Shown piece by piece: positions 1 through 52,968 of a DNA stretch of 52,968 bases. Below the pieces are notes generated by a model. That model had not been told where the DNA came from and did no database searches. It was given only the letters and a program-made list of their open reading frames with translations. Origin of the DNA: a virus (taxonomy: Duplodnaviria; Caudoviricetes); IMG/VR virus record IMGVR_UViG_3300030118_000298, positions 1 through 52,968 of that record. One strand, given 5' to 3'. The position numbers were made by a program, and so were the translations under genes. Position 1 is the stretch's first letter, and the number at the start of each line of letters is the position of its first letter.

Positions 1-136
1 CAGGTGAACCTATCTTACCTTTATACACACATCCCCTACATCCGTTTGGTCTATCTATTTCAAACTTACCACAAGTTGTTGGGCCACTAGCTGAATCTTT
101 CCAGTGGTTAAGTTTACTTATGGTAGCTTGGTAATC
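1..136. repeat. Terminal direct repeat (circularisation overlap), left copy
   Basis: Matches 52833-52968 except at positions 26 and 59. Confidence 0.95.
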
Positions 137-985
137 AAACTTTGGATGACGTTGACTCCACTCTACTGCTGTCTTCTCTGCATCATTACAGAAAGCGGCT
201 ACACCTATAAGGTCATACCATAATGGTTCGTCAACCTTGTCTTGATTGTCTACTGCCCAGTCAATCTGCTTACATTTAGATTTAACTATTGAACCAACAG
301 CAAGTGGGAACTCTTGTTTAGACACAAGGTTTTCGAGCAATGTGTTGTCACGAGTGTGACTTTCAGTGCCCCGGGGCGTATCACGATAGAAATAAGATAA
401 AGATTCAGTCAGAGCAGAAACCTCTACTGGTTCTGCATCTACTAAAAGTTTTACTTCATTACCATTCTTCGGGTTGTGTGTACCAACAGGTCTTAATACT
501 AATGCACTGTTAGCTGTAAGTCCTGCATCTATCTTAAACTCTTTATCCAATGCCGCTTGTTTCATAGCATTGGCTAGTGGCTTCCAATCTTTTGGTTCTA
601 GTTCTTCTGTTAGTACCCAATATACATGTAACCCATTACCCGAATATACTATCATCGGTTTGGGTAAACTCATTGTGTGTACAAATTTACCTAGTTCTTG
701 TAATCCTTCTTTCCAAGATGCGTATGGTTTTCCTTCACCACAATCTACATCTATAGCTATAACCTTAGTTGCTCTAACGTTATCTTGTTTTCTATTACCT
801 TTAACGTTGAAAGAAGATATAGCGAAATAAGTGTTGTTACCTGTGCTATCCAATCTTTCACATGTCTGTGCAAGTTCTTCTACCGACTCAAAGAAACCCT
901 GTTTACGACCATCTTGGTTGATAACAGTGGTTACATAAAACCCTTCTATCGGTAGGACTCGCTGAAGAAACTCTAGCGTGTTCAT
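1..985 (-). CDS. AEP-type primase/helicase, N-terminal part (continues across the junction into 52832..50962; about 951 aa total)
   Basis: Hand translation from ATG 985: MNTLEFLQRVLP...IAIDVDCG...SGNGLHVYW (AEP DxD and SGxGxH motifs), Cys motif PTTCGKF..GCRGC; in frame with ORF 50962..52602 across the overlap; absent from the ORF track because it runs off the edge. Confidence 0.85.
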   Translation of the reverse strand, partial: MNTLEFLQRVLPIEGFYVTTVINQDGRKQGFFESVEELAQTCERLDSTGNNTYFAISSFNVKGNRKQDNVRATKVIAIDVDCGEGKPYASWKEGLQELGKFVHTMSLPKPMIVYSGNGLHVYWVLTEELEPKDWKPLANAMKQAALDKEFKIDAGLTANSALVLRPVGTHNPKNGNEVKLLVDAEPVEVSALTESLSYFYRDTPRGTESHTRDNTLLENLVSKQEFPLAVGSIVKSKCKQIDWAVDNQDKVDEPLWYDLIGVAAFCNDAEKTAVEWSQRHPKFDYQATISKLNHWKDSASGPTTCGKFEIDRPNGCRGCVYKGKIGSP

Positions 986-1052
986 ATCTACCTACCTATG
1001 TTATAGGGGAGAGCATTAATGCAGTCTCAACTACTCTCCCCATATTATCATC

Positions 1053-1337
1053 TTACTCTGTTTTGTTGATAACCTCAAGAAGCCTTTGGAATCTATACTT
1101 TTGTTCCATAGCTATAACCTCGGGTGCGGGCCACCCATCAGTCATAATATCGAGTAAATCCTTGAGTGTGCTTCGTACTTTCTTATCGTTATTCTTACGG
1201 ATTTTGTTACCTTTCACCCATCCATAATAAGTCATACGAGACACACCAAGAAGTTCTGACATATTGCTTGTGGTTAAAAGCATATGCTTTCGTAAGGCTT
1301 CCACTTTCTTGAAATCAAGAGGTGGTATGTTAGCCAT
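1053..1337 (-). CDS. XRE-family HTH DNA-binding protein
   Basis: LRKHMLLTTSNMSELLGVSRMTYYGWVKG HTH pattern; start MANIPP at 1337 after AGGAG. Confidence 0.75.
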   Translation of the reverse strand: MANIPPLDFKKVEALRKHMLLTTSNMSELLGVSRMTYYGWVKGNKIRKNNDKKVRSTLKDLLDIMTDGWPAPEVIAMEQKYRFQRLLEVINKTE

Positions 1338-2076
1338 TGTCCACATCTCCTACTAGCTGTGCAATCTCTGCGGCTAGGTCATCAGCACCACTGACAGTCT
1401 TTGCCGCCTTTGGTTCTTCAACAGGCTTCTGTACTTCAACAGGCTTTACTTGTTGAGCAGGTTTGATAGCTTGTACGACCTTCGGCTTTGCAGGAGCAGG
1501 AGTTGGTTCTTCCGCTGCAGCTGCAGCCGGAGAGGTCTCACTCACAGAAACATCTTCTTCTATGGTGAATCCTTCTACTTCTTCAAAGCCAAACTTAGTA
1601 GCACCACTTGCACCCTCTACATACTGGATGATTTGTACTGCTCTAAGTCTGAGTGATACACCTGCACCAAGCATAGCTGTATGATAGAAAGCACATGAGC
1701 CATTTACCTTTATCTCTGACCCACCATAAATATTAGAGTTGGTCATCATATTACCTTTACTATCAAAGACAGCAGGTTTATATGCGGCTTTAGATTTGAA
1801 TTTGATAATCACATTACCTGTAGGATTACCATCCTCATCCACTTCTTTACTAAATGGAAGTGGTGCTTGCTTGATTTCTGTATTAGGTTTGTCTTTCTTC
1901 AAAGCCTTAATACCTTCAACAACACTCTGTTTGATTAGTTCAATCACTGGCTGAGCATCTTCTTCAGACAAACAAAGGTTGACCTTGTAATGTCCTTGCT
2001 CATCAAACTTAGTGTCGGGCGCACTTATGTAAGGGTAGTACGCAATCCCTTTAGCGGTTGTAAAAGTTTTATTCAT
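1330..2076 (-). CDS. T7 gp2.5-like single-stranded DNA-binding protein with long Pro/Ala/Lys tail
   Basis: TTAKGIAYYPYISAPDTKF, IIKFKSKA, IYGGSEIKV, GVSLRLRAVQII are typical of the gp2.5 family. Confidence 0.8.
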   Translation of the reverse strand: MNKTFTTAKGIAYYPYISAPDTKFDEQGHYKVNLCLSEEDAQPVIELIKQSVVEGIKALKKDKPNTEIKQAPLPFSKEVDEDGNPTGNVIIKFKSKAAYKPAVFDSKGNMMTNSNIYGGSEIKVNGSCAFYHTAMLGAGVSLRLRAVQIIQYVEGASGATKFGFEEVEGFTIEEDVSVSETSPAAAAAEEPTPAPAKPKVVQAIKPAQQVKPVEVQKPVEEPKAAKTVSGADDLAAEIAQLVGDVDNG

Positions 2077-2761
2077 AGTCTGAACCTCCTAGTTCATTGG
2101 TTAAATTAAATCCATCTTCTTCGACAAAACCGAAATCATCGAATGAATGGGTGGACTGTCCTGTTTCAACAGCAAGTTCTCCTGTGACAATCCTAGTCTG
2201 TTTAGTCCCCAAATGCTCATCGACATGCTTTTGGTTTGCATCACTATTGAATCCACGAAAACTAAATCTTAGTTTTGGGAAAGTCGCTAGTGTATCAAAC
2301 TCTATCCTTGTCCTTACTATCTCGGGTGCAATACCACGCATGGACAATTCTTTTTGATAAGCGTTCAAGTTCTTCAAAGACGCAGGAGTAACTTGTAGTA
2401 AGTATGCTTCACTAAATGGGGCCTTTGCTAAGACAACTGCCAATCGTTTCTGATCGACACAAGCCTTAACCTTAGACCCTGTTGGTGTAGTCCTAGAACC
2501 CCAAGCGTTCTGTGGGCAAGAAACACACATGTCATTCTGTATGGCATGACTGTTCTTATTCGGATATACACCATCTAGTGAATAGCAATCGGGAGTAGAA
2601 GACTGGCTATCTTCAGACCATTCCTCTGCATACCAAGATTTGGATAGCTTTGGATTCGCACCGACAATGACAACATCTATACTCTTGTCGAGTACAGTCT
2701 CCTCGTCACCACTGACAACACGAAACTCTTGTCCTTTGATAGATATCTTCGGTGCAATCAT
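2069..2761 (-). CDS. Phage replication protein, putative second ssDNA-binding/annealing protein with Cys motif
   Basis: PDCYSLDG..P, CVSCPQNAWGS..KAC motifs; acidic/aromatic C-terminus; replication-module context. Confidence 0.5.
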   Translation of the reverse strand: MIAPKISIKGQEFRVVSGDEETVLDKSIDVVIVGANPKLSKSWYAEEWSEDSQSSTPDCYSLDGVYPNKNSHAIQNDMCVSCPQNAWGSRTTPTGSKVKACVDQKRLAVVLAKAPFSEAYLLQVTPASLKNLNAYQKELSMRGIAPEIVRTRIEFDTLATFPKLRFSFRGFNSDANQKHVDEHLGTKQTRIVTGELAVETGQSTHSFDDFGFVEEDGFNLTNELGGSDYE

Positions 2762-3165
2762 TTATCGTCTGCCTTATTAACAGGCTTACGAACATTGACA
2801 TCTATTCGTGTGCCATAATTAACACCATCGGGAACAGCTTTGTTGGCATCAATATAGCCACGCACTGCTGTCTTACTGACTCTTTTCTCTAGCATATCCC
2901 ATGCTTCATTAGTCTTAATAAAACCTAGGACTGCATCCCAATCTCCCACTTGGGCAAAGTCGGTAGTCGTTATGAACGCTGTACCGAATGGTGTCTTCTT
3001 AGAAGTTTCACCATCAGCATCCATCTTTTCTTTTAGCCACGCTTCAAGTTTGAGAAGATTAGCTTTTATATCTGCAACCTTTTCTTTGGCTTCAGCTTCT
3101 ATAGCTTCCTTCTGTCCTCTCAACTTGAGGTATGTGGCAATAACTTTATCTGTAGTTAGTTCCAT
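2758..3165 (-). CDS. Conserved phage hypothetical protein (N-terminal coiled coil)
   Basis: GAGGTAACT RBS; overlaps the downstream gene. Confidence 0.6.
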   Translation of the reverse strand: MELTTDKVIATYLKLRGQKEAIEAEAKEKVADIKANLLKLEAWLKEKMDADGETSKKTPFGTAFITTTDFAQVGDWDAVLGFIKTNEAWDMLEKRVSKTAVRGYIDANKAVPDGVNYGTRIDVNVRKPVNKADDK

Positions 3166-3167
3166 AG

Positions 3168-4718
3168 TTACCTCGTTTCCTTCTGTATAAGGTCTAGTAA
3201 AAGACCTTGTAGTTTTTGTTTATTTTTTAATCTCTCATACATCTTATACTCTAGGTCTGTTGACTCTATGTGTATGACGTTTGAGACATGTTTCTTACCT
3301 ATCCTTTCAATGCGACCATTCGCTTGAATGTATTGCTCGTTGCTTGTCACTGGCCCATACCACACCACAGTAGATGCGGCGGTAAGAGTTAGACCATGTG
3401 CCATAGTTGCAGGGTGAGCAATCAATACATGTGGATTCTTTTCATTCTGAAAGTTATGAAAGATAGTGTTTCGTTTTGAAGAAGATACTTCTCCATTAAC
3501 AACAGCTACATCCCATGCCTTTGAGAGTTCTCTTTCCAACATGTTTAATGTTCCTGTAAGGGGAACAAAAACTATAACCTTACCTCCAACTTCCTCTATA
3601 ATTTCTTTAACAACTTTAACTCTTGGCGAACAATCAAGTTCAATGTGTCTGCCATCATCTCCGTACACTACACCACAACTTATCTGCACAAGTTTCTGTA
3701 GTTTTACGGCTTCATTGACAGCAGTGATTGTTCCTTCTTCTTCAAGCTGTGTTACAAAATGTTTCAACATTATTGCATAATGTCTCTTCTGTTCGGGGGT
3801 GAGGTCTATCTTCCTTGTTTGATAGACTGTATCGGGTAGGTCAAAGCATTCATCTCTTGTGTATCTAACAGCAGGATATAAAATATGTCTTACTGTTTCT
3901 ATTGATTCGGGTCTTGGTATCCACTTCCATTGTCCTATCTTCATCATTACAGCTTCTCTAAAAGCAGTATAAGTTTTGGTGCAGTAAGGACTATCTACTA
4001 GTTTAGCTAATGCCCAAGCATCAGTAGGATCATTCGGTGTGGGTGTACCTGTCATCAACCACAAACGAGTTCTTGGATGTTTGTCCATGAACTTCCTGAG
4101 CGTTCGAAATCTATTTGTTGATGGGTTTCTAAGAACAGCGGCTTCATCTACAATAACAAGGTCAAACATATTGACAGCATCATCGGATATAATATTGAAA
4201 CCATCGTGGTTTATAATATAAAAGTCTGCTTCTGTCTTGAGTAGCTTCTTTCTTCTTGCACTTGTTCCATGTAAAGTTAGTGATGTACGATGAGGAAAGT
4301 TCATAAAGATACCATCACCCCATACTCTCTCAAGTGTAGATAGTGGTGATATAATTAGTACCTTCTTAACTTCTCCTATCTCCATAAGATAATCTGATGC
4401 CCACAATGCTGACTGTGTTTTACCAGTTCCTATCTCGTTAAGTACCAATGCTTTCTTGTGCATGGTAAGAAAAGCAGAAGTCATGCGTTGATGTTCGTAA
4501 GGTGTATAACGACCTGTCCAGTTATAATAATGTAGTATGGGGGATGGTACTTGAAATCCTAGATTGCGTAACACCTTCACTTCGTCAAGTTTGTGTGGTG
4601 CTACAACAAGTTCTGCTCCGTCATACTTCAGCATGCGGGCCGTAGGAATCGTTTGTAAAATTTGATTTGGGTGCTTTGGGTTAAGAGCAATAGCTTTTGC
4701 TTGTTCAATAACAATCAT
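3168..4718 (-). CDS. SNF2/SF2 DNA helicase
   Basis: Walker A EIGTGKT, DEAA box, motif III TGTP, motif VI QANGRIERIG. Confidence 0.9.
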   Translation of the reverse strand: MIVIEQAKAIALNPKHPNQILQTIPTARMLKYDGAELVVAPHKLDEVKVLRNLGFQVPSPILHYYNWTGRYTPYEHQRMTSAFLTMHKKALVLNEIGTGKTQSALWASDYLMEIGEVKKVLIISPLSTLERVWGDGIFMNFPHRTSLTLHGTSARRKKLLKTEADFYIINHDGFNIISDDAVNMFDLVIVDEAAVLRNPSTNRFRTLRKFMDKHPRTRLWLMTGTPTPNDPTDAWALAKLVDSPYCTKTYTAFREAVMMKIGQWKWIPRPESIETVRHILYPAVRYTRDECFDLPDTVYQTRKIDLTPEQKRHYAIMLKHFVTQLEEEGTITAVNEAVKLQKLVQISCGVVYGDDGRHIELDCSPRVKVVKEIIEEVGGKVIVFVPLTGTLNMLERELSKAWDVAVVNGEVSSSKRNTIFHNFQNEKNPHVLIAHPATMAHGLTLTAASTVVWYGPVTSNEQYIQANGRIERIGKKHVSNVIHIESTDLEYKMYERLKNKQKLQGLLLDLIQKETR

Positions 4719-5014
4719 TGTTCGCCCTTAATATAAGTAATAACTTCTTGTATAGTTTCTTTGTCGTAAACTAAAAAACATTTGCCACCATTCATTTCTA
4801 TCTCCTTCATTGTTTTGGTCTGCAATGCAGTCGGCTTCTTTGTTTTATCAGCCTTGCATTCTATACCTACAAATCTACCCTTCACTATGGCTACCCTATC
4901 GGGTATACCTGCTTTACCGAAAGGCCCACTCTGTGGACTGTAAAACCAAACGTCAAGTTCTTTCAGTGACTTATCTAACCAACGTTTAATTTTTCCCTCG
5001 GGGGTATTACTCAT
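4715..5014 (-). CDS. VRR-NUC nuclease (Holliday junction resolvase-like)
   Basis: TPEGKIK..GIPD..FVGIECKA..PTALQ; likely start MSNTPE at 5014. Confidence 0.85.
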   Translation of the reverse strand: MSNTPEGKIKRWLDKSLKELDVWFYSPQSGPFGKAGIPDRVAIVKGRFVGIECKADKTKKPTALQTKTMKEIEMNGGKCFLVYDKETIQEVITYIKGEQ

Positions 5015-5036
5015 ATTATTATTCTTTACATAAATG

Positions 5037-5687
5037 TCAAGTAGCAAAATCACAAATATTTTTTGCAGGACAAAACCTACATAAACCACTAGGTTTAGGT
5101 GGCCATTTATTATTTATGAATGATTGATTAATCCGTTCTGTTTTACTCAATAACTTTACCCACATGTCATCTGACTCTGTTCTATCATATGTATGTGAGT
5201 CTAGTGCCATATCCTTCAGCCATACAAAAGTTGACTGGACTTGTTTTATATTTGGAAAATGTTGGAACACCTGCAATGCAAACATCTCTAGCTGTGAGAA
5301 GTCGGGTCTACGTTTGCCAGTCTTCCAATCCATAACGATAGCCTTATCATCAAACAAAACTAGAACATCAAGTATGGATCGTAACCAAGCGTCTTTCTCC
5401 CACCAAGTTGTTGGTGTAAGGTTTTCATTTAGTGTAAGCTTCTGCTCTACTTGTAAAGTTCCACCCATACCCTCTATGCTTTTACATAGAGGTTCATAGG
5501 CTTCTGACTCAGTAGGCAATGCCACCTGTTTATCTAGTCGATGTTCGAGTGCTTCGTGTATTCGCTCACCATAGATAGTGGCATCGCTACCTGTATCCTT
5601 TACTTCTTTGGTTACCCTTTGATGGTAATATCGTTTAGGGCAGTTCTCATACATCTTAATAGATGAGAACGAATGTGATAATGTCAT
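5037..5687 (-). CDS. PD-(D/E)XK exonuclease (RecB/Cas4-like)
   Basis: SFSSIKMYENCP, ILDV..MDWKTGK, QLEMFA, C-terminal LCRFCP..IC. Confidence 0.85.
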   Translation of the reverse strand: MTLSHSFSSIKMYENCPKRYYHQRVTKEVKDTGSDATIYGERIHEALEHRLDKQVALPTESEAYEPLCKSIEGMGGTLQVEQKLTLNENLTPTTWWEKDAWLRSILDVLVLFDDKAIVMDWKTGKRRPDFSQLEMFALQVFQHFPNIKQVQSTFVWLKDMALDSHTYDRTESDDMWVKLLSKTERINQSFINNKWPPKPSGLCRFCPAKNICDFAT

Positions 5688-5929
5688 GTAGACATCCTCT
5701 TCATTATGTCATACTTCAGCATTTCAAGTATAGCTACGGTTTCTGTACTATTCTCTAGTATACTAGAAAACCTTACATACTCCCCACCTAACTTTACCAT
5801 AACAAGTAGTTCTTCTGCTGAAGGGTCTTCCTTTACAGCAGTGGATACCTTGTCAAGTATCTCAAGTATTCTTTGTTTCTTATTACTATGTGCCTTAAAT
5901 TCATTAGGCAGTTCTTCTTCATTAATCAT
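5684..5929 (-). CDS. Hypothetical protein
   Basis: Overlap-coupled to both neighbours. Confidence 0.55.
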   Translation of the reverse strand: MINEEELPNEFKAHSNKKQRILEILDKVSTAVKEDPSAEELLVMVKLGGEYVRFSSILENSTETVAILEMLKYDIMKRMST

Positions 5930-7800
5930 TTAGCTTCTCCATAATTATAACCTACACCCGATTCACATGCAACAGGCAAGTCCTTTGCCCAGCGTGGTGG
6001 TGTAGACATTTTTCTCTCAACAAGTTGACGTGCGTGTGTCTTGTCGTTTTCCCGGGCCGTGATAATAACTTCATCATGTACTTGAAAAGCAACATGATAT
6101 GACTGTCCGATTGATGCCATTTGCTCTGCGACTACAATCCTAGCCAAAGCCTGTACCACATTCTCTGTAACTTTACCTCCGTAAATCCTAGTCCAGTCAA
6201 TCTTCTGCTGTTCACCAGTCATCAGTCTTTTCTGTGTAAGTTTACGGAAAGTCCTAGCGTCAGATATATATTCAAAACCATCAGCCGTATTACGCAACGC
6301 ATTGTATTTTATCTTCAATCCATTAGGTAAAGTTATGCCATCCTTATCATAAGGAAGTAACTCACATATCTTACCCGATGCACCCGACACCATACCATTC
6401 AGAGCATGACCACAGCTATGCCACAGTGATACTATCTTATGGTTCTTCTGTCGGTATAAGTTTACAATACGTTTGGCTTCGTTTTCATCTATGTCTACAG
6501 CGATACCACCTTGCCCAAGAGCAAGAGTGGTTCTAAACTTTACATGACCCATACCATACCCGAGTCCTAAGATACAAGTTTTCCCTACAAACCTTTGAAT
6601 CTTATCGTCTTTTGTAACTTTCCTACCATATACTTCAGTAGCAAATTCACTATAGACATCACGACCTTCACGGAATGCTTGCACAAGATCATCTTGTCCT
6701 GCGATGTACGCAACCATACGGGCTTCTATCTGTGACGAGTCACAAGCAATCAAGCTATGACCTTTAGGCACAGTGATAGCTTTACGGATAGCACCATTTC
6801 TAGGTAGGTTCTGTAAGTTTAGTTTATCACCACCACTAAACCTACCTGTATGTGCGCCATAGTAGTTGAGCATTATAGGTAACGCTCCCCTGTCTGCTAC
6901 CTTCATAAGGTTCTCGGTTCTAGTCTCTTCGATGGTAGACTTTGTACCAAGTCTTGCCGCCACTAAAGATTGCACCTTTGGGTTAGGGTGTTCTAATAAA
7001 GCAGTAAACTCTTTATCTGTCTTTGCAAACGCATAGGTTTCTTTACCAGTGCGTAGGCTAGTCTTCATCGGTGGTTCTACACCAACAGTTTCTAGTATCT
7101 TTGCAAAGATTTGATTAGACATCAGAGCCTTTTTAACTTTCTCCTCACTCAAACCTTTAAGTGCTAGTGATTCGATCAGTTGTCGTTTGCTATCTCTAAC
7201 CTTTTGAAGATGGTCAGCTAGAACTCCCTTATCTAATATAATAGTAGGTTCAGTATACATACGGATTGTTTGGTCTATAATCATAAGTTCAGATACAGGT
7301 ACTTTACTTCTTAACTTTTGATACAGTTTGTATGTCAAGTTTATATCCTGCAAACAATAGTCAGCATACCTGTCAAGTTCTTGTGGTGAGAAGTCATTGC
7401 GTTTCTTACCAAGACCTTGTATAATCTCATCCCCTTTTTGACCAAGGTTATAGAAGTTTGCTAGAGCCTTGAGAGAACCTCCCACATTTGCATGATGAAA
7501 TGGTCTAGCCATAGACAAAGTATCAAACCAAAACTTAGGCTTAATACCATACAACCAAGATAGAATAGCACCATCGAACACAGTATTGTGTGCAAGGATA
7601 GCATCTTCCGAATAGTCTAGTGAGTTCAAAAACCTACCGACATCCCCCCCACTATACCAGTCGGGTGGGTTGTCATCTACCTTTATACCTACACCAATAA
7701 CCTCAAACCTTGGGTCTCTGATGTAAGCTTCAGTTGTCATTTTGGATAGGGAATACTCACGACTATAGTATGTTTCAAAGTCAATCGTGATTACTCTCAT
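5926..7800 (-). CDS. polA: Family A DNA polymerase (3'-5' exo plus pol, no 5'-3' exo); Leu at the 762-equivalent
   Basis: Exo I DFET; TGRFS..NLQNLP; motif A DSSQIEAR; motif B RFVGKTCILGLGYG; motif C VHDE. Confidence 0.95.
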   Translation of the reverse strand: MRVITIDFETYYSREYSLSKMTTEAYIRDPRFEVIGVGIKVDDNPPDWYSGGDVGRFLNSLDYSEDAILAHNTVFDGAILSWLYGIKPKFWFDTLSMARPFHHANVGGSLKALANFYNLGQKGDEIIQGLGKKRNDFSPQELDRYADYCLQDINLTYKLYQKLRSKVPVSELMIIDQTIRMYTEPTIILDKGVLADHLQKVRDSKRQLIESLALKGLSEEKVKKALMSNQIFAKILETVGVEPPMKTSLRTGKETYAFAKTDKEFTALLEHPNPKVQSLVAARLGTKSTIEETRTENLMKVADRGALPIMLNYYGAHTGRFSGGDKLNLQNLPRNGAIRKAITVPKGHSLIACDSSQIEARMVAYIAGQDDLVQAFREGRDVYSEFATEVYGRKVTKDDKIQRFVGKTCILGLGYGMGHVKFRTTLALGQGGIAVDIDENEAKRIVNLYRQKNHKIVSLWHSCGHALNGMVSGASGKICELLPYDKDGITLPNGLKIKYNALRNTADGFEYISDARTFRKLTQKRLMTGEQQKIDWTRIYGGKVTENVVQALARIVVAEQMASIGQSYHVAFQVHDEVIITARENDKTHARQLVERKMSTPPRWAKDLPVACESGVGYNYGEAK

Positions 7801-8123
7801 CTAACCCTCCTAGTAAACCTAGGTTCTTTAACCTCATTGATTGTGGGAACTTGTTCTCCTGCCAATGCACCATAGCCACATGTGTCTACATAGTTATCTA
7901 CATTGGTAGGGTTCTCAGTAGTCCTAGCAATCTTGTACAATACCATCATCATAGGTACTTCATGGGGGAAGATATCCACCCCCAAGTATGTACTCCACAA
8001 ATCTGCTACCATCTCAAAGTTTTTACTAGCATCACCATGTTCTACTTCTCTATCTGATGATGTTAGTTTGTCTGCTAACTGTAGTATGTTACTACGTTTA
8101 TACTTAGCATTCTTTCTGCTCAT
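7797..8123 (-). CDS. DUF6378-like phage protein (nucleotide-metabolism associated)
   Basis: DREVEHGD..NFEMVADLWS..YKIAR..DNYVDTCGY pattern; start MSRKN at 8123 with GGAGGTAAC RBS. Confidence 0.65.
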   Translation of the reverse strand: MSRKNAKYKRSNILQLADKLTSSDREVEHGDASKNFEMVADLWSTYLGVDIFPHEVPMMMVLYKIARTTENPTNVDNYVDTCGYGALAGEQVPTINEVKEPRFTRRVR

Positions 8124-8562
8124 CGTTACCTCCGTGTAAAGTGAATAATTCCACACCTTTACCACATTGTAAAGAGTGTTCATTAGAAATGTTTACAGCT
8201 TGACTTGCAGTAGCACCCATTGCCAACGCACCAAGTGCTATCTCCTTCCCATCTCCGAACGCAGAGTATGGTGCTGTGTTTGGTATCAACATCTTGTACG
8301 ATAATTCATACAGTCCGTCTTTCTTCACAACGATTAGCTTTGCTTGGCTAGGTGGTACATCGGGTTTGATATCGGGCATACCTTGTTGATACCATTCCGA
8401 TAGTTGTCTGATGTAGTGTGCTAGTCCAACACCTGTAATGATTACTACTTCTTTCTCCTTGCTCATGCCATACCAAGCCTTTGATGACTCCCATTTCTGA
8501 GAGCCATCATTAGCCATTCTGTCAGTAGCAAGGGTCTTTCCATCCCATGCTATTACTGTCAT
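8104..8562 (-). CDS. HslV/proteasome-beta-like Ntn-hydrolase
   Basis: N-terminal M-T(1)-VIAWDGKTLATD and C-terminal AFGDG..ALGALAMGATASQAV resemble the phage HslV-like family. Confidence 0.6.
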   Translation of the reverse strand: MTVIAWDGKTLATDRMANDGSQKWESSKAWYGMSKEKEVVIITGVGLAHYIRQLSEWYQQGMPDIKPDVPPSQAKLIVVKKDGLYELSYKMLIPNTAPYSAFGDGKEIALGALAMGATASQAVNISNEHSLQCGKGVELFTLHGGNDEQKEC

Positions 8563-9680
8563 AGTTTACTTACCTCCTCGATTGTTAATGTATTCTTTCC
8601 GTAAAAGGTGTACTGGTACTTCTCCTCACGCTTCTCATCATGTCCTTCTTTCTCAAAGACATTGAATCGTCTACGCAATTCGACCGACATGTCTGTCAGT
8701 ATCTTGTGAACACCATCAAATACTTCCTTGCTTGTAGGCTTGGACTGTTGATAGTACCCACTTGATGGTGTAGCACAGAACCCCAACAACAATTCTTTTG
8801 GGAACTCGTTGTCTCGTATTGATTGCTCAAGCAAGTCAAGCCAAGGTTTACTAGACCAATCGGGTTGCTTCCAATGGTATCTACTCTGCCCTTGTCTCTC
8901 TGCCCATATCTTCTCAATCAATGGGTCAAAGGCACGAACCTTTGCCCTTGCCTTGATACCACGCTTGAACTTGGCTAGTGCCTGTCGCCATACCTTACGC
9001 TCGTCAGCTTTCTCAACGAACTTGTCATCAGGTCTACGATTGAGACACTCACCAGTAATGATGTTGAACTTGAGACCTTGGAAATATGCAGGTGATTCCT
9101 TCATCATTCTGCTCTGTACACTCCATGTTGACATGTAACATTGAGACCTGAAGTCATTGCATATGGCTTCACCAACGTCATCAGATAGTAGCTTGGCTTG
9201 TTCTAGCTTGTTCTTAAACCAATTCTCTAGTTTGATAGCCATTCTCTTTGCATGATTACCTGTGTGTTGTACCCGATACAGACCTTTCTTGTGTCGTTCA
9301 AACATGAATGGTATCCAACGATACGATGATGACACAATAGATTGTGAGTGTTGCCATACCGCAGATGGTGGTGCAACAAACTCCACTACGTTGTCAGGTG
9401 TTATACGCATGAATGGTTGACTGCCGTACCCCTCAAGGTTGACGACATAAGATGTGACACCTTGTTGTACTGAGTCATGCTTGAACAGTCTGAAGCTTGC
9501 CGATATCTTACGACCTTTCTTGTGGTCACGACATCTTGCAAACTCTTTGGCAAACTGGTCATAGTTCTCTAGCCTACGACCACCATTGTTACCATCTGCA
9601 TAGCTGACGTATCGTCTCTCATCTTCCATCTGTCGTTCGATGTACTCAATGAGTTCTTGTTTGTTATTTACTTCTTCCAT
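8559..9680 (-). CDS. Hypothetical protein (373 aa)
   Basis: Long ORF with GAGGTAACT RBS; no motif recognised. Confidence 0.7.
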   Translation of the reverse strand: MEEVNNKQELIEYIERQMEDERRYVSYADGNNGGRRLENYDQFAKEFARCRDHKKGRKISASFRLFKHDSVQQGVTSYVVNLEGYGSQPFMRITPDNVVEFVAPPSAVWQHSQSIVSSSYRWIPFMFERHKKGLYRVQHTGNHAKRMAIKLENWFKNKLEQAKLLSDDVGEAICNDFRSQCYMSTWSVQSRMMKESPAYFQGLKFNIITGECLNRRPDDKFVEKADERKVWRQALAKFKRGIKARAKVRAFDPLIEKIWAERQGQSRYHWKQPDWSSKPWLDLLEQSIRDNEFPKELLLGFCATPSSGYYQQSKPTSKEVFDGVHKILTDMSVELRRRFNVFEKEGHDEKREEKYQYTFYGKNTLTIEEVSKL

Positions 9681-9687
9681 AGTTACC

Positions 9688-10380
9688 TCACTTTCTTGTT
9701 AGTTTGTTGAATGTTACTTGAGCCGTCATACTGTTTAAGTCTACACCAATATCTTCTGCTGTCTTTGGCTTAGGCTTCTCAGTAATTTTCTTGTGACGTT
9801 CCTTGGCATCATCGGGTAGTAAATCCCACAATGGTTGCCATGCTTTCAATGCAGGTGCTAGTGTTGTATAGGTAGTCACAATCCGTTTGACCCCTGCTAT
9901 AAACTCATCTTTCTTAGCTTCTGCATTGAAGATACCTTGGGTATACTTCTTGAATGGTTCATGTAACCATTCGAACTTCTCATTGTGGAAATCAATCTCA
10001 TTCCTTGAGTAGTCCATGTAGTACCCACTATCTCCTGCCTTCTGCCACACATCCTTCGGTGGGAAAGGCAATGGACTTGGTAGCTGTAGCTGTAAGTTTA
10101 CTCGCTTCCATGTCTCCACCTTGGTATGTGCTGTCTGCCATACATCTTCGGGTGCATCCTTGAACCCTGAAAGTGGTAGGCTTTCAATCTTACCAAAGAA
10201 TCCATTGGGCAAAGCATTCATCTTTGCTTGGATATCTGCTGAGAACAAACTGTCATACAGTTTCTTACCCCAGTCTTTTGGGTAGTTCTCTCTTGCTTTT
10301 TTGAGACTGTCATCAAACATTCTCTCTGCATTACGAACAATATCGTCTTGCAGTTGTTGGCTAAATCTTACTGTTGCCAT
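9688..10380 (-). CDS. Nmad5-like protein
   Basis: C-terminal TTLAPALKAWQPLWDLLP resembles the Nmad5 signature; start MATVRF after AAAGGAG. Confidence 0.5.
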   Translation of the reverse strand: MATVRFSQQLQDDIVRNAERMFDDSLKKARENYPKDWGKKLYDSLFSADIQAKMNALPNGFFGKIESLPLSGFKDAPEDVWQTAHTKVETWKRVNLQLQLPSPLPFPPKDVWQKAGDSGYYMDYSRNEIDFHNEKFEWLHEPFKKYTQGIFNAEAKKDEFIAGVKRIVTTYTTLAPALKAWQPLWDLLPDDAKERHKKITEKPKPKTAEDIGVDLNSMTAQVTFNKLTRK

Positions 10381-10553
10381 GTGCTTTCTCCTTTGTTCCA
10401 TTGTTTAATTAAACTACGAGCATGTTCTTCTCCCATAGTACCTAGTTCCTTGCGTATCTTTTCGAACGCTTGTTCGTTGGTCATGCCATAATCGTCTAGG
10501 CATGTGACCAACAATGTTTCTGCTTTCATCAGCAGTTTCTTAACTTCTCCCAT
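10368..10553 (-). CDS. Small hypothetical protein
   Basis: GGAGGTAAC RBS; operon context. Confidence 0.6.
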   Translation of the reverse strand: MGEVKKLLMKAETLLVTCLDDYGMTNEQAFEKIRKELGTMGEEHARSLIKQWNKGESTWQQ

Positions 10554-10737
10554 TGTTACCTCCTTGTGGATAAGCTATTTCTTTATCGGGTATTTCGATG
10601 TACCCTCTTGTTACTTTATGCTTGAAGTAGAGATACCCATTGGCTCTGTGCATAAACATATAGCCGTTGAGTATCTCCTTACTTGCGTATTCAAACACCT
10701 CATCTATGTCGTGTTCAGTTACGAGTTGCCTAGTCAT
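10540..10737 (-). CDS. Small hypothetical protein
   Basis: Start MTRQLV at 10737 after GGAGGG, overlapping the end of the vWA gene. Confidence 0.55.
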   Translation of the reverse strand: MTRQLVTEHDIDEVFEYASKEILNGYMFMHRANGYLYFKHKVTRGYIEIPDKEIAYPQGGNNGRS

Positions 10738-11860
10738 TGACACCCTCCATGTAGACAATCTCACCCCAAGGTGCATCGCCTTTCATGTTGGATACCCATA
10801 GAACTGGATACGCAGGTTCATCACCAAAGTCATCACAACACAAATCTGTGAGTACGACACAAGCAACAGGATCAATGTCATGGTCTTGCATGTATCTGAA
10901 GATAGGACTGAACGCAGTACCTCCACCACCATGTGGTTTGATTACTGGCTCATCATCTTCAAAGCAATCGTAGTGACAGACAACAGAGTCAAAGTAGATG
11001 ACATGTATCTTCTTAGGCGATAAGTCTTGGTAGACTTTGATAATCTCACTCGCAAACTGATTGAGTTCATCCTCACCAATCGAACCCGATGTGTCGATAG
11101 CAAAGCATAGTTCACCTAGTGCTTCACCCGATACGCTCGGTAGATACAGACCTTGTGACAAGAACCTTCTGTTTGGTCTTGCCCAAGTTCTCGTGTCAGT
11201 ACGTTGCTTGATAAGAAACCTCTGCATGACATCTTTCCAATTCACTCGTGGCTTCATCAAGTCACCAACGAATCGTTCAAGTCCTGCCGATAGTTTACCC
11301 ATCATCTTCGCAGACTGTGCCGCTTGAGCAACCTTGACTTTCCACTCTGCTTTCTTCTGCTCAATCTCAGCAGGGGATGAACCCTCTCCTGCATCTTCAA
11401 TGTCATCGTATGGTTTCATTCCGTCACCATACCCACCATCACCATCTTCGGGTATAGGTGGCAACAAGTTGTAGACACCATCGGTAGTACCACCACCTCG
11501 CTTGAGCAAGTCTCTGTCCATGACACCACCTTCGATGAACTTACCAATGCCCTCGTCTTCGAGCATTGGGTTGATGACGGCATCACCTGCATAGTTCCAA
11601 CGCTTTGGGTCACGATCATTCAAACGAAAGATGTGTTCAAACATTGGATGACAAACTTCGTGAGCAACGAGGAACAACAGTTCATCGTCTTTCAATGGCT
11701 CACAAAACTTAGGGTTAAACAACACACGGCTACCATTGGTAGCCGCTGTTGGAACATCCTCTGATAATTCAAAGGGCATGTTCATTGCCAAGTTACCAAA
11801 GAACGGATGCTCAAGTATGAGTGCCGTCTTTGCCTTGGCGATTCTTCTTTCTAAGTCCAT
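10730..11860 (-). CDS. Metallopeptidase (HExxH) plus vWA domain protein (DUF2201-like)
   Basis: TAATNG, AHEVCH zincin motif, WNYAGDAVIN; MIDAS DTSGS, GGGGTAF, VLTD. Confidence 0.85.
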   Translation of the reverse strand: MDLERRIAKAKTALILEHPFFGNLAMNMPFELSEDVPTAATNGSRVLFNPKFCEPLKDDELLFLVAHEVCHPMFEHIFRLNDRDPKRWNYAGDAVINPMLEDEGIGKFIEGGVMDRDLLKRGGGTTDGVYNLLPPIPEDGDGGYGDGMKPYDDIEDAGEGSSPAEIEQKKAEWKVKVAQAAQSAKMMGKLSAGLERFVGDLMKPRVNWKDVMQRFLIKQRTDTRTWARPNRRFLSQGLYLPSVSGEALGELCFAIDTSGSIGEDELNQFASEIIKVYQDLSPKKIHVIYFDSVVCHYDCFEDDEPVIKPHGGGGTAFSPIFRYMQDHDIDPVACVVLTDLCCDDFGDEPAYPVLWVSNMKGDAPWGEIVYMEGVND

Positions 11861-12711
11861 TAGTTACCTCCCATAAATGCACCCATCTTGTCCATAATAG
11901 CCTTCGCTTCCTCAGCCTTAGTACGTCTGAGGTCGGGGTCATTACGCAAACTTTCTGGGTGGTTGTTAGCCAAACTCCCCTCAACTTGTTGTCGCATGGC
12001 TTCCAAGTTTGGGTCGTCAGCAAAGTTCAACCGACTCAATATCGAACAGACTTCCTTAGTATTCTCTACCAAGGTATCTCTGAACACAGACTTTGGGTCG
12101 GCAAGTTTCTCAGCCATGTGTTTCACTCGGTCATACAATCTTTGCCAAGCTTCTTTCATAGCTTGTTGAGCCGCATCTTGTACTCTCGACTCAACGTCTT
12201 GCTGTATTCTCTCCAGTTCTTCATTACCGATACTCACACGGAAGTCATTGGATGGTACTGGAAACACAGCCATGTCCATCTTGAACTTACGTTGGATATC
12301 ATGCAGAGCAGGATAGTCAGCCTTGTTGTACAAACTACCAAGGAATCTCTGTGCATCTGCATGCAGTCTTGGATACTCTTGGTAGAATGTATCAACAAGT
12401 TGTTGCCAGTCAGACTTCTCTTTCCTAAACTCTGTCATAAAGTTTAGGTAGTTAGCTGATGGCAACATCATCGTACCTTCGATACCCCAAGGTAAGGTGT
12501 TCGTATAGAACTTCTTACGGATTAGGGTAGACTTCTTATGAATGTTAGTCAGAGCATCGTCCATTGGTAGCAACGATTTGTTGTACCTACCTGCTGTCAA
12601 TGCACTGGCATTCTGTAAGGCAACCTGTTCGGTTGCCTTCTTGTCATACTTTCTTGCTGTCCATTGAGAAATATTCAACTGGACAAGCAATGCTTTATCG
12701 CTCAACTTCAT
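11860..12711 (-). CDS. Conserved phage protein (DUF3150-like) in the AAA/vWA cluster
   Basis: Start MKLSDKALLVQLNISQW at 12711 with GGAGGTAACT RBS; lies between the AAA and vWA genes. Confidence 0.55.
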   Translation of the reverse strand: MKLSDKALLVQLNISQWTARKYDKKATEQVALQNASALTAGRYNKSLLPMDDALTNIHKKSTLIRKKFYTNTLPWGIEGTMMLPSANYLNFMTEFRKEKSDWQQLVDTFYQEYPRLHADAQRFLGSLYNKADYPALHDIQRKFKMDMAVFPVPSNDFRVSIGNEELERIQQDVESRVQDAAQQAMKEAWQRLYDRVKHMAEKLADPKSVFRDTLVENTKEVCSILSRLNFADDPNLEAMRQQVEGSLANNHPESLRNDPDLRRTKAEEAKAIMDKMGAFMGGN

Positions 12712-12721
12712 AGTTACCTCC

Positions 12722-13714
12722 TTAGAATAGAACGTCTTGATGGTTAATCGCCCACTTCGTGAACGCTTCATGTGATGCAAGGTCGGGGTTCTTACGACTT
12801 GCATACGATACACACAACACCGAGAACTCAGGTGACATACGTTCAGCGAACTTCACGATGTTTCCAAAGTTTTCTGTGGTTGCTCTCTCACCCAATGCAC
12901 CAGTAAGTGCATAGCAAGTAGCAGGGTCATCGGGTACAGCCACAGACATTGGTGACTGAATGATTGTATCGGGGTTAGGTAGCTTCCTCTCAATCTTCAA
13001 GAAGCCAGTAAACTCTGCGGCACAACCTTCGCCAACAGCACCCTTGAATGTTTCAAACTCTGCTTCGGGTGGTACAATACCAATCATGTCAGACACACCT
13101 TCAACCCAAGCACGAGGTGATGGGTTCACATCTCGCTGTGGATCAAAGTCATGCAACAGACCAGTACGAAAACCGATGAACGATATGACAACAGGTTGTA
13201 CGTTGTTGTCGATTGCCCAACCTCGCCAGTCATCTAGGTGTGTCTCAAGTTCATACACAGTCTCACGATTACGCAAGTGAGATAGAACTCTGTTAGCACC
13301 TGCTCTGTCGGCTTGTCTGTTACCAGTGGATACTACCATCCAACCTGCCTTCATCTTCTTGCCATGCAAATCTCTAGCTTGGCAGATGTTAGCTAGTACC
13401 TTCTGCAAGTCTGCATTGGCTTGGTTTCTGTCATCGAAACACAGGATACCTTCATCAGGTATGTCAGTCCTGCCTTCGTATGGAAACCAATCGGGTAGTT
13501 TGTAGTGAAGCATGTCATCACCATTTGGATAGAGGATACCAAAGTCCTCGACCAACATGGTTGGCATATGCTTCTCGATGTACCCAACACCAAGTTCTTT
13601 GGCAACTTGTTGTACGATAGTTGTCTTACCTCCACCGGGGCTACCCTCGATACAGATAGTTCTCTTGACTGGAAACAATCTCTTGATTGTATCTTTCAAT
13701 AATGTTGCTCGCAT
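12722..13714 (-). CDS. MoxR/dynein-related AAA+ ATPase
   Basis: Walker A GSPGGGKT, Walker B ILCFDD, STGNR, arginine finger LRNR, SPRAW. Confidence 0.85.
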   Translation of the reverse strand: MRATLLKDTIKRLFPVKRTICIEGSPGGGKTTIVQQVAKELGVGYIEKHMPTMLVEDFGILYPNGDDMLHYKLPDWFPYEGRTDIPDEGILCFDDRNQANADLQKVLANICQARDLHGKKMKAGWMVVSTGNRQADRAGANRVLSHLRNRETVYELETHLDDWRGWAIDNNVQPVVISFIGFRTGLLHDFDPQRDVNPSPRAWVEGVSDMIGIVPPEAEFETFKGAVGEGCAAEFTGFLKIERKLPNPDTIIQSPMSVAVPDDPATCYALTGALGERATTENFGNIVKFAERMSPEFSVLCVSYASRKNPDLASHEAFTKWAINHQDVLF

Positions 13715-13905
13715 TACGCACCTTCCTTTCTGTTTTTGTTGTACTTGCGATGGTCAAAGCCATAGGATACGACTTGATTGCCGACCCTATTCTTCTTGGC
13801 GACTTGTTTGTCTGAGTAGAAGATGATGTCGCCCTTATCATCTCTTACTGGTACTCCACCTTGATGCTGTCGTAGCATGAAGAGTTTCAACGTAGCTTTA
13901 GTCAT
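13714..13905 (-). CDS. Small hypothetical protein
   Basis: AAGGAG RBS; TAATG coupling to the AAA gene. Confidence 0.55.
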   Translation of the reverse strand: MTKATLKLFMLRQHQGGVPVRDDKGDIIFYSDKQVAKKNRVGNQVVSYGFDHRKYNKNRKEGA

Positions 13906-14108
13906 TGGTTAGTTACTCCTTCCCAAATGTGTTGTAAGGTTAGGCATGAGTTGTATTCAGTCCAAAGACTTTCATCCCATGTCTCACAACCTAACAACAG
14001 GTTGATAATTACAAAGGCAAGAAGGAAACCAACACCTGCCGTAACGACAAGTGCTAGTGTCCATTCCAATACCTTTCGTTTAGTTACAGGGTGTCCGTAA
14101 ATAATCAT
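13902..14108 (-). CDS. Small membrane protein
   Basis: Start MIIYG at 14108; hydrophobic stretch WTLALVVTAGVGFLLAFVIINLLLG. Confidence 0.55.
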   Translation of the reverse strand: MIIYGHPVTKRKVLEWTLALVVTAGVGFLLAFVIINLLLGCETWDESLWTEYNSCLTLQHIWEGVTNQ

Positions 14109-14200
14109 TAGAACAACCCCCATCCAAAGTAGATGTCTAGTATAGAGACAGTAGCTGATGCCAATGCCCCCCATACAATCCACCATGTGATATCATTCAT
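14108..14200 (-). CDS. 30-aa hydrophobic peptide MNDITWWIVWGALASATVSILDIYFGWGLF
   Basis: Hand translated; AAAGGAGG RBS; TAATG coupling to the next gene. Confidence 0.55.
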   Translation of the reverse strand: MNDITWWIVWGALASATVSILDIYFGWGLF

Positions 14201-14405
14201 ACAAACCTCCTTTGTTATTGATACCTTTCAGTTCTTTCTTGTTGGATATCACAACGTAATTAGACTTGTGCATTGGTACGACTGTAAACTTACGCTTACC
14301 TGCCATAACCTCACCACACTTCAAACACGTTCGATAACCTATGTTGTAACGAGCAGGTATAACCTCCTCACTACCACAAACATTGCATAGTTTAGTGTCT
14401 GTCAT
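14193..14405 (-). CDS. C4 zinc-finger protein (DksA/TraR-like finger pattern)
   Basis: CNVCGSEEVIPAR..YRTCLKC; start MTDTK after AGGAG. Confidence 0.55.
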   Translation of the reverse strand: MTDTKLCNVCGSEEVIPARYNIGYRTCLKCGEVMAGKRKFTVVPMHKSNYVVISNKKELKGINNKGGLYE

Positions 14406-14423
14406 TGATACTCCTATAGATAC

Positions 14424-14456
14424 AAAAAAAGAGAGCGTAGTGTTACCTACGCTCTC
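14424..14456 (-). terminator. Intrinsic terminator after gene 14467..14787
   Basis: 10-bp stem GAGAGCGTAG/CTACGCTCTC plus T7 on the - strand. Confidence 0.8.
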
Positions 14457-14466
14457 CAAAGATTGA

Positions 14467-14787
14467 TTACTTAGTCGGCTTGAATACTTCAATTGGACTA
14501 GACTTCTTGGTAGTACCAGTTGATAGTTGTTTGTCCTCCAACATGGCTAAGTAAGGTTTACCTCCAAACCTAGGACTTGCTAACAGCACAGGAACTTCTG
14601 CTTTGCTAGCATCAGGTACAAACAAACTCATCTTGAACCCAGTCTTATCTGCGACTTGTTTCATGAACTTGTACAAAGCACCTGCATTCTCCTTGTTGAA
14701 ATCCCCATTAGGGTTAGGTCGGATGTTAACCTTCTTTGTTTCCTTGTTAGTGAAAACCTCAACATTACCTTCGTATATTTTACCCAT
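14467..14787 (-). CDS. Early protein, paralogue of 15890..16249
   Basis: AAAGGAGG RBS; shared GNV / GxFNxENA / PVLxA / GKPxL motifs. Confidence 0.75.
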   Translation of the reverse strand: MGKIYEGNVEVFTNKETKKVNIRPNPNGDFNKENAGALYKFMKQVADKTGFKMSLFVPDASKAEVPVLLASPRFGGKPYLAMLEDKQLSTGTTKKSSPIEVFKPTK

Positions 14788-14871
14788 GATAATACCTCCT
14801 TTGTTTGAAAATCATTGGTATACCGACATTAGATACCGAGGATATAATACCCTCGCCCTGCCGATTTTTGA

Positions 14872-14900
14872 ACTTTATCAAATCGATTTCGTTTTGTAAA
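14872..14900 (-). promoter_or_regulatory. Sigma70-like early promoter
   Basis: TTTACA-17nt-TAAAGT; same architecture as 16324-16352. Confidence 0.6.
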
Positions 14901-14970
14901 GTTTGGGTGGGTTTTTAAAATTAGAAAACTAGGTAACTTGATACAAGTTTATACCTGTAACGTTAGGTGT

Positions 14971-15273
14971 TAGATAAAGTTTTTAACTAGTATAAATCCC
15001 TGTATAAACAACGGGTTGATACTTGGCTATCTAAATTATATAGGCAGTTACAAGTAATGTTATGTTACTCTCGCTATCGTTATATCCTTGGGAATATCTT
15101 GCAGACAAAGGGTATATACAAATTCTATAGATAATTTAGATAAACTAGATAGTATTTCGCTTGTGATACGACTAAATACCAGTGATATCAACGCATTATG
15201 GATGTCGTGTTGTAAACTTTTGGTATCTAAAACACAAGATGTTGTGTCAAGTTAGCAACTAGATAGCTAGATA
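14971..15273. repeat. Cluster of 8 TAGATA/TATCTA hexamers in a non-coding AT-rich region
   Basis: Copies at 14971, 15028(rc), 15128, 15137, 15146, 15224(rc), 15260, 15268. Confidence 0.6.
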
Positions 15274-15358
15274 GTGTATAAACTTGACATGAAACTGTAA
15301 CCTTATACCAGTTGATACCCGTGCGATAACCCCCCGAGCTATGGGATATATATAATAA

Positions 15359-15396
15359 CAAAAAAATAAATAAAAAAAGAAAGGGGCCGAAGCCCC
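15359..15396 (-). terminator. Intrinsic terminator with cUUCGg loop
   Basis: GGGGC-TTCG-GCCCC followed by a long T tract on the - strand. Confidence 0.85.
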
Positions 15397-15401
15397 AATC
15401 T

Positions 15402-15602
15402 CTAGTCTGGTCTGTGTCCGAGTGATATACATACATATCCAAGTATCAATCCACATACTGATCCGAACATAATGATGGTCATTGCTAGTATACTATTAGC
15501 ATTTTCCATACAGTCTCCATCGCAATCACCAGCAGCGCCGCTTGCTGATATCAATGCTAGTACGATTAGTGTGTAACCGAACCATCTCATAAATGTTTTC
15601 AT
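15402..15602 (-). CDS. Small two-TM membrane protein with CDGDC loop
   Basis: GGAG RBS; two hydrophobic segments. Confidence 0.6.
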   Translation of the reverse strand: MKTFMRWFGYTLIVLALISASGAAGDCDGDCMENANSILAMTIIMFGSVCGLILGYVCISLGHRPD

Positions 15603-15619
15603 AACATCTCCATAGTTGT

Positions 15620-15639
15620 GAGGGAGCCGAAGCTCCCTC
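15620..15639 (-). promoter_or_regulatory. cUUCGg hairpin directly upstream of an RBS (no U tract)
   Basis: GAGGGAGC-TTCG-GCTCCCTC then ACAACTATGGAG..ATG. Confidence 0.65.
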
Positions 15640-15647
15640 GGTTGTTG

Positions 15648-15839
15648 TTATTTGACACAGTGTATCTGTATCTGATTTGCATAACAGACATTCTTGTCTA
15701 TTAAGTGTTTCCAAGCCCAATTCTCAGCTGCTTTGTGAGTTTTGAACCATCTGAAGTAATATGAATAATCTTCAATCCATGTTAACTTCACTGTGCGTAC
15801 GTTTTCGCGTACTGTCTTCGCGCCATGTGTTCTAGGCAT
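15648..15839 (-). CDS. Small early hypothetical protein
   Basis: Start MPRTHG at 15839 after GGAG. Confidence 0.55.
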   Translation of the reverse strand: MPRTHGAKTVRENVRTVKLTWIEDYSYYFRWFKTHKAAENWAWKHLIDKNVCYANQIQIHCVK

Positions 15840-15858
15840 ATTACACTCCGTTAGTTGT

Positions 15859-15880
15859 GAGTGGGGCCGAAGCCCCACTC
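15859..15880 (-). promoter_or_regulatory. cUUCGg hairpin directly upstream of an RBS (no U tract)
   Basis: GAGTGGGGC-TTCG-GCCCCACTC then ACAACTAACGGAG..ATG. Confidence 0.65.
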
Positions 15881-15889
15881 GGGTTGATG

Positions 15890-16249
15890 TTAGACAATCC
15901 AGTCAAACTGTTCTGTCTTTGGCCTTGGAGCCTTGAACTTCTTTGGTGAAAGAAGCCTCAAAGTTGGCTTGCCGTAGTTGTCAGCCTGCAAGACTGGTTC
16001 TACTTTGCCGTCAGCAACCAACTTGGCGTCAGATTGCTTGATAGCTCGCTCCTCAGCTGGGTAATAAAACGACCAGCTGAACAATGGACGCTTCTGCTTC
16101 TTAGAAGCCTCCAAAGCTATTTTGAAAATGTCCATCGCATTTTCAGCGTTGAACGGCCCGTCCGACAATCTCTTAAGGCGGATTGTCACGTTGCCATCAT
16201 CACCCTTGACAGGCTTGATACCAACATTACCTCTAAAGAGTTTACTCAT
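15890..16249 (-). CDS. First early protein, paralogue of 14467..14787
   Basis: Start MSKLFRGNV at 16249 after GGAGGTG. Confidence 0.75.
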   Translation of the reverse strand: MSKLFRGNVGIKPVKGDDGNVTIRLKRLSDGPFNAENAMDIFKIALEASKKQKRPLFSWSFYYPAEERAIKQSDAKLVADGKVEPVLQADNYGKPTLRLLSPKKFKAPRPKTEQFDWIV

Positions 16250-16323
16250 GTAAACACCTCCGTAATGTGTGCATTGACTAGATGCACGGGTTATGTCAAT
16301 CGGTCTGTGTTGCCGATGATTTA

Positions 16324-16352
16324 AAGCTATCAAAACAATACATGTTTGTCAA
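16324..16352 (-). promoter_or_regulatory. Sigma70-like early promoter
   Basis: TTGACA-17nt-TAGCTT. Confidence 0.7.
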
Positions 16353-16516
16353 GTTTGAGGCTATACAAGGGTTTCAGAGCCTATATTTTTATAGTCTGTA
16401 AATGTTTCGCAAATAGTCAAAAGGGGGGGCACATGGATTTGTTGCGCGAGCCTACCCCCCATATAAGTAAACCTCTCATAACAAGACCCAAAAAATCGAA
16501 GTGTAAAGTTTACTGC

Positions 16517-16544
16517 TTGACATAGTTCCGGTTTACGGTATGCT
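16517..16544 (+). promoter_or_regulatory. Sigma70-like promoter for terS (probably a leaderless mRNA)
   Basis: TTGACA-16nt-TATGCT, 6 nt before ATG 16551. Confidence 0.55.
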
Positions 16545-16550
16545 CTACTT

Positions 16551-17027
16551 ATGGATACGCTACCATTGAAACATACTAAGTGGTCTGACCGTTTAGCTTT
16601 TGATGTTGCTCTTATGTTAGAGGGCAGCGGAGAGTCTTTGGATGAAGTAATCGAAAGACATAAAATCAAAGCTGAGGATATAATCACTTACAATAAAGAT
16701 CAGGTCTTTTTGAAGAAGGTCGAGTCTTACAGGAATGAAATCCGCGATAAAGGAATGACGTTCAAAGTTAAGGCCCGTGCACAGGCAGAAGAACTCCTGA
16801 CAACTTCTTGGACTTTGATACATAGTCCTGATGTGTCGGCTGCAGTAAAAGCAGACCTCATCAAGTCTACTGTTAAGTGGGGCGGGCTAGAACCAAAGAA
16901 TGATGTTCTGGCAGAAGGAGGATCAGGTGGAGTTAAAATTACAATTAACCTCGGAGATCAAGAACACCGAGCAACTATCATTGATGCAGAGCCAGATGAC
17001 GAACCAGTTGCCATCGGAACTTCTTGA
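16551..17027 (+). CDS. terS: Terminase small subunit (putative)
   Basis: First gene of the late arm, upstream of TerL; helical N-terminus, C-terminal VKITINL beta segment. Confidence 0.65.
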   Translation: MDTLPLKHTKWSDRLAFDVALMLEGSGESLDEVIERHKIKAEDIITYNKDQVFLKKVESYRNEIRDKGMTFKVKARAQAEELLTTSWTLIHSPDVSAAVKADLIKSTVKWGGLEPKNDVLAEGGSGGVKITINLGDQEHRATIIDAEPDDEPVAIGTS

Positions 17028-17313
17028 GAAGTTTAATACAGTCTACGAAGGTACAAAGGCTTGTAAGCTAACTAGTATGTTAGACCATGATACATTAGTA
17101 GCACACTTAAATAATTTAGGTGTACCTTATAAAACAAAAATTTTACGAAAACCATCCACAGTGTATTATGTATTACTTGTGGAAAACCTGTGTATAGATC
17201 ACGGAAACTGTGACAGATGCGGGGACAAGCTTGTGGACATCTCGTGGTGCAAACATTGTGGAGATATGGGTTGGTTTGAAGAATGGACTACAATGCAGGG
17301 ATATTGGGGTTAG
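16996..17313 (+). CDS. Hypothetical protein with C-terminal CxxC-CxxC finger
   Basis: CDRCG..WCKHCG; start uncertain (MTNQLP at 16996 assumed). Confidence 0.5.
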   Translation: MTNQLPSELLEKFNTVYEGTKACKLTSMLDHDTLVAHLNNLGVPYKTKILRKPSTVYYVLLVENLCIDHGNCDRCGDKLVDISWCKHCGDMGWFEEWTTMQGYWG

Positions 17314-18693
17314 ATGGATATAGATTATACGCCAACTAAAACCTGTAAAGATTTTATGATGTCAGACGCAAAGATGCGTGTGCTCATGGGGCCAGTTGGT
17401 TCTGGTAAATCAGTAGCAAGTTGTTTTGAAGTTATCAGACGAGCTACAATGCAAAAGCCAAACAAACAAGGGATTCGCAAATCACGAGTAGCTATTGTTC
17501 GTGAAACTGCCAGACAGTTGCAGGATACAACTATAAAAACTTTCCATGATTGGTTTCCGCCCGGAATATGCGGAGACTATATGCGTACTACCAAAACATA
17601 TTTTTTCAAAGTCGGAGATGTAGAGTGTGAGATTATGTTTCGTGCTCTCGATGATTCTGACGATGTTGCAAACTTGAACTCATTAGAATTAACGTTTGCA
17701 TGGTTCAACGAGTGCAGGGATATCAACCCTGACATTGTTGATGCTATGTCAAAACGTATAGGGCGATTCCCGTCATCTAAAGATGGTGGCCCTTCTTGGT
17801 TTGGGATGTGGGGGGATACTAACCCTCCAACAATGGATACATGGTGGTATTATCAGATGGAGGGTTTAGACTCTTCAGATGGTGTAAGTCTTAATGATAA
17901 CGGGTGGGATGTATTCAAACAACCTTCGGGCAGAAGCTCCTTGGCAGAAAATGTTGATAACCTGCCCGAAGGCTACTACGATACCCAAGGTAGATCAGAA
18001 GAATACATTCGTGTATACATAGATGGTGAGTATGGATTAAGTTCTGCAGGTCAGCCTGTATATAAATACTTCAAACCAGACTATCATATGGCTAATGAAA
18101 AACTACGGCCAATCATAAATGGTGTACGCCCAGTTGTAGTTGGAATAGATTTAGGCTTGACACCAGCAGCAGTTATAGGGCAACAAGACCCTCGCGGGCG
18201 AGTCCTTGTTTTGGATGAAGCTGTATCATTTGATATGGGCATACAAAGATTCGTCCGCACCATCCTGCGCCCGATGTTGACCGAAAGGTTTTCGGGCGCA
18301 CCAATACTTATCGTTACAGACCCAGCAGGAGTGCAACGTGCACAGACTGACGAGAGGTCTGCCGTAGATATCATAAAAGCAGAAGGTTTTAGAGTTCTCC
18401 CAGCTAAGACCAACAATGTATCTGCACGACTATCTGCGGTAGACGACTTCCTTATGAGGCAAGTCGATGGGGACTCAGCGTTTTTAGTTGATCCTAGATG
18501 TACGCAGCTCAAGGCTGCAATGATGGGAGGATACAGATTCCATTATAAGAATGGCAATATTGATAAGAACAAACACTCACATGTAGCAGAAGCGTTGCAA
18601 TATTTAATGTTGCATGTTGGCTCTGCAGGTGAAGGAGGGTTTGTTGTACAGAGAAGAGAAATAAAAAGGGTTGCGGCAGGAGGATGGACTTGA
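17314..18693 (+). CDS. terL: Terminase large subunit
   Basis: Walker A GPVGSGKS, Walker B AWFNE, DTNPP, nuclease GIDLG, HSHVAEALQY. Confidence 0.92.
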   Translation: MDIDYTPTKTCKDFMMSDAKMRVLMGPVGSGKSVASCFEVIRRATMQKPNKQGIRKSRVAIVRETARQLQDTTIKTFHDWFPPGICGDYMRTTKTYFFKVGDVECEIMFRALDDSDDVANLNSLELTFAWFNECRDINPDIVDAMSKRIGRFPSSKDGGPSWFGMWGDTNPPTMDTWWYYQMEGLDSSDGVSLNDNGWDVFKQPSGRSSLAENVDNLPEGYYDTQGRSEEYIRVYIDGEYGLSSAGQPVYKYFKPDYHMANEKLRPIINGVRPVVVGIDLGLTPAAVIGQQDPRGRVLVLDEAVSFDMGIQRFVRTILRPMLTERFSGAPILIVTDPAGVQRAQTDERSAVDIIKAEGFRVLPAKTNNVSARLSAVDDFLMRQVDGDSAFLVDPRCTQLKAAMMGGYRFHYKNGNIDKNKHSHVAEALQYLMLHVGSAGEGGFVVQRREIKRVAAGGWT

Positions 18694-18731
18694 TACAATC
18701 ACCAAATAGTTACCTTCCTATGGTTACCTTC

Positions 18732-18772
18732 AAGCCCACCTGTTCTCCTTTCTGGCAGGTGGGCTTTTCTTT
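18732..18772 (+). terminator. Intrinsic terminator after terL; loop contains anti-SD-like TTCTCCTTT
   Basis: AAGCCCACCTG/CAGGTGGGCTT stem plus TTCTTT. Confidence 0.8.
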
Positions 18773-18785
18773 GAATTTAAAATAC

Positions 18786-18814
18786 TTGCATATATACTTG
18801 TTCCTATGTATATT
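18786..18814 (+). promoter_or_regulatory. Putative promoter of the structural operon
   Basis: TTGCAT-17nt-TATATT just after the terminator. Confidence 0.5.
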
Positions 18815-18841
18815 TAATTGTAAACTTATTGGAGGTTATTT

Positions 18842-19060
18842 ATGAAAGGCAAATGTGGGCATAAGAAATCCATCATTTACTCAGATAATCCAAAAATGGA
18901 CACGAGTGGAATGTCTAGTGTAATGACTATAGAGATGATGGAAGGTGGGCCTGTAGAAGTAAAAGATATGGGCGCAGTTGTAAAGTATAGATCAGGTGGT
19001 AAAGTTTATACAGATAAGAATGACGAAGACACCGTAGAAGACATGAAGGACATGGCATAA
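18842..19060 (+). CDS. Small protein with two [MY]xxGGxV motifs
   Basis: GGAGG RBS; MMEGGPV, YRSGGKV. Confidence 0.65.
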   Translation: MKGKCGHKKSIIYSDNPKMDTSGMSSVMTIEMMEGGPVEVKDMGAVVKYRSGGKVYTDKNDEDTVEDMKDMA

Positions 19061-19061
19061 C

Positions 19062-21095
19062 ATGGTACTGCAAGTCGTAGGAAATGAAGAACTAGTAAAG
19101 CAAGAAGAAGCTCTTACTAAACAACAGCTAGCTGAAAGGCAGAACCAGCCTATTATATTAGGCTTGGCTGACCACCTACGAACTTGTTGGGATGCAGCAA
19201 GGCAGGCAAAGAAACCTATCGAAAACATTATGTTGAAAGCACTCCGTCAAAGAAACGGAGAGTACGAGGCAGATAAACTAGCACAGATTAACCAGCAAGG
19301 TGGGTCTGACGTTTACATGATGGTTACAGAAGTTAAATGTCGTGCAGCAGAAAGTTGGTTGCGTGATATTCTTCTTGATCAGGGTTCACCCCCGTGGGGT
19401 CTTGAGCCTACACCTATACCAGACTTGTCACCACAACAGACAGTAGAGATAGAGAATTCGTTTGCTGAGCAAGTTGTAAAACTTGTCGAGCTAAACGGGC
19501 AAGCACCAACACAAGAAGAAATGATAGAATTGAAAGAAATGGTAACACAAGATTATCGTTTCAAACTATTGCAAGGTGCAGATAACCGTGCAAAGAAAAT
19601 GGATATTAAGATTCGTGATCAGTTTACACAAGGTGGTTGGGGCGAATCATTTAATGAATTTATCACCGATTTGGTTACATACCCATGTGCTTTTATCAAA
19701 GGCCCTGTGGTTCGTAGGCAAAGAAAACTTGGCTGGAAATATGAAAATGGTAGAACTACTGTAGAAGCAGATGAGATTATTGCTCCAGAGTTTGAACGTG
19801 TTGATCCATTTAGAATATATCCTGAGCCGGGTATAACTAATCTTAATGATGGTTATTTGTTTCAGCATCATCCGCTAAGTCGTTCAGAACTTGCAGACCT
19901 TATAGGTGTGCCGGGTTATGATGAGGATGCCATCAGGGAAGTTCTTGATATTGGTAATGGTACATCTTGGTTTAGTGAAGATGTAGAGCTTACTAAAGAG
20001 AACGAAGAAAGAAAGTTTCATACGTTTAACAAACCAACTACGACTTATGATGCCTTAGAGTTTTGGGGTAAAGTAAGTGGTAAGATGTTGAAAGAGTGGG
20101 GACTTACTGAAGAAGAGATACCTGATGAAGCAAAAGAGTATGATGCTAACGTTTGGGCCGTAGGTAACTACATCATTAAAGCAGTATTAAACTACGACCC
20201 GTTAGGAGAAAAACCATATGCTAAGACATCGTTTATTAAATGCCCCGGTGCGTTTTGGGGTAAAGGTATACCAGAAATTATTGAAGATTTGCAGAACATT
20301 TGTAATGCAGCTGCAAGGGCTTTGGTCAACAATATGGGGATATCTTCCGGCCCGCAAGTCGAAGTTAACCTCGAAAGAATCCCGCCCAACGAAGACATCA
20401 CGCAGCTCCACCCGTGGAAAATCTGGCAAGTCACGAACGACCCGTTAGGTTCTAGTGCACCTGCTGTTAGATTTACACAACCGGATGACAACGCAAACAC
20501 GTTGTTAGGTGTTTATGATAAATTTTCTAAACTAGCTGATGACCAATCAGGCATACCATCTTATGTTTACGGTGACCTAAATGTACAGGGAGCTGGTAGA
20601 ACATCTTCTGGTTTGTCTATGTTGATGGGCGCAGCTGGTAAAGGTATTCGTCAAGTTGTTATGCACATAGATAACGAAATCATCAAACCTATTGTCCACA
20701 GACAGTTTGTGTACAACATGCGTTATGATGAAGATGAATCAATTAAAGGCGATGTTAACATTGTACCAAAAGGTGCAGTTAACCTTGCAGTCAAAGAGAC
20801 TGTAAATGTTCGCCGTATCGAGTTTCTTAATGCAACCGCCAACGAGGTTGATATGCAAATTGTTGGTAAGGAAGGCCGTGCAGCGATTCTTCGCGAAGTG
20901 GCTAAAGGGTTGCAAATGCCTGTGGATGACATTGTTCCGTCTAGGGAAAAAGAACGATTCCAAGATAAGGTTAAGGCGCAGATGCAAGCTCAACAGCAAG
21001 CTCAGCAACCTACACCGACTCAGCCGGATGGTTCTCCCAAAGGAGGAATGGATGGCAACACAGTGAGTAACCGTGACACTGGAGGTGCTGGATGA
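19062..21095 (+). CDS. Portal protein
   Basis: Size and position after TerL; VDPFRIYP, FWGKGIPE, DQSGIP, GRTSSGLSMLM; Q-rich tail. Confidence 0.85.
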   Translation: MVLQVVGNEELVKQEEALTKQQLAERQNQPIILGLADHLRTCWDAARQAKKPIENIMLKALRQRNGEYEADKLAQINQQGGSDVYMMVTEVKCRAAESWLRDILLDQGSPPWGLEPTPIPDLSPQQTVEIENSFAEQVVKLVELNGQAPTQEEMIELKEMVTQDYRFKLLQGADNRAKKMDIKIRDQFTQGGWGESFNEFITDLVTYPCAFIKGPVVRRQRKLGWKYENGRTTVEADEIIAPEFERVDPFRIYPEPGITNLNDGYLFQHHPLSRSELADLIGVPGYDEDAIREVLDIGNGTSWFSEDVELTKENEERKFHTFNKPTTTYDALEFWGKVSGKMLKEWGLTEEEIPDEAKEYDANVWAVGNYIIKAVLNYDPLGEKPYAKTSFIKCPGAFWGKGIPEIIEDLQNICNAAARALVNNMGISSGPQVEVNLERIPPNEDITQLHPWKIWQVTNDPLGSSAPAVRFTQPDDNANTLLGVYDKFSKLADDQSGIPSYVYGDLNVQGAGRTSSGLSMLMGAAGKGIRQVVMHIDNEIIKPIVHRQFVYNMRYDEDESIKGDVNIVPKGAVNLAVKETVNVRRIEFLNATANEVDMQIVGKEGRAAILREVAKGLQMPVDDIVPSREKERFQDKVKAQMQAQQQAQQPTPTQPDGSPKGGMDGNTVSNRDTGGAG

Positions 21096-21313
21096 TAAAT
21101 CCAAAACCAGAGGTTATTCAATCTTTAGCAACCGTGTGTCGTCAATATCCTGAAGTGCTTAATTGGCTAAAGGAATGGCGTGATCACGAGCTACAGAAGC
21201 TACCGAGTGTCTTGCAAAACACGGCGCTTGCACAGGGGCGGTGTCAAGTTTTGTCAGAAGTTACTAAACTAATAGAACAGTCCCCTGAAACGTTTTCAGC
21301 AAAGTCAAAATGA
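21092..21313 (+). CDS. Small conserved protein after the portal
   Basis: GGAGG RBS; ATGA overlap; AQGR..VL motif. Confidence 0.6.
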   Translation: MINPKPEVIQSLATVCRQYPEVLNWLKEWRDHELQKLPSVLQNTALAQGRCQVLSEVTKLIEQSPETFSAKSK

Positions 21314-21347
21314 CAGCTGTTAATTACGCACACCGATAGGAGCGATT

Positions 21348-22355
21348 ATGTCAATACCAAAGCAAGTTCAGAAACAATCAGAGGAAGTACAAGAGTTGTA
21401 CAAGCAGATTAAAGGAGAAACAGAAGAAGCACAGGCAACTGCCGAGGCTGCTCCTGAAGAAACTGTTAATAATGTGGCAGAACCTACAACTTCCGACAGT
21501 GTAGAAGAACAAGCACCTCAGTCTGAGCCGCAAGAGCAAACGGAGTCAGGCGACCAAGAACCGAAACAAGATGACTGGCAACAGAAATACAGATCGTTGC
21601 AAGGGATGTACAATGCCGATGTTCCTAGGCTCAATGCCGAGAACAGAGACCTTGCCGCCCGTGTGTCTCAACTAGAAGGATTGCTTAGCAATATGAATGA
21701 GCCTGCTCAACAAACACCAGTTCAGTCTGAAAAATTAATTACAGATGACGATGTTAAAGAGTACGGCGACTCCATTGCTGTTATGCGAAAAGCAGCTCGT
21801 GAGGAAGTTTCTCAAGAGATTGCACAGTTGAAACAACAACTAGGACAACTTCAAGGTGTTTTACCTCAAGTACAGCAGGTACAAGCACAACAAAAGAAGT
21901 CCGGTGAGCAAACGTTCTGGAATACTATTGCTAGCGAAGTACCGAATTGGAGTGATATCAACAACGATCCTGACTTTCAGTCATGGTTGTTAGAGATTGA
22001 CCCACTAACTGGTATTAGCCGCCAAACATATTTGGAAGATGCTCAAAAAAATCTTGATGCAAATAGGGTGGTCACTTTTTTTAGAACTTGGGAAGGGGCA
22101 ACTGGTAAGACAAATACTGCTCAAGTTGACCGTACAACTCAACAGTCTCAGTTACAGAAACAAGTTGCTCCGGGACGAAGCCGGAACAATGGCGTAAAAG
22201 CTTCTGGACAAAACCGAACATATACCCCGAATGATATTCAAGAATTTTATTCTGATGTCAGGAAAGGTAAATATAAGGGACGAGATGATGAGCGAGGTCG
22301 AATCGAACGTGACATTTTTGCTGCACAGCAAGAAGGTCGCATTAACGTTGCTTAA
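21348..22355 (+). CDS. Capsid scaffolding protein (putative)
   Basis: Acidic low-complexity N-terminus, coiled coil (WQQKYRSLQGMY); immediately before the MCP. Confidence 0.7.
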   Translation: MSIPKQVQKQSEEVQELYKQIKGETEEAQATAEAAPEETVNNVAEPTTSDSVEEQAPQSEPQEQTESGDQEPKQDDWQQKYRSLQGMYNADVPRLNAENRDLAARVSQLEGLLSNMNEPAQQTPVQSEKLITDDDVKEYGDSIAVMRKAAREEVSQEIAQLKQQLGQLQGVLPQVQQVQAQQKKSGEQTFWNTIASEVPNWSDINNDPDFQSWLLEIDPLTGISRQTYLEDAQKNLDANRVVTFFRTWEGATGKTNTAQVDRTTQQSQLQKQVAPGRSRNNGVKASGQNRTYTPNDIQEFYSDVRKGKYKGRDDERGRIERDIFAAQQEGRINVA

Positions 22356-22375
22356 TTAACAAAGAGGAGGTCATT

Positions 22376-23284
22376 ATGGCTTTTGCAACATCATCCGGGC
22401 ATCCGCAGTATACCGGGAATTTTATTCCTGAGATATGGTCGGGTAAGCTCATTGAGAATTTCTACGATGCTACGGTATTGTCAGCAATCTCAAACACTGA
22501 TTACGAGGGTGAAATTAGAAATATGGGCGATACTGTCAATATTCGAACCACTCCCGAAATCACAATCCAAACCTATGTTAAGGGTCAAACTCTATCCGTA
22601 GAGAATCCTGACAAGGCTAAACTACAACTCGTAATTGATAAAGGTGAATACTTTGCCTGCGTTGAAGACGATGTTGACCAAGTGCAGACAGACATGAACT
22701 TAATGGACATGTGGTCTAAAGACGCTTCCGAGCGAATGAAGATCAAAATTGACCAAAGAGTTCTGGCTGATATCTTGACTGGTGTATCCGCAAATAACAA
22801 AGGCACAGCAGCTGGCGCTATTTCCGGTAATATTGGTCTTGGTGCAACAGGTAGCGCTGTAAGTCTAACAAAGACTAACGTTATCGAGAAAATCGTAGAC
22901 ATGGGCACAGTTCTTGACGAAGCTAACTGTCCTGAGCAGAATCGTTATCTTGTGATTCCTGCTAAGATGGCTGGTCTAATCAAGCAATCAGACCTTAAAG
23001 ATGCGTCTATCACTGGTGACGGAAGTACACCATTGAGAAATGGTCGTCTTGGTATGATTGACAGGTTCACTGTTTACGTTTCTCACAACCTAGTCAAAGA
23101 TAGCAATGGCGACTTTAGTGTTATCGGTGGTCATACAATGGGCTTCACATTTGCATCTCAGATGACAAATATGGAAACCATTCGTTCTGAAACAACTTTT
23201 GGAAACATCATTCGTGGTCTTCAAGTATACGGCTATAAAGTCGTTAAGCCTGAAGCTCTTGCGACAATGATCGTTTCAGTATAA
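22376..23284 (+). CDS. Major capsid protein (HK97 fold, P22-coat-like)
   Basis: FIPEIWS, DYEGEI..GDTVNI, GLQVYGYKVVKPEAL; GAGGAGG RBS. Confidence 0.9.
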   Translation: MAFATSSGHPQYTGNFIPEIWSGKLIENFYDATVLSAISNTDYEGEIRNMGDTVNIRTTPEITIQTYVKGQTLSVENPDKAKLQLVIDKGEYFACVEDDVDQVQTDMNLMDMWSKDASERMKIKIDQRVLADILTGVSANNKGTAAGAISGNIGLGATGSAVSLTKTNVIEKIVDMGTVLDEANCPEQNRYLVIPAKMAGLIKQSDLKDASITGDGSTPLRNGRLGMIDRFTVYVSHNLVKDSNGDFSVIGGHTMGFTFASQMTNMETIRSETTFGNIIRGLQVYGYKVVKPEALATMIVSV

Positions 23285-23295
23285 GGGGGTAAATT

Positions 23296-23754
23296 ATGGC
23301 TACTTATAACGATGGTAAAGGATACAAACTTGGTACTGGTGCAGCACACGTTGCTAAAGGCATCAACAAAGTTTCATCCATTAGCGTGGACTTGAACTTT
23401 GCGACTATCACTACTGAGAGGGCAGCAGCTGGTCTGACTGCACTTACAAGTGCTGATGTTCTTGAAGTAATCAGGATTCCTGCAAACACATACGTCACTA
23501 GCGTGGCTCTGAATGTGACAACTGCCGAAGGCGGAACATTGACTGTTGATGTTGGCGATGGCGATAACCCGGATGGATATCTTGACGGTGTTAACGCTAA
23601 TGCTACAGCAGCATATCTAACCGTTGCAGGTACAGACGCTTATGAGTCTGGTAAGTTTTACACAGCAGCCGATACGATTGACATTGTTCTTAACAATGCT
23701 GCAGACGCAGCGGTTATGACTTTGACAGCCGTAATGGTTGACTGCTCAGAGTAA
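23296..23754 (+). CDS. Capsid decoration/minor capsid protein (putative)
   Basis: Beta-rich; follows the MCP; IPANTYV, VDVGD, ADTIDI. Confidence 0.55.
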   Translation: MATYNDGKGYKLGTGAAHVAKGINKVSSISVDLNFATITTERAAAGLTALTSADVLEVIRIPANTYVTSVALNVTTAEGGTLTVDVGDGDNPDGYLDGVNANATAAYLTVAGTDAYESGKFYTAADTIDIVLNNAADAAVMTLTAVMVDCSE

Positions 23755-23766
23755 TCTAAATTAGTC

Positions 23767-23784
23767 GGGGGGCTTCGGCCCCCC
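23767..23784 (+). promoter_or_regulatory. cUUCGg hairpin (weak terminator or mRNA stabiliser) before an RBS
   Basis: GGGGGGC-TTCG-GCCCCCC, no real U tract, followed by AAAGGAG..ATG. Confidence 0.6.
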
Positions 23785-23803
23785 TACTTACAAAGGAGAT
23801 GTT

Positions 23804-23974
23804 ATGGGTAAAGGAATGAAACATTATTTCCGTGATGGGACTGAACACAAAGGTGGCACACACAAGATGCCTAATGGTCAGTTACACTCTGGAAAGACAC
23901 ATGGTAAGACTAGTAAACGTTTATTTCATTTTAAAGAATTGAGTAAAACAGCCCAAAAAAAGGCTAAGGCATAA
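23804..23974 (+). CDS. 56-aa basic His-rich protein
   Basis: Hand translated MGKGMKHYFRDGTEHKGGTHKMPNGQLHSGKTH...; AAAGGAG RBS; TAATG coupling. Confidence 0.7.
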   Translation: MGKGMKHYFRDGTEHKGGTHKMPNGQLHSGKTHGKTSKRLFHFKELSKTAQKKAKA

Positions 23975-24219
23975 TGGCTAAAATCGACAAATCTAAAATG
24001 GCATGCAATAAACCGAAACGTCAAGTTTCTGGTGGTAAGAAGTTTGTTGTAAAAGCATGCCAAAATGGTAAAGAAAAAATTATTAGGTTTGGCGATGCGA
24101 ATATGAAGATCAAAAAGAATCAACCGGGCAGGCGCAAGAATTTTCGTGCAAGGCATGGGTGTGATACACGACCACCCTCCAAAATGACTGCTCGTTATTG
24201 GTCGTGTAAGAAATGGTAA
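23974..24219 (+). CDS. Small basic Cys-containing protein
   Basis: IIRFGD..RRKNFRARHGC..ARYWSC. Confidence 0.7.
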   Translation: MAKIDKSKMACNKPKRQVSGGKKFVVKACQNGKEKIIRFGDANMKIKKNQPGRRKNFRARHGCDTRPPSKMTARYWSCKKW

Positions 24220-24223
24220 TATT

Positions 24224-24379
24224 ATGGCAGCACCAAAAGTAAAATCTAAGAAAGATGCTTGTTACTATAAAGTAAAAGCTCGCTACAAAGTTTGGCCATC
24301 AGCATATGCTTCAGGCGCGTTGGCTAAATGTAGAAAGGTTGGTGCAGCTAATTGGGGCAACAGTAAAAAGAAGAAATAG
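24224..24379 (+). CDS. 51-aa basic protein
   Basis: Hand translated MAAPKVKSKKDACYYKVKARYKVWPSAYASGALAKCRKVGAANWG... Confidence 0.65.
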   Translation: MAAPKVKSKKDACYYKVKARYKVWPSAYASGALAKCRKVGAANWGNSKKKK

Positions 24380-24380
24380 T

Positions 24381-24620
24381 ATGGGTAATGTAAGAAAAAC
24401 TGCAAAAGGTGCATCACTCCGCAAATGGTTTGCTCAGAATAAAGGTAAAGGATGGGTAGATTGTAAAACAGGTAAACCCTGTGGCCGAAGTGGTTCAAAA
24501 AAAGATAGCAAAAGGGGATACCCTGCTTGCCGCCCTACTATGGCACAATGTAAAACTGCAGCAGCAAAGACAGCAATGAGGAAGAAAACTTCATCTAGTC
24601 GTGTAAGTTGGAGGTCATAA
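24381..24620 (+). CDS. Small basic Cys-containing protein
   Basis: LRKWF..WVDC..PCGRS..YPACRP; start MGNVRK at 24381. Confidence 0.65.
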   Translation: MGNVRKTAKGASLRKWFAQNKGKGWVDCKTGKPCGRSGSKKDSKRGYPACRPTMAQCKTAAAKTAMRKKTSSSRVSWRS

Positions 24621-24688
24621 AGAAAAATTCGAAGAAAGTTGAAAGATTTACAAGAAAAACGTAATATAAAAAATGAAAGGCGGTAAAA

Positions 24689-25003
24689 ATGACAAGATGG
24701 TTAAGAAACATTAAAGATGGTGAAATTTATGGTTGGAATGCAATTCTAGCTGAAAATCCACTAACTGAAGAAGTTACTGAGGAAGAAGCATTTCCTGAAA
24801 AACATATACCTAAAAAACAACGTGGTCGTTCAGCAAAAGTAGATTTGAAAACTGAAAAGATTCCTGATCCGAAAGGTGAAACTCCTCCTGAGTTGGCTGA
24901 AGAAGCTAGTAAAGGTTTAGAGCGAGCTAGAAATGATCAAGGACATTATATTGCAGATGACCCAAATACACCAGAAAACGAAGCATGGGTTGAAAAGAAG
25001 TGA
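24689..25003 (+). CDS. Hypothetical protein
   Basis: C-terminal RARNDQGHYIADDPNTPENEAW motif. Confidence 0.65.
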   Translation: MTRWLRNIKDGEIYGWNAILAENPLTEEVTEEEAFPEKHIPKKQRGRSAKVDLKTEKIPDPKGETPPELAEEASKGLERARNDQGHYIADDPNTPENEAWVEKK

Positions 25004-25644
25004 TATTAAACGATGTAATAACAGAAGCGAGACGAATACTACAAGATACTGTATCTCCACAAAGATATAGTGATACTGTAATGTTAGGTTTTGCAAACCA
25101 AGCGTTAAAACGTATTGCTGTTTTGCGACCTGATCTGTTTGCTATTATTGCAGATATACCTACTACACAGAACGAAGTGGTACAGTCAATGCCTGCTGAT
25201 TCAATTCGTTTATTAGAAATTTATTCTGTAAAAGGTGGTGATGGAGTTATTGAAACTAATAGAGAAATACTAGACCAATCTCTGCCTACTTGGATGAATA
25301 CTACAGCTGGCCCTGCTATTAACTTTATGCGTCATGTTAGAAATGCAAACAAATTTTTTATATATCCAAAAGCTCCTGCTAACCAAACATTGATAGGTGA
25401 GTATGCACAGACTCCTCCTGTTTATGCTGGAGATGCAACTGTAGCTTTACTACCTGATGCTTATTTTCCTGTTGTTATAGATGCAACTGTGTTTTTAGCT
25501 GAGTCAGTAGATAATGAGCATGTTAATTCTAATAGAGCACAATTATTCCAAACTTCGTTTACCCAAGCTCTAGGGGTGGCTGCACAAAGCAGAGCTATTA
25601 CTGATACAGAACGAGGCGGATTAGATGAGGAGGATGTTGCATAA
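25000..25644 (+). CDS. Head-tail adaptor / tail tubular A-like protein (putative)
   Basis: ARRILQD..RYSD..FANQA, FFIYP; context. Confidence 0.55.
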   Translation: MILNDVITEARRILQDTVSPQRYSDTVMLGFANQALKRIAVLRPDLFAIIADIPTTQNEVVQSMPADSIRLLEIYSVKGGDGVIETNREILDQSLPTWMNTTAGPAINFMRHVRNANKFFIYPKAPANQTLIGEYAQTPPVYAGDATVALLPDAYFPVVIDATVFLAESVDNEHVNSNRAQLFQTSFTQALGVAAQSRAITDTERGGLDEEDVA

Positions 25645-26306
25645 TGCCTACATATACAACTAGAACCTTCCTCGACATTGTTAATCGGCTTTCTCCTAGT
25701 GTGCCCGGATGTCCTACTCCTGTTATAGAGCAGTATGTTCGTGATGCTGCTATTGAAGCATGTGAACGTACTTTAGCTTGGCGTTACGAGCAACCTAAAA
25801 TAAGATTAGTACCCGGTGCACATGACTATGCGTATGAGACACCCGATGATGCCGAGGTTCATGCGTTTCTTACTGCCACAGTAAATGGAAGAGTTTTAAA
25901 ACCAATTACTATTGAACAGTTGTATGATATATACCCTAAATGGCCTAACCAAGATGCTAACGAACGAGCAGAACCATGCTATGTAACACAGCTTGATCCT
26001 GACAATTTTTCTGTTGCACCTATTCCGGATAACAGTACAACATATGATGTAAGGATGATTGTTTGTCTAAAACCTTTGCGAACAGCAACTAAGATGGACA
26101 AAAAGTTTTTAGATGAATTAGAGAATGTTATAATGCACGGAGCGTTACAACATCTCTTGGTGCTGCCTGATAGAACATTTAGTGATAGGGAGTTAGCTTC
26201 TTATCACGCTAAGCAGTTTGCATTTAAGTTATCTGAGCGTAGAGCTAGAACCAACTTAGGTGCTGCAAAAGCATCTATGCGGGTGCAAGCACAGAAATTT
26301 GCGTGA
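25644..26306 (+). CDS. Adaptor-like virion protein
   Basis: VPGCP..RDAAIEAC, FSVAPIPD, IMHGAL; context. Confidence 0.55.
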   Translation: MPTYTTRTFLDIVNRLSPSVPGCPTPVIEQYVRDAAIEACERTLAWRYEQPKIRLVPGAHDYAYETPDDAEVHAFLTATVNGRVLKPITIEQLYDIYPKWPNQDANERAEPCYVTQLDPDNFSVAPIPDNSTTYDVRMIVCLKPLRTATKMDKKFLDELENVIMHGALQHLLVLPDRTFSDRELASYHAKQFAFKLSERRARTNLGAAKASMRVQAQKFA

Positions 26307-26314
26307 GGTGATTT

Positions 26315-26647
26315 ATGGCTGAGGTTATTAGATTAGTAAAAGGAGACGAGCTTCCGAACATTATAGTTACTCTTACAGATGACGTTGCTAACGCACCATT
26401 TAATGTATCTGCTGCTTCTACTGTAGTAAAAGTAAAGTTTAAAGCTGTAGGTGGTACAACTACTCTTAGCACAATTACTTGTACTAACCTTACAGATGGT
26501 ACAGATGGTAAAGTACAATTTAACTTTGCTAATGGTGTTCTTGATGTAGACCCCGGTGAGTATGAAGGTGAAATAGTTGTAGACCAAAATGGTAGTCTTC
26601 AAACAGTTTATGATGTATTAAGGTTTAGAGTAAGGTCTAATTTTTAA
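26315..26647 (+). CDS. BppU-N-like small tail protein
   Basis: VKGDELP..TDGKVQFNF..GEYEGEI. Confidence 0.45.
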   Translation: MAEVIRLVKGDELPNIIVTLTDDVANAPFNVSAASTVVKVKFKAVGGTTTLSTITCTNLTDGTDGKVQFNFANGVLDVDPGEYEGEIVVDQNGSLQTVYDVLRFRVRSNF

Positions 26648-27984
26648 TGGCTAATGTAAAAGTATCTAGCTATGTTGCAGCTACTATTATATCCGCTACT
26701 GTATCAGTAGGTAGTGTAAGTGCTTCTTACGATTATAAAACTGAAGCAATTTCTGTAGCTGCTAGAGCTTCTTCTATTAGTTTTACAACAGAGCTTGTGC
26801 CCATGAGGGCGATGGCTCCAGAGTCTCTAAGTATAACTGACGCATCTCCTATTTTTGAAATAGATCAAGTTTCTGGTGATACTGTTACTGTATCTGAATC
26901 TCCTGTTATGGCTGTTGATTTAGTTAAAACTGATTCAGTTACTATGCAGGATGTTCCAAATAAAATTATAAATTCTAGTATAGACTTTGATTTATCTGAT
27001 CCTGATGTTGACCCAGACCCTATAAATATAACTGATGCACCTGCACTAACTGTGACAACAAGTAGAGCAGACTCTATAACAATAAGTGATTCACCATCTA
27101 AACAACCAAACAAATTTCCTACAGATAGTGTAACAATGGCTCAATCTTTTGGGCCATTTAACATTGGTAAGAACCCATCTGATTCTATAACTGTTTCCGA
27201 AAGTGATGTAAAAACTTTAACTACAACTAGAACAGACTCAGCATCTATAACAGATTCTCCTGCAAAAACTATGACACCAGCAGGTAAAACTGATTCTATA
27301 TCAGTGGCTGATGTGCCAGTTAAAAACATTACACCAGCAGGTAAAACTGATAGCGTTACAATGGCAGATAGTTTTGGGCCGTTTACTATAGGTGTAAACC
27401 CTACAGATACTGTAAATGCTACAGAAAGTATTGCTACGCAACTAATATTAGGTGAGTCTACTTATCTTTACCCAACTAGATTTTCTGTGTTTGATGGTGC
27501 AGAAACAGGTCAAGTTAAAGGATTTCATATAGGCAACAGTGATGTAGCATCTCGTGTCGCTGATACAAACTATTTAATGAATGGTGAGTTTAATGGGATG
27601 TTTAACAACCACTATTTAGGTGGTGAAAATAGAGATGGTATAAGATTTAATAACAGAGTATTTGAGCAGGACAGATTTAGAAGTAGAGTTACTGATTATT
27701 CTGCACAGATAGCAAATGGTGATAGTTTACTAAATAGCACAGTAATATGGGATTCTGCTACTGATGGCGCAGGAGTTAAAGAGTTTACAGGTGTTATTGG
27801 ATCGTCAGGTTTAATTGGACAACCTATTGTAAACTCTGATACAATAACTTACGGTGAATTAGTAAATGCTGGACTATTAGTTAATTTTATATATACTGAT
27901 ACTAGTGATTCACCAACAACAGGTTCTCATGCGGTGAACGGGCATTTCTTAAATGAAACACCAATGGGAGCTGGATCACATTAA
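26647..27984 (+). CDS. Repeat-containing tail/fibre-associated protein
   Basis: About 19-aa DS[IV]T[IVM]xD repeats; Ser/Thr/Asp rich. Confidence 0.55.
   Translation: MANVKVSSYVAATIISATVSVGSVSASYDYKTEAISVAARASSISFTTELVPMRAMAPESLSITDASPIFEIDQVSGDTVTVSESPVMAVDLVKTDSVTMQDVPNKIINSSIDFDLSDPDVDPDPINITDAPALTVTTSRADSITISDSPSKQPNKFPTDSVTMAQSFGPFNIGKNPSDSITVSESDVKTLTTTRTDSASITDSPAKTMTPAGKTDSISVADVPVKNITPAGKTDSVTMADSFGPFTIGVNPTDTVNATESIATQLILGESTYLYPTRFSVFDGAETGQVKGFHIGNSDVASRVADTNYLMNGEFNGMFNNHYLGGENRDGIRFNNRVFEQDRFRSRVTDYSAQIANGDSLLNSTVIWDSATDGAGVKEFTGVIGSSGLIGQPIVNSDTITYGELVNAGLLVNFIYTDTSDSPTTGSHAVNGHFLNETPMGAGSH
27274..27351 (+). repeat. 21-bp direct repeat with 57-bp period (TPAGKTD)
   Basis: ACACCAGCAGGTAAAACTGAT at 27274 and 27331. 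Confidence 0.85.
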
Positions 27985-27998
27985 AAGGAGATGGATAC

Positions 27999-28439
27999 AT
28001 GATAAATGATTCTATAAAGGTTACGGGTGAATTAAAACTTACCCTTACACGACCTGACGGACATGTAAAACATGAGGTAATTATACCCAATCTTGTTGTT
28101 ACAACAGGTAAAAATTACATAGCGTCACGGATGAAAGATGCAAGCGCTACGGCTATGAGCCACATGGCTATCGGAACTGGTAGTACAGCAGCGGCTGCAG
28201 GGGATACAGCTTTAGGTAGTGAAGCAGGTAGAGTAGCTCTTACTTCTACAACTGTTTCTACTAGTAATGTAGCTTATGTTGCTACGTTCCCAGCGGGGAC
28301 AGGCACAGGAGCAATTACAGAAGCTGGAATATTAAACGCAAGTTCAAGCGGTACACTATTATGCAGGACTGTTTTCAACGTTATTAACAAAGCAGCAGCT
28401 GATACACTAGGTATTACTTGGACAGTAACAGTAAGCTAA
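27999..28439 (+). CDS. Tail collar/fibre-anchor-like protein
   Basis: NLVVTTG, MAIGTG, ITEAGI, LLCRTVF. Confidence 0.6.
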   Translation: MINDSIKVTGELKLTLTRPDGHVKHEVIIPNLVVTTGKNYIASRMKDASATAMSHMAIGTGSTAAAAGDTALGSEAGRVALTSTTVSTSNVAYVATFPAGTGTGAITEAGILNASSSGTLLCRTVFNVINKAAADTLGITWTVTVS

Positions 28440-28449
28440 GGAGTTAGAT

Positions 28450-29316
28450 ATGAGTGTCAAGTTTGCAAATAATGCCCATTCAACCTTAGCCTCTAGTATT
28501 TCTACTAGTGCAACTAGCATTACTGTTGCTAGTGGTCAAGGCGCTCGTTTTCCATCCCTTTCGAGTGGCGAATATTTTTACGCAACCTTGATTGATACAT
28601 CTAACAACCTTGAAATTGTAAAAGTTACGGCTAGAAGTACAGATGTTCTTACTGCTACTAGAGCACAAGAAAGTACAACAGCTAGAGCTTTTTCTAGTGG
28701 TGATCGAATAGAACTTCGTGTTACAGCACAAGGTCTTATAGACGCTACTACTATTCAAGCTGATCAAATTGTAAATTCTATGATTGCTACTGATGCTGTT
28801 AACTCAGACTCTATTCTAGCTAATGCAATTACAGCTTCCGAGTTAAATATTACTGGTAATGGTACAGCAGGTCAGGTTTTAGTGACAGACGGCGATGGGT
28901 CATTTAGTTATGGTACAGGCGGCGGATTAATTAGAACTGAACAAACACATAAAACAAATGTGCATCAACGAACAAGCAGTAGTTTTGGTGACATTCCTGA
29001 TTTAACTTTATCATTTGCCCCAGCGAGTGCATCTAACAAAGTATTATTGATGCTTTCAGGTATGGCTGAAATGTCATCAGGTAATGATGGTTATTACACA
29101 TTTGCTAGAGATGGAACCAATTTAGGAAATAGTAATGGCTTTAGTAATAAACAGGGTGAAAGTATTAGACATACATTGCATTTCTCTTTTCTTGACCAGC
29201 CAAACACAACTAGCACTGTATCATATACAGTACAACATAGAGTTAATGGAGGAACATCCTCTTTTAATAATGGTACTGTTAAGGCAAATTTTATAGCGTT
29301 GGAGGTAGCAGTATAA
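28450..29316 (+). CDS. Tail fibre/receptor-binding protein 1
   Basis: N-terminal ~93-aa anchor shared with 29622..31214; GQVLVTDGDGSFSY; beta-rich C-domain. Confidence 0.65.
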   Translation: MSVKFANNAHSTLASSISTSATSITVASGQGARFPSLSSGEYFYATLIDTSNNLEIVKVTARSTDVLTATRAQESTTARAFSSGDRIELRVTAQGLIDATTIQADQIVNSMIATDAVNSDSILANAITASELNITGNGTAGQVLVTDGDGSFSYGTGGGLIRTEQTHKTNVHQRTSSSFGDIPDLTLSFAPASASNKVLLMLSGMAEMSSGNDGYYTFARDGTNLGNSNGFSNKQGESIRHTLHFSFLDQPNTTSTVSYTVQHRVNGGTSSFNNGTVKANFIALEVAV

Positions 29317-29612
29317 TGGCAAAACACGATGGTAAAAATCTTAAAACAAATATTCTTGCAGCTATTACGGCAATAGACCCTACAAGAGAATGCAGTCAAA
29401 CGGTAGCGGAAGATGGCACTGAAAAATTTTCAGATGTTGTTTTTGAAAATGGTAACCCAAACAAGATAACAAGCGCACAAGTAGAAGATAAAAGAAAAGA
29501 ATTGATTGCAGCAGAGGATAAAAAGAAATCGGATAAAGTATCTGCATATCGAAAGATGGGTATGACGGATGATGAAATTAATGCTCTTGACCCAACACTA
29601 CTTCAAGAATAG
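29316..29612 (+). CDS. Fibre-associated small protein/chaperone
   Basis: Coupled to RBP1; C-terminal YRKMGMTDDEI. Confidence 0.5.
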   Translation: MAKHDGKNLKTNILAAITAIDPTRECSQTVAEDGTEKFSDVVFENGNPNKITSAQVEDKRKELIAAEDKKKSDKVSAYRKMGMTDDEINALDPTLLQE

Positions 29613-29621
29613 GAGTCTAGC

Positions 29622-31214
29622 ATGGGAGTTAAAGTAACAAATAACGGGTTCGGAACTCTTTCAGCAGGAATTAATAGTACTGCTACTACAGTTACTGTTG
29701 ACTCCGGACAAGGTGCTCGATTTCCAACTTTAGGTAGTGGTGATTTTTTCTTTGCTACTCTTATTGATACATCCAACAACCTTGAAATTATAAAAGTTAC
29801 AGCTCGTTCTACTGATTCTATGACAGTTCTACGAGCACAAGATAATACTACAGCTCGTTCTTTTTCTATTGGTGATAGAATAGAACTTAGACCTACCGCT
29901 GCATTATTTGAGAATGCACACTTAGACAATACTCCTACATCCACGGGGTCTTTTGGTCTACCAAAAGGCACTACAGCACAACGACCTACAGCAAGTGCTA
30001 CCGAAGGGCATATTAGGTATAACACAGATAATAATCTTGTTTATTACTCTGATGGTACAAGCTGGTTAAAAATTTCAGCTACACCAGTGGTACTTAGTAG
30101 CGTCTCAGGAGATATAATTAATGGTATTGCAACTAATTTAACACTAGCAGGAACAGGTTTTTTATCGACAGGTTTAGTTGTATCTTTTACTCCTAGTGGA
30201 GGCTCTGCTTCAACTGTAACAGTTACGCCTACTTCTGATACGGCTGCTACTGTAGCAGTCCCATCAGCTATTTATGGGCAGTCGGCAAGTACAGTTATTT
30301 CTATTTTTGTTACTAATAATGATAGTATGGTATCTACTAGCACTAATAAAACTGTAGTAGCAGCACCATCAGGAGGAACAGTAACCACCTCTGGAGGCGA
30401 GAGAATACATGTATTTAATACGTCTGGCACATTTGTTAACACTGTAGCTTTAACTAATGTTGCGTATTTAATTGTTGCTGGTGGCGGTGGCGGAGGTGTT
30501 GCAAACGGCGGCGGTGGCGGCGGAGGAGCTGGAGGATATAGAAACTCTTTTGGTTCTGAAACTTCTGGCCGTAACTCATCTACTGAGTCTAAAGTGTCAT
30601 CATTAGCTGCAGGCAGTTACACAATAACAGTTGGCGGCGGAGGCGCTGGTAACGTACATGGCGGTGGTAGTGGTAGTGTAGGGGTTCAAGGTTCTAACTC
30701 TAGTTTTAATTCTATTGTTTCCATCGGCGGTGGGTTCGGTGCTGGTGATGATAGTAGAGTTGGCGGAGGCGGCGGCTCTGGTGGCGGTAATGCTCGTACT
30801 ACTCAAAGCAGCGTTGGTGCTGGAACAAGTGGGCAAGGATTTGACGGCGGAAATGCTGGCTCAAACGCTGGTGGCGGAGGCGGTGGAGCTGGAGCAGCAG
30901 GAACAAATGGAACAGGAGGTACAATTGGGGGTAATGGTGGCAACGGTTTATCATCATCAATAACAGGTTCAGCAGTCACACGAGCAGGAGGCGGCGGTGG
31001 CGGTGCAGAAAGTCCAAATAACAACAACGGTGGTGTAGGTGGTACTGGCGGAGGCGGTAAAGGCGGTCAAGCAGGTTCTGTAGGATCAACACCAACAACA
31101 GGCGACCCAAATTCGGGTGGCGGCGGTGGAGCATCAGGTGACTATAATACTGGTGGAAGCCATAATGGCCAAAATGGTGGGTCTGGAGTTGTTATAATAA
31201 GGTACGCACTATAG
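29622..31214 (+). CDS. Tail fibre/receptor-binding protein 2 (glycine-rich)
   Basis: Shared anchor; LPKGTTAQRP..IRYNT; YLIVAGGGGG...GGSGVVIIRY glycine-rich domain. Confidence 0.75.
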   Translation: MGVKVTNNGFGTLSAGINSTATTVTVDSGQGARFPTLGSGDFFFATLIDTSNNLEIIKVTARSTDSMTVLRAQDNTTARSFSIGDRIELRPTAALFENAHLDNTPTSTGSFGLPKGTTAQRPTASATEGHIRYNTDNNLVYYSDGTSWLKISATPVVLSSVSGDIINGIATNLTLAGTGFLSTGLVVSFTPSGGSASTVTVTPTSDTAATVAVPSAIYGQSASTVISIFVTNNDSMVSTSTNKTVVAAPSGGTVTTSGGERIHVFNTSGTFVNTVALTNVAYLIVAGGGGGGVANGGGGGGGAGGYRNSFGSETSGRNSSTESKVSSLAAGSYTITVGGGGAGNVHGGGSGSVGVQGSNSSFNSIVSIGGGFGAGDDSRVGGGGGSGGGNARTTQSSVGAGTSGQGFDGGNAGSNAGGGGGGAGAAGTNGTGGTIGGNGGNGLSSSITGSAVTRAGGGGGGAESPNNNNGGVGGTGGGGKGGQAGSVGSTPTTGDPNSGGGGGASGDYNTGGSHNGQNGGSGVVIIRYAL

Positions 31215-31223
31215 GGGGATATT

Positions 31224-31568
31224 ATGGCTCATTATGCAAAAGTATTAGATGGAAAAGTATTAAAAGTCATAGTGGCTGAAAAAGAATTTTTTGATAATTT
31301 TATTGATGATTCCCCCGGGCAATGGGTACAAACATCCTATAATACTCGAGGTGGCAAACATCTAAAAGGTGGTACACCACTAAGGAAAAATTATGCAGGA
31401 ACGAATCATAATTATGATGGAGTAGGGTTTTATGAACCACAACCTTACCCTTCATGGACTTTAAATAAAGATACATATTTTTGGGAACCACCATCTCCTC
31501 ACCCAAATGACGGGAAAAAATATACTTGGGATGAATCAGCAGGAGGGTGGCAAGAAGTTGATGAGTAA
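31224..31568 (+). CDS. Fibre-associated protein
   Basis: MAHYAKV, WVQTSYNT, RKNYAG, PQPYPSWTL; follows the Gly-rich fibre. Confidence 0.6.
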   Translation: MAHYAKVLDGKVLKVIVAEKEFFDNFIDDSPGQWVQTSYNTRGGKHLKGGTPLRKNYAGTNHNYDGVGFYEPQPYPSWTLNKDTYFWEPPSPHPNDGKKYTWDESAGGWQEVDE

Positions 31569-31728
31569 AGAAATAAGAAGAACACCTCTTGTTATGATGC
31601 CTGATGGTAGGTTTTTACGGGGTGACGAGTTTGTAGCAGAAGGAGTGGTCGTTGACGAACCACCTCTCTACGAAAAACCGCCAGTGGTTGAAGACCAAAC
31701 AGCTGCGGTGAAAGGTGAAAATGAGTAA
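31561..31728 (+). CDS. Small hypothetical protein
   Basis: MSKEIRRTP start overlapping the previous gene end. Confidence 0.45.
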   Translation: MSKEIRRTPLVMMPDGRFLRGDEFVAEGVVVDEPPLYEKPPVVEDQTAAVKGENE

Positions 31729-31903
31729 GAAACGTATGACGACAGCAGAAATTAATACTGAGTTACTACAGCATGAAGCTGTATGTGCTGAAAGGTATGA
31801 AATGATTCTGTTTAGAATTAACAGATTAGAGCGTGTGTTACTAGGATCAGCAGGTGCTATCATAGTAATTTTACTTTCTATAATTGTAACATTAACAACA
31901 TAA
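31721..31903 (+). CDS. Small single-TM protein
   Basis: HEAVCAERY..RINRLE plus C-terminal TM. Confidence 0.6.
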   Translation: MSKKRMTTAEINTELLQHEAVCAERYEMILFRINRLERVLLGSAGAIIVILLSIIVTLTT

Positions 31904-31915
31904 GGAGGTGATCAA

Positions 31916-32128
31916 ATGCCGGGCAATATGACTTACAAAATGAAGAAAAAGAAAAAAGATATGTATGGCTATGGTGGCGAAGTGGGCATGAAGAAGAAAA
32001 AGAAAATCATGTATAAGACTGGTGAAGAAGTACCAGAACTTACTAAAGCCCAAATGTCATTACCAAAAAATCTAAGGGATCAGATTATCCGATCAAAGAA
32101 AAAGAATATGGATAAGAAGAAAGGTTAG
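31916..32128 (+). CDS. Lys/Met-rich small protein with YxxGGxV motif
   Basis: Perfect SD TAAGGAGGTGA; MYGYGGEV. Confidence 0.65.
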   Translation: MPGNMTYKMKKKKKDMYGYGGEVGMKKKKKIMYKTGEEVPELTKAQMSLPKNLRDQIIRSKKKNMDKKKG

Positions 32129-32137
32129 GTATGTCCT

Positions 32138-32608
32138 GTGTTAGAATATGTAGCAGCAGCAAACGCGGCATACGCCGTAATCCGCAAAGCAGTCGAAAAT
32201 GGTCGCGAACTAACTTCTGTTGGTAAACAGATTGCGGCTTTTACACATGCTACAGATGATCTATCCAAACATGCACATAAGAAAAAGAACAGTATATGGT
32301 CAAACTTTACTGGTAAAGATGAAAGTGATTTAGAAGAATTTATGGCTCTGGAGGAGCTAAAACAAAAAGAAAATGAGTTAAAACAAATGATGATATATCT
32401 AGGCAGACCCGGTTTACATAGTGATTATGTAAGGTTTTGCGTAGAAGCTAGAAAGAAAAGACAGGAGGCAGCAAAAGAAAAAGAAAGAAGATGGGCTGCA
32501 TTTATAGAAGGTCTTCAAACATGGTTCTTAGTAAGCTTGTTCATTTTGATAGGATTAGGAATTTTAGTAGGTGGTGTTTGGATGCTAAGGTATAAAGGAA
32601 TTATTTGA
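32138..32608 (+). CDS. Membrane-anchored coiled-coil protein
   Basis: GTG start; C-terminal TM. Confidence 0.6.
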   Translation: MLEYVAAANAAYAVIRKAVENGRELTSVGKQIAAFTHATDDLSKHAHKKKNSIWSNFTGKDESDLEEFMALEELKQKENELKQMMIYLGRPGLHSDYVRFCVEARKKRQEAAKEKERRWAAFIEGLQTWFLVSLFILIGLGILVGGVWMLRYKGII

Positions 32609-32931
32609 TGCCAAAGAAACTACAAAAACAATCTATATATGCTGAGTATGACCAAGACGGCGATGGTATCATTACTGATAAAGAACTTGGTAGTATTAAA
32701 CAAATAAAACAAACAGAAGATGCTTCACGAAAAAACCTAGCTCAACTTCGGATGGCTAGGTTTTCTTTAATTGCAATGGGTATATTTACTGTTGCTATGT
32801 TTTTTATTCCAATAGAAAGAGTAAATGCTTTAGCTGATATTAGTAATTTGTTTTATATTACAGGTGGTGGTATAGTTGCAACATATATGGGGACTACTGC
32901 TTGGACACAACGTAGTGCGAATGGAAAATGA
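32608..32931 (+). CDS. EF-hand-loop, two-TM membrane protein (holin-like)
   Basis: DQDGDGIITDKE loop; two TMs; lysis-region context. Confidence 0.6.
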   Translation: MPKKLQKQSIYAEYDQDGDGIITDKELGSIKQIKQTEDASRKNLAQLRMARFSLIAMGIFTVAMFFIPIERVNALADISNLFYITGGGIVATYMGTTAWTQRSANGK

Positions 32932-33128
32932 TAACAGTGTTTGCTTTATACATATATACCGGAACTGCTTTACAACCACCAATAACATATTGGTATGATG
33001 TAAATAGATGTAGGTATTTTGCTAGTAAGATTATGAATCAACCACCTGTACCGGGTGAGAAGAAACAAAAGATTACAGCTGTATGTAAACTGCAAAAAGT
33101 AAGAAATGGTACTGAAATATACCATTGA
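32928..33128 (+). CDS. Small hypothetical protein
   Basis: ATGA overlap; two Cys. Confidence 0.5.
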   Translation: MITVFALYIYTGTALQPPITYWYDVNRCRYFASKIMNQPPVPGEKKQKITAVCKLQKVRNGTEIYH

Positions 33129-33139
33129 AAGGAGAGTAT

Positions 33140-33535
33140 ATGCTACAAGCATTAATAGGGCCAGTAACTGGGTTACTTGATAAGTTCATAGAGGACAAAG
33201 ATCAAAAAGCAAAGTTGGCTCACGAAATAGCTACCATGTCTGAAAAACATGCACAAGCTATTGCATTGGCTCAAATCGAAGTAAATAAAGCTGAGGCAGC
33301 AAGTGGGTCAATATTCAAGGGCGGCTGGCGTCCAGCTGTTGGGTGGGTCTGCGCGATTGCTTTTGCCTATCATTTTATCGTAAAAGATTTAGTTGTATTT
33401 GTATGTGCAGCATCTGGTGTAGAGCTACCAGATTTGCCGGAATTTGATATGGGTACACTTTTAACCGTTCTCGGCGGCATGCTCGGAATCGGATCACTCA
33501 GAACATATGAAAAGCAGAAAGGATTAACTAAGTAA
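33140..33535 (+). CDS. Holin (3TM/GTA-type)
   Basis: QIEVNKAEA, GWRPAVGWVC, GMLGIGSLRTYEK; AAAGGAG RBS. Confidence 0.8.
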   Translation: MLQALIGPVTGLLDKFIEDKDQKAKLAHEIATMSEKHAQAIALAQIEVNKAEAASGSIFKGGWRPAVGWVCAIAFAYHFIVKDLVVFVCAASGVELPDLPEFDMGTLLTVLGGMLGIGSLRTYEKQKGLTK

Positions 33536-33539
33536 CTAT

Positions 33540-33719
33540 ATGAAAAATAATAAGTGGCTAGTTCCTTTTTTAGGTACTGTTTTACTAGGTTTATCGACAT
33601 GGGTCTTAGTCACTGTAGTAGAGTTGCAAGCACTGGTGAGTATGATGCAAAACGAATTATTAAATCTTGATAAAGTTATAGGTAGGATTTATGCACACAT
33701 GGATAGGTTAGCTAAATGA
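33540..33719 (+). CDS. 59-aa TM plus coiled-coil protein
   Basis: Hand translated MKNNKWLVPFLGTVLLGLSTWVLVTVVEL...; ATGA overlap with the endolysin. Confidence 0.55.
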   Translation: MKNNKWLVPFLGTVLLGLSTWVLVTVVELQALVSMMQNELLNLDKVIGRIYAHMDRLAK

Positions 33720-34231
33720 GAGAAAATTTTGATAAATCATTACAACTAATGTTGAAACACGAAGGAGGTTTCGTAAATCACGAACGTGATCCGGGGGGTA
33801 TGACAAACCTTGGAGTTACTAAAAAAGTTTATGAAGATTGGTTAGGATACGAAGTTAACAAACAAGATATGATGAAGCTTACACCAGAAGATGTTGCTCC
33901 AATATATCTTAATAACTACTGGATAAAAGCAGGATGCGATGAATTACCTTCCGGTTTGGACTATGTTACGTTTGATTGGGCTGTTAATAGTGGAGTTAGT
34001 AGAAGTTCTAAAGGTATACAAAAATGTTGTGGCGCTGAGCCGGACGGTGTGATAGGGCCAAAGACACTGAAACTTGTTGCAGGACAAGATACAAAATTTA
34101 TGATAGAAAAGTTTAAAGAAATAAGGCAAACTTTCTATGAGGGTCTAAATCACTTTGACACATTTGGCAAAGGTTGGACTAGAAGGAATGACGAAGCAAC
34201 AGAAGTTGCATTAAAAATGGTTGAGGAATAA
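33716..34231 (+). CDS. Endolysin, GH108 lysozyme with PG-binding domain
   Basis: HEGGFVNHERDPGGMTNLGVT, FDWAVNSG, DGVIGPKT, FGKGWTRR. Confidence 0.9.
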   Translation: MRENFDKSLQLMLKHEGGFVNHERDPGGMTNLGVTKKVYEDWLGYEVNKQDMMKLTPEDVAPIYLNNYWIKAGCDELPSGLDYVTFDWAVNSGVSRSSKGIQKCCGAEPDGVIGPKTLKLVAGQDTKFMIEKFKEIRQTFYEGLNHFDTFGKGWTRRNDEATEVALKMVEE

Positions 34232-36636
34232 TGGGATCAGTAAAGCTAACAAAGTTTTTAGGCGAAGCTCCAAAAGTATCTTCAGAGTTACTTCCTGATG
34301 GAGCTGCCCAAAATGCTTTCAATGTTAAACTGTATTCTGGTGATCTTATACCTTATAGGACTCCGAAGCTTGTTGAGAATGTCGGGCGAACGGGCACAAT
34401 TCAAACACTATATAAGCTTACTAATCCTACTAACGGTAACAATGTATTCCTTACATACCTCAATGATGTAGATATTGCTACTGCGTCTGCACCTTGGACA
34501 ACTACCTCTAACACAGAAGATACTGAACAAAGATTTTACTATACAGGTGATGGTACACCTAAAGTATCTAATTATGATTTAGCTACTGACGGAAGCGCAC
34601 CATATCCGGTAACTAATGGTTATTATGATCTTGGCTTGCCACTACCTGAAACAACTCCAACAGCTACTGCTGTAACATTTAATGTTGTAAGCTCGACACA
34701 CTATGAAAGAGATAGTGGTAATACTGCAACATTTTACGGGGGATCATCTCACAACTTACGCTCAGGTAATGTTGTGTCAGTTAGAGATTTTGGTACGTCA
34801 GACGAAGCTAAAGGTTTTAATGCTACTAACGTAGAGGTTACAGTTATAAATGCTACCGACTTTACATACTTTAGCCCCGGTGATCAGGTATCTAAAACTG
34901 CAAACACAACAGGTCGTTCTGAACTTGCAGGTAATACACAGATTAGAACATATGTTTATACATGGGTTACACCTTGGGATGAAGAAGCTATACCATCTCT
35001 ACCATCAAACGAGGTATATATAAAAGAAGGTCAAACTGTAAATGTAACTAACTTACCTACTGCAAAACCTTCTGTGCCTGCACAAAATTTTATACGGGGT
35101 ATACGGCTATACCGAACTGTTGTTTCTTCAGCAGCAACAGAATATTTTTTATTGTCTACTTTATGGTTTCCAACAACTACTACCAAAGTAAAACGAGCTG
35201 GTAGTGTAGTTACACTAACTTTAGCAGAGCCACATAATTTTATTGTAGATGATAGATTTAAGTTGTCTGGTATGACTACAGATAGTGGCAGTATGAATGG
35301 TGAGTTTTCCGTAGCTTCTATTGTTGATAAATATTCATTTACGTTTTCTGATAGCGGTAATGCTATATCTGAAACTGCCGATACCAACGGTACTGTGTTC
35401 CATGATGTTTCTGAAAATTTAGATTTATCTCCACGTTATTGGGGTGATGGAGGTAGTTTTACTTTTGTAGATGATTTTCTTATATCCGGTTTATCTAGGA
35501 TATTAGATTCTGAAGATAATGACCCACCACCTTCCGGTATGAAAGGGATTCGTGCAGCACACAATAATATTCTCGTTGGGTTTTTTGATAATCAGTTATG
35601 TTTTTCTTTTCCTGATAAACCTCATGCTTGGCCTGAACGTTTTAGATTAACGTTTGATTCTGACATTGTATCTGTAGAACCTATACAAGGTTTTATTCTT
35701 GTACTTACAAAAGAGTATCCATATCAAGTCTCAGGTAACGACCCTGCTACTATGGTGTCTGCTCGTATTGATACATTATATCCATGCCTTGCTAAAAAAT
35801 CTGTTGTTAATATGGGTTATGCAGTTGTGTGGGCTACGCATGGTGGTCTTGCTAGTTATGCACCCTCACAAGGTATAGACCTTGTTACTAAACTTATTCA
35901 CGATTGGGATACTTGGAATGAAGAACTCAACCCTGCTACTCTTATTGGCCACTATTACAACGGCAAGTATTTTGGTTCTCACTCTAGTGAATCATTTATC
36001 TTTGAACGAGATGATAAAGTAGGCGGATTTTTTGTAAGTATAAACTATACATTTACTGCTGCCTGTACTGATTATGAAACAGGAATTATGTATTACATTG
36101 GTGATAACCAAGGTAATCTTTTTGAGTGGGATAATAAACAACAAGTTCTTTCTCCACTAGAATGGAAGTCAAAAACTATTGTAACTAAAGATTTTATGAA
36201 TCTTGGTGCTGCTAGAGTTATTGCAGATTTTGAAACACCTAATGCTGAGGCTGAGAATATACAAGCTTTTAACAATACATTACCTGCTTTTAATAATGGT
36301 GTATGGTCTAAAAGTATACAGCTAGGTACATTAAATGGGCCTACAGACTATACAGATGCAGGTACAGCTGTAAATAATATTGGTACTTTAAACGCTTACC
36401 CTATAAATGCTGATGGGCAAACTAGATTTCCACTAGACTTGACAGGTGTGCTGCCAGTAACTTTTAAATTGTTCGTTGACAAACAATTGATATTTCAAGG
36501 AACAGTAAGTTCTGACGAAGTATTTAGATTGCCAAGCGGGTACAGAAGTGATACATTTGAAGTGGGGGTATCTGGTTCGTCAAGAATACGGGCGATACAT
36601 ATAGGTGAGACCCCATATGGATTGAGGACAGCATGA
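34231..36636 (+). CDS. Tail nozzle / tubular protein B-like
   Basis: 801 aa, beta-rich; LCFS..PHAWP, WKSK; precedes the ejection genes. Confidence 0.65.
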   Translation: MGSVKLTKFLGEAPKVSSELLPDGAAQNAFNVKLYSGDLIPYRTPKLVENVGRTGTIQTLYKLTNPTNGNNVFLTYLNDVDIATASAPWTTTSNTEDTEQRFYYTGDGTPKVSNYDLATDGSAPYPVTNGYYDLGLPLPETTPTATAVTFNVVSSTHYERDSGNTATFYGGSSHNLRSGNVVSVRDFGTSDEAKGFNATNVEVTVINATDFTYFSPGDQVSKTANTTGRSELAGNTQIRTYVYTWVTPWDEEAIPSLPSNEVYIKEGQTVNVTNLPTAKPSVPAQNFIRGIRLYRTVVSSAATEYFLLSTLWFPTTTTKVKRAGSVVTLTLAEPHNFIVDDRFKLSGMTTDSGSMNGEFSVASIVDKYSFTFSDSGNAISETADTNGTVFHDVSENLDLSPRYWGDGGSFTFVDDFLISGLSRILDSEDNDPPPSGMKGIRAAHNNILVGFFDNQLCFSFPDKPHAWPERFRLTFDSDIVSVEPIQGFILVLTKEYPYQVSGNDPATMVSARIDTLYPCLAKKSVVNMGYAVVWATHGGLASYAPSQGIDLVTKLIHDWDTWNEELNPATLIGHYYNGKYFGSHSSESFIFERDDKVGGFFVSINYTFTAACTDYETGIMYYIGDNQGNLFEWDNKQQVLSPLEWKSKTIVTKDFMNLGAARVIADFETPNAEAENIQAFNNTLPAFNNGVWSKSIQLGTLNGPTDYTDAGTAVNNIGTLNAYPINADGQTRFPLDLTGVLPVTFKLFVDKQLIFQGTVSSDEVFRLPSGYRSDTFEVGVSGSSRIRAIHIGETPYGLRTA

Positions 36637-36992
36637 GTGTAGCAAACAGATTTACAGGTGTGCCAGCAGTGCCACAAGGGGGTTTTACAGATTATCAAAC
36701 TGTACTTATTGGTGCAGTAAAAGAAAATGTAGAATTATTAACTGGACTCCGTGGTGAAGTTGACACTGTAAGTAAAGCTGTAACTCAAGGTCAAGTAACA
36801 GTAAATGAATTAGGCCAACAAAAAATGCAGCAAGTATCTGCTAAAGGTACTGGCTTTACAATTAGTGGGCAAGAAGTTGCGGCTTTGGATGACGTAACTA
36901 AGCTTATACTTGATGTACAAACATTAGCTGCTGATGTGGCTGATATGAGAGCTACCCTTAATTTTTTAATTAAACAACTGAAAGGACGGTAA
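36633..36992 (+). CDS. Virion hypothetical protein
   Basis: ATGA overlap; KENVELLTG; C-terminal coiled coil. Confidence 0.6.
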   Translation: MSVANRFTGVPAVPQGGFTDYQTVLIGAVKENVELLTGLRGEVDTVSKAVTQGQVTVNELGQQKMQQVSAKGTGFTISGQEVAALDDVTKLILDVQTLAADVADMRATLNFLIKQLKGR

Positions 36993-36994
36993 TT

Positions 36995-37825
36995 ATGGTA
37001 ATGAAACCTACAACTGATCCTATGATGCAAGCTCAAGCTCCTGATTTGGTAAGTCCGGCTGTGCCTGACTCTGTGTCATTGGATTTACCACCAGCAATCG
37101 AAACACTAATAACAATGCCTGCACCTCCCGTTACGACAGCAGGGTTAGGTGAAATAGCTACAGGTGTAACTCAAGGAGGCAACCCTAATTTTCCAGCTAT
37201 GGATTTTAGAATGCAACCTATGATGATGCAAGAAGGCGGAATGGTTCCATCTCCACCAGCAGGACTACAACCACAAATGGCAGCAGGGCCTACAAATCCA
37301 GCTATGATGGACGGACAAATAAATCAAACAATGTCACAAAATCCAGAGATGGTAGCTAGAATACGAGCAGCTATTGAGGCAGGTATTCAATCAGGTGAAC
37401 TTGATACTGCTGAGCTTAATATGATTATACAGCTTGCTAAAACAGTACAACAGAATCCAGCGATGTACCCTCAGATTAGACAGATGGCTATTCAAAGAGG
37501 GTTAATTCCAGCAGAGGAGATTCCTGAGCAATACGATGAGGGATTAATTACTGCTATTATTATGGCGGCAAAAGCTATGGAGGCTGATGTACAGATTGAA
37601 GGTGCAGAAATGATGCAACCTCAACCACCACAAATGATGAATGAAGGTGGTATACTCATTGGGCCATCACATGCTCAAGGTGGGATACCTACTAAAATAG
37701 CAGGTGTCAATAACGCTGAGATGGAAGGCGGAGAGTATGTCATTCCTAAAAATGTTGTGAAAGCAAAAGGTACAGAATTTTTTGATAAAATGCTTAAACA
37801 ATATGAAGAAGGTGGTGAAACTTAA
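36995..37825 (+). CDS. Met/Pro/Gln-rich putative internal virion protein
   Basis: MQEGGMV, MNEGGILIGPSHAQGGI, EGGEYVIPKNVV. Confidence 0.6.
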   Translation: MVMKPTTDPMMQAQAPDLVSPAVPDSVSLDLPPAIETLITMPAPPVTTAGLGEIATGVTQGGNPNFPAMDFRMQPMMMQEGGMVPSPPAGLQPQMAAGPTNPAMMDGQINQTMSQNPEMVARIRAAIEAGIQSGELDTAELNMIIQLAKTVQQNPAMYPQIRQMAIQRGLIPAEEIPEQYDEGLITAIIMAAKAMEADVQIEGAEMMQPQPPQMMNEGGILIGPSHAQGGIPTKIAGVNNAEMEGGEYVIPKNVVKAKGTEFFDKMLKQYEEGGET

Positions 37826-38307
37826 TGACGTTACAAGTGGTGCAACAAGAACAGGAACAAAAACAATACAACGCTCAACTACTGTCTACTAAAGAACTAT
37901 TTGATAAGTATTGGGGTGGATGTATCCCATTATTTCAAGAGTGTATTGATAGAGCTATGCACGGTGAAATGACTGTAGAAGATATATATGATCGAGGTCT
38001 TAAAGGTCAGTTATATGTTATTGCAGTCAAAAACGATGATGGTGAAGTACCTGACGTAAAATTGGCATTAGCACTAGAACTTGTTTACTACCCTCAGTTT
38101 ACTGCTATGAATGTACTAGCTTTAGGCGGAAAAGATTTACGTCATAATATGAAAAGATTTTGGAAACAAGTTTGTGGTTGGGCACAGATTTGTGGAGTTA
38201 CTAAAATAGAATGCTTAGTCGCACCAGCTATGGAGAAAATTTTGCAAGCACAGGGCTTTGAACGAAAGTATTCACTACTAAGACAGGATTTAACGAAGGA
38301 GGTCTAA
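37825..38307 (+). CDS. GNAT-fold-like virion assembly protein (putative)
   Basis: VLALGG..WAQICGVTKIEC..LQAQGF; position before the ejection genes. Confidence 0.4.
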   Translation: MTLQVVQQEQEQKQYNAQLLSTKELFDKYWGGCIPLFQECIDRAMHGEMTVEDIYDRGLKGQLYVIAVKNDDGEVPDVKLALALELVYYPQFTAMNVLALGGKDLRHNMKRFWKQVCGWAQICGVTKIECLVAPAMEKILQAQGFERKYSLLRQDLTKEV

Positions 38308-39720
38308 ATGCAAACTATAATTAATCCTTTAGTAGTTTCGGTAGGCCCTACTAACGAGGCTACTATTACTCCCGTTCCTATGACACATCATGGTGGCGGG
38401 GTCAAAAAAGTAATTGCTGTTGTTGCAGCAGTTGCTATTCCTATTGCCGCCCCTGCGATTGCAAGTTCTATTGCAGCATCTTCGCTTGTTAGTGCAAGTG
38501 TTGCAGCAGCTATGACTACTACAGCTGGAGCTGTTGTTAGTTCAGCGATTGTTGGTGCAGGACTTGGTGCTATTACAGCTAAAGTTACAGGTGGTGATGT
38601 AAAAGCAGGTGCTATCTCAGGACTTATTGGAGGTGGTATCGGTGGTTACTCAGCAGCTAGCAGACCGGGAATGTTTGGTAATCCAGCGGCACAAACATCG
38701 ACTGCAACGGCGGGCACAGCTACTAATTTAAGTGGCGGTAATGTAGCTGGTTCAGGTGCTACTACTACACCAGATGGTCTCACGAACGTTGCTTACTCAC
38801 CAGATGGTAGCGTAACAGCTTCAAATGCAAGTTTTGCTGGTAGTTCTGGCGCTAATGCTGTAGGAGATGCAGCAACTGCATTATCTAACAAAGCTGTTGA
38901 GTCTACAGGTTTTGTAGCAAGCATGAAACAAGGTTTATCTAGCGCTGGTGAACTAGCGCTGGACAGACTTACTAATCCAGAAGCGTTGGCTAATGCTGCA
39001 CTTCAAGTTGGTGGTGCTGTAGCTGCAGAAGCTATTGTTGGTACACCGGGTATGACTGCTGAAGAAACTGCAGCTATTGAGCAATACAAACAAGAGTTAC
39101 AGGTTCTTAAACAAAGAGATGAAGCAGCATTTAATCAAAAGCTAGATGCAGCTAAACAGTATATGGTACAAGCTGGGTACTATGATCCAAATTATTTTGC
39201 TCTACAATCAGCTAACAAAGCAGCTATTTCAGAAGCTCGTAAACTACGAGAGTTTGAGCGTAAAGCAGGTTTAACTATGGGTGGTGTATCTCAAGGTGAT
39301 CGTAGACGAGCAGCGTTATCAGGTGGTGCAAACATACAATCTGCATTTGATAGAGGTTTCTTAACAGGTACTGATCTTCAAAACCGTGCTATGAGCACTG
39401 GTGTTGGGCTTATTCCTAACGCTCCTACATCTGGAGCGCAAGGTGCTTACAACTTAGCTGTATTAGCAGGTAATCAAGGTGCTGCTGAACGTGCTGATGC
39501 TCGGGCTAAGAAAGATAACATACAAAAATTCTTTGGAGCTTTTTCAGTTAACAGAGGTAAAACCAATGCAGAAAAAGAAAGAGATAAACAGTTAGCTGCA
39601 GGTCTTGATACAGGTAGCATGCCTAGTTTAGACCAAAAGAAAAACATACCCGAAAACATACCCGGCATCATAAAACCTGAAGATTTAAAGAAAAACGAAC
39701 CACAGTTTCGATATACATAG
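38308..39720 (+). CDS. Internal virion/ejection protein
   Basis: Ala/Gly-rich hydrophobic N-terminus; AAGGAGG RBS. Confidence 0.6.
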   Translation: MQTIINPLVVSVGPTNEATITPVPMTHHGGGVKKVIAVVAAVAIPIAAPAIASSIAASSLVSASVAAAMTTTAGAVVSSAIVGAGLGAITAKVTGGDVKAGAISGLIGGGIGGYSAASRPGMFGNPAAQTSTATAGTATNLSGGNVAGSGATTTPDGLTNVAYSPDGSVTASNASFAGSSGANAVGDAATALSNKAVESTGFVASMKQGLSSAGELALDRLTNPEALANAALQVGGAVAAEAIVGTPGMTAEETAAIEQYKQELQVLKQRDEAAFNQKLDAAKQYMVQAGYYDPNYFALQSANKAAISEARKLREFERKAGLTMGGVSQGDRRRAALSGGANIQSAFDRGFLTGTDLQNRAMSTGVGLIPNAPTSGAQGAYNLAVLAGNQGAAERADARAKKDNIQKFFGAFSVNRGKTNAEKERDKQLAAGLDTGSMPSLDQKKNIPENIPGIIKPEDLKKNEPQFRYT

Positions 39721-39729
39721 GAGTTTAGT

Positions 39730-42183
39730 ATGGTATTAGGACTCATCGGAAATGTAGTAGGAAATCTAAATCAGGATAAGTTTCTTGAGGGCGCAGAAGC
39801 TGAAAACAGACTACAAGAGTTACAACGAGCAAACTTTACTCGTGATCAAGAAAGGTTCGCTTTACAAAATCTTCAAAAGCCTCAGCTTCCTGTTGCCACA
39901 GATGTAAGTCAAGGTATGGCAGGGCTGAACGTTGATAGGTTCGGTGGTACATTTATTGATGTAAAACCGATGCCTGATGCTGATTCTGTCTATCAAGACA
40001 AAATACTTAGAGATCAAGAAAGGATGCAGCAAGGTCAGCTAGGAACTGCTCCTCCTGTTGTAGTTGATCCTAACGCAGACCCTAATCAGTTAAAACCTAC
40101 TGATCCTGTTATTATAGAAGAACCCGATTTAAGTTTTCCTAAAGTTGATCCTAACCAAACCGAGTTACCTCCAGCTCCTAGAGGTAGGAATCAAACTAAT
40201 CCTGAACGTTCAGCCGAAATAGTTAGACGACAGACTATTGATAATAATACTAATGCTATTTTAAAACAGTTTGGTATTAAGCGTAAAGGTGGACAAGGAA
40301 CTCAAAACGTTACTAAAGACCAAGGAGATGCTTTTAAATTCTATAATAGTAAAGAGTTCAAAGATTTTATTTACCAATACCCACAATATCTAACTGATGT
40401 TTCTGAAGATCCTATCGGGTTTATGAAAAAATATAAGGGTGAAAAAGACGATAGAACTACAAGCACAGTCATTGAACAAACTTCAGAAAGAACTAAAAAA
40501 TTAATCAGTGGTCGTATACAGGCTATAGATAATGATATTCTTAACAGCACTAATTCTAAAAAACTTATAGAGTTAGCAAACTCTATGGGTGTAGACCCTA
40601 TTGCAGCATTGGCTATCTTTGGTATTGAGTCTGACTTTGGGCGTAATGTAAAGAAAAGCCAACGGGCAGCATTTGGTAGTATGCAAGTTACCAATGCTCA
40701 GTTTAACAATCTAAAAAAATGGTTTGCTGACCCAGCCAATAGATCACAAATAGAAGCTATATACCCTAACAATCCCGGCATGGTGGACAAAGTTATTGGT
40801 ATGGTTGCTAGAATGCAAAGAGCTAAAGCTAGGTCTACTCCTGCTGGTAACGAAGGAGAGCTTGTAGCTGGTCTTGCTCAGCTTATTTATAACAAAGCTA
40901 TAGGTCTGGACAAAAGTTTATGGGGTGCAGGTTATCAAGGTAATGCAAATGATGTATTAAAAAATAAAGGCCCACTAGCTGTAGATGATGGAAATATATC
41001 TAACAGTGATTATAACTCAGCTTATGTAAGTCTTTATAATTATATTGCTGGTAAGATGGGTGGGTCTGCAATGACTACCTCTACCGCTGCAGCTGCCAAT
41101 CAGAACACACAAACCACAACAAGTTCTGCTGCAACAAACAATCAAGCTGCAGGCCAATCAGCTGACCAACAAATAGCAGGTCTAAATATACAAGATGTAC
41201 AAATAGATACAACAGGTCAGTCAACAAACACTGGAAATCAAGGCACAGCAAGCACTGATGTTAGTTCACTTAAAGAACAAACAGCAGGAGTGGATGATGG
41301 TACTAAAGCACCACCTGAAATTAAAAAGACTGATGAAAGAGTTGAGTCTCCTGCATTTTATACAAAAGACCCTTCAAGACTTGGTTTTGATTTGCGTAAT
41401 TATCTTGAAGAGCGAGAGATAGTTATTAATCAAACTAATGCTAATATAAAATATCAAAATCAATTAGCAGATTATTATAGAAGGTTTGCTCAAATTATGA
41501 CAACAGGTGGTACTAATTTAGATCGTGCCAGAGAGCTTAATAATCTTGCTTTACAAGCAGAAATAGCAGCTACCGACACTCGTACTAAAGGTATGCTTGA
41601 AGCTAAGAAAGCTGAGAATAAAATTATGTACCTACAAGGTATGCAAGGACTACAAGATTTAGCTAATGGTAGCGTTAACAGAGCTGCAGCTGTGTGGTCA
41701 GAATATTCAGGTATGGATATTCGTATTAATCCACGATCTGATGGTAAATATGACATAACTTTAAATGGTGAGCCATATAAGACTATGGATTTTTCAACGC
41801 TTAGTAATACATTACAACTTGCGTTTGACCAAGGTTATAGAAAAACACAACAAGAAGCTTCTGCTACAAGAGCGTTGAAAACTTTTGAAGCTCAGCTTGA
41901 GATAACTAAAGAGAATATGAAAGCATATAATGAGAGACAGAAAGCTGTACTACAAGGCAGAATTGATATTATCAAAAAACGAGAAGAGCAGCAAGGTGAT
42001 GTAAAACTAGAGTTTGATAGTAATGGTGTACCTTATAAAATTATAGGCGATCAAATTTTTATCTTAGAAACATTTATATATGAAGGCCCAAATGGTGAAG
42101 AAGCAGTTGGTTACCGAGAAATACCAGTGATACGAGGTGCAACTGCATCAGCTAATCAGTATAAGCGTGAAAAGAAGGGATAG
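39730..42183 (+). CDS. Ejection protein with lytic transglycosylase (SLT-like) domain
   Basis: GVDPIAALAIFGIESDFG...AFGSMQV catalytic motifs. Confidence 0.7.
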   Translation: MVLGLIGNVVGNLNQDKFLEGAEAENRLQELQRANFTRDQERFALQNLQKPQLPVATDVSQGMAGLNVDRFGGTFIDVKPMPDADSVYQDKILRDQERMQQGQLGTAPPVVVDPNADPNQLKPTDPVIIEEPDLSFPKVDPNQTELPPAPRGRNQTNPERSAEIVRRQTIDNNTNAILKQFGIKRKGGQGTQNVTKDQGDAFKFYNSKEFKDFIYQYPQYLTDVSEDPIGFMKKYKGEKDDRTTSTVIEQTSERTKKLISGRIQAIDNDILNSTNSKKLIELANSMGVDPIAALAIFGIESDFGRNVKKSQRAAFGSMQVTNAQFNNLKKWFADPANRSQIEAIYPNNPGMVDKVIGMVARMQRAKARSTPAGNEGELVAGLAQLIYNKAIGLDKSLWGAGYQGNANDVLKNKGPLAVDDGNISNSDYNSAYVSLYNYIAGKMGGSAMTTSTAAAANQNTQTTTSSAATNNQAAGQSADQQIAGLNIQDVQIDTTGQSTNTGNQGTASTDVSSLKEQTAGVDDGTKAPPEIKKTDERVESPAFYTKDPSRLGFDLRNYLEEREIVINQTNANIKYQNQLADYYRRFAQIMTTGGTNLDRARELNNLALQAEIAATDTRTKGMLEAKKAENKIMYLQGMQGLQDLANGSVNRAAAVWSEYSGMDIRINPRSDGKYDITLNGEPYKTMDFSTLSNTLQLAFDQGYRKTQQEASATRALKTFEAQLEITKENMKAYNERQKAVLQGRIDIIKKREEQQGDVKLEFDSNGVPYKIIGDQIFILETFIYEGPNGEEAVGYREIPVIRGATASANQYKREKKG

Positions 42184-42185
42184 TT

Positions 42186-45100
42186 ATGGCCCCGAAAAAG
42201 GCAGGATTAAAAGCATTTGAGAGTTCTTACTATGATGCTACTACTGCGCCCGGAGCTGGAAACCCATTCGTAGCGCAAACAGGTTCATCAGGATTAGGAC
42301 AGTTAAATGCACAACTAACTGATCAGTTAGTTCAAGAACAAGCAGAGTTTGAAAACTTAGAAACAGTCCTTGGTGGAGGATTTAATAAACCACCGGAGAC
42401 TGGGCCTCGTGTATTGTTTAGTCCTTCAACTAATCAGATGTTTGTTAATGGTGCATTGTATGATGCTGATGACAAACAATCAGCATTAGATGCAGAGTCT
42501 CGTGGATTTTTAGACAGACCAAGAGCAGCACAGCCTGAAGGCGCAGACTGGCAAACTGTATCACCTGAATCTTATAAAACATTTATGAATAACATAGAAG
42601 ACCCCGGCTTGGGGACTCTTATGGCTAGAAACTTTGAGATTGGTGGTAGTAATCTAAAACTACTTGCTGGTCGAGGTATGCAATTTCTTGGTGCTGAAGA
42701 AACAGGACAAAGTATAGTTGATAATGCAGTACGAGAACTCTATTACAACCAACCATTTCAAAGAGAATTTACTGAGATAGAAGTAGGTAGTAGCTCAAAC
42801 GGAGCTATTGATTGGTTTGTAGCTAACTTAGCACAGCAAGGGCCAAACTTAATAGAATCTATTGCTGTTGCTTTGCTTGGTGCAGGAGCAGGTGCAGTTG
42901 CAGGTGGTGGTGCTAACCCATTTACTGCAGCAGGTGGTGCTATATATGCGTTACTAGGTAAAGAAGCAGTAAAAAAATCTGTACTAAAAGCTGCTACAAA
43001 ATATACAAAAGGTCAGGCTCTTACCAAAGGTGAGAAAAAACTACTTCGTGAGTTTTCAGGTCTAACAGCTGCAGCAAAACTTAAAAACCCTAATGCTTTT
43101 TTTGTAACTTCTAGCGGCACAACTATGACTGGATCACAACTTCTCAAGAAAGAAGCTAAGAAAGGATTGTTTCAACCTGATGATACTTATTTGGCAGGCG
43201 CACTAAAAGCAAACAGATTAGGTAGAAACCAAGCTATTGCAGGTGGTGCTGCAGGTGCATCTGTAATTGGTTCTTATGGTATGGGTGTTGCCGATATCTA
43301 TGGTGAAGTAAGAGATACAGGCGTAGGTGATAGAGGTACAGCAGCTTTAGGTGCTATACCATATGCAGCACTAGAAACACTTCCAGAATTTTTCTTAGCA
43401 GGTCGTATCTTTGGTCTTGGCCCTGATATTATTAAATCAGGTGGTGTAGCCAAACGTGCAGGTAAAGGATTGTTTGTAGGTGGTACGTTAGAAGGTCTAA
43501 CTGAACTTGGACAAGAAGCTATTATACTTACAGGTACAGATCAACTTGGTGATGCCGAAACAACTAAACGATTAATTAATTCTTTTGCAGCTGGTTTTGC
43601 TATTGGTGGCCCACTTGGTGGTGGTGCTAACTTACTTAAACGAGGTGAACCTACTGATTTAATAAATGAAGAAAATCCACAGGCTGATCAAAAGTTATTG
43701 CCCGCCCCTCCTGAAGGGACTCCTCCTCCTCAAGGTCAAGGGCAGTTACCCCCACCTGCAGGGCCTGCTGCTTTACTTACTGGGCCTCCTAGTCAAGACC
43801 CTGCTTTCCCCGGGCCGCAGTTCGTTGCAGGTGAACAAGGGGTACAACAAGTAACACAGCAAGGTGAGTTATTCCCACAACAAGATTTAGGGCAGCAAAG
43901 CGTTCAAGCGCAAGATACTGTGCCACAAGAAGTACCAGACGTTACAACTGAGAGAACTCCTCAAGTTATTGCTGCAGAAGCTGCAGCACAACCACAGCCT
44001 ACACAAGCTGAACTAGAAGCAGCTGGTCAGTTACCTTTAGCATCTACAGACCCTACAGGTTTTGGTGTTCAAGCTGCTGTTACCCCGGAAACAGAACAGA
44101 CAGCCATAGGACAACAACTTCTACAAGCTGCTAATAACAGAATACGAGAACAACAAAACCAAATCGCTGAAGAACAAAGGATTAGACAAGAAGCTGAAGA
44201 AAGAGCGCAAAGACAAAGAGAGTTTGATTTAGCTGAACAGCAAAGATTAAATCAGCAAGTGGCTCAGTTAGAAAATGCTAGGGTAGAACAGATACTAAAA
44301 GAAAACGAAAGGCTTACTCAAGAAGTTGAGGAGCGTAAAGCTCGTGAACAAGCACAGATTGCTATACCACAAAGACAACCTCGACAGTTAAGTTTGCCGG
44401 GAATGGCAGTACCATATAGTGCAAGACGACAAGCACTACGAAGAGGTGCAGCTGCAGCACCTGTTGTTGCAGAGCCTACTGCTGCTGAGCTAGAGCAAGC
44501 AGGTCAGATGACATTACCATTTCCTGAGCCTCCTGCTTCTGAGATAGCTCCACTTGTAGAGCGTATGCTAGCTGATGGTATACCCATTCAAAACATACAA
44601 GAATATATAGATGACTTCCAAGCTGCTATAGACAACAACGACTTGGTAGAACAAGACAATATTATTGCGGAGATGGAAGGGGTTGTAGAAAGTTTTAACA
44701 GACCTCGTAGAAGAGCTACTGCTTTGTCTGCTCCTGCTCAAAATCTTGTTAATGAATTAACTAGAGGGCCGGGAGAAGTAATATCTCAAGTACAAGATAC
44801 TGTTACCACAGAAGATGGTAGGGTTTTACCTATTACTAGAACCAGTTTTCAACAACCAGCAATACCAACACAAAGGAGGACAGATGCCGTTCAGGAGCAA
44901 AGCACAGATGAAGTGGATGTACGCCAACAAACCGAACCTAGCAGCGAAGTTCGCAGAGGAGACGCCGCAAGACGCCAAACTGCCAGAGAGAATAAGCTCC
45001 AAGAGCAACTCAGAAAAGCGACAGCTCGCCAGACAGAGAACTTTACGAAAGAAGAACAACGAGCGATTCGGGAAGCTAACCAAGAAGCTCGCCGTCAACA

Positions 45101-48100
45101 AGTTCAGAAATCAACCTCTTTAGAAGCTATTCTTGAAAAGCCAATGATACCTGTACAAGGTAGAACACCCCAAGAAATGTGGGATGAATTATCTTCAGGT
45201 ATAGCTGTTGCTTATACAAGACTACCTAAAGAATTTAGGGATACATGGAATCAATATGTAGCAGGTGATACTGTTAATGGTGATCTGGCTGCTCTAATAA
45301 GTCAAAATGCTTATTTAGAATTAGATAGTAGAAATGAAAGAGAAGGTGGTCTTACCGATTTAGATAGGGTCGATGAATATATAGCAGCATTTGATGCCAC
45401 TACTGATTTTAGTAGGCATGGCACAGCTTGGTCTTATTCTAATCAACTTGTATCTCTTGCATTTTTTGATCCGGCAGGAGGTGTAAATAAAGAAGCAAGA
45501 GCAAAAGCTATTAGATATTTGAAAGATACTACCTTTAGCCCACAACAGCAGAATGCTTTAGATACAGCATTTATTAATACTATAAATACAGGTGATCCTC
45601 AGACTGGTATTGTTCAGGGTAAAAACCAACCTTGGCTTGAGTATGCTACACGAAGAAGCTTAGAAGGTGAGATAACAGTTGCTCTCAATAATATGCCAGC
45701 GTGGTTTACTTCTCCACAAGCTGCTGTAATCAGACAAACTGTAGCTGATACACAGCAACAAGGTGAAGTGCTTGGGCAAGAAACTGCAGATACCATGATT
45801 AAATTACTCCGTAGACGACAAGCTCTCGGAGAAACTATTGACTTCTCAACTCTTAGTGAAGCTTACGATGAAGCATTGGGTAAGTCCGGTAGAAAAAAAG
45901 CAAGAGAAGTACAAAAAGAATTTAATCGTGAGAATGCCCAACAACTAGAAATTATATTGGACTCTCATCTTGAGAAGGTTGAGACTAGAGATTTACGAAT
46001 GGTGTATAATCCAGTCGTAGAGATAAGGTCTGACCTTCCGGGCAAACCCGATCCTGCTACAAATAAGATGAACGTTCTTTTTGCCAATTCAAACAAAGAT
46101 TATATTATGGCAAATGGATACAGACTAAGAGATTTCTTTGATAGTGCAGGCGTACTTAAAACAAAACGTTTATATAATGGTCGTATGGTTCCTGATCCTA
46201 CTCCTCAGAACCAGCAAGAAACAAGACGATTGATTACTGATGCACAGAAACTTTTACAAAGAGGTAGACGTACTCAAGCAGAAAATACTAGGCTTGATAG
46301 ACTTGAACCATTTGCTGAACAAGCAAGACAAGCTGATTCAAAAACTGACGAGTCAGGAAACTTTCTTAGGTTTACAGATGAAAAGCCTGTAAAACCTATG
46401 GGTCGAGGTGAAATTGACCTTGTAGTAAAACAAGTTCTCAAAAAACTAAAAGTAAAACCTACTGTTACTATTGTAGAAAATGTACGAGACCTAGCTCAAA
46501 AAAATCCAGCCTTATACAAACGAGCTGCAGATGGCAGACCTCTTGGTGATTTTGATAGTGTTCAAGCAGTTGGCTATTCTGTTGGTGATCAAGTCATAAT
46601 CTTTAGTGATTATGCAAAAACCAAAGAACAGATACGACTAGTTGTAGCTCACGAAGCACTGGGTCACTTCGGTTTCCGTGCCTTTATGCCTCGTGATAGA
46701 ATGAATGCTATCTTCCGTGAGATATATAGAACAGATGGACATGTAAAAGCTGCTGCTGATATTAAAATGCGTTCTAATCCTCGTATGGATATGATGGAAG
46801 CAGTAGAAGAAGTTCTTGCTGATAAAGCTGCGGCGTTTGATAGTCACCTAATATACCGTGTTAGAAACCTAGTTCAGGCTGTGTTAGATGCTATAGGTTT
46901 AGGTGATCTTATAAACTTTGGCGATACAGATATCACGCGCTACTTCCTAAGACAATCTCGTAGGAACTTAATGACAGGTGGCAGAGGTGTTGTAGGTGTG
47001 CAACAGCTAGCTCAAAACATGAAAGACCTAGAAGCAGAAAGTGTTAATGGTAGGTTTTCTATTGAGAATATAACAAGCACTCATGCTACTAACTTTATGA
47101 ATTTGTATTCTTCCAATAAGAAAGCAGGATCGTTTGGTTCTTTTGATAAAATTCAAGAGTTACTTAAAAAGATACCGAAACAAAAAGGTAAAGCAGCATC
47201 TAGGGTCTTTGCTTCTGCAGCTGAAACTGTTCAGACTCTTGATAACAAAGCACAACGTAGTTCAGGACTACAGGAAATATTTAGAATATTCCAAAAGTCT
47301 GGTGGTAAAACTAGACGAGCCATGTCTGAATACGAAAGGCTTACATCATTTACACACACTCCAAATTGGTTTGGATTTGGTAAAGGGCCAACAGATCAAG
47401 AGTTAAAACTAGGAGGTGAGATGCTTGCCTATGGTGCTGTTTTCAAAGCAAGACAAGTGACACCAGCAGATATTAAACAAGCAGGTATGGAGCAAGGTGA
47501 TTTACTATCAGGTAAAGGTTCAGGTACTGAAAGAGTTAATAATGATGTGCGTAAGCAACTAGAAGAACAAGGTATTGTATCTAAAGAAGAGTTTAGAAAT
47601 GGTATACCTTATGTCTTAGCTGATAACACACAAGGCACAAAAGTTTTTCGAAATGATGATGGTTCTGCTTTAGATGAGCAGACGTTTGAAAATGCGTACA
47701 GAGTCTATATAGAAAACAGAAGAGCTGTAAATCAAGCTGCTATTGATAATCTTAATGCAAACATAGAAGCTGTTGCAGGACAGCGAGATCAAACACTAAA
47801 AAGATTTGCAAAGTTTAAAACAGATGAAGGATTCATTGGAGATGATGCAACCAATATAACAGCTCTTGAAAGAATCATAGAAGAATACTCTAACCTTATT
47901 ACAGAAAATGCAGATGCTGAAGGTAATATTAATCCTGCGTCTGTAGAAAAAGCACAAAGATTTATACGAGCTATCAACAGAGCTTTTTGGGAAGATAAAA
48001 AAGTAGATGATTGGCAGAATAGTAGAGAAGATACTGCTGAGTTTCAAGGTGGTGCTTATTCAGATATCATAGCTAAAATACCAGACCTACGAGCATTAGG

Positions 48101-50750
48101 TGTTGGTAAAGATCGTTCGTTTCAAATAACCAATGCTATCTCAAACATGTTTACATTAGACTCACAAGTACAACGAGAGTTGTTCAGAGCTAAGCAAACT
48201 CTTATTACAGGGTATGTACCATTTGCTAGACGAGGTAAATGGCAAGTTCGTATGCAAGCCTACGATGAAAAAGGTAATGCAGTAAAACTACAAGAAGATT
48301 TCGCTGGATCACTACCATACTTCCAAACTGATGTAGAAGCTACAGCACAAGAGATAGCTGACGACATTAACACAAGACTATTTAGTATGGAGGGTGATCC
48401 TGAAACACAAAGAGCTGGCGACCCAATCAAATTTGATATGGTTAACGAAGATGGTAATCCAGTAAAAGTAACTCTTAGACCACAGATATCAAAAGCTAGG
48501 CAGTCACAACCACTTGCTAATAGCTTGAATCTTATGGAGTTTATGAACATTGTTAATCGTTTGAACATTGGTCTTACCATACAAGAACGAGCAAGAATTA
48601 TTACTGGTCTATCACCTGTTAGTAGTAGAGCAAGATCAAGTTTGCAAAGAGCAGGTAACCCCGGCTGGGATACAGATGTTGTCAGGAGTGTTGCAGAGCA
48701 TTTAGAAACACAAGCACACACAGCTGGTAAGACAGCATTCGCATGGCAACTTACTGATATTATGGCAAACGATGGTTTGTTCAGAGGTGATCCATCTAGG
48801 TTGGCAGAATTAGAAAGAGAAACTAGAAAAGGTACAGAAGCACAGCGTGAAGAGGCTATGAAAAAATATGAAGAGTATGCTTACTCATATAGTCATTCCG
48901 CTGACCAAGGAGCAGACAGAGCAAAGACTAGACTTGGTTTACTCAAAGCAGCAAGAAATGAACAGTTAACTGAAAGTGATTTCATACCCAACGAAGGTAG
49001 AGGTGAAGACTACAGACTAGAAGCAAACAAACTTATAAAGTTTTATTCTGAATCAGCTAATATTATGGATTCAACGGAAGACCTTTTATCTAGCGATGTT
49101 GGCTCAAGACTCAAACTAGCAGCTGTACTACTACAACTTGGTGGTTCTGTTGCTACTGCTATGATTAACTTAATATCTTTACCAACTCACACAATCCCAT
49201 ACCTAGGTACTTACAATGAAGCTAGAGGTTACGGAGGTGGCTTTGGTCTTGTTAATTCTGCAGGTGCAGTAATGCGAGCTGTATCTAGTATATGGCGAGG
49301 AGGTCTAGCTAATTACGATAATATCTATGAGGTTGCTAAAGGTAATAATAAAGATGCACGACAGGAAGAGCTTGGTATAAGCCAAGACGAGGCTGACGCA
49401 TTGTTAGATGCCACAGCTTCCGGTGTGTTACAAGCTGCACAGTTCAACGCATTGGTTGGAACATCCAGAGGTGGTAGATCGAGTAACAGGTTGAATGGTT
49501 CAATCAAAGCATGGATGTCTATGTTCTCATACACAGAACAGTTAAACAGACGAGCTACGTTTCTTGCAGCATACAGACTAGAACGTGAAAGAATCCTTGC
49601 TACTAACAACCTTGGTGGTCTAGCAAATCTAAGGCAGAACCTTCCGGAAGAGGCGGCGTTCGTAGAGCAACAAGCAATGACGTTTGCTACAAAGGCAGTA
49701 AATACATCACAGGGTGAATATGCTATGTATAACAGACCCGAGATGGCTAGAGGAAACTTAGCACAATATATTTTCATGTATAAGCAGTTCCCTATTATTA
49801 CTGTGCAGTTGATGAAAGGATTGCCACGAAGTGGTAGGGTATATATGTTGACGTTATTGTTCCTTATGGCAGGTCTAAAAGGACTACCATTTGCTGACGA
49901 TTTGTTTGATATAATAGAAACATTGGCTCAGAAGTTTGGTATCAAGATGTCTACTGTAGAAGTAGAAGCATCTAAACTTGTTGACGCTTTCATCCCCGGC
50001 TACTCAGTGTATGCCATGAGAGGATTTCTTGATCCATTCTTTGGAGCAACATTCTCTACAAGATTAGGCTTTGGTGATTTGATCCCACTAACTGGTATGT
50101 TCAAAGCAAAGAACAATGCAGGTGAGATGTGGCAAGAAGCAAAGAACTTTGCAGGCCCAGTGTATAGTGGTATCGAAGGATTGTTTGGTACAGGCTCACA
50201 GTTCGTACGTTACGGAGCTGAGGCTGTAGGACTCAAAGACGACACAACACGTTTCACTGACATACTAAGAGACTCACCATCTGCCGCAGTACGAGGTGTA
50301 TTTGATGGGTTGTCTTATATGCAGGATGGAAGAATCACACGAACAGATGGTACTGTGATAAGTAAAGATGTTGGTGGTATGACAACGTTTTGGAGAATGT
50401 TAGGTTTCTATCCATACTCAGCATCACTACAGAACGATGCTATTAGAATGGGTAGACAGCAACAAGCATATGTAAAATCTATAAAGGCACATTATGTACA
50501 AGCATATGTAAAAGCTAGACTCGACAATGACAGGGCAGAAATGCGTAGGATTCTAAACTTTGTTAAAGAACATAACAAAGATGTAGGGCCAAAGTCAGAG
50601 TTCTTCTTTAGAAACTTTGTTCAATCTGCAAACAAGTCTTTCAAGTCTGCAAACTTAAATGCAATAGAAAGATTTAGAAAATTTGCACCAAAACAATCTC
50701 GTAGTTCTATCGACCAACTCTCTGAATTGTGGGGAATCGACCTAAATTAG
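42186..50750 (+). CDS. Giant (2854 aa) internal virion/polyvalent protein with zincin-like motif
   Basis: VVAHEALGHFG near 46650, VEEVLA; YVPFARRG (PLxRFG-like); TEQLNRRATFLAAY in the C-terminal region; last gene of the late arm. Confidence 0.75.
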   Translation: MAPKKAGLKAFESSYYDATTAPGAGNPFVAQTGSSGLGQLNAQLTDQLVQEQAEFENLETVLGGGFNKPPETGPRVLFSPSTNQMFVNGALYDADDKQSALDAESRGFLDRPRAAQPEGADWQTVSPESYKTFMNNIEDPGLGTLMARNFEIGGSNLKLLAGRGMQFLGAEETGQSIVDNAVRELYYNQPFQREFTEIEVGSSSNGAIDWFVANLAQQGPNLIESIAVALLGAGAGAVAGGGANPFTAAGGAIYALLGKEAVKKSVLKAATKYTKGQALTKGEKKLLREFSGLTAAAKLKNPNAFFVTSSGTTMTGSQLLKKEAKKGLFQPDDTYLAGALKANRLGRNQAIAGGAAGASVIGSYGMGVADIYGEVRDTGVGDRGTAALGAIPYAALETLPEFFLAGRIFGLGPDIIKSGGVAKRAGKGLFVGGTLEGLTELGQEAIILTGTDQLGDAETTKRLINSFAAGFAIGGPLGGGANLLKRGEPTDLINEENPQADQKLLPAPPEGTPPPQGQGQLPPPAGPAALLTGPPSQDPAFPGPQFVAGEQGVQQVTQQGELFPQQDLGQQSVQAQDTVPQEVPDVTTERTPQVIAAEAAAQPQPTQAELEAAGQLPLASTDPTGFGVQAAVTPETEQTAIGQQLLQAANNRIREQQNQIAEEQRIRQEAEERAQRQREFDLAEQQRLNQQVAQLENARVEQILKENERLTQEVEERKAREQAQIAIPQRQPRQLSLPGMAVPYSARRQALRRGAAAAPVVAEPTAAELEQAGQMTLPFPEPPASEIAPLVERMLADGIPIQNIQEYIDDFQAAIDNNDLVEQDNIIAEMEGVVESFNRPRRRATALSAPAQNLVNELTRGPGEVISQVQDTVTTEDGRVLPITRTSFQQPAIPTQRRTDAVQEQSTDEVDVRQQTEPSSEVRRGDAARRQTARENKLQEQLRKATARQTENFTKEEQRAIREANQEARRQQVQKSTSLEAILEKPMIPVQGRTPQEMWDELSSGIAVAYTRLPKEFRDTWNQYVAGDTVNGDLAALISQNAYLELDSRNEREGGLTDLDRVDEYIAAFDATTDFSRHGTAWSYSNQLVSLAFFDPAGGVNKEARAKAIRYLKDTTFSPQQQNALDTAFINTINTGDPQTGIVQGKNQPWLEYATRRSLEGEITVALNNMPAWFTSPQAAVIRQTVADTQQQGEVLGQETADTMIKLLRRRQALGETIDFSTLSEAYDEALGKSGRKKAREVQKEFNRENAQQLEIILDSHLEKVETRDLRMVYNPVVEIRSDLPGKPDPATNKMNVLFANSNKDYIMANGYRLRDFFDSAGVLKTKRLYNGRMVPDPTPQNQQETRRLITDAQKLLQRGRRTQAENTRLDRLEPFAEQARQADSKTDESGNFLRFTDEKPVKPMGRGEIDLVVKQVLKKLKVKPTVTIVENVRDLAQKNPALYKRAADGRPLGDFDSVQAVGYSVGDQVIIFSDYAKTKEQIRLVVAHEALGHFGFRAFMPRDRMNAIFREIYRTDGHVKAAADIKMRSNPRMDMMEAVEEVLADKAAAFDSHLIYRVRNLVQAVLDAIGLGDLINFGDTDITRYFLRQSRRNLMTGGRGVVGVQQLAQNMKDLEAESVNGRFSIENITSTHATNFMNLYSSNKKAGSFGSFDKIQELLKKIPKQKGKAASRVFASAAETVQTLDNKAQRSSGLQEIFRIFQKSGGKTRRAMSEYERLTSFTHTPNWFGFGKGPTDQELKLGGEMLAYGAVFKARQVTPADIKQAGMEQGDLLSGKGSGTERVNNDVRKQLEEQGIVSKEEFRNGIPYVLADNTQGTKVFRNDDGSALDEQTFENAYRVYIENRRAVNQAAIDNLNANIEAVAGQRDQTLKRFAKFKTDEGFIGDDATNITALERIIEEYSNLITENADAEGNINPASVEKAQRFIRAINRAFWEDKKVDDWQNSREDTAEFQGGAYSDIIAKIPDLRALGVGKDRSFQITNAISNMFTLDSQVQRELFRAKQTLITGYVPFARRGKWQVRMQAYDEKGNAVKLQEDFAGSLPYFQTDVEATAQEIADDINTRLFSMEGDPETQRAGDPIKFDMVNEDGNPVKVTLRPQISKARQSQPLANSLNLMEFMNIVNRLNIGLTIQERARIITGLSPVSSRARSSLQRAGNPGWDTDVVRSVAEHLETQAHTAGKTAFAWQLTDIMANDGLFRGDPSRLAELERETRKGTEAQREEAMKKYEEYAYSYSHSADQGADRAKTRLGLLKAARNEQLTESDFIPNEGRGEDYRLEANKLIKFYSESANIMDSTEDLLSSDVGSRLKLAAVLLQLGGSVATAMINLISLPTHTIPYLGTYNEARGYGGGFGLVNSAGAVMRAVSSIWRGGLANYDNIYEVAKGNNKDARQEELGISQDEADALLDATASGVLQAAQFNALVGTSRGGRSSNRLNGSIKAWMSMFSYTEQLNRRATFLAAYRLERERILATNNLGGLANLRQNLPEEAAFVEQQAMTFATKAVNTSQGEYAMYNRPEMARGNLAQYIFMYKQFPIITVQLMKGLPRSGRVYMLTLLFLMAGLKGLPFADDLFDIIETLAQKFGIKMSTVEVEASKLVDAFIPGYSVYAMRGFLDPFFGATFSTRLGFGDLIPLTGMFKAKNNAGEMWQEAKNFAGPVYSGIEGLFGTGSQFVRYGAEAVGLKDDTTRFTDILRDSPSAAVRGVFDGLSYMQDGRITRTDGTVISKDVGGMTTFWRMLGFYPYSASLQNDAIRMGRQQQAYVKSIKAHYVQAYVKARLDNDRAEMRRILNFVKEHNKDVGPKSEFFFRNFVQSANKSFKSANLNAIERFRKFAPKQSRSSIDQLSELWGIDLN
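44884..45123 (+). CDS. Overprinted 79-aa basic protein (MPFRSKAQMKWMYANKP...) in the +1 frame of the giant gene
   Basis: AAAGGAGG at 44872-44879, ATG at 44884; N-terminus resembles the MPFKS..Q..WM.AN.P small phage proteins as I recall them. Confidence 0.6.
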   Translation: MPFRSKAQMKWMYANKPNLAAKFAEETPQDAKLPERISSKSNSEKRQLARQRTLRKKNNERFGKLTKKLAVNKFRNQPL

Positions 50751-50782
50751 GGGGGTAGTAAACTACCTAGAAGGGTCGTTTC

Positions 50783-50816
50783 GCCTCTGTACGGGCTTCT
50801 CAGAGGCTTGTTTTTT
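50783..50816 (+). terminator. Terminator ending the late arm
   Basis: GCCTCTG/CAGAGGC stem plus TTGTTTTTT. Confidence 0.65.
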
Positions 50817-50961
50817 CAGATACTCCTGTCTTTTCTGCCAAATTCGCTCTGCGCTAAACAATTTCTTGTTTATACGCTCTATGGTTTTAGGGTGTGCAAA
50901 CTTATACCTTGGGGTGTCTAACCTAAGATATAGGTATCTACCATTGGGTAGTGGTATCTTC

Positions 50962-52968
50962 TCAAACTTCTTTATCTTTCACTACCTGTAGCTGTCCATA
51001 TGCCATATCATCAGCCACCACATCTGCATTTTCAAGTAGGCTTTGGAATCTTGGATGGGTTAGATTGAAACCTATCACATATGTTTGTGCTAGTTTGATT
51101 GGTGTATCTTTACCAAGTGATGCTTTCTCTGATCGAGGTGTAGCCAACGCATTCTCTACAACAAGTTCCTGTTTGAATGATTTATAATCCGCGCCGCGTA
51201 CGGACAACCATTTTCTGAAATGAGTCCTATCAATCATCATAGTACCCTTATCAAATATGTCTGATGCAGATTTTCTAAACACATCCAATCGGATTCGTAT
51301 ATCTCCTCTTGGTATCCTAGAGAAATCGGGTTGTGCTTTTTGTCCTACAGTGTGCATGATGGTTACAGATGTATCAGCACAATCAGCCATATACTCAGCA
51401 ACAAGGTCAAAGCAATCAACTTGGTTCTCTTGTACTGTTCTACGGATAGCACCTATCTGTGCTAATACCCACTCAGTAGCTTGTGTATAATCAAACTTAA
51501 TCAATCCCCACTCATTAGCTAGTTTCATACCTAGGTCTGCCAGTATGATTGATTGTTCCCAGTATCTTTCTTCACCACTAAACTTAGCTTTGTATTTCTT
51601 ATGAAAGTTATCTGATGCTTCAGCTATTGCAGACTGAATACCTTCTTCACCCATCGACAACAAGTTTATAATATACTGTCTACCTACTGACCCATAATGA
51701 GCATGGATAGCTTCGTATATTTTACGACCTGCTTCAGAGCCTCGTGTAAACAAAGGCACAGATGGTACAGTAAGTTCTAGTAGACGAGCCATTTGTGCAT
51801 CTGTATCCAGACCAGATGCTATCAGCTTACTTTGTAGAGACTTGTTGGTGGATACTATGACAGGTGTTGACCATGTTTTTGCATCTCTTTCTTCGGCATT
51901 GCGATTGAGTCTAGCTTTATCTCTACCCTGTGATACCCAATAACAGAAGTCACCGACCTCTTTATCGTTCATCATGGTTACTTCATCTATTGTCAGCGGT
52001 AGGTTAGCATATGTACCAAGTCGTGAGAACAAGCTGTTCTGTGTATACTTAGCCGCAAAGTGTAGCTTGTCGGGATTGCCATAGATAGACTGCGCCCAGT
52101 ATTGTGCTAGTGTTTTACCACCACCAGTTGGGCCATAGAGAGATACAGTTAATCCCTTGAGTCCTGTGAAGTTGTACAGTGGTGCTGAAAATCCAACACC
52201 TAAAGTAAACATATGTGATTTCAAACCTGCTTTTTCTAACACTGACGTTAGGTTTATCCACTGTTCTTTATCACCTTTACAATTATATAAGTCTGCACCT
52301 TGCTTCTGTATGCCCGATGCAAGACTTATTGATTCTTCTGTCACTCCTTCTGCTGTACGCTTTAGAAGTGTATCGCCTAAGACAAATGCCGTGTTCTTCT
52401 CTTTCCAACCCATAGTAGAATATAAGTTAGTCATAGTACGGATTTGCCTCAACTCATCCATATATGTTCTTAACATAAGCTGAAAATACTCCGTTTGTCT
52501 TTTGTTATATAACACAATCCCTTGATCTGCTATAGCTGTAGCAAACTCACGATTGCCTTCTGTTAGATATGCCTGTCTTAGTATGAGGTCTTGCCACCCC
52601 ATATGAGGTCTATTCCAGTGGTATCTAACTGTTTCATACCCTAATGATTCATCGAGTCCATAGCTGACAGGGTATATATCGAACTTACAGACATCTATAT
52701 CTGTATCATCTATGGTAACTTTTATACCATCTTGTGTTCTTTTAAATGGTTTTGGTATTGGTATCTGATTAGCTTGAGCATCGGGTGCTTCTGCTGATAG
52801 TGGTGCTTCTTGGTATTGTACACCTAGTCTTGCAGGTGAACCTATCTTACCTTTATATACACATCCCCTACATCCGTTTGGTCTATCTATCTCAAACTTA
52901 CCACAAGTTGTTGGGCCACTAGCTGAATCTTTCCAGTGGTTAAGTTTACTTATGGTAGCTTGGTAATC
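50962..52968 (-). CDS. Primase/helicase, C-terminal part (DUF927-like plus P-loop)
   Basis: YSTMGW, Walker A GPTGGGKT, LPLTIDE, GRDKAR, VSTN; frame open up to the window end. Confidence 0.85.
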   Translation of the reverse strand, partial: DYQATISKLNHWKDSASGPTTCGKFEIDRPNGCRGCVYKGKIGSPARLGVQYQEAPLSAEAPDAQANQIPIPKPFKRTQDGIKVTIDDTDIDVCKFDIYPVSYGLDESLGYETVRYHWNRPHMGWQDLILRQAYLTEGNREFATAIADQGIVLYNKRQTEYFQLMLRTYMDELRQIRTMTNLYSTMGWKEKNTAFVLGDTLLKRTAEGVTEESISLASGIQKQGADLYNCKGDKEQWINLTSVLEKAGLKSHMFTLGVGFSAPLYNFTGLKGLTVSLYGPTGGGKTLAQYWAQSIYGNPDKLHFAAKYTQNSLFSRLGTYANLPLTIDEVTMMNDKEVGDFCYWVSQGRDKARLNRNAEERDAKTWSTPVIVSTNKSLQSKLIASGLDTDAQMARLLELTVPSVPLFTRGSEAGRKIYEAIHAHYGSVGRQYIINLLSMGEEGIQSAIAEASDNFHKKYKAKFSGEERYWEQSIILADLGMKLANEWGLIKFDYTQATEWVLAQIGAIRRTVQENQVDCFDLVAEYMADCADTSVTIMHTVGQKAQPDFSRIPRGDIRIRLDVFRKSASDIFDKGTMMIDRTHFRKWLSVRGADYKSFKQELVVENALATPRSEKASLGKDTPIKLAQTYVIGFNLTHPRFQSLLENADVVADDMAYGQLQVVKDKEV
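52833..52968. repeat. Terminal direct repeat, right copy
   Basis: Matches 1-136 with two substitutions (52858, 52891). Confidence 0.95.

What the first reader, a model, noticed from the sequence alone, without database searches (positions are those of the whole stretch)
18694..18772. terL 3'-UTR looks like a multi-seed antisense RNA against early-gene ribosome-binding sites
Seen: the ~80 nt between the terL stop and the end of its terminator contain ATAGTTACCTTCC (18706-18718), a second GTTACCTTC (18723-18731) and a terminator loop TTCTCCTTTCTG (18743-18754). As + strand RNA, ATAGTTACCT is a perfect 10-nt complement of the SD/spacer/start of genes 3165, 9680 and 12711. It gives 9 nt for 11860 and 7 nt for 8123 and 10553, extendable by G-U pairs. 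The loop complements the RBS of 10380 (AAAGGAGAA, 9 nt) and of the AAA gene 13714 (CAGAAAGGA, 9 nt). On the - strand these SD-like words have no ATG behind them. Established: 3'-UTR-derived sRNAs repress by SD pairing. Inference: a late-made trans RNA that silences the early/replication arm, an RNA-based early-to-late switch.
Basis: partly seen in the sequence, partly recalled or inferred. Interest (0 to 1): 0.75.

Follow-up and report, generated by a model that had tools for sequence, protein, structure and literature searches.

The report
Phage small RNA targeting early genes
Directly behind the terminase gene of this uncultured marine phage there appears to be a small regulatory RNA gene whose exposed parts can pair with the ribosome-loading sites of several of the phage's own early genes, and many related phages share this layout.

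Summary
ATAGTTACCT occurs four times in the window: at 18706 and, as exact complements, at the start regions of genes 3165, 9680 and 12711.

The stretch is more than a terminator. In 49 distinct relatives the terL stop is followed by TGnTAnnnT, with TTGC 17 nt upstream. That is a conserved extended -10 promoter. It predicts a discrete RNA of about 67 nt, 18706-18772, with the seed at its 5' end.

In 9 of 11 related phage records this spot is top or tied top among all plus-strand 60-nt windows for 8-nt complementarity to early start regions. Late start regions show no enrichment.

Seeds differ between clades. They often still match the start region of the same early gene, a DUF3150-like gene: at least 9 nt in 13 of 25 contigs against a 3% null. 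The clade permutation test gives p=0.017.

Not shown: the RNA itself, its timing, or repression. The promoter resembles the two early promoters, so "late-made" is unsupported. The terminator-loop targets are generic.

The scan noted the same element before on other DNA (e1-6292950).

The parts
17314..18693 (+). terL (large terminase), 459 aa. Its last codons and its stop codon carry the promoter of the small RNA.
   Evidence: PHROG phrog_2, terminase large subunit, E 6e-25. ORF listed.
18671..18676 (+). -35 box TTGCGG, inside the terL codons Val-Ala-(Ala)
   Evidence: TTGC is invariant in 48-49 of 49 distinct relatives. The Val third base is T in 48 of 49 (46 of the 47 with Val; both Ile codons are ATT), whereas four other conserved four-fold sites show 0.35-0.51 for their commonest base. 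Spacing to the -10 is 17 nt.
18691..18699 (+). Extended -10 element TGaTACAAT. TG is the first two bases of the TGA stop; the hexamer is 18694-18699.
   Evidence: Across 49 distinct relatives: stop TGA 48/49, then T 49/49, A 48/49, three freely varying bases, T 48/49.
18706..18772 (+). Predicted small RNA of about 67 nt. The start is inferred as the 7th base after the -10; the end is the U-tract of the terminator.
   Evidence: Seven variable bases follow the -10, then conservation starts abruptly at (A/G)TAGTTACC in 15 clade-A sequences. Fold -24.8 kcal/mol, z -4.78, 0 of 200 shuffles as stable. The start and the RNA itself have not been observed.
18706..18718 (+). Seed 1, ATAGTTACCTTCC, at the predicted 5' end. 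It complements AGGTAACTAT of early start regions.
   Evidence: TAGTTACCT is invariant in 15 of 15 clade-A sequences.
18723..18731 (+). Seed 2, GTTACCTTC, predicted single-stranded in close relatives (in the window's own fold 18722-18727 sit in the weak hairpin). It complements G(A/G)AGGTAAC with one G-U pair.
   Evidence: GTTA.CT invariant; unpaired in the folds of the close relatives; window fold.
18732..18766 (+). Intrinsic terminator hairpin: stem 18732-18743 / 18755-18766, loop 18744-18754 (CU-rich), followed by TTCTTT to 18772.
   Evidence: Three stem pairs change on both sides in relatives. The loop of 11-13 nt is larger than the 3-7 nt loops of the other terminators found.
12710..12719 (-). 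Predicted target: start region of the DUF3150-like gene 11860-12711 (GGAGGTAACTATG).
   Evidence: 10-nt perfect complement. The ortholog's start region is matched by at least 9 nt in 13 of 25 contigs. Weak Pfam DUF3150 match.
9679..9688 (-). Predicted target: start region of gene 8559-9680 (373 aa, no family).
   Evidence: 10-nt complement. Net cofold energy -18.7 kcal/mol.
3164..3173 (-). Predicted target: start region of gene 2758-3165 (135 aa).
   Evidence: 10-nt complement. Net cofold energy -19.1 kcal/mol, the best of 61 start regions.
11861..11869 (-). Predicted target: start region of the metallopeptidase/VWA gene 10730-11860.
   Evidence: 9-nt complement. Pfam DUF2201_N and DUF2201. 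Net cofold energy -18.2 kcal/mol.
18786..18814 (+). Separate promoter of the structural operon (TTGCAT, 17 nt, TATATT). It marks the right-hand border of the element.
   Evidence: Read. A similar TTGC..-17-TAT(A/T)(A/T)T arrangement follows the terminator in most relatives printed. Not tested further.

Best explanation
The stretch is a small RNA gene nested at the 3' end of terL.

A host-type promoter drives it: -35 TTGCGG inside the last terL codons, and an extended -10, TGaTACAAT, that uses the terL stop codon. This should start an RNA at about 18706 that ends at the terL terminator, giving about 67 nt. The same sequence is also the 3' tail of the terS-terL mRNA.

Its 5' end (AUAGUUACCUUCC) and a second word (GUUACCUUC) can pair with the SD-spacer-AUG region of a set of minus-strand (early/replication-arm) genes that share the start region GAGGUAACUAUG. 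These include the DUF3150-like gene and the VWA-peptidase gene of the MoxR module, plus genes 3165 and 9680. Pairing there would block 30S binding and so lower translation, and probably also the stability, of those mRNAs.

Shown here: the conserved promoter signature, the conserved hairpin layout, the early-specific excess of complementarity in most relatives, and partial tracking of one target's start region across clades.

Inferred: the transcription start, the existence of the RNA, pairing in vivo, the direction of the effect, and the timing.
For: (1) Promoter. In 49 distinct relatives the non-coding bases after terL read TGA (48/49), T (49/49), A (48/49), nnn (free), T (48/49). TTGC lies 17 nt upstream. 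The Val third base is T in 48/49, against 0.35-0.51 at four other conserved four-fold sites. In clade A, seven variable bases follow, then invariant TAGTTACCT.

(2) Complementarity in the window. There are three exact 10-nt complements, all at start regions. Duplex energies are -15.4 for early and -12.2 for late start regions, p=0.0095. 0 of 200 dinucleotide shuffles reach the observed top-5 early energy.

(3) Relatives. Counts of early start regions with an 8-nt complement are 6/24, 6/24, 5/27, 8/23, 8/27, 1/26 and 4/20 in G000-G006, with p<=0.005 in 6 of 7. Late start regions are never significant. Among all + strand 60-nt windows outside minus-strand genes, this spot is top or tied top in 9 of 11 records. 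Taking the other strand as the RNA gives 0-1 matches, and the reversed sequence gives 0-2. Net cofold energy is lower for early than late start regions in 11 of 11 records, with p<0.05 in 7 of 11.

(4) Different seeds, same logic. In clade B the terminator loop UUUACUCC complements GGAGUAAA, the commonest early start-region word there. In clade C the hairpin loop UUACUCAUUUG complements ACAAAUGAGUAA of 5 early starts. In clade E UUCAUAGUUACC gives 12 nt with 2 starts.

(5) One recurring target. The DUF3150-like gene's start region has at least 9 nt of complement in the same contig's element in 13 of 25 contigs, against a shuffled-target null of 3%. By clade this is A 6/7, C 4/4, D 1/3, E 1/4, B 1/4. 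The clade-level permutation test gives 0.017.

(6) No conserved ORF on either strand.
Against: - No RNA evidence. The four metatranscriptome runs gave only seven short contig pieces from three of them, with no ends or strand.
- The promoter pattern by itself is not rare in one genome: 17 sites against 15 expected.
- Duplex-energy shuffles were not significant in G003, G004 and G005.
- G005 shows no enrichment. G010 is not top-ranked.
- 12 of 25 contigs lack a 9-nt match to the DUF3150-like start region, including 3 of 4 in clade E and all 3 single-contig clades.
- Clades A and E share their seed by descent, so independent co-variation rests on about three states, and the permutation p is only 0.017.
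- Part of the complementarity is generic anti-SD. One coding site in a late gene (40163 AGTTACCTCC) scores as high by chance.
- The G-U over A-C excess in the flanks (175:125) is weak, and base composition was not controlled.
- 'Early' is taken from strand only. Gene starts come from my own simple caller.
- The host, and any RNA chaperone it may have, are unknown.
Confidence: 0.55

Rival explanations
1. A real conserved RNA element, but with another job. Examples: a 3' stabiliser or processing signal of the terL mRNA, a Rho-loading C-rich tract, or a small RNA aimed mainly at host mRNAs. Under this reading the match to the phage's own early start regions is a by-product of an anti-SD-like sequence.
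For: - CU-rich anti-SD-like words (CCUC, CUCC, CCUUC) are unpaired in 33 of 52 distinct relatives.
- The window's terminator loop matches generic SD words of late genes too.
- G005 and three small clades lack specific matches.
- The host is unknown, so host targets could not be searched.
Against: - Late start regions carry SD words as well, yet they are not enriched in any of 7 genomes.
- The matches extend into the spacer and the start codon.
- Composition-preserving shuffles fail to reproduce the counts.
- The seeds partly follow one gene's start region across clades.
Confidence: 0.15
2. The functional strand is the minus strand. The words are a true early-type ribosome-binding site for a short ORF, or the relic of a gene start, lying antisense to the end of terL.
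For: - The highest-scoring other windows are the physical antisense of real early start regions.
- 42 of 52 distinct relatives have at least one minus-strand ATG ORF starting here, some behind a good SD, for example AAGGAGTAAC-ATG in clade D.
- Clade C keeps a 17-19 aa ORF.
Against: - 10 of 52 relatives, including the window, have no ATG ORF. Frames are 0, 1 or 2 and lengths run from 3 to 73 aa.
- Stem changes in the hairpins alter the would-be peptide.
- The clade B terminator loop (GGAGUAAA on the minus strand) has no start codon behind it, by reading.
- The terminator's U-tract and the conserved -10 signature are on the + strand.
- The minus-strand promoter hit at 18846-18817 is a 9-of-12 match overlapping the next gene's start. 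No better one was seen.
Confidence: 0.08
3. A DNA-level signal: binding sites for a phage protein that also binds at early gene junctions.
For: - The same 10-mer occurs at four places.
- Repeats are direct in clade A and inverted in clades B and C.
- The site lies 55-80 bp upstream of the structural-operon promoter.
Against: - What is conserved is the loop or single-stranded content, while stems vary between clades.
- The words change between clades together with start-region words. A fixed protein site would not be expected to do this.
- All distant copies sit exactly on SD-spacer-ATG.
Confidence: 0.08
4. An ordinary terminator region. The complementarity is chance plus base composition, noticed after the fact.
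For: - A 10-nt match between an 80-nt stretch and about 25 start regions is only moderately unlikely in one genome.
- One coding site at 40163 reaches the same count.
- GTTACCTTC occurring twice is reached by 7 of 100 shuffles.
Against: - The same location is extreme in 9 of 11 records with different words.
- Seeds are invariant while the 7 nt before them vary freely.
- The conserved TAnnnT signature is present.
- The nearest cultured phages have no such spacer at all: 2-9 nt separate terL from the next gene.
Confidence: 0.07

Closest known systems
3'-end small RNAs made from a promoter inside the upstream coding region and sharing the mRNA's terminator (for example DapZ and MicL of enterobacteria; these names and this classification are recalled, not checked here)
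   Same: - The promoter overlaps the end of the upstream ORF.
- The RNA shares the terminator with the mRNA.
- The conserved seed lies at or near the 5' end.
- The predicted action is pairing at ribosome-binding sites of several mRNAs.
   Different: - It is encoded by a lytic-type phage genome and aimed at the phage's own genes.
- There is no sequence relation to the enterobacterial RNAs.
- Chaperone dependence is unknown.
- The RNA has not been observed.
c4 antisense RNA of phages P1 and P7
   Same: It is a phage RNA whose short complementary words, probably presented in loops, pair around the ribosome-binding site of a phage mRNA and block translation (review PMC12197685, passages read).
   Different: - c4 controls the antirepressor and is tied to immunity between P1 and P7.
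- c4 is cut from the same transcript as its target (recalled, not checked here). Here the RNA and its targets lie on opposite strands, 6-15 kb apart.
- Several early genes are predicted targets here.
- No Rfam family reaches its gathering score in the window.
T4 RegB and RegA (protein-based shut-off of early mRNAs at their start regions)
   Same: The logic is the same: the phage acts on SD/start regions of its own early mRNAs. RegB cuts GGAG in early mRNAs (abstract of PMC1702504, listing). The T4 review PMC3014915 was seen in the listing only.
   Different: Those are proteins: a nuclease and a repressor. Here the proposed effector is an RNA. There is no homology.
RybB-type small RNAs with 5'-end seeds (Rfam RF00110)
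   Same: A short RNA with the seed at the very 5' end and an intrinsic terminator. There is a weak model match at 18709-18772.
   Different: The score is 18.2 bits against a gathering score of 40, with E=0.3. It is not a member.
Terminator loops of small RNAs acting in regulation (SdsR, RseX, ArrS on fepA; PMC11979758, abstract read)
   Same: Loops of intrinsic terminators can carry regulatory information. Here the clade B terminator loop UUUACUCC is invariant while the stems change.
   Different: In that paper one section heading states that the loops act 'likely without base-pairing' (outline). Here base-pairing is what is predicted. In the window's own clade the loop is not conserved.

Membership tests
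Intrinsic (Rho-independent) terminator | G+C-rich hairpin directly followed by a U-tract, placed after a stop codon | tested here: met
   12-bp stem at 18732-18743 / 18755-18766, then TTCTTT. Energy -24.8 kcal/mol, z -3.8 and -4.8. Present in relatives, with three pairs changed on both sides.
Sigma-70-type promoter with extended -10 | TGn + TAnnnT hexamer, a -35 TTG about 17 nt upstream, conserved where coding does not require it | tested here: met
   TGA 48/49, T 49/49, A 48/49, nnn free, T 48/49. TTGC invariant. The Val third base is T in 48/49 against 0.35-0.51 at control sites. The pattern alone is not rare in one genome.
Sigma-70-type promoter with extended -10 | Observed transcription start | not testable with these tools
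   Only assembled contigs of RNA runs were available, and these cannot show starts.
Base-pairing small RNA with an ORF-internal promoter (3'-end type) | Own promoter in the upstream ORF, and a terminator shared with the mRNA | tested here: met
   all in silico.
Base-pairing small RNA with an ORF-internal promoter (3'-end type) | A conserved seed with more complementarity to target start regions than controls | tested here: met
   Seed invariant in 15 of 15 clade-A sequences. Enrichment in 6 of 7 genomes at k=8. Top or tied top in 9 of 11 records.
Base-pairing small RNA with an ORF-internal promoter (3'-end type) | Compensatory change of seed and target across relatives | tested here: inconclusive
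   13 of 25 contigs keep at least 9 nt to the DUF3150-like start region, with three different seed states. The clade permutation gives p=0.017. 12 of 25 contigs do not.
Base-pairing small RNA with an ORF-internal promoter (3'-end type) | A stable short RNA in cells, and dependence on a chaperone | not testable with these tools
   One search is uninformative. The host is unknown.
P1/P7 c4 RNA family | Sequence and structure match to the curated model | tested here: not met
   No Rfam family reaches its gathering score in the whole window. It is not among the two weak matches at E<=1.
RybB (RF00110) | Score at or above the gathering threshold | tested here: not met
   18.2 bits against 40.
Protein-coding gene in the spacer (either strand) | An open frame kept in register across relatives | tested here: not met
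   + strand frames are open for at least 45 codons in 5, 7 and 14 of 52 relatives. Minus-strand ATG ORFs are absent in 10 of 52 and use frames 0, 1 and 2, with lengths of 3-73 aa.

The most novel reading that the evidence does not exclude
An abundant lineage of uncultured marine phages carries a dedicated small RNA gene welded to the terL stop codon. This RNA is the master post-transcriptional regulator of a regulon of the phage's own early genes, in particular the MoxR/DUF3150/VWA module. Its seeds and the start regions of those genes co-evolve. It would be an RNA counterpart of the protein-based early-mRNA shut-off of T4.
Probability: 0.4. Interest if true: 0.8.

Novelty: new variant of a known kind. 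Interest (0 to 1): 0.68.

Why it matters
Trans-acting small RNAs are well known in bacteria and prophages. I found no description of a lytic-type phage using one against the ribosome-binding sites of its own early genes. The evidence for that absence:
- Five full-text searches.
- The passages of the 2025 review PMC12197685 returned by my term search, which has no occurrence of 'terminase' or 'early gene'.

Supplementary files of papers were not seen.

The element is conserved in a phage group with at least 598 relatives in IMG/VR. It gives concrete, cheaply testable predictions: a 5' end at 18706, four named targets, and compensatory mutations.

If it holds, it adds an RNA layer to phage gene timing. 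It would also be a compact, programmable translation-control part.

Tried and rejected
1. Minus-strand small gene. Rejected: no conserved frame or start.

2. Plus-strand ORF across the spacer (18684/18690-18845). Rejected: frames are not kept, and clade A has indels that are not multiples of three.

3. Known RNA family. None at gathering score. Only sub-threshold atoC and RybB matches.

4. Close annotated phages. None by DNA; TerL identity is at most 43%. The two nearest cultured phages have no spacer after terL.

5. Expression. The look-up of sequencing runs listed 14 DNA runs holding at least half of the sampled words, and RNA runs with shares of 0.09 or less. Laying X15, X17, X19 and X20 gave seven short contig pieces (none from X17), with no ends, no strand and no bridging of the whole element. 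This says nothing either way.

6. Duplex energies with dinucleotide shuffles. Not significant in G003, G004 and G005.

7. G-U versus A-C in seed flanks: 175 against 125. Too weak, and composition was not controlled.

8. RNAalifold on clade B. The MAFFT alignment misplaced the terminator, so I drew no conclusion from it. My automatic terminator picker mislabelled some hairpins, so I do not use its loop statistics.

9. TTGATAnnnT as a promoter-class mark. It is too common: 32 sites.

10. Rows dropped:
- The doubtful internal GTG start at 4885 gave the strongest duplex, -28.2. It was left out from then on.
- ORFs with an SD score below 3, and + strand ORFs starting within 150 nt after the terL stop, were left out of all start-region sets from then on.
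- In one search, genes 2-985 and 16900-17313 were added by hand.
- Loci without 120 nt after terL (L020, L038, L043) were left out of the relative set.

Full report
**What is there.** The window is a nearly complete virus record of 52,968 bases (99% complete by the record's estimate). Minus-strand genes fill 1 to about 16,700. They include an SNF2 helicase, a family A DNA polymerase, a MoxR-like AAA protein, a DUF3150-like protein and a metallopeptidase/VWA protein. Plus-strand genes run from 16,551 to 50,750. They include terL at 17314-18693 and the portal at 19062-21095. The finding is the 79 bases after the terL stop.

ATAGTTACCT occurs exactly four times in the window, all on the plus strand. 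One copy is at 18706. The other three lie on the SD-spacer-AT(G) of the minus-strand genes starting at 3165, 9680 and 12711. Allowing one mismatch gives 15 sites against 5.25 expected, and 0 of 100 shuffles reach that number. The 9-nt and 7-nt matches to 11860, 8123 and 10553, and the loop matches to 10380 and 13714, are also real. The hairpin at 18732-18766 with its U-tract is a strong intrinsic terminator.

**Is it more than chance in this genome?** Six early genes share the start region G(G)AGGTAAC(T/A)ATG. Three tests point the same way:
- RNAduplex of the pre-terminator part gives -15.4 kcal/mol on average for 25 early start regions and -12.2 for 37 late ones, one-sided p=0.0095.
- None of 200 dinucleotide shuffles reaches the observed top-five early energy or the early-minus-late difference.
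- Perfect 8-nt complements hit 6 of 24 early start regions against a shuffle mean of 0.68 (p=0.0025), and 3 of 37 late ones (p=0.09).

With unfolding costs included (cofold), the three best of 61 start regions are 3165, 9680 and 11860, at -18 to -19 kcal/mol.

One caution: a coding site in a late gene (40163, AGTTACCTCC) matches as many early start regions by chance. One genome alone would therefore not carry the case.

**Relatives.** There is no close cultured phage. The best TerL identity is 43%, and only a trace shows up by DNA. IMG/VR holds at least 598 relatives. The best 80 loci have 83-100% TerL identity. 78 of the 81 loci then held (the 80 plus the window's own L081) have at least 120 nt after terL, and these fall into 52 distinct sequences.

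Every clade has a spacer here, with one to three small hairpins and a terminator, but the sequences differ strongly between clades. The two nearest cultured phages have no spacer at all, with 2-9 nt between terL and the next gene.

I fetched ten longer records. I called genes with a simple caller of my own and took minus-strand genes as 'early'.

Perfect 8-nt complements between the element (pre-terminator part plus terminator loop) and early start regions number 6/24, 6/24, 5/27, 8/23, 8/27, 1/26 and 4/20 in G000-G006. They are significant at p<=0.005 in six of the seven. Late start regions are never significant.

Against a genomic background of all 60-nt plus-strand windows outside minus-strand genes, the spot behind terL is top or tied top in 9 of 11 records. 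The share of windows reaching its count is 0.0004-0.0043 in ten records and 0.035 in the incomplete G010. Taking the other strand as the RNA gives 0-1 matches. The reversed sequence gives 0-2. The rival top windows I looked at were mostly the physical antisense of early start regions that my caller had missed.

**Different seeds, same logic.**
- Clade A uses ATAGTTACCTTCC and GTTACCTTC.
- In clade B a single-stranded UUCAUAUUUG, a hairpin loop UUUUCCUCUC and the terminator loop UUUACUCC are conserved. UUUACUCC is the complement of GGAGUAAA, the commonest early start-region word in that genome.
- In clade C a hairpin loop UUACUCAUUUG complements ACAAAUGAGUAA at five early starts.
- In clade E UUCAUAGUUACC gives 12-nt matches with two early starts.

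Sorting matched genes by orthology shows one recurrent partner: the DUF3150-like gene, window 11860-12711. I took its start region and the element from the same contig in 25 contigs. The longest perfect complement is at least 9 nt in 13 of them and at least 10 nt in 8. With shuffled targets the rates are 3% and 0.8%.

The matches use three different word pairs:
- AGGUAACUAU with AUAGUUACCU in clades A and E;
- AAUGAGUAAA with UUUACUCAUU in clade C;
- AUGAAUGAAAC with GUUUCAUUCAU in one clade D record.

A fourth pair, GAGAGGAAA with UUUCCUCUC, appears in one clade B contig.

A permutation of clade labels (8 clades, 21 contigs) places the own-clade sum in the top 1.7%. This is real but partial tracking. 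Three of four clade E contigs, two of three clade D contigs, three of four clade B contigs and the three single-contig clades lack a 9-nt match. Clades A and E share their state by descent.

**A promoter, not just a tail.** I tested this on 49 distinct relatives.
- The stop codon is TGA in 48.
- The next bases are T (49), A (48), three freely varying bases, and T (48).

This is the signature of an extended -10 element, TGnTAnnnT, in non-coding sequence. Seventeen bases upstream, TTGC is invariant inside the codons Val-Ala. The Val third base is T in 48 of 49 sequences. Four other conserved four-fold sites in the last 150 codons show only 0.35-0.51 for their commonest base.

In the window this gives a -35 at 18671-18676 and a -10 at 18694-18699. 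The expected start, seven bases on, is 18706, exactly the first base of ATAGTTACC. In the clade A alignment the seven bases after the -10 vary almost freely and conservation begins abruptly at (A/G)TAGTTACC. In clades D and E the conserved sequence likewise begins, at the same distance, with GUCA of a 5' hairpin.

The pattern alone is not rare in a single genome, with 17 sites against 15 expected. The evidence is therefore the cross-clade conservation.

The predicted product is an RNA of about 67 nt, 18706-18772, that folds at -24.8 kcal/mol, z -4.8. Read-through from terL would carry the same sequence as a 3' tail.

**Timing.** The two promoters at the head of the early arm have the same TTGATAnnnT form: TTGACA-17-TGATAGCTT at 16352 and TTTACA-17-TGATAAAGT at 14900, both on the minus strand. 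The structural-operon promoter after the terminator does not, by my reading. Nothing therefore supports 'late-made'. If anything, the RNA is made by the host polymerase together with its targets, which would make it a damper or delay element rather than a late switch. This is inference.

**Rivals.**
- A minus-strand gene start would give the same complementarity. But 10 of 52 distinct relatives, including the window, have no ATG ORF. Frames and lengths are inconsistent. The promoter and terminator signatures are on the plus strand.
- No plus-strand ORF is kept either.
- A DNA-binding site does not explain why loops are conserved while stems change, nor why the words follow start-region words.
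- A generic anti-SD tract does not explain the lack of any late-gene enrichment.
- A role aimed at host mRNAs, or at terL mRNA stability, cannot be excluded.

**What is known.** Rfam has no family here at gathering score. RybB and atoC give sub-threshold matches. The nearest concepts are:
- 3'-end small RNAs with ORF-internal promoters (recalled);
- the c4 RNA of P1/P7, which pairs around a ribosome-binding site (review passages);
- regulatory terminator loops (abstract);
- the T4 proteins RegB and RegA, which act on early start regions (abstract and listing).

Five full-text searches and the review passages showed no phage small RNA at the terL 3' end acting on the phage's own early start regions.

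**Verdict.** The anatomy is corrected to a discrete small RNA gene with its own promoter. The 'late' timing is not supported. The terminator-loop targets in this window are probably generic. There is no experimental evidence yet.

Noticed in passing
window 16517-16553: A near-consensus promoter, TTGACA-16-TATGCT, ends 6 nt before the ATG of gene 16551-17027, the first gene of the terS/terL arm, which has no SD. The predicted start at the 7th base would fall on the A of the ATG. This suggests a leaderless mRNA.
   Followed up: no
window 3165, 8123, 9680, 10553, 11860, 12711 (minus strand): Six early genes share an extended start region, G(G)AGGTAAC(T/A/G)(A)ATG. Two are identical over 15 nt (GAGGTAACTATGGAA at 3165 and 9680). 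The upstream stop codons sit in three different registers, so coupling alone does not explain the shared motif.
   Followed up: partly
window about 4860-4890 (minus strand, inside gene 4715-5089): The start-region window at the doubtful GTG start 4885 gave the strongest duplex with the element, -28.2 kcal/mol. It lies inside a gene and was dropped from later counts. It was not examined in relatives.
   Followed up: no
window 40163-40172: AGTTACCTCC lies inside the late gene 39730-42183. It complements seven early start regions, apparently by chance.
   Followed up: partly
loci L037, L049, L060-L077 (terminator loops after terL): In clades D and E the terminator loop reads (A/U)UUG(C/U)CC(C) in all members while the stems differ. 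No early start region with an 8-nt complement to this loop was found in G005 or G006. In L065 the loop UUUGCCU complements AGGCAAA in the DUF3150-like start region.
   Followed up: partly
window 14872-14900 and 16324-16352 (minus strand): The two early promoters share -35/17 nt/TGATAnnnT, and both are followed by ATCGGCA.
   Followed up: partly
window 42186-50750: A 2,854-aa ORF at the end of the late arm has no Pfam match at E<=0.001.
   Followed up: no
window 50962-52602 (minus strand): A 546-aa protein with a DUF927 domain, E 7e-27. The start regions of its orthologs have 9-11 nt complements in the elements of clade B and of G007.
   Followed up: partly
clade A loci (13 of the 15 sequences aligned, e.g. 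L003-L017): In 13 of 15 clade-A sequences seed 1 (AUAGUU) pairs with AACUAU(G) a few bases downstream, giving a 6-7 bp hairpin with the loop ACCUUCC. The RNA thus carries a copy of the target's spacer and start codon that masks part of its own seed. The window and L001 have a 2-nt deletion that weakens this hairpin.
   Followed up: partly

What the first reader, a model, noticed from the sequence alone, without database searches (positions are those of the whole stretch)
44872..45123. Hidden gene overprinted inside the 2854-aa ejection protein
Seen: a strong SD AAAGGAGG (44872-44879), ATG 44884 and a 79-codon +1-frame ORF MPFRSKAQMKWMYANKPNLAAKFAEETPQDAKLPERI..., very basic. The host frame reads RRTDAVQEQSTDEVDVRQQ in a linker, and its codons here look less T/A-ending than elsewhere, as expected under dual-coding constraint. 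From memory, MPFKS..Q..WM.AN.P..A..W is the N-terminus of a widespread stand-alone small phage protein, and DA[VI]QEQST..V.VR-like text recurs in giant phage proteins, which would be this gene's shadow. Inference: a conserved nested gene pair that annotation pipelines miss, perhaps a chaperone, inhibitor or packaging partner of the polyvalent protein.
Basis: partly seen in the sequence, partly recalled or inferred. Interest (0 to 1): 0.8.

Follow-up and report, generated by a model that had tools for sequence, protein, structure and literature searches.

The report
Small gene nested inside giant gene
A 79-codon gene for a small, very basic protein really is hidden in a second reading frame inside this phage's 2854-codon virion-protein gene; it evolves like a true protein-coding gene and belongs to a large, uncharacterised phage protein family that annotation usually misses.

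Summary
Window 44884-45123 (+) is a 79-codon ORF (pI 11.1), one base out of frame inside the giant ORF 42186-50750. AAAGGAGG lies 4 nt before its ATG.

It is a gene, not a shadow of the giant frame.
- I selected 31 relatives of the giant gene by their downstream host sequence. All 27 that contain the site keep the ATG and an open +1 frame of 79-98 codons.
- There, substitutions peak at the nested frame's third codon position and are fewest at the host's wobble position (1593/975/2173). The host-only flank shows the opposite pattern.
- Nested-frame identity beats host-frame identity in 217 of 231 pairs.

The protein belongs to a large phage family: a profile finds 4305 representative clusters, outside Pfam. 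It occurs as stand-alone ~43-aa genes near portal and head genes, as the N-terminal module of longer cargo proteins, and nested. Nested copies always sit at the same +1 offset, in giant virion proteins or in ~400-aa proteins at the scaffold position. Each of 11 genomes with a nested copy has no other copy.

Function is unknown. I infer a head-associated basic helical-hairpin protein. Translation is untested. I rate it a new variant of a known kind (nested phage genes).

The parts
44872..44879 (+). Shine-Dalgarno sequence AAAGGAGG of the nested gene. In the host frame it is the only in-frame AGG-AGG (Arg-Arg) pair of the giant ORF.
   Evidence: It is identical in all 8 sequences of the close clade. 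An SD-like GGAG core is present in all 22 unique sequences of the unbiased relative set (upstream strings read by eye).
44884..45123 (+). Nested gene: 79 codons plus TAG, at offset +1 to the host ORF. It encodes a basic protein (pI 11.1).
   Evidence: Conservation and selection are shown. It is the only family match in this genome.
44884..45018 (+). Family module, residues 1-45: the MPF[KR]S..Q.K..YA..P..A..F motif, two short helices (residues 6-15 and 17-26), then ETP..KLP and a basic stretch.
   Evidence: Profile match 44884-45018 (the profile includes this sequence, so it is not independent). Independent support: phrog_1375 E 1.2e-4 over residues 3-37, and tblastn to a stand-alone ORF of Prochlorococcus phage P-RSP2 at 57.6% over residues 1-33, E 2e-4. 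The AlphaFold2 model gives the helices.
45007..45108 (+). Clade-specific C-terminal extension, residues 42-75, predicted as one long basic helix. Most family members are 40-48 aa and lack it.
   Evidence: One search gives helix 42-75 with mean pLDDT 89.5. One search gives lengths: stand-alone median 43 aa, nested median 44 aa. The extension is conserved in the window clade.
42186..50750 (+). Host gene: a 2854-aa giant virion (internal or ejection type) protein. The segment overlapping the nested gene (host residues about 900-979) is a charged Q/E/R/T-rich linker.
   Evidence: The C-terminal 530 aa match phrog_11358 at E 1.6e-40. No Pfam family was found. The gene is last in the late structural arm, after the portal, tail-fibre and internal-virion-protein genes.

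Best explanation
Window 44884-45123 is a genuine protein-coding gene embedded at +1 offset inside the giant virion-protein gene. Ribosomes most likely start on it independently, at its own SD and ATG on the late mRNA.

The product is a 79-aa, very basic protein. Its first ~45 residues are a member of a very large, uncharacterised phage family. The module is a two-helix hairpin beginning MPFKS, followed by a TPK..LP basic tail.

The small gene is the older partner. The same family exists as free-standing ~43-aa genes in many phages, and as the N-terminal module of longer proteins. The host ORFs (giant proteins here, ~400-aa scaffold-position proteins elsewhere) read across it in the -1 frame as a passenger linker. 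So the small gene was engulfed rather than invented inside the big one.

Shown: both frames are open, the start is conserved, purifying selection acts on the +1 frame, the nested copy is the only copy in its genome, and the family is linked to head-module genes.

Inferred, at roughly one chance in three: the protein works inside or at the phage head. It could be a DNA-associated basic peptide, or a capsid- or portal-docking hairpin. On longer proteins the same module would then serve as the leader that gets cargo packaged.

Not shown: translation, and any biochemical activity.

The confidence given is for the claim that this is a real, selected, independently initiated nested gene of this family. 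It is not for the functional guess.
For: (1) Close clade. The window plus L003-L009 (8 sequences) all keep AAAGGAGG, the ATG and a 79-80-codon open +1 frame.

(2) Unbiased test. 31 loci were fetched by similarity to the host protein downstream of the overlap; host identity goes down to about 30%, and several are contigs already seen. In 4 the site falls off the locus. All 27 others carry the +1 ORF of 79-98 codons: 19 by motif and 8 with MPIKS or MIKS variants.

(3) Substitution phase.
- In that set (28 loci with the window, 22 unique), pairwise differences at nested codon positions 1/2/3 are 1593/975/2173. The host's wobble position (nested position 2) is the most conserved.
- In the close clade (7 sequences; L008 was left out because its nested protein equals L007's), variable columns at host positions 1/2/3 are 40/26/21 of 79 each in the overlap.
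- In the host-only downstream control (5 sequences) they are 199/156/333 of 481 each. Chi-square p = 7.7e-5.

(4) Amino-acid identity. The nested frame beats the host frame in 21 of 21 pairs and in 217 of 231 pairs, with 3 reversed and 11 equal.

(5) A Ser codon switch, AGC to TCG, keeps Ser in the nested frame while the host changes EQ to VG.

(6) Stand-alone homologues: P-RSP2, S-CBS2 and Barnyard gp9.
- 60 stand-alone
- 48 nested, all at +1 offset
- 8 as the N-terminus of a long protein
- 4 undecided

(7) Outside the codons fixed by that pattern, nested copies show the same phase pattern as stand-alone genes: 756/668/1237 and 345/250/500 against 8230/5282/13191.

(8) A profile search of 1.84 billion representatives found 4305 clusters at E<=1e-3 and 453 at E<=1e-10. 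By my count of the table, the module starts at residue 1-2 in about 136 of the top 150.

(9) Each of 11 records with a nested copy has exactly one family match. Seven of those records are 99-100% complete.

(10) Host proteins of different kinds share similarity essentially only over the nested gene.

(11) Head context.
- The ~400-aa hosts lie between the portal and a capsid-type structural protein, tested in 2 loci.
- 8 of 13 stand-alone loci examined have a portal, terminase, major head protein or adaptor as a neighbour.
- In L090 the small gene starts 2 nt after a giant-protein homologue.
- Long family members carry InPase, glycine-zipper, DUF5661 and NUDIX+DUF2213 domains.
Against: - There is no evidence of translation or of the protein itself. 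None can be had from these tools.
- The ORF's length is not unusual for an alternative frame of this gene.
- Outside the window's clade, an SD-like core precedes only 1 of 35 and 2 of 10 nested copies. It precedes only 11 of 57 stand-alone copies too, so this looks like a lineage habit.
- The profile E-value for the window's own copy is circular. The independent matches are modest: E 1.2e-4 and 2e-4.
- In the Cys-containing subfamily the host frame is also fairly well conserved (0.62 against 0.72; 18 of 276 pairs favour the host). An added host-frame function there is not excluded.
- The functional inference rests on gene neighbourhood and domain fusions only. 5 of 13 stand-alone loci gave no head-related neighbour.
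- The P-RSP2 copy lies about 7 kb into its record, among unannotated small ORFs and away from any recognisable head gene.
- No structural match was found.
- The 40-column tree is poorly resolved.
Confidence: 0.85

Rival explanations
1. Shadow reading. The selected element is the host-frame peptide (DAVQEQST..., for example a cleavage or docking motif shared by internal proteins and scaffolds). The +1 ORF is an untranslated by-product.
For: The host-frame text recurs in giant and scaffold-position proteins, both of which are procapsid-internal. In the Cys subfamily the host frame keeps 0.62 identity.
Against: - The host wobble position is the least variable position in the overlap, and host position 1 is the most variable. 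This is the reverse of the host-only flank.
- Host-frame identity is lower in 217 of 231 pairs.
- In the non-Cys nested group, the ratio of host to nested identity (0.27/0.48) equals that of stand-alone genes, where the -1 frame is not coding (0.25/0.46).
- The same protein exists free-standing, with the host frame closed, in 60 loci.
- Host text drifts to DANKIKSP and NDKKQGP while the nested frame keeps M(P)IKSKAQLKWL.
Confidence: 0.04
2. Relic. An ancestral small gene was engulfed by the giant ORF and is no longer expressed. Its frame merely has not decayed yet.
For: The small gene is older than the host linker. Internal starts inside a translated ORF are usually weak (general knowledge).
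Against: - The frame, ATG and SD persist in 27 of 27 relatives, down to about 30% host identity.
- The phase pattern matches that of a gene under purifying selection.
- The nested copy is the only copy in 11 of 11 genomes checked.
Confidence: 0.05
3. Recoding. The +1 frame is reached by programmed frameshifting. Either host N-terminus plus nested tail is made, or the nested leader shifts back (-1) into the host frame to give a leader-cargo fusion. In neither case would there be a free 79-aa protein.
For: - The internal SD could stimulate a shift, as in prfB and dnaX (recalled knowledge).
- Same-frame fusions of leader module plus cargo exist elsewhere.
- Many family members end in Lys runs.
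Against: - The ATG is kept in 28 of 28 loci, although the host residues over it vary (D/N, A/D).
- There is no X_XXY_YYZ heptamer in the window's nested ORF.
- Such heptamers are rarer in nested copies (7 of 34, 2 of 10) than in stand-alone copies (24 of 58).
- Stand-alone genes start at the same Met.
Confidence: 0.03
4. Real gene, different role. The small protein is not a head component but an intracellular factor. Examples: a nucleic-acid- or ribosome-binding regulator, a counter-defence peptide, or a factor that tunes translation of the giant gene.
For: - It is very basic, with a short helical hairpin and an S/TPKK-like tail.
- The P-RSP2 copy lies about 7 kb into the record, among unannotated small ORFs.
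- 5 of 13 stand-alone loci have no head neighbour; two are next to a methyltransferase or a glycosyltransferase.
Against: - The predominant linkage is to portal, scaffold-position, adaptor, terminase and giant virion genes.
- Fusions are to domains typical of packaged polyvalent proteins. InPase is described as such in PMC5512222 (passages read).
Confidence: 0.25

Closest known systems
Rz/Rz1 spanin gene pair of phage lambda and relatives (recalled from general knowledge; no call)
   Same: A small gene with its own start lies wholly inside a larger phage gene, in the +1 frame. It is conserved across many phages. Embedded, overlapped and separate arrangements all occur.
   Different: - Rz1 is a lipoprotein with a signal sequence and acts in lysis. 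Here there is no signal or lipobox, and the protein is basic and helical.
- The hosts here are virion or scaffold-position genes.
- The embedded gene here is far more widespread than any host segment. It appears to have been engulfed at least three times, or moved between unrelated hosts.
PHROG 1375 (phage protein family of unknown function)
   Same: It is the only library family hit by the 79-aa protein: E 1.2e-4, residues 3-37 against profile positions 17-56 of 70.
   Different: The match is weak. Two stand-alone relatives and a third short one (L016, L014, L074) gave no PHROG hit at E<=1e-3. No function is attached to the family.
Polyvalent proteins of phages (Iyer et al. 2017, PMC5512222; passages read)
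   Same: The host is a giant multi-module virion protein with an HExxH motif. Long members of the small-protein family carry InPase, a domain that paper places in packaged polyvalent proteins. The paper also raises cassette-like recombination.
   Different: The paper's text has no occurrence of 'overlapping' or 'frameshift'. It describes no nested gene. Pfam gives no polyvalent-protein domain on the window's giant.
DUF3008 (PF11450)
   Same: A small basic phage-associated protein whose N-terminal text looks similar (recalled). The nearest named ESM Atlas cluster carries it on 15% of members, score 0.83.
   Different: No Pfam hit, even at E<=10. An Atlas score under 0.9 is only a lead. I do not file the protein as a member.
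Capsid-targeting elements: the C-terminal helix-turn-helix of P22 scaffolding protein and the T4 capsid-targeting sequence (recalled; analogy only)
   Same: Each is a short basic helical hairpin or N-terminal leader associated with scaffold and internal-protein genes, and is found at the N-terminus of varied cargo.
   Different: There is no sequence or fold match. Targeting was not tested. The portal-complex prediction gave no verdict (see Tried and rejected).

Membership tests
Functional overlapping (nested) gene | Both reading frames are open over the whole overlap. | tested here: met
   The same holds in 27 of 27 host relatives that contain the site.
Functional overlapping (nested) gene | The start codon and initiation signal are conserved. 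| tested here: met
   ATG is present in 28 of 28 loci, and an SD-like core in 22 of 22 unique sequences of the window's lineage. The spacing equals that of this phage's other genes. Outside this lineage an SD is mostly absent.
Functional overlapping (nested) gene | Purifying selection acts on the nested frame, beyond the shadow of the host frame. | tested here: met
   Phase of substitutions is 1593/975/2173. Variable columns are 40/26/21 in the overlap against 199/156/333 in the control, p = 7.7e-5. Identity favours the nested frame in 217 of 231 pairs.
Functional overlapping (nested) gene | The nested frame is translated. | not testable with these tools
   No Ribo-seq or proteome is available for this uncultured phage. 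I did not run a read search, because RNA reads cannot separate the two frames.
MPFKS small basic phage protein family (profile A2; PHROG 1375-like) | An N-terminal M-P-F-[KR]-S-x-x-Q-x-K-x-x-Y-A motif at residue 1. | tested here: met
   (invariant M1 P2 F3 S5 Q8 K10 A14 in 52 sequences). Part of this invariance is imposed by the search pattern.
MPFKS small basic phage protein family (profile A2; PHROG 1375-like) | Significant similarity to members found independently of the window. | tested here: met
   phrog_1375 E 1.2e-4. P-RSP2 stand-alone ORF at 57.6% identity, E 2e-4. The profile E of 1.5e-21 is circular, because A2 contains the window sequence.
MPFKS small basic phage protein family (profile A2; PHROG 1375-like) | A two-helix hairpin followed by a basic tail. 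| tested here: met
   The AlphaFold2 model has helices 6-15 and 17-26 and mean pLDDT 89.5. pI is 11.1. This is a prediction only.
DUF3008 (PF11450) | A match to the Pfam model. | tested here: not met
   No hit at E<=10. There is only an Atlas lead at 0.83.
Programmed ribosomal frameshift site | A slippery heptamer in phase, and a product that needs no start codon of its own. | tested here: not met
   The window's nested ORF has no X_XXY_YYZ heptamer. The ATG is strictly conserved.
Polyvalent / giant internal virion protein (the host gene) | Several recognisable effector or peptidase domains in one polypeptide that is packaged in the virion. | tested here: inconclusive
   No Pfam family was found. 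Only phrog_11358 and phrog_21376 match the C-terminus. An HExxH motif was read by eye. Packaging was not tested.

The most novel reading that the evidence does not exclude
The MPFKS hairpin may be a portable 'put me in the head' leader, and its gene may double as a recombination joint.

On this reading, giant polyvalent virion genes and scaffold-position genes were built or remodelled by fusing neighbouring genes across an older small gene. That gene survives, still translated, in the other frame. Its conserved nucleotides then serve as the homology patch at which upstream and downstream modules are swapped.

Hints for this:
- Similarity between unrelated hosts is confined to the nested gene.
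- The window and its 97%-identical relative L003 lose similarity just upstream of the SD.
- An Elemovirus giant gene has a roughly 26-nt exact repeat of the gene's start flanking a 132-aa insertion.
- Giant-hosted and scaffold-hosted copies interleave in the tree.
Probability: 0.2. Interest if true: 0.85.

Novelty: new variant of a known kind. Interest (0 to 1): 0.74.

Why it matters
Nested genes in tailed phages are known from only a handful of cases. Gene callers forbid them, so they stay invisible.

Here a single small gene recurs at the same +1 offset in 48 of the 120 motif loci sampled, which come from many uncultured phages. It sits inside two unrelated classes of head-interior genes. 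It is the only copy of its family in those genomes, and it shows clear coding selection.

Three consequences follow:
- A very large family (4305 representative clusters) has been identified that has no Pfam model, no known function and frequent mis-annotation.
- The usual story of overprinting is reversed. The small gene is the old one, and the large ORF reads through it as a linker.
- The link to portal, scaffold-position and giant ejection-type genes, and to cargo domains, gives a testable hypothesis for how phages load proteins into capsids.

The Flavobacterium Elemovirus phages are cultured and carry a nested copy, so the experiments are feasible.

Tried and rejected
- **Pfam.** No credible family for the 79-aa or 102-aa forms. 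None for three short stand-alone relatives or three ~400-aa hosts. None for the giant.
- **PHROGs.** Nothing at E<=1e-3 for the short stand-alone relatives or the ~400-aa hosts.
- **blastn.** Window 44300-45700 against the phage collection gave no match.
- **tblastn.** A stand-alone member against the phage collection gave 1 record. Cultured carriers are therefore few at that sensitivity, or the query was masked as low complexity.
- **Word-indexed protein search.** Only 3 close relatives, all on contigs under 1 kb.
- **Foldseek of the AlphaFold2 model against PDB.** No match at E<=0.001; best E was 6.
- **ESM Atlas.** Only unnamed viral clusters of 48-59 aa, plus a DUF3008 lead at 0.83.
- **Complex prediction of the small protein with this phage's portal.** No verdict: score 0.00, controls not run. 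This counts neither for nor against binding.
- **Frameshift-back hypothesis.** Not supported.
- **Offset +2 nesting.** The single candidate, L111, turned out to be a stand-alone gene that overlaps the start of a portal gene.
- **Correction of my first tally.** The first classification miscounted three contig-end cases. One search corrects it to 60 stand-alone, 48 nested, 8 N-terminal and 4 undecided.
- **Ascertainment bias.** The phase counts include codons fixed by my search pattern, so I do not use them. One search excludes those codons, and one search uses loci chosen without the motif.
- **Literature.**
  - Searches for the peptide text, for overlapping genes with internal virion proteins, for embedded phage genes under purifying selection and for the Elemovirus phages listed no paper describing this gene. 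I read listings and abstracts only.
  - In PMC5512222 I read passages only.
  - Supplements were not opened. The virion proteomes or domain lists in them could bear on the claim that this gene is undescribed.
- **Earlier scan notes.** held nothing on this feature.
- **Reads.** I did not run the look-up of sequencing runs or read laying.

Full report
**What is there.** The window is a whole IMG/VR virus record of 52,968 bases, estimated 99% complete. It is a podophage-like genome.
- It carries a family-A DNA polymerase, an SNF2 helicase and a terminase.
- It carries a portal, tail fibres and an internal virion protein.
- The last gene of the late arm is a 2854-codon ORF at 42186-50750.

Inside that ORF, one base out of frame, lie AAAGGAGG (44872-44879), ATG 44884 and a 79-codon open frame ending with TAG at 45123. 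The product has 21 K+R against 6 D+E, and pI 11.1. The host frame over the same bases reads a charged Q/E/R/T-rich segment.

A/T-ending host codons fall to 0.61 from 0.77, and only 2.6% of 80-codon windows are that low.

The SD is formed by the only in-frame AGG-AGG pair of the giant ORF. Its spacing to the ATG is the one this phage uses at its recognisable gene starts.

Length alone is not significant. Other alternative-frame ORFs of 50-90 codons occur in the same gene.

**Is the +1 frame a gene?** Three independent sets of relatives say yes.

*Set 1: seven close IMG/VR relatives.* All keep the SD, the ATG and a 79-80-codon frame.
- In the overlap, variable columns fall at host codon positions 1/2/3 as 40/26/21 of 79 each.
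- In the host-only sequence downstream, they fall as 199/156/333 of 481 each. Chi-square p = 7.7e-5.
- The nested protein is more conserved than the host segment in 21 of 21 pairs, 0.80 against 0.67.
- L008 was left out of these counts because its nested protein equals L007's.
- A serine changes from AGC to TCG in one sub-lineage. This keeps Ser in the nested frame but turns host EQ into VG.

*Set 2: an unbiased set.* To avoid choosing loci by the motif, I fetched 31 loci by similarity to the host protein downstream of the overlap. Host identity goes down to about 30%.
- In 4 loci the expected site is off the locus.
- In all 27 others a +1 ORF of 79-98 codons with the family's N-terminus sits at the expected place. 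19 match the motif and 8 are MPIKS or MIKS variants.
- Over 24 codons of 22 unique sequences, pairwise differences at nested positions 1/2/3 are 1593/975/2173. The host's wobble position changes least.
- Identity favours the nested frame in 217 of 231 pairs, with 3 reversed and 11 equal.

Outside the codons fixed by the pattern, nested copies show the same phase pattern as free-standing copies. The counts are 756/668/1237 and 345/250/500 against 8230/5282/13191.

**The family.** Free-standing homologues exist in isolates:
- a 40-aa ORF in an unannotated gap of Prochlorococcus phage P-RSP2
- a 36-aa ORF in an unannotated gap of Synechococcus phage S-CBS2
- Barnyard gp9

The 120 pattern loci break down as follows (which corrects):

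| Class | Loci |
|---|---|
| Stand-alone (median 43 aa) | 60 |
| Nested, all at +1 offset | 48 |
| N-terminus of a protein over 150 aa | 8 |
| Undecided | 4 |

Of the 48 nested copies, 11 lie in hosts of at least 1000 aa. The other 37 lie in hosts seen for 150-999 aa, and 26 of those are complete hosts of 377-419 aa.

A profile of 52 members found 4305 representative clusters at E<=1e-3 among 1.84 billion proteins. The module sits at residue 1-2 in about 136 of the best 150 (my count), in proteins of 45 to 761 aa.

Long members carry InPase plus a glycine zipper, DUF5661, or NUDIX plus DUF2213. By eye, two others show a P-loop and a ParB-like DGHHR motif.

Pfam has no model that matches. PHROG 1375, of unknown function, is the only library hit, at E 1.2e-4.

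AlphaFold2 with the family alignment gives two short helices (6-15 and 17-26) and, in this clade only, a long basic helix (42-75). Mean pLDDT is 89.5. No PDB fold match was found.

**Which partner is older, and what the hosts are.** The ~400-aa hosts lie between the portal and a capsid-type structural protein, which is the scaffold position. This was tested in 2 loci.

These hosts and the giants are similar essentially only across the nested gene.
- All 30 BLAST segments listed cover it.
- Most segments are 29-99 aa long.
- Three longer segments of 118-217 aa at 29-36% identity run on into acidic sequence; the low-complexity filter was off.

Every one of 11 records with a nested copy has exactly one family match. 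Seven of those records are 99-100% complete.

On a 40-column tree of 90 members, the nested/stand-alone label needs 7 changes. At least 3 are forced by supported branches. Giant-hosted and scaffold-hosted copies interleave within one supported clade. The tree is poorly resolved.

Together with the family's breadth, this makes the small gene the older element. The host ORFs read through it as a passenger linker.

**Hints that the gene's start is a junction of mosaic exchange.**
- The window and its closest relative L003 lose similarity just upstream of the SD.
- An Elemovirus giant gene has a roughly 26-nt exact repeat of the gene's start, 396 nt upstream of the real one. It flanks a 132-aa insertion and gives a truncated MPFKSKKLMK*.

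**Function.** This part is inference.

*Context.* Of 13 stand-alone loci whose neighbours I searched, 8 have head or packaging neighbours:
- L021, L111 and L118 are directly upstream of a portal gene.
- L067 has terminase, portal, the small gene, then an 848-aa protein.
- L116 follows the major head protein and adaptor.
- L123 follows a portal gene.
- L103 is near a terminase.
- L074 lies between a connector-type gene and a structural protein.

Of the other 5, L017, L022 and L055 gave no family, L101 has a methyltransferase upstream and L130 a glycosyltransferase upstream. In L090 the small gene starts 2 nt after a 1608-aa homologue of a giant's C-terminal part.

*Reading.* I favour a head-associated role: a DNA-associated basic peptide, or a docking hairpin that also serves as leader for packaged cargo. 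I put this at about one in three. An intracellular role is the main functional rival. A complex prediction with the portal gave no verdict (see Tried and rejected).

**Comparison with what is known.**
- The arrangement works like lambda's Rz/Rz1 pair, a +1 embedded gene with its own start (recalled). The protein, the hosts and the direction of evolution all differ.
- The polyvalent-protein paper (PMC5512222, passages read) has no mention of overlapping genes or frameshifts.
- Four literature searches listed nothing on this gene.

**Caveats.**
- There is no evidence of translation.
- SD conservation is confined to this lineage.
- The profile's E-value for the window is circular.
- The pattern scan is a truncated sample.
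- Scaffold identity rests on synteny in two loci.

**Verdict.** This is a real nested gene of a large uncharacterised family. It is a new variant of a known kind.

Noticed in passing
window 47411-47421 (inside the giant ORF): AGGAG followed 10 nt later by an in-frame ATG (47421). This would give a separate 1109-aa C-terminal product of the giant gene, so it is a possible internal in-frame start.
   Followed up: no
window 2-985 (-) and 50962-52968 (-): A DUF927/primase-helicase-like ORF runs off both ends of the record on the minus strand. The two pieces look like one gene split by circular permutation of a complete genome, which is estimated 99% complete.
   Followed up: partly
L002 (Flavobacterium phage, MT497078) about 3186 and 3582: A roughly 26-nt exact direct repeat covers the start of the nested gene. 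The upstream copy gives only MPFKSKKLMK*, and 132 host codons lie between the copies. This looks like a domain insertion or recombination scar at the gene's start.
   Followed up: partly
L010 2501-2620 (P-RSP2, HQ332139) and L012 2501-2608 (S-CBS2, GU936714): Stand-alone family members of 40 and 36 aa lie in gaps with no annotated gene in the deposited records.
   Followed up: yes
L090 (IMG/VR), small gene at oriented position 5541: A stand-alone 57-aa family member starts 2 nt after a 1608-aa ORF that is homologous to the C-terminal part of a giant host protein (L127). This is adjacency to a giant gene rather than nesting within one.
   Followed up: partly
P0133, P0124, P0080, P0017, P0036; L066, L019: The same ~45-aa module heads proteins with varied C-terminal domains: InPase plus glycine zipper, DUF5661, and NUDIX plus DUF2213. 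By eye, two others show a P-loop and a ParB-like motif. This looks like a shared N-terminal leader on varied cargo.
   Followed up: partly
window 42186-50750, host residues about 1490-1500: The giant protein has an HExxH motif (VVAHEALGHFGF), as do the giants of L001 and L002. This was read by eye. No Pfam peptidase family was detected.
   Followed up: no
IMG/VR loci L013-L132: In-phase slippery heptamers are rarer in nested copies (7 of 34, 2 of 10) than in stand-alone copies (24 of 58). A_AAA_AAN runs almost vanish in nested copies: 1 of 34 and 0 of 10, against 11 of 58. The cause is unexplained.
   Followed up: no
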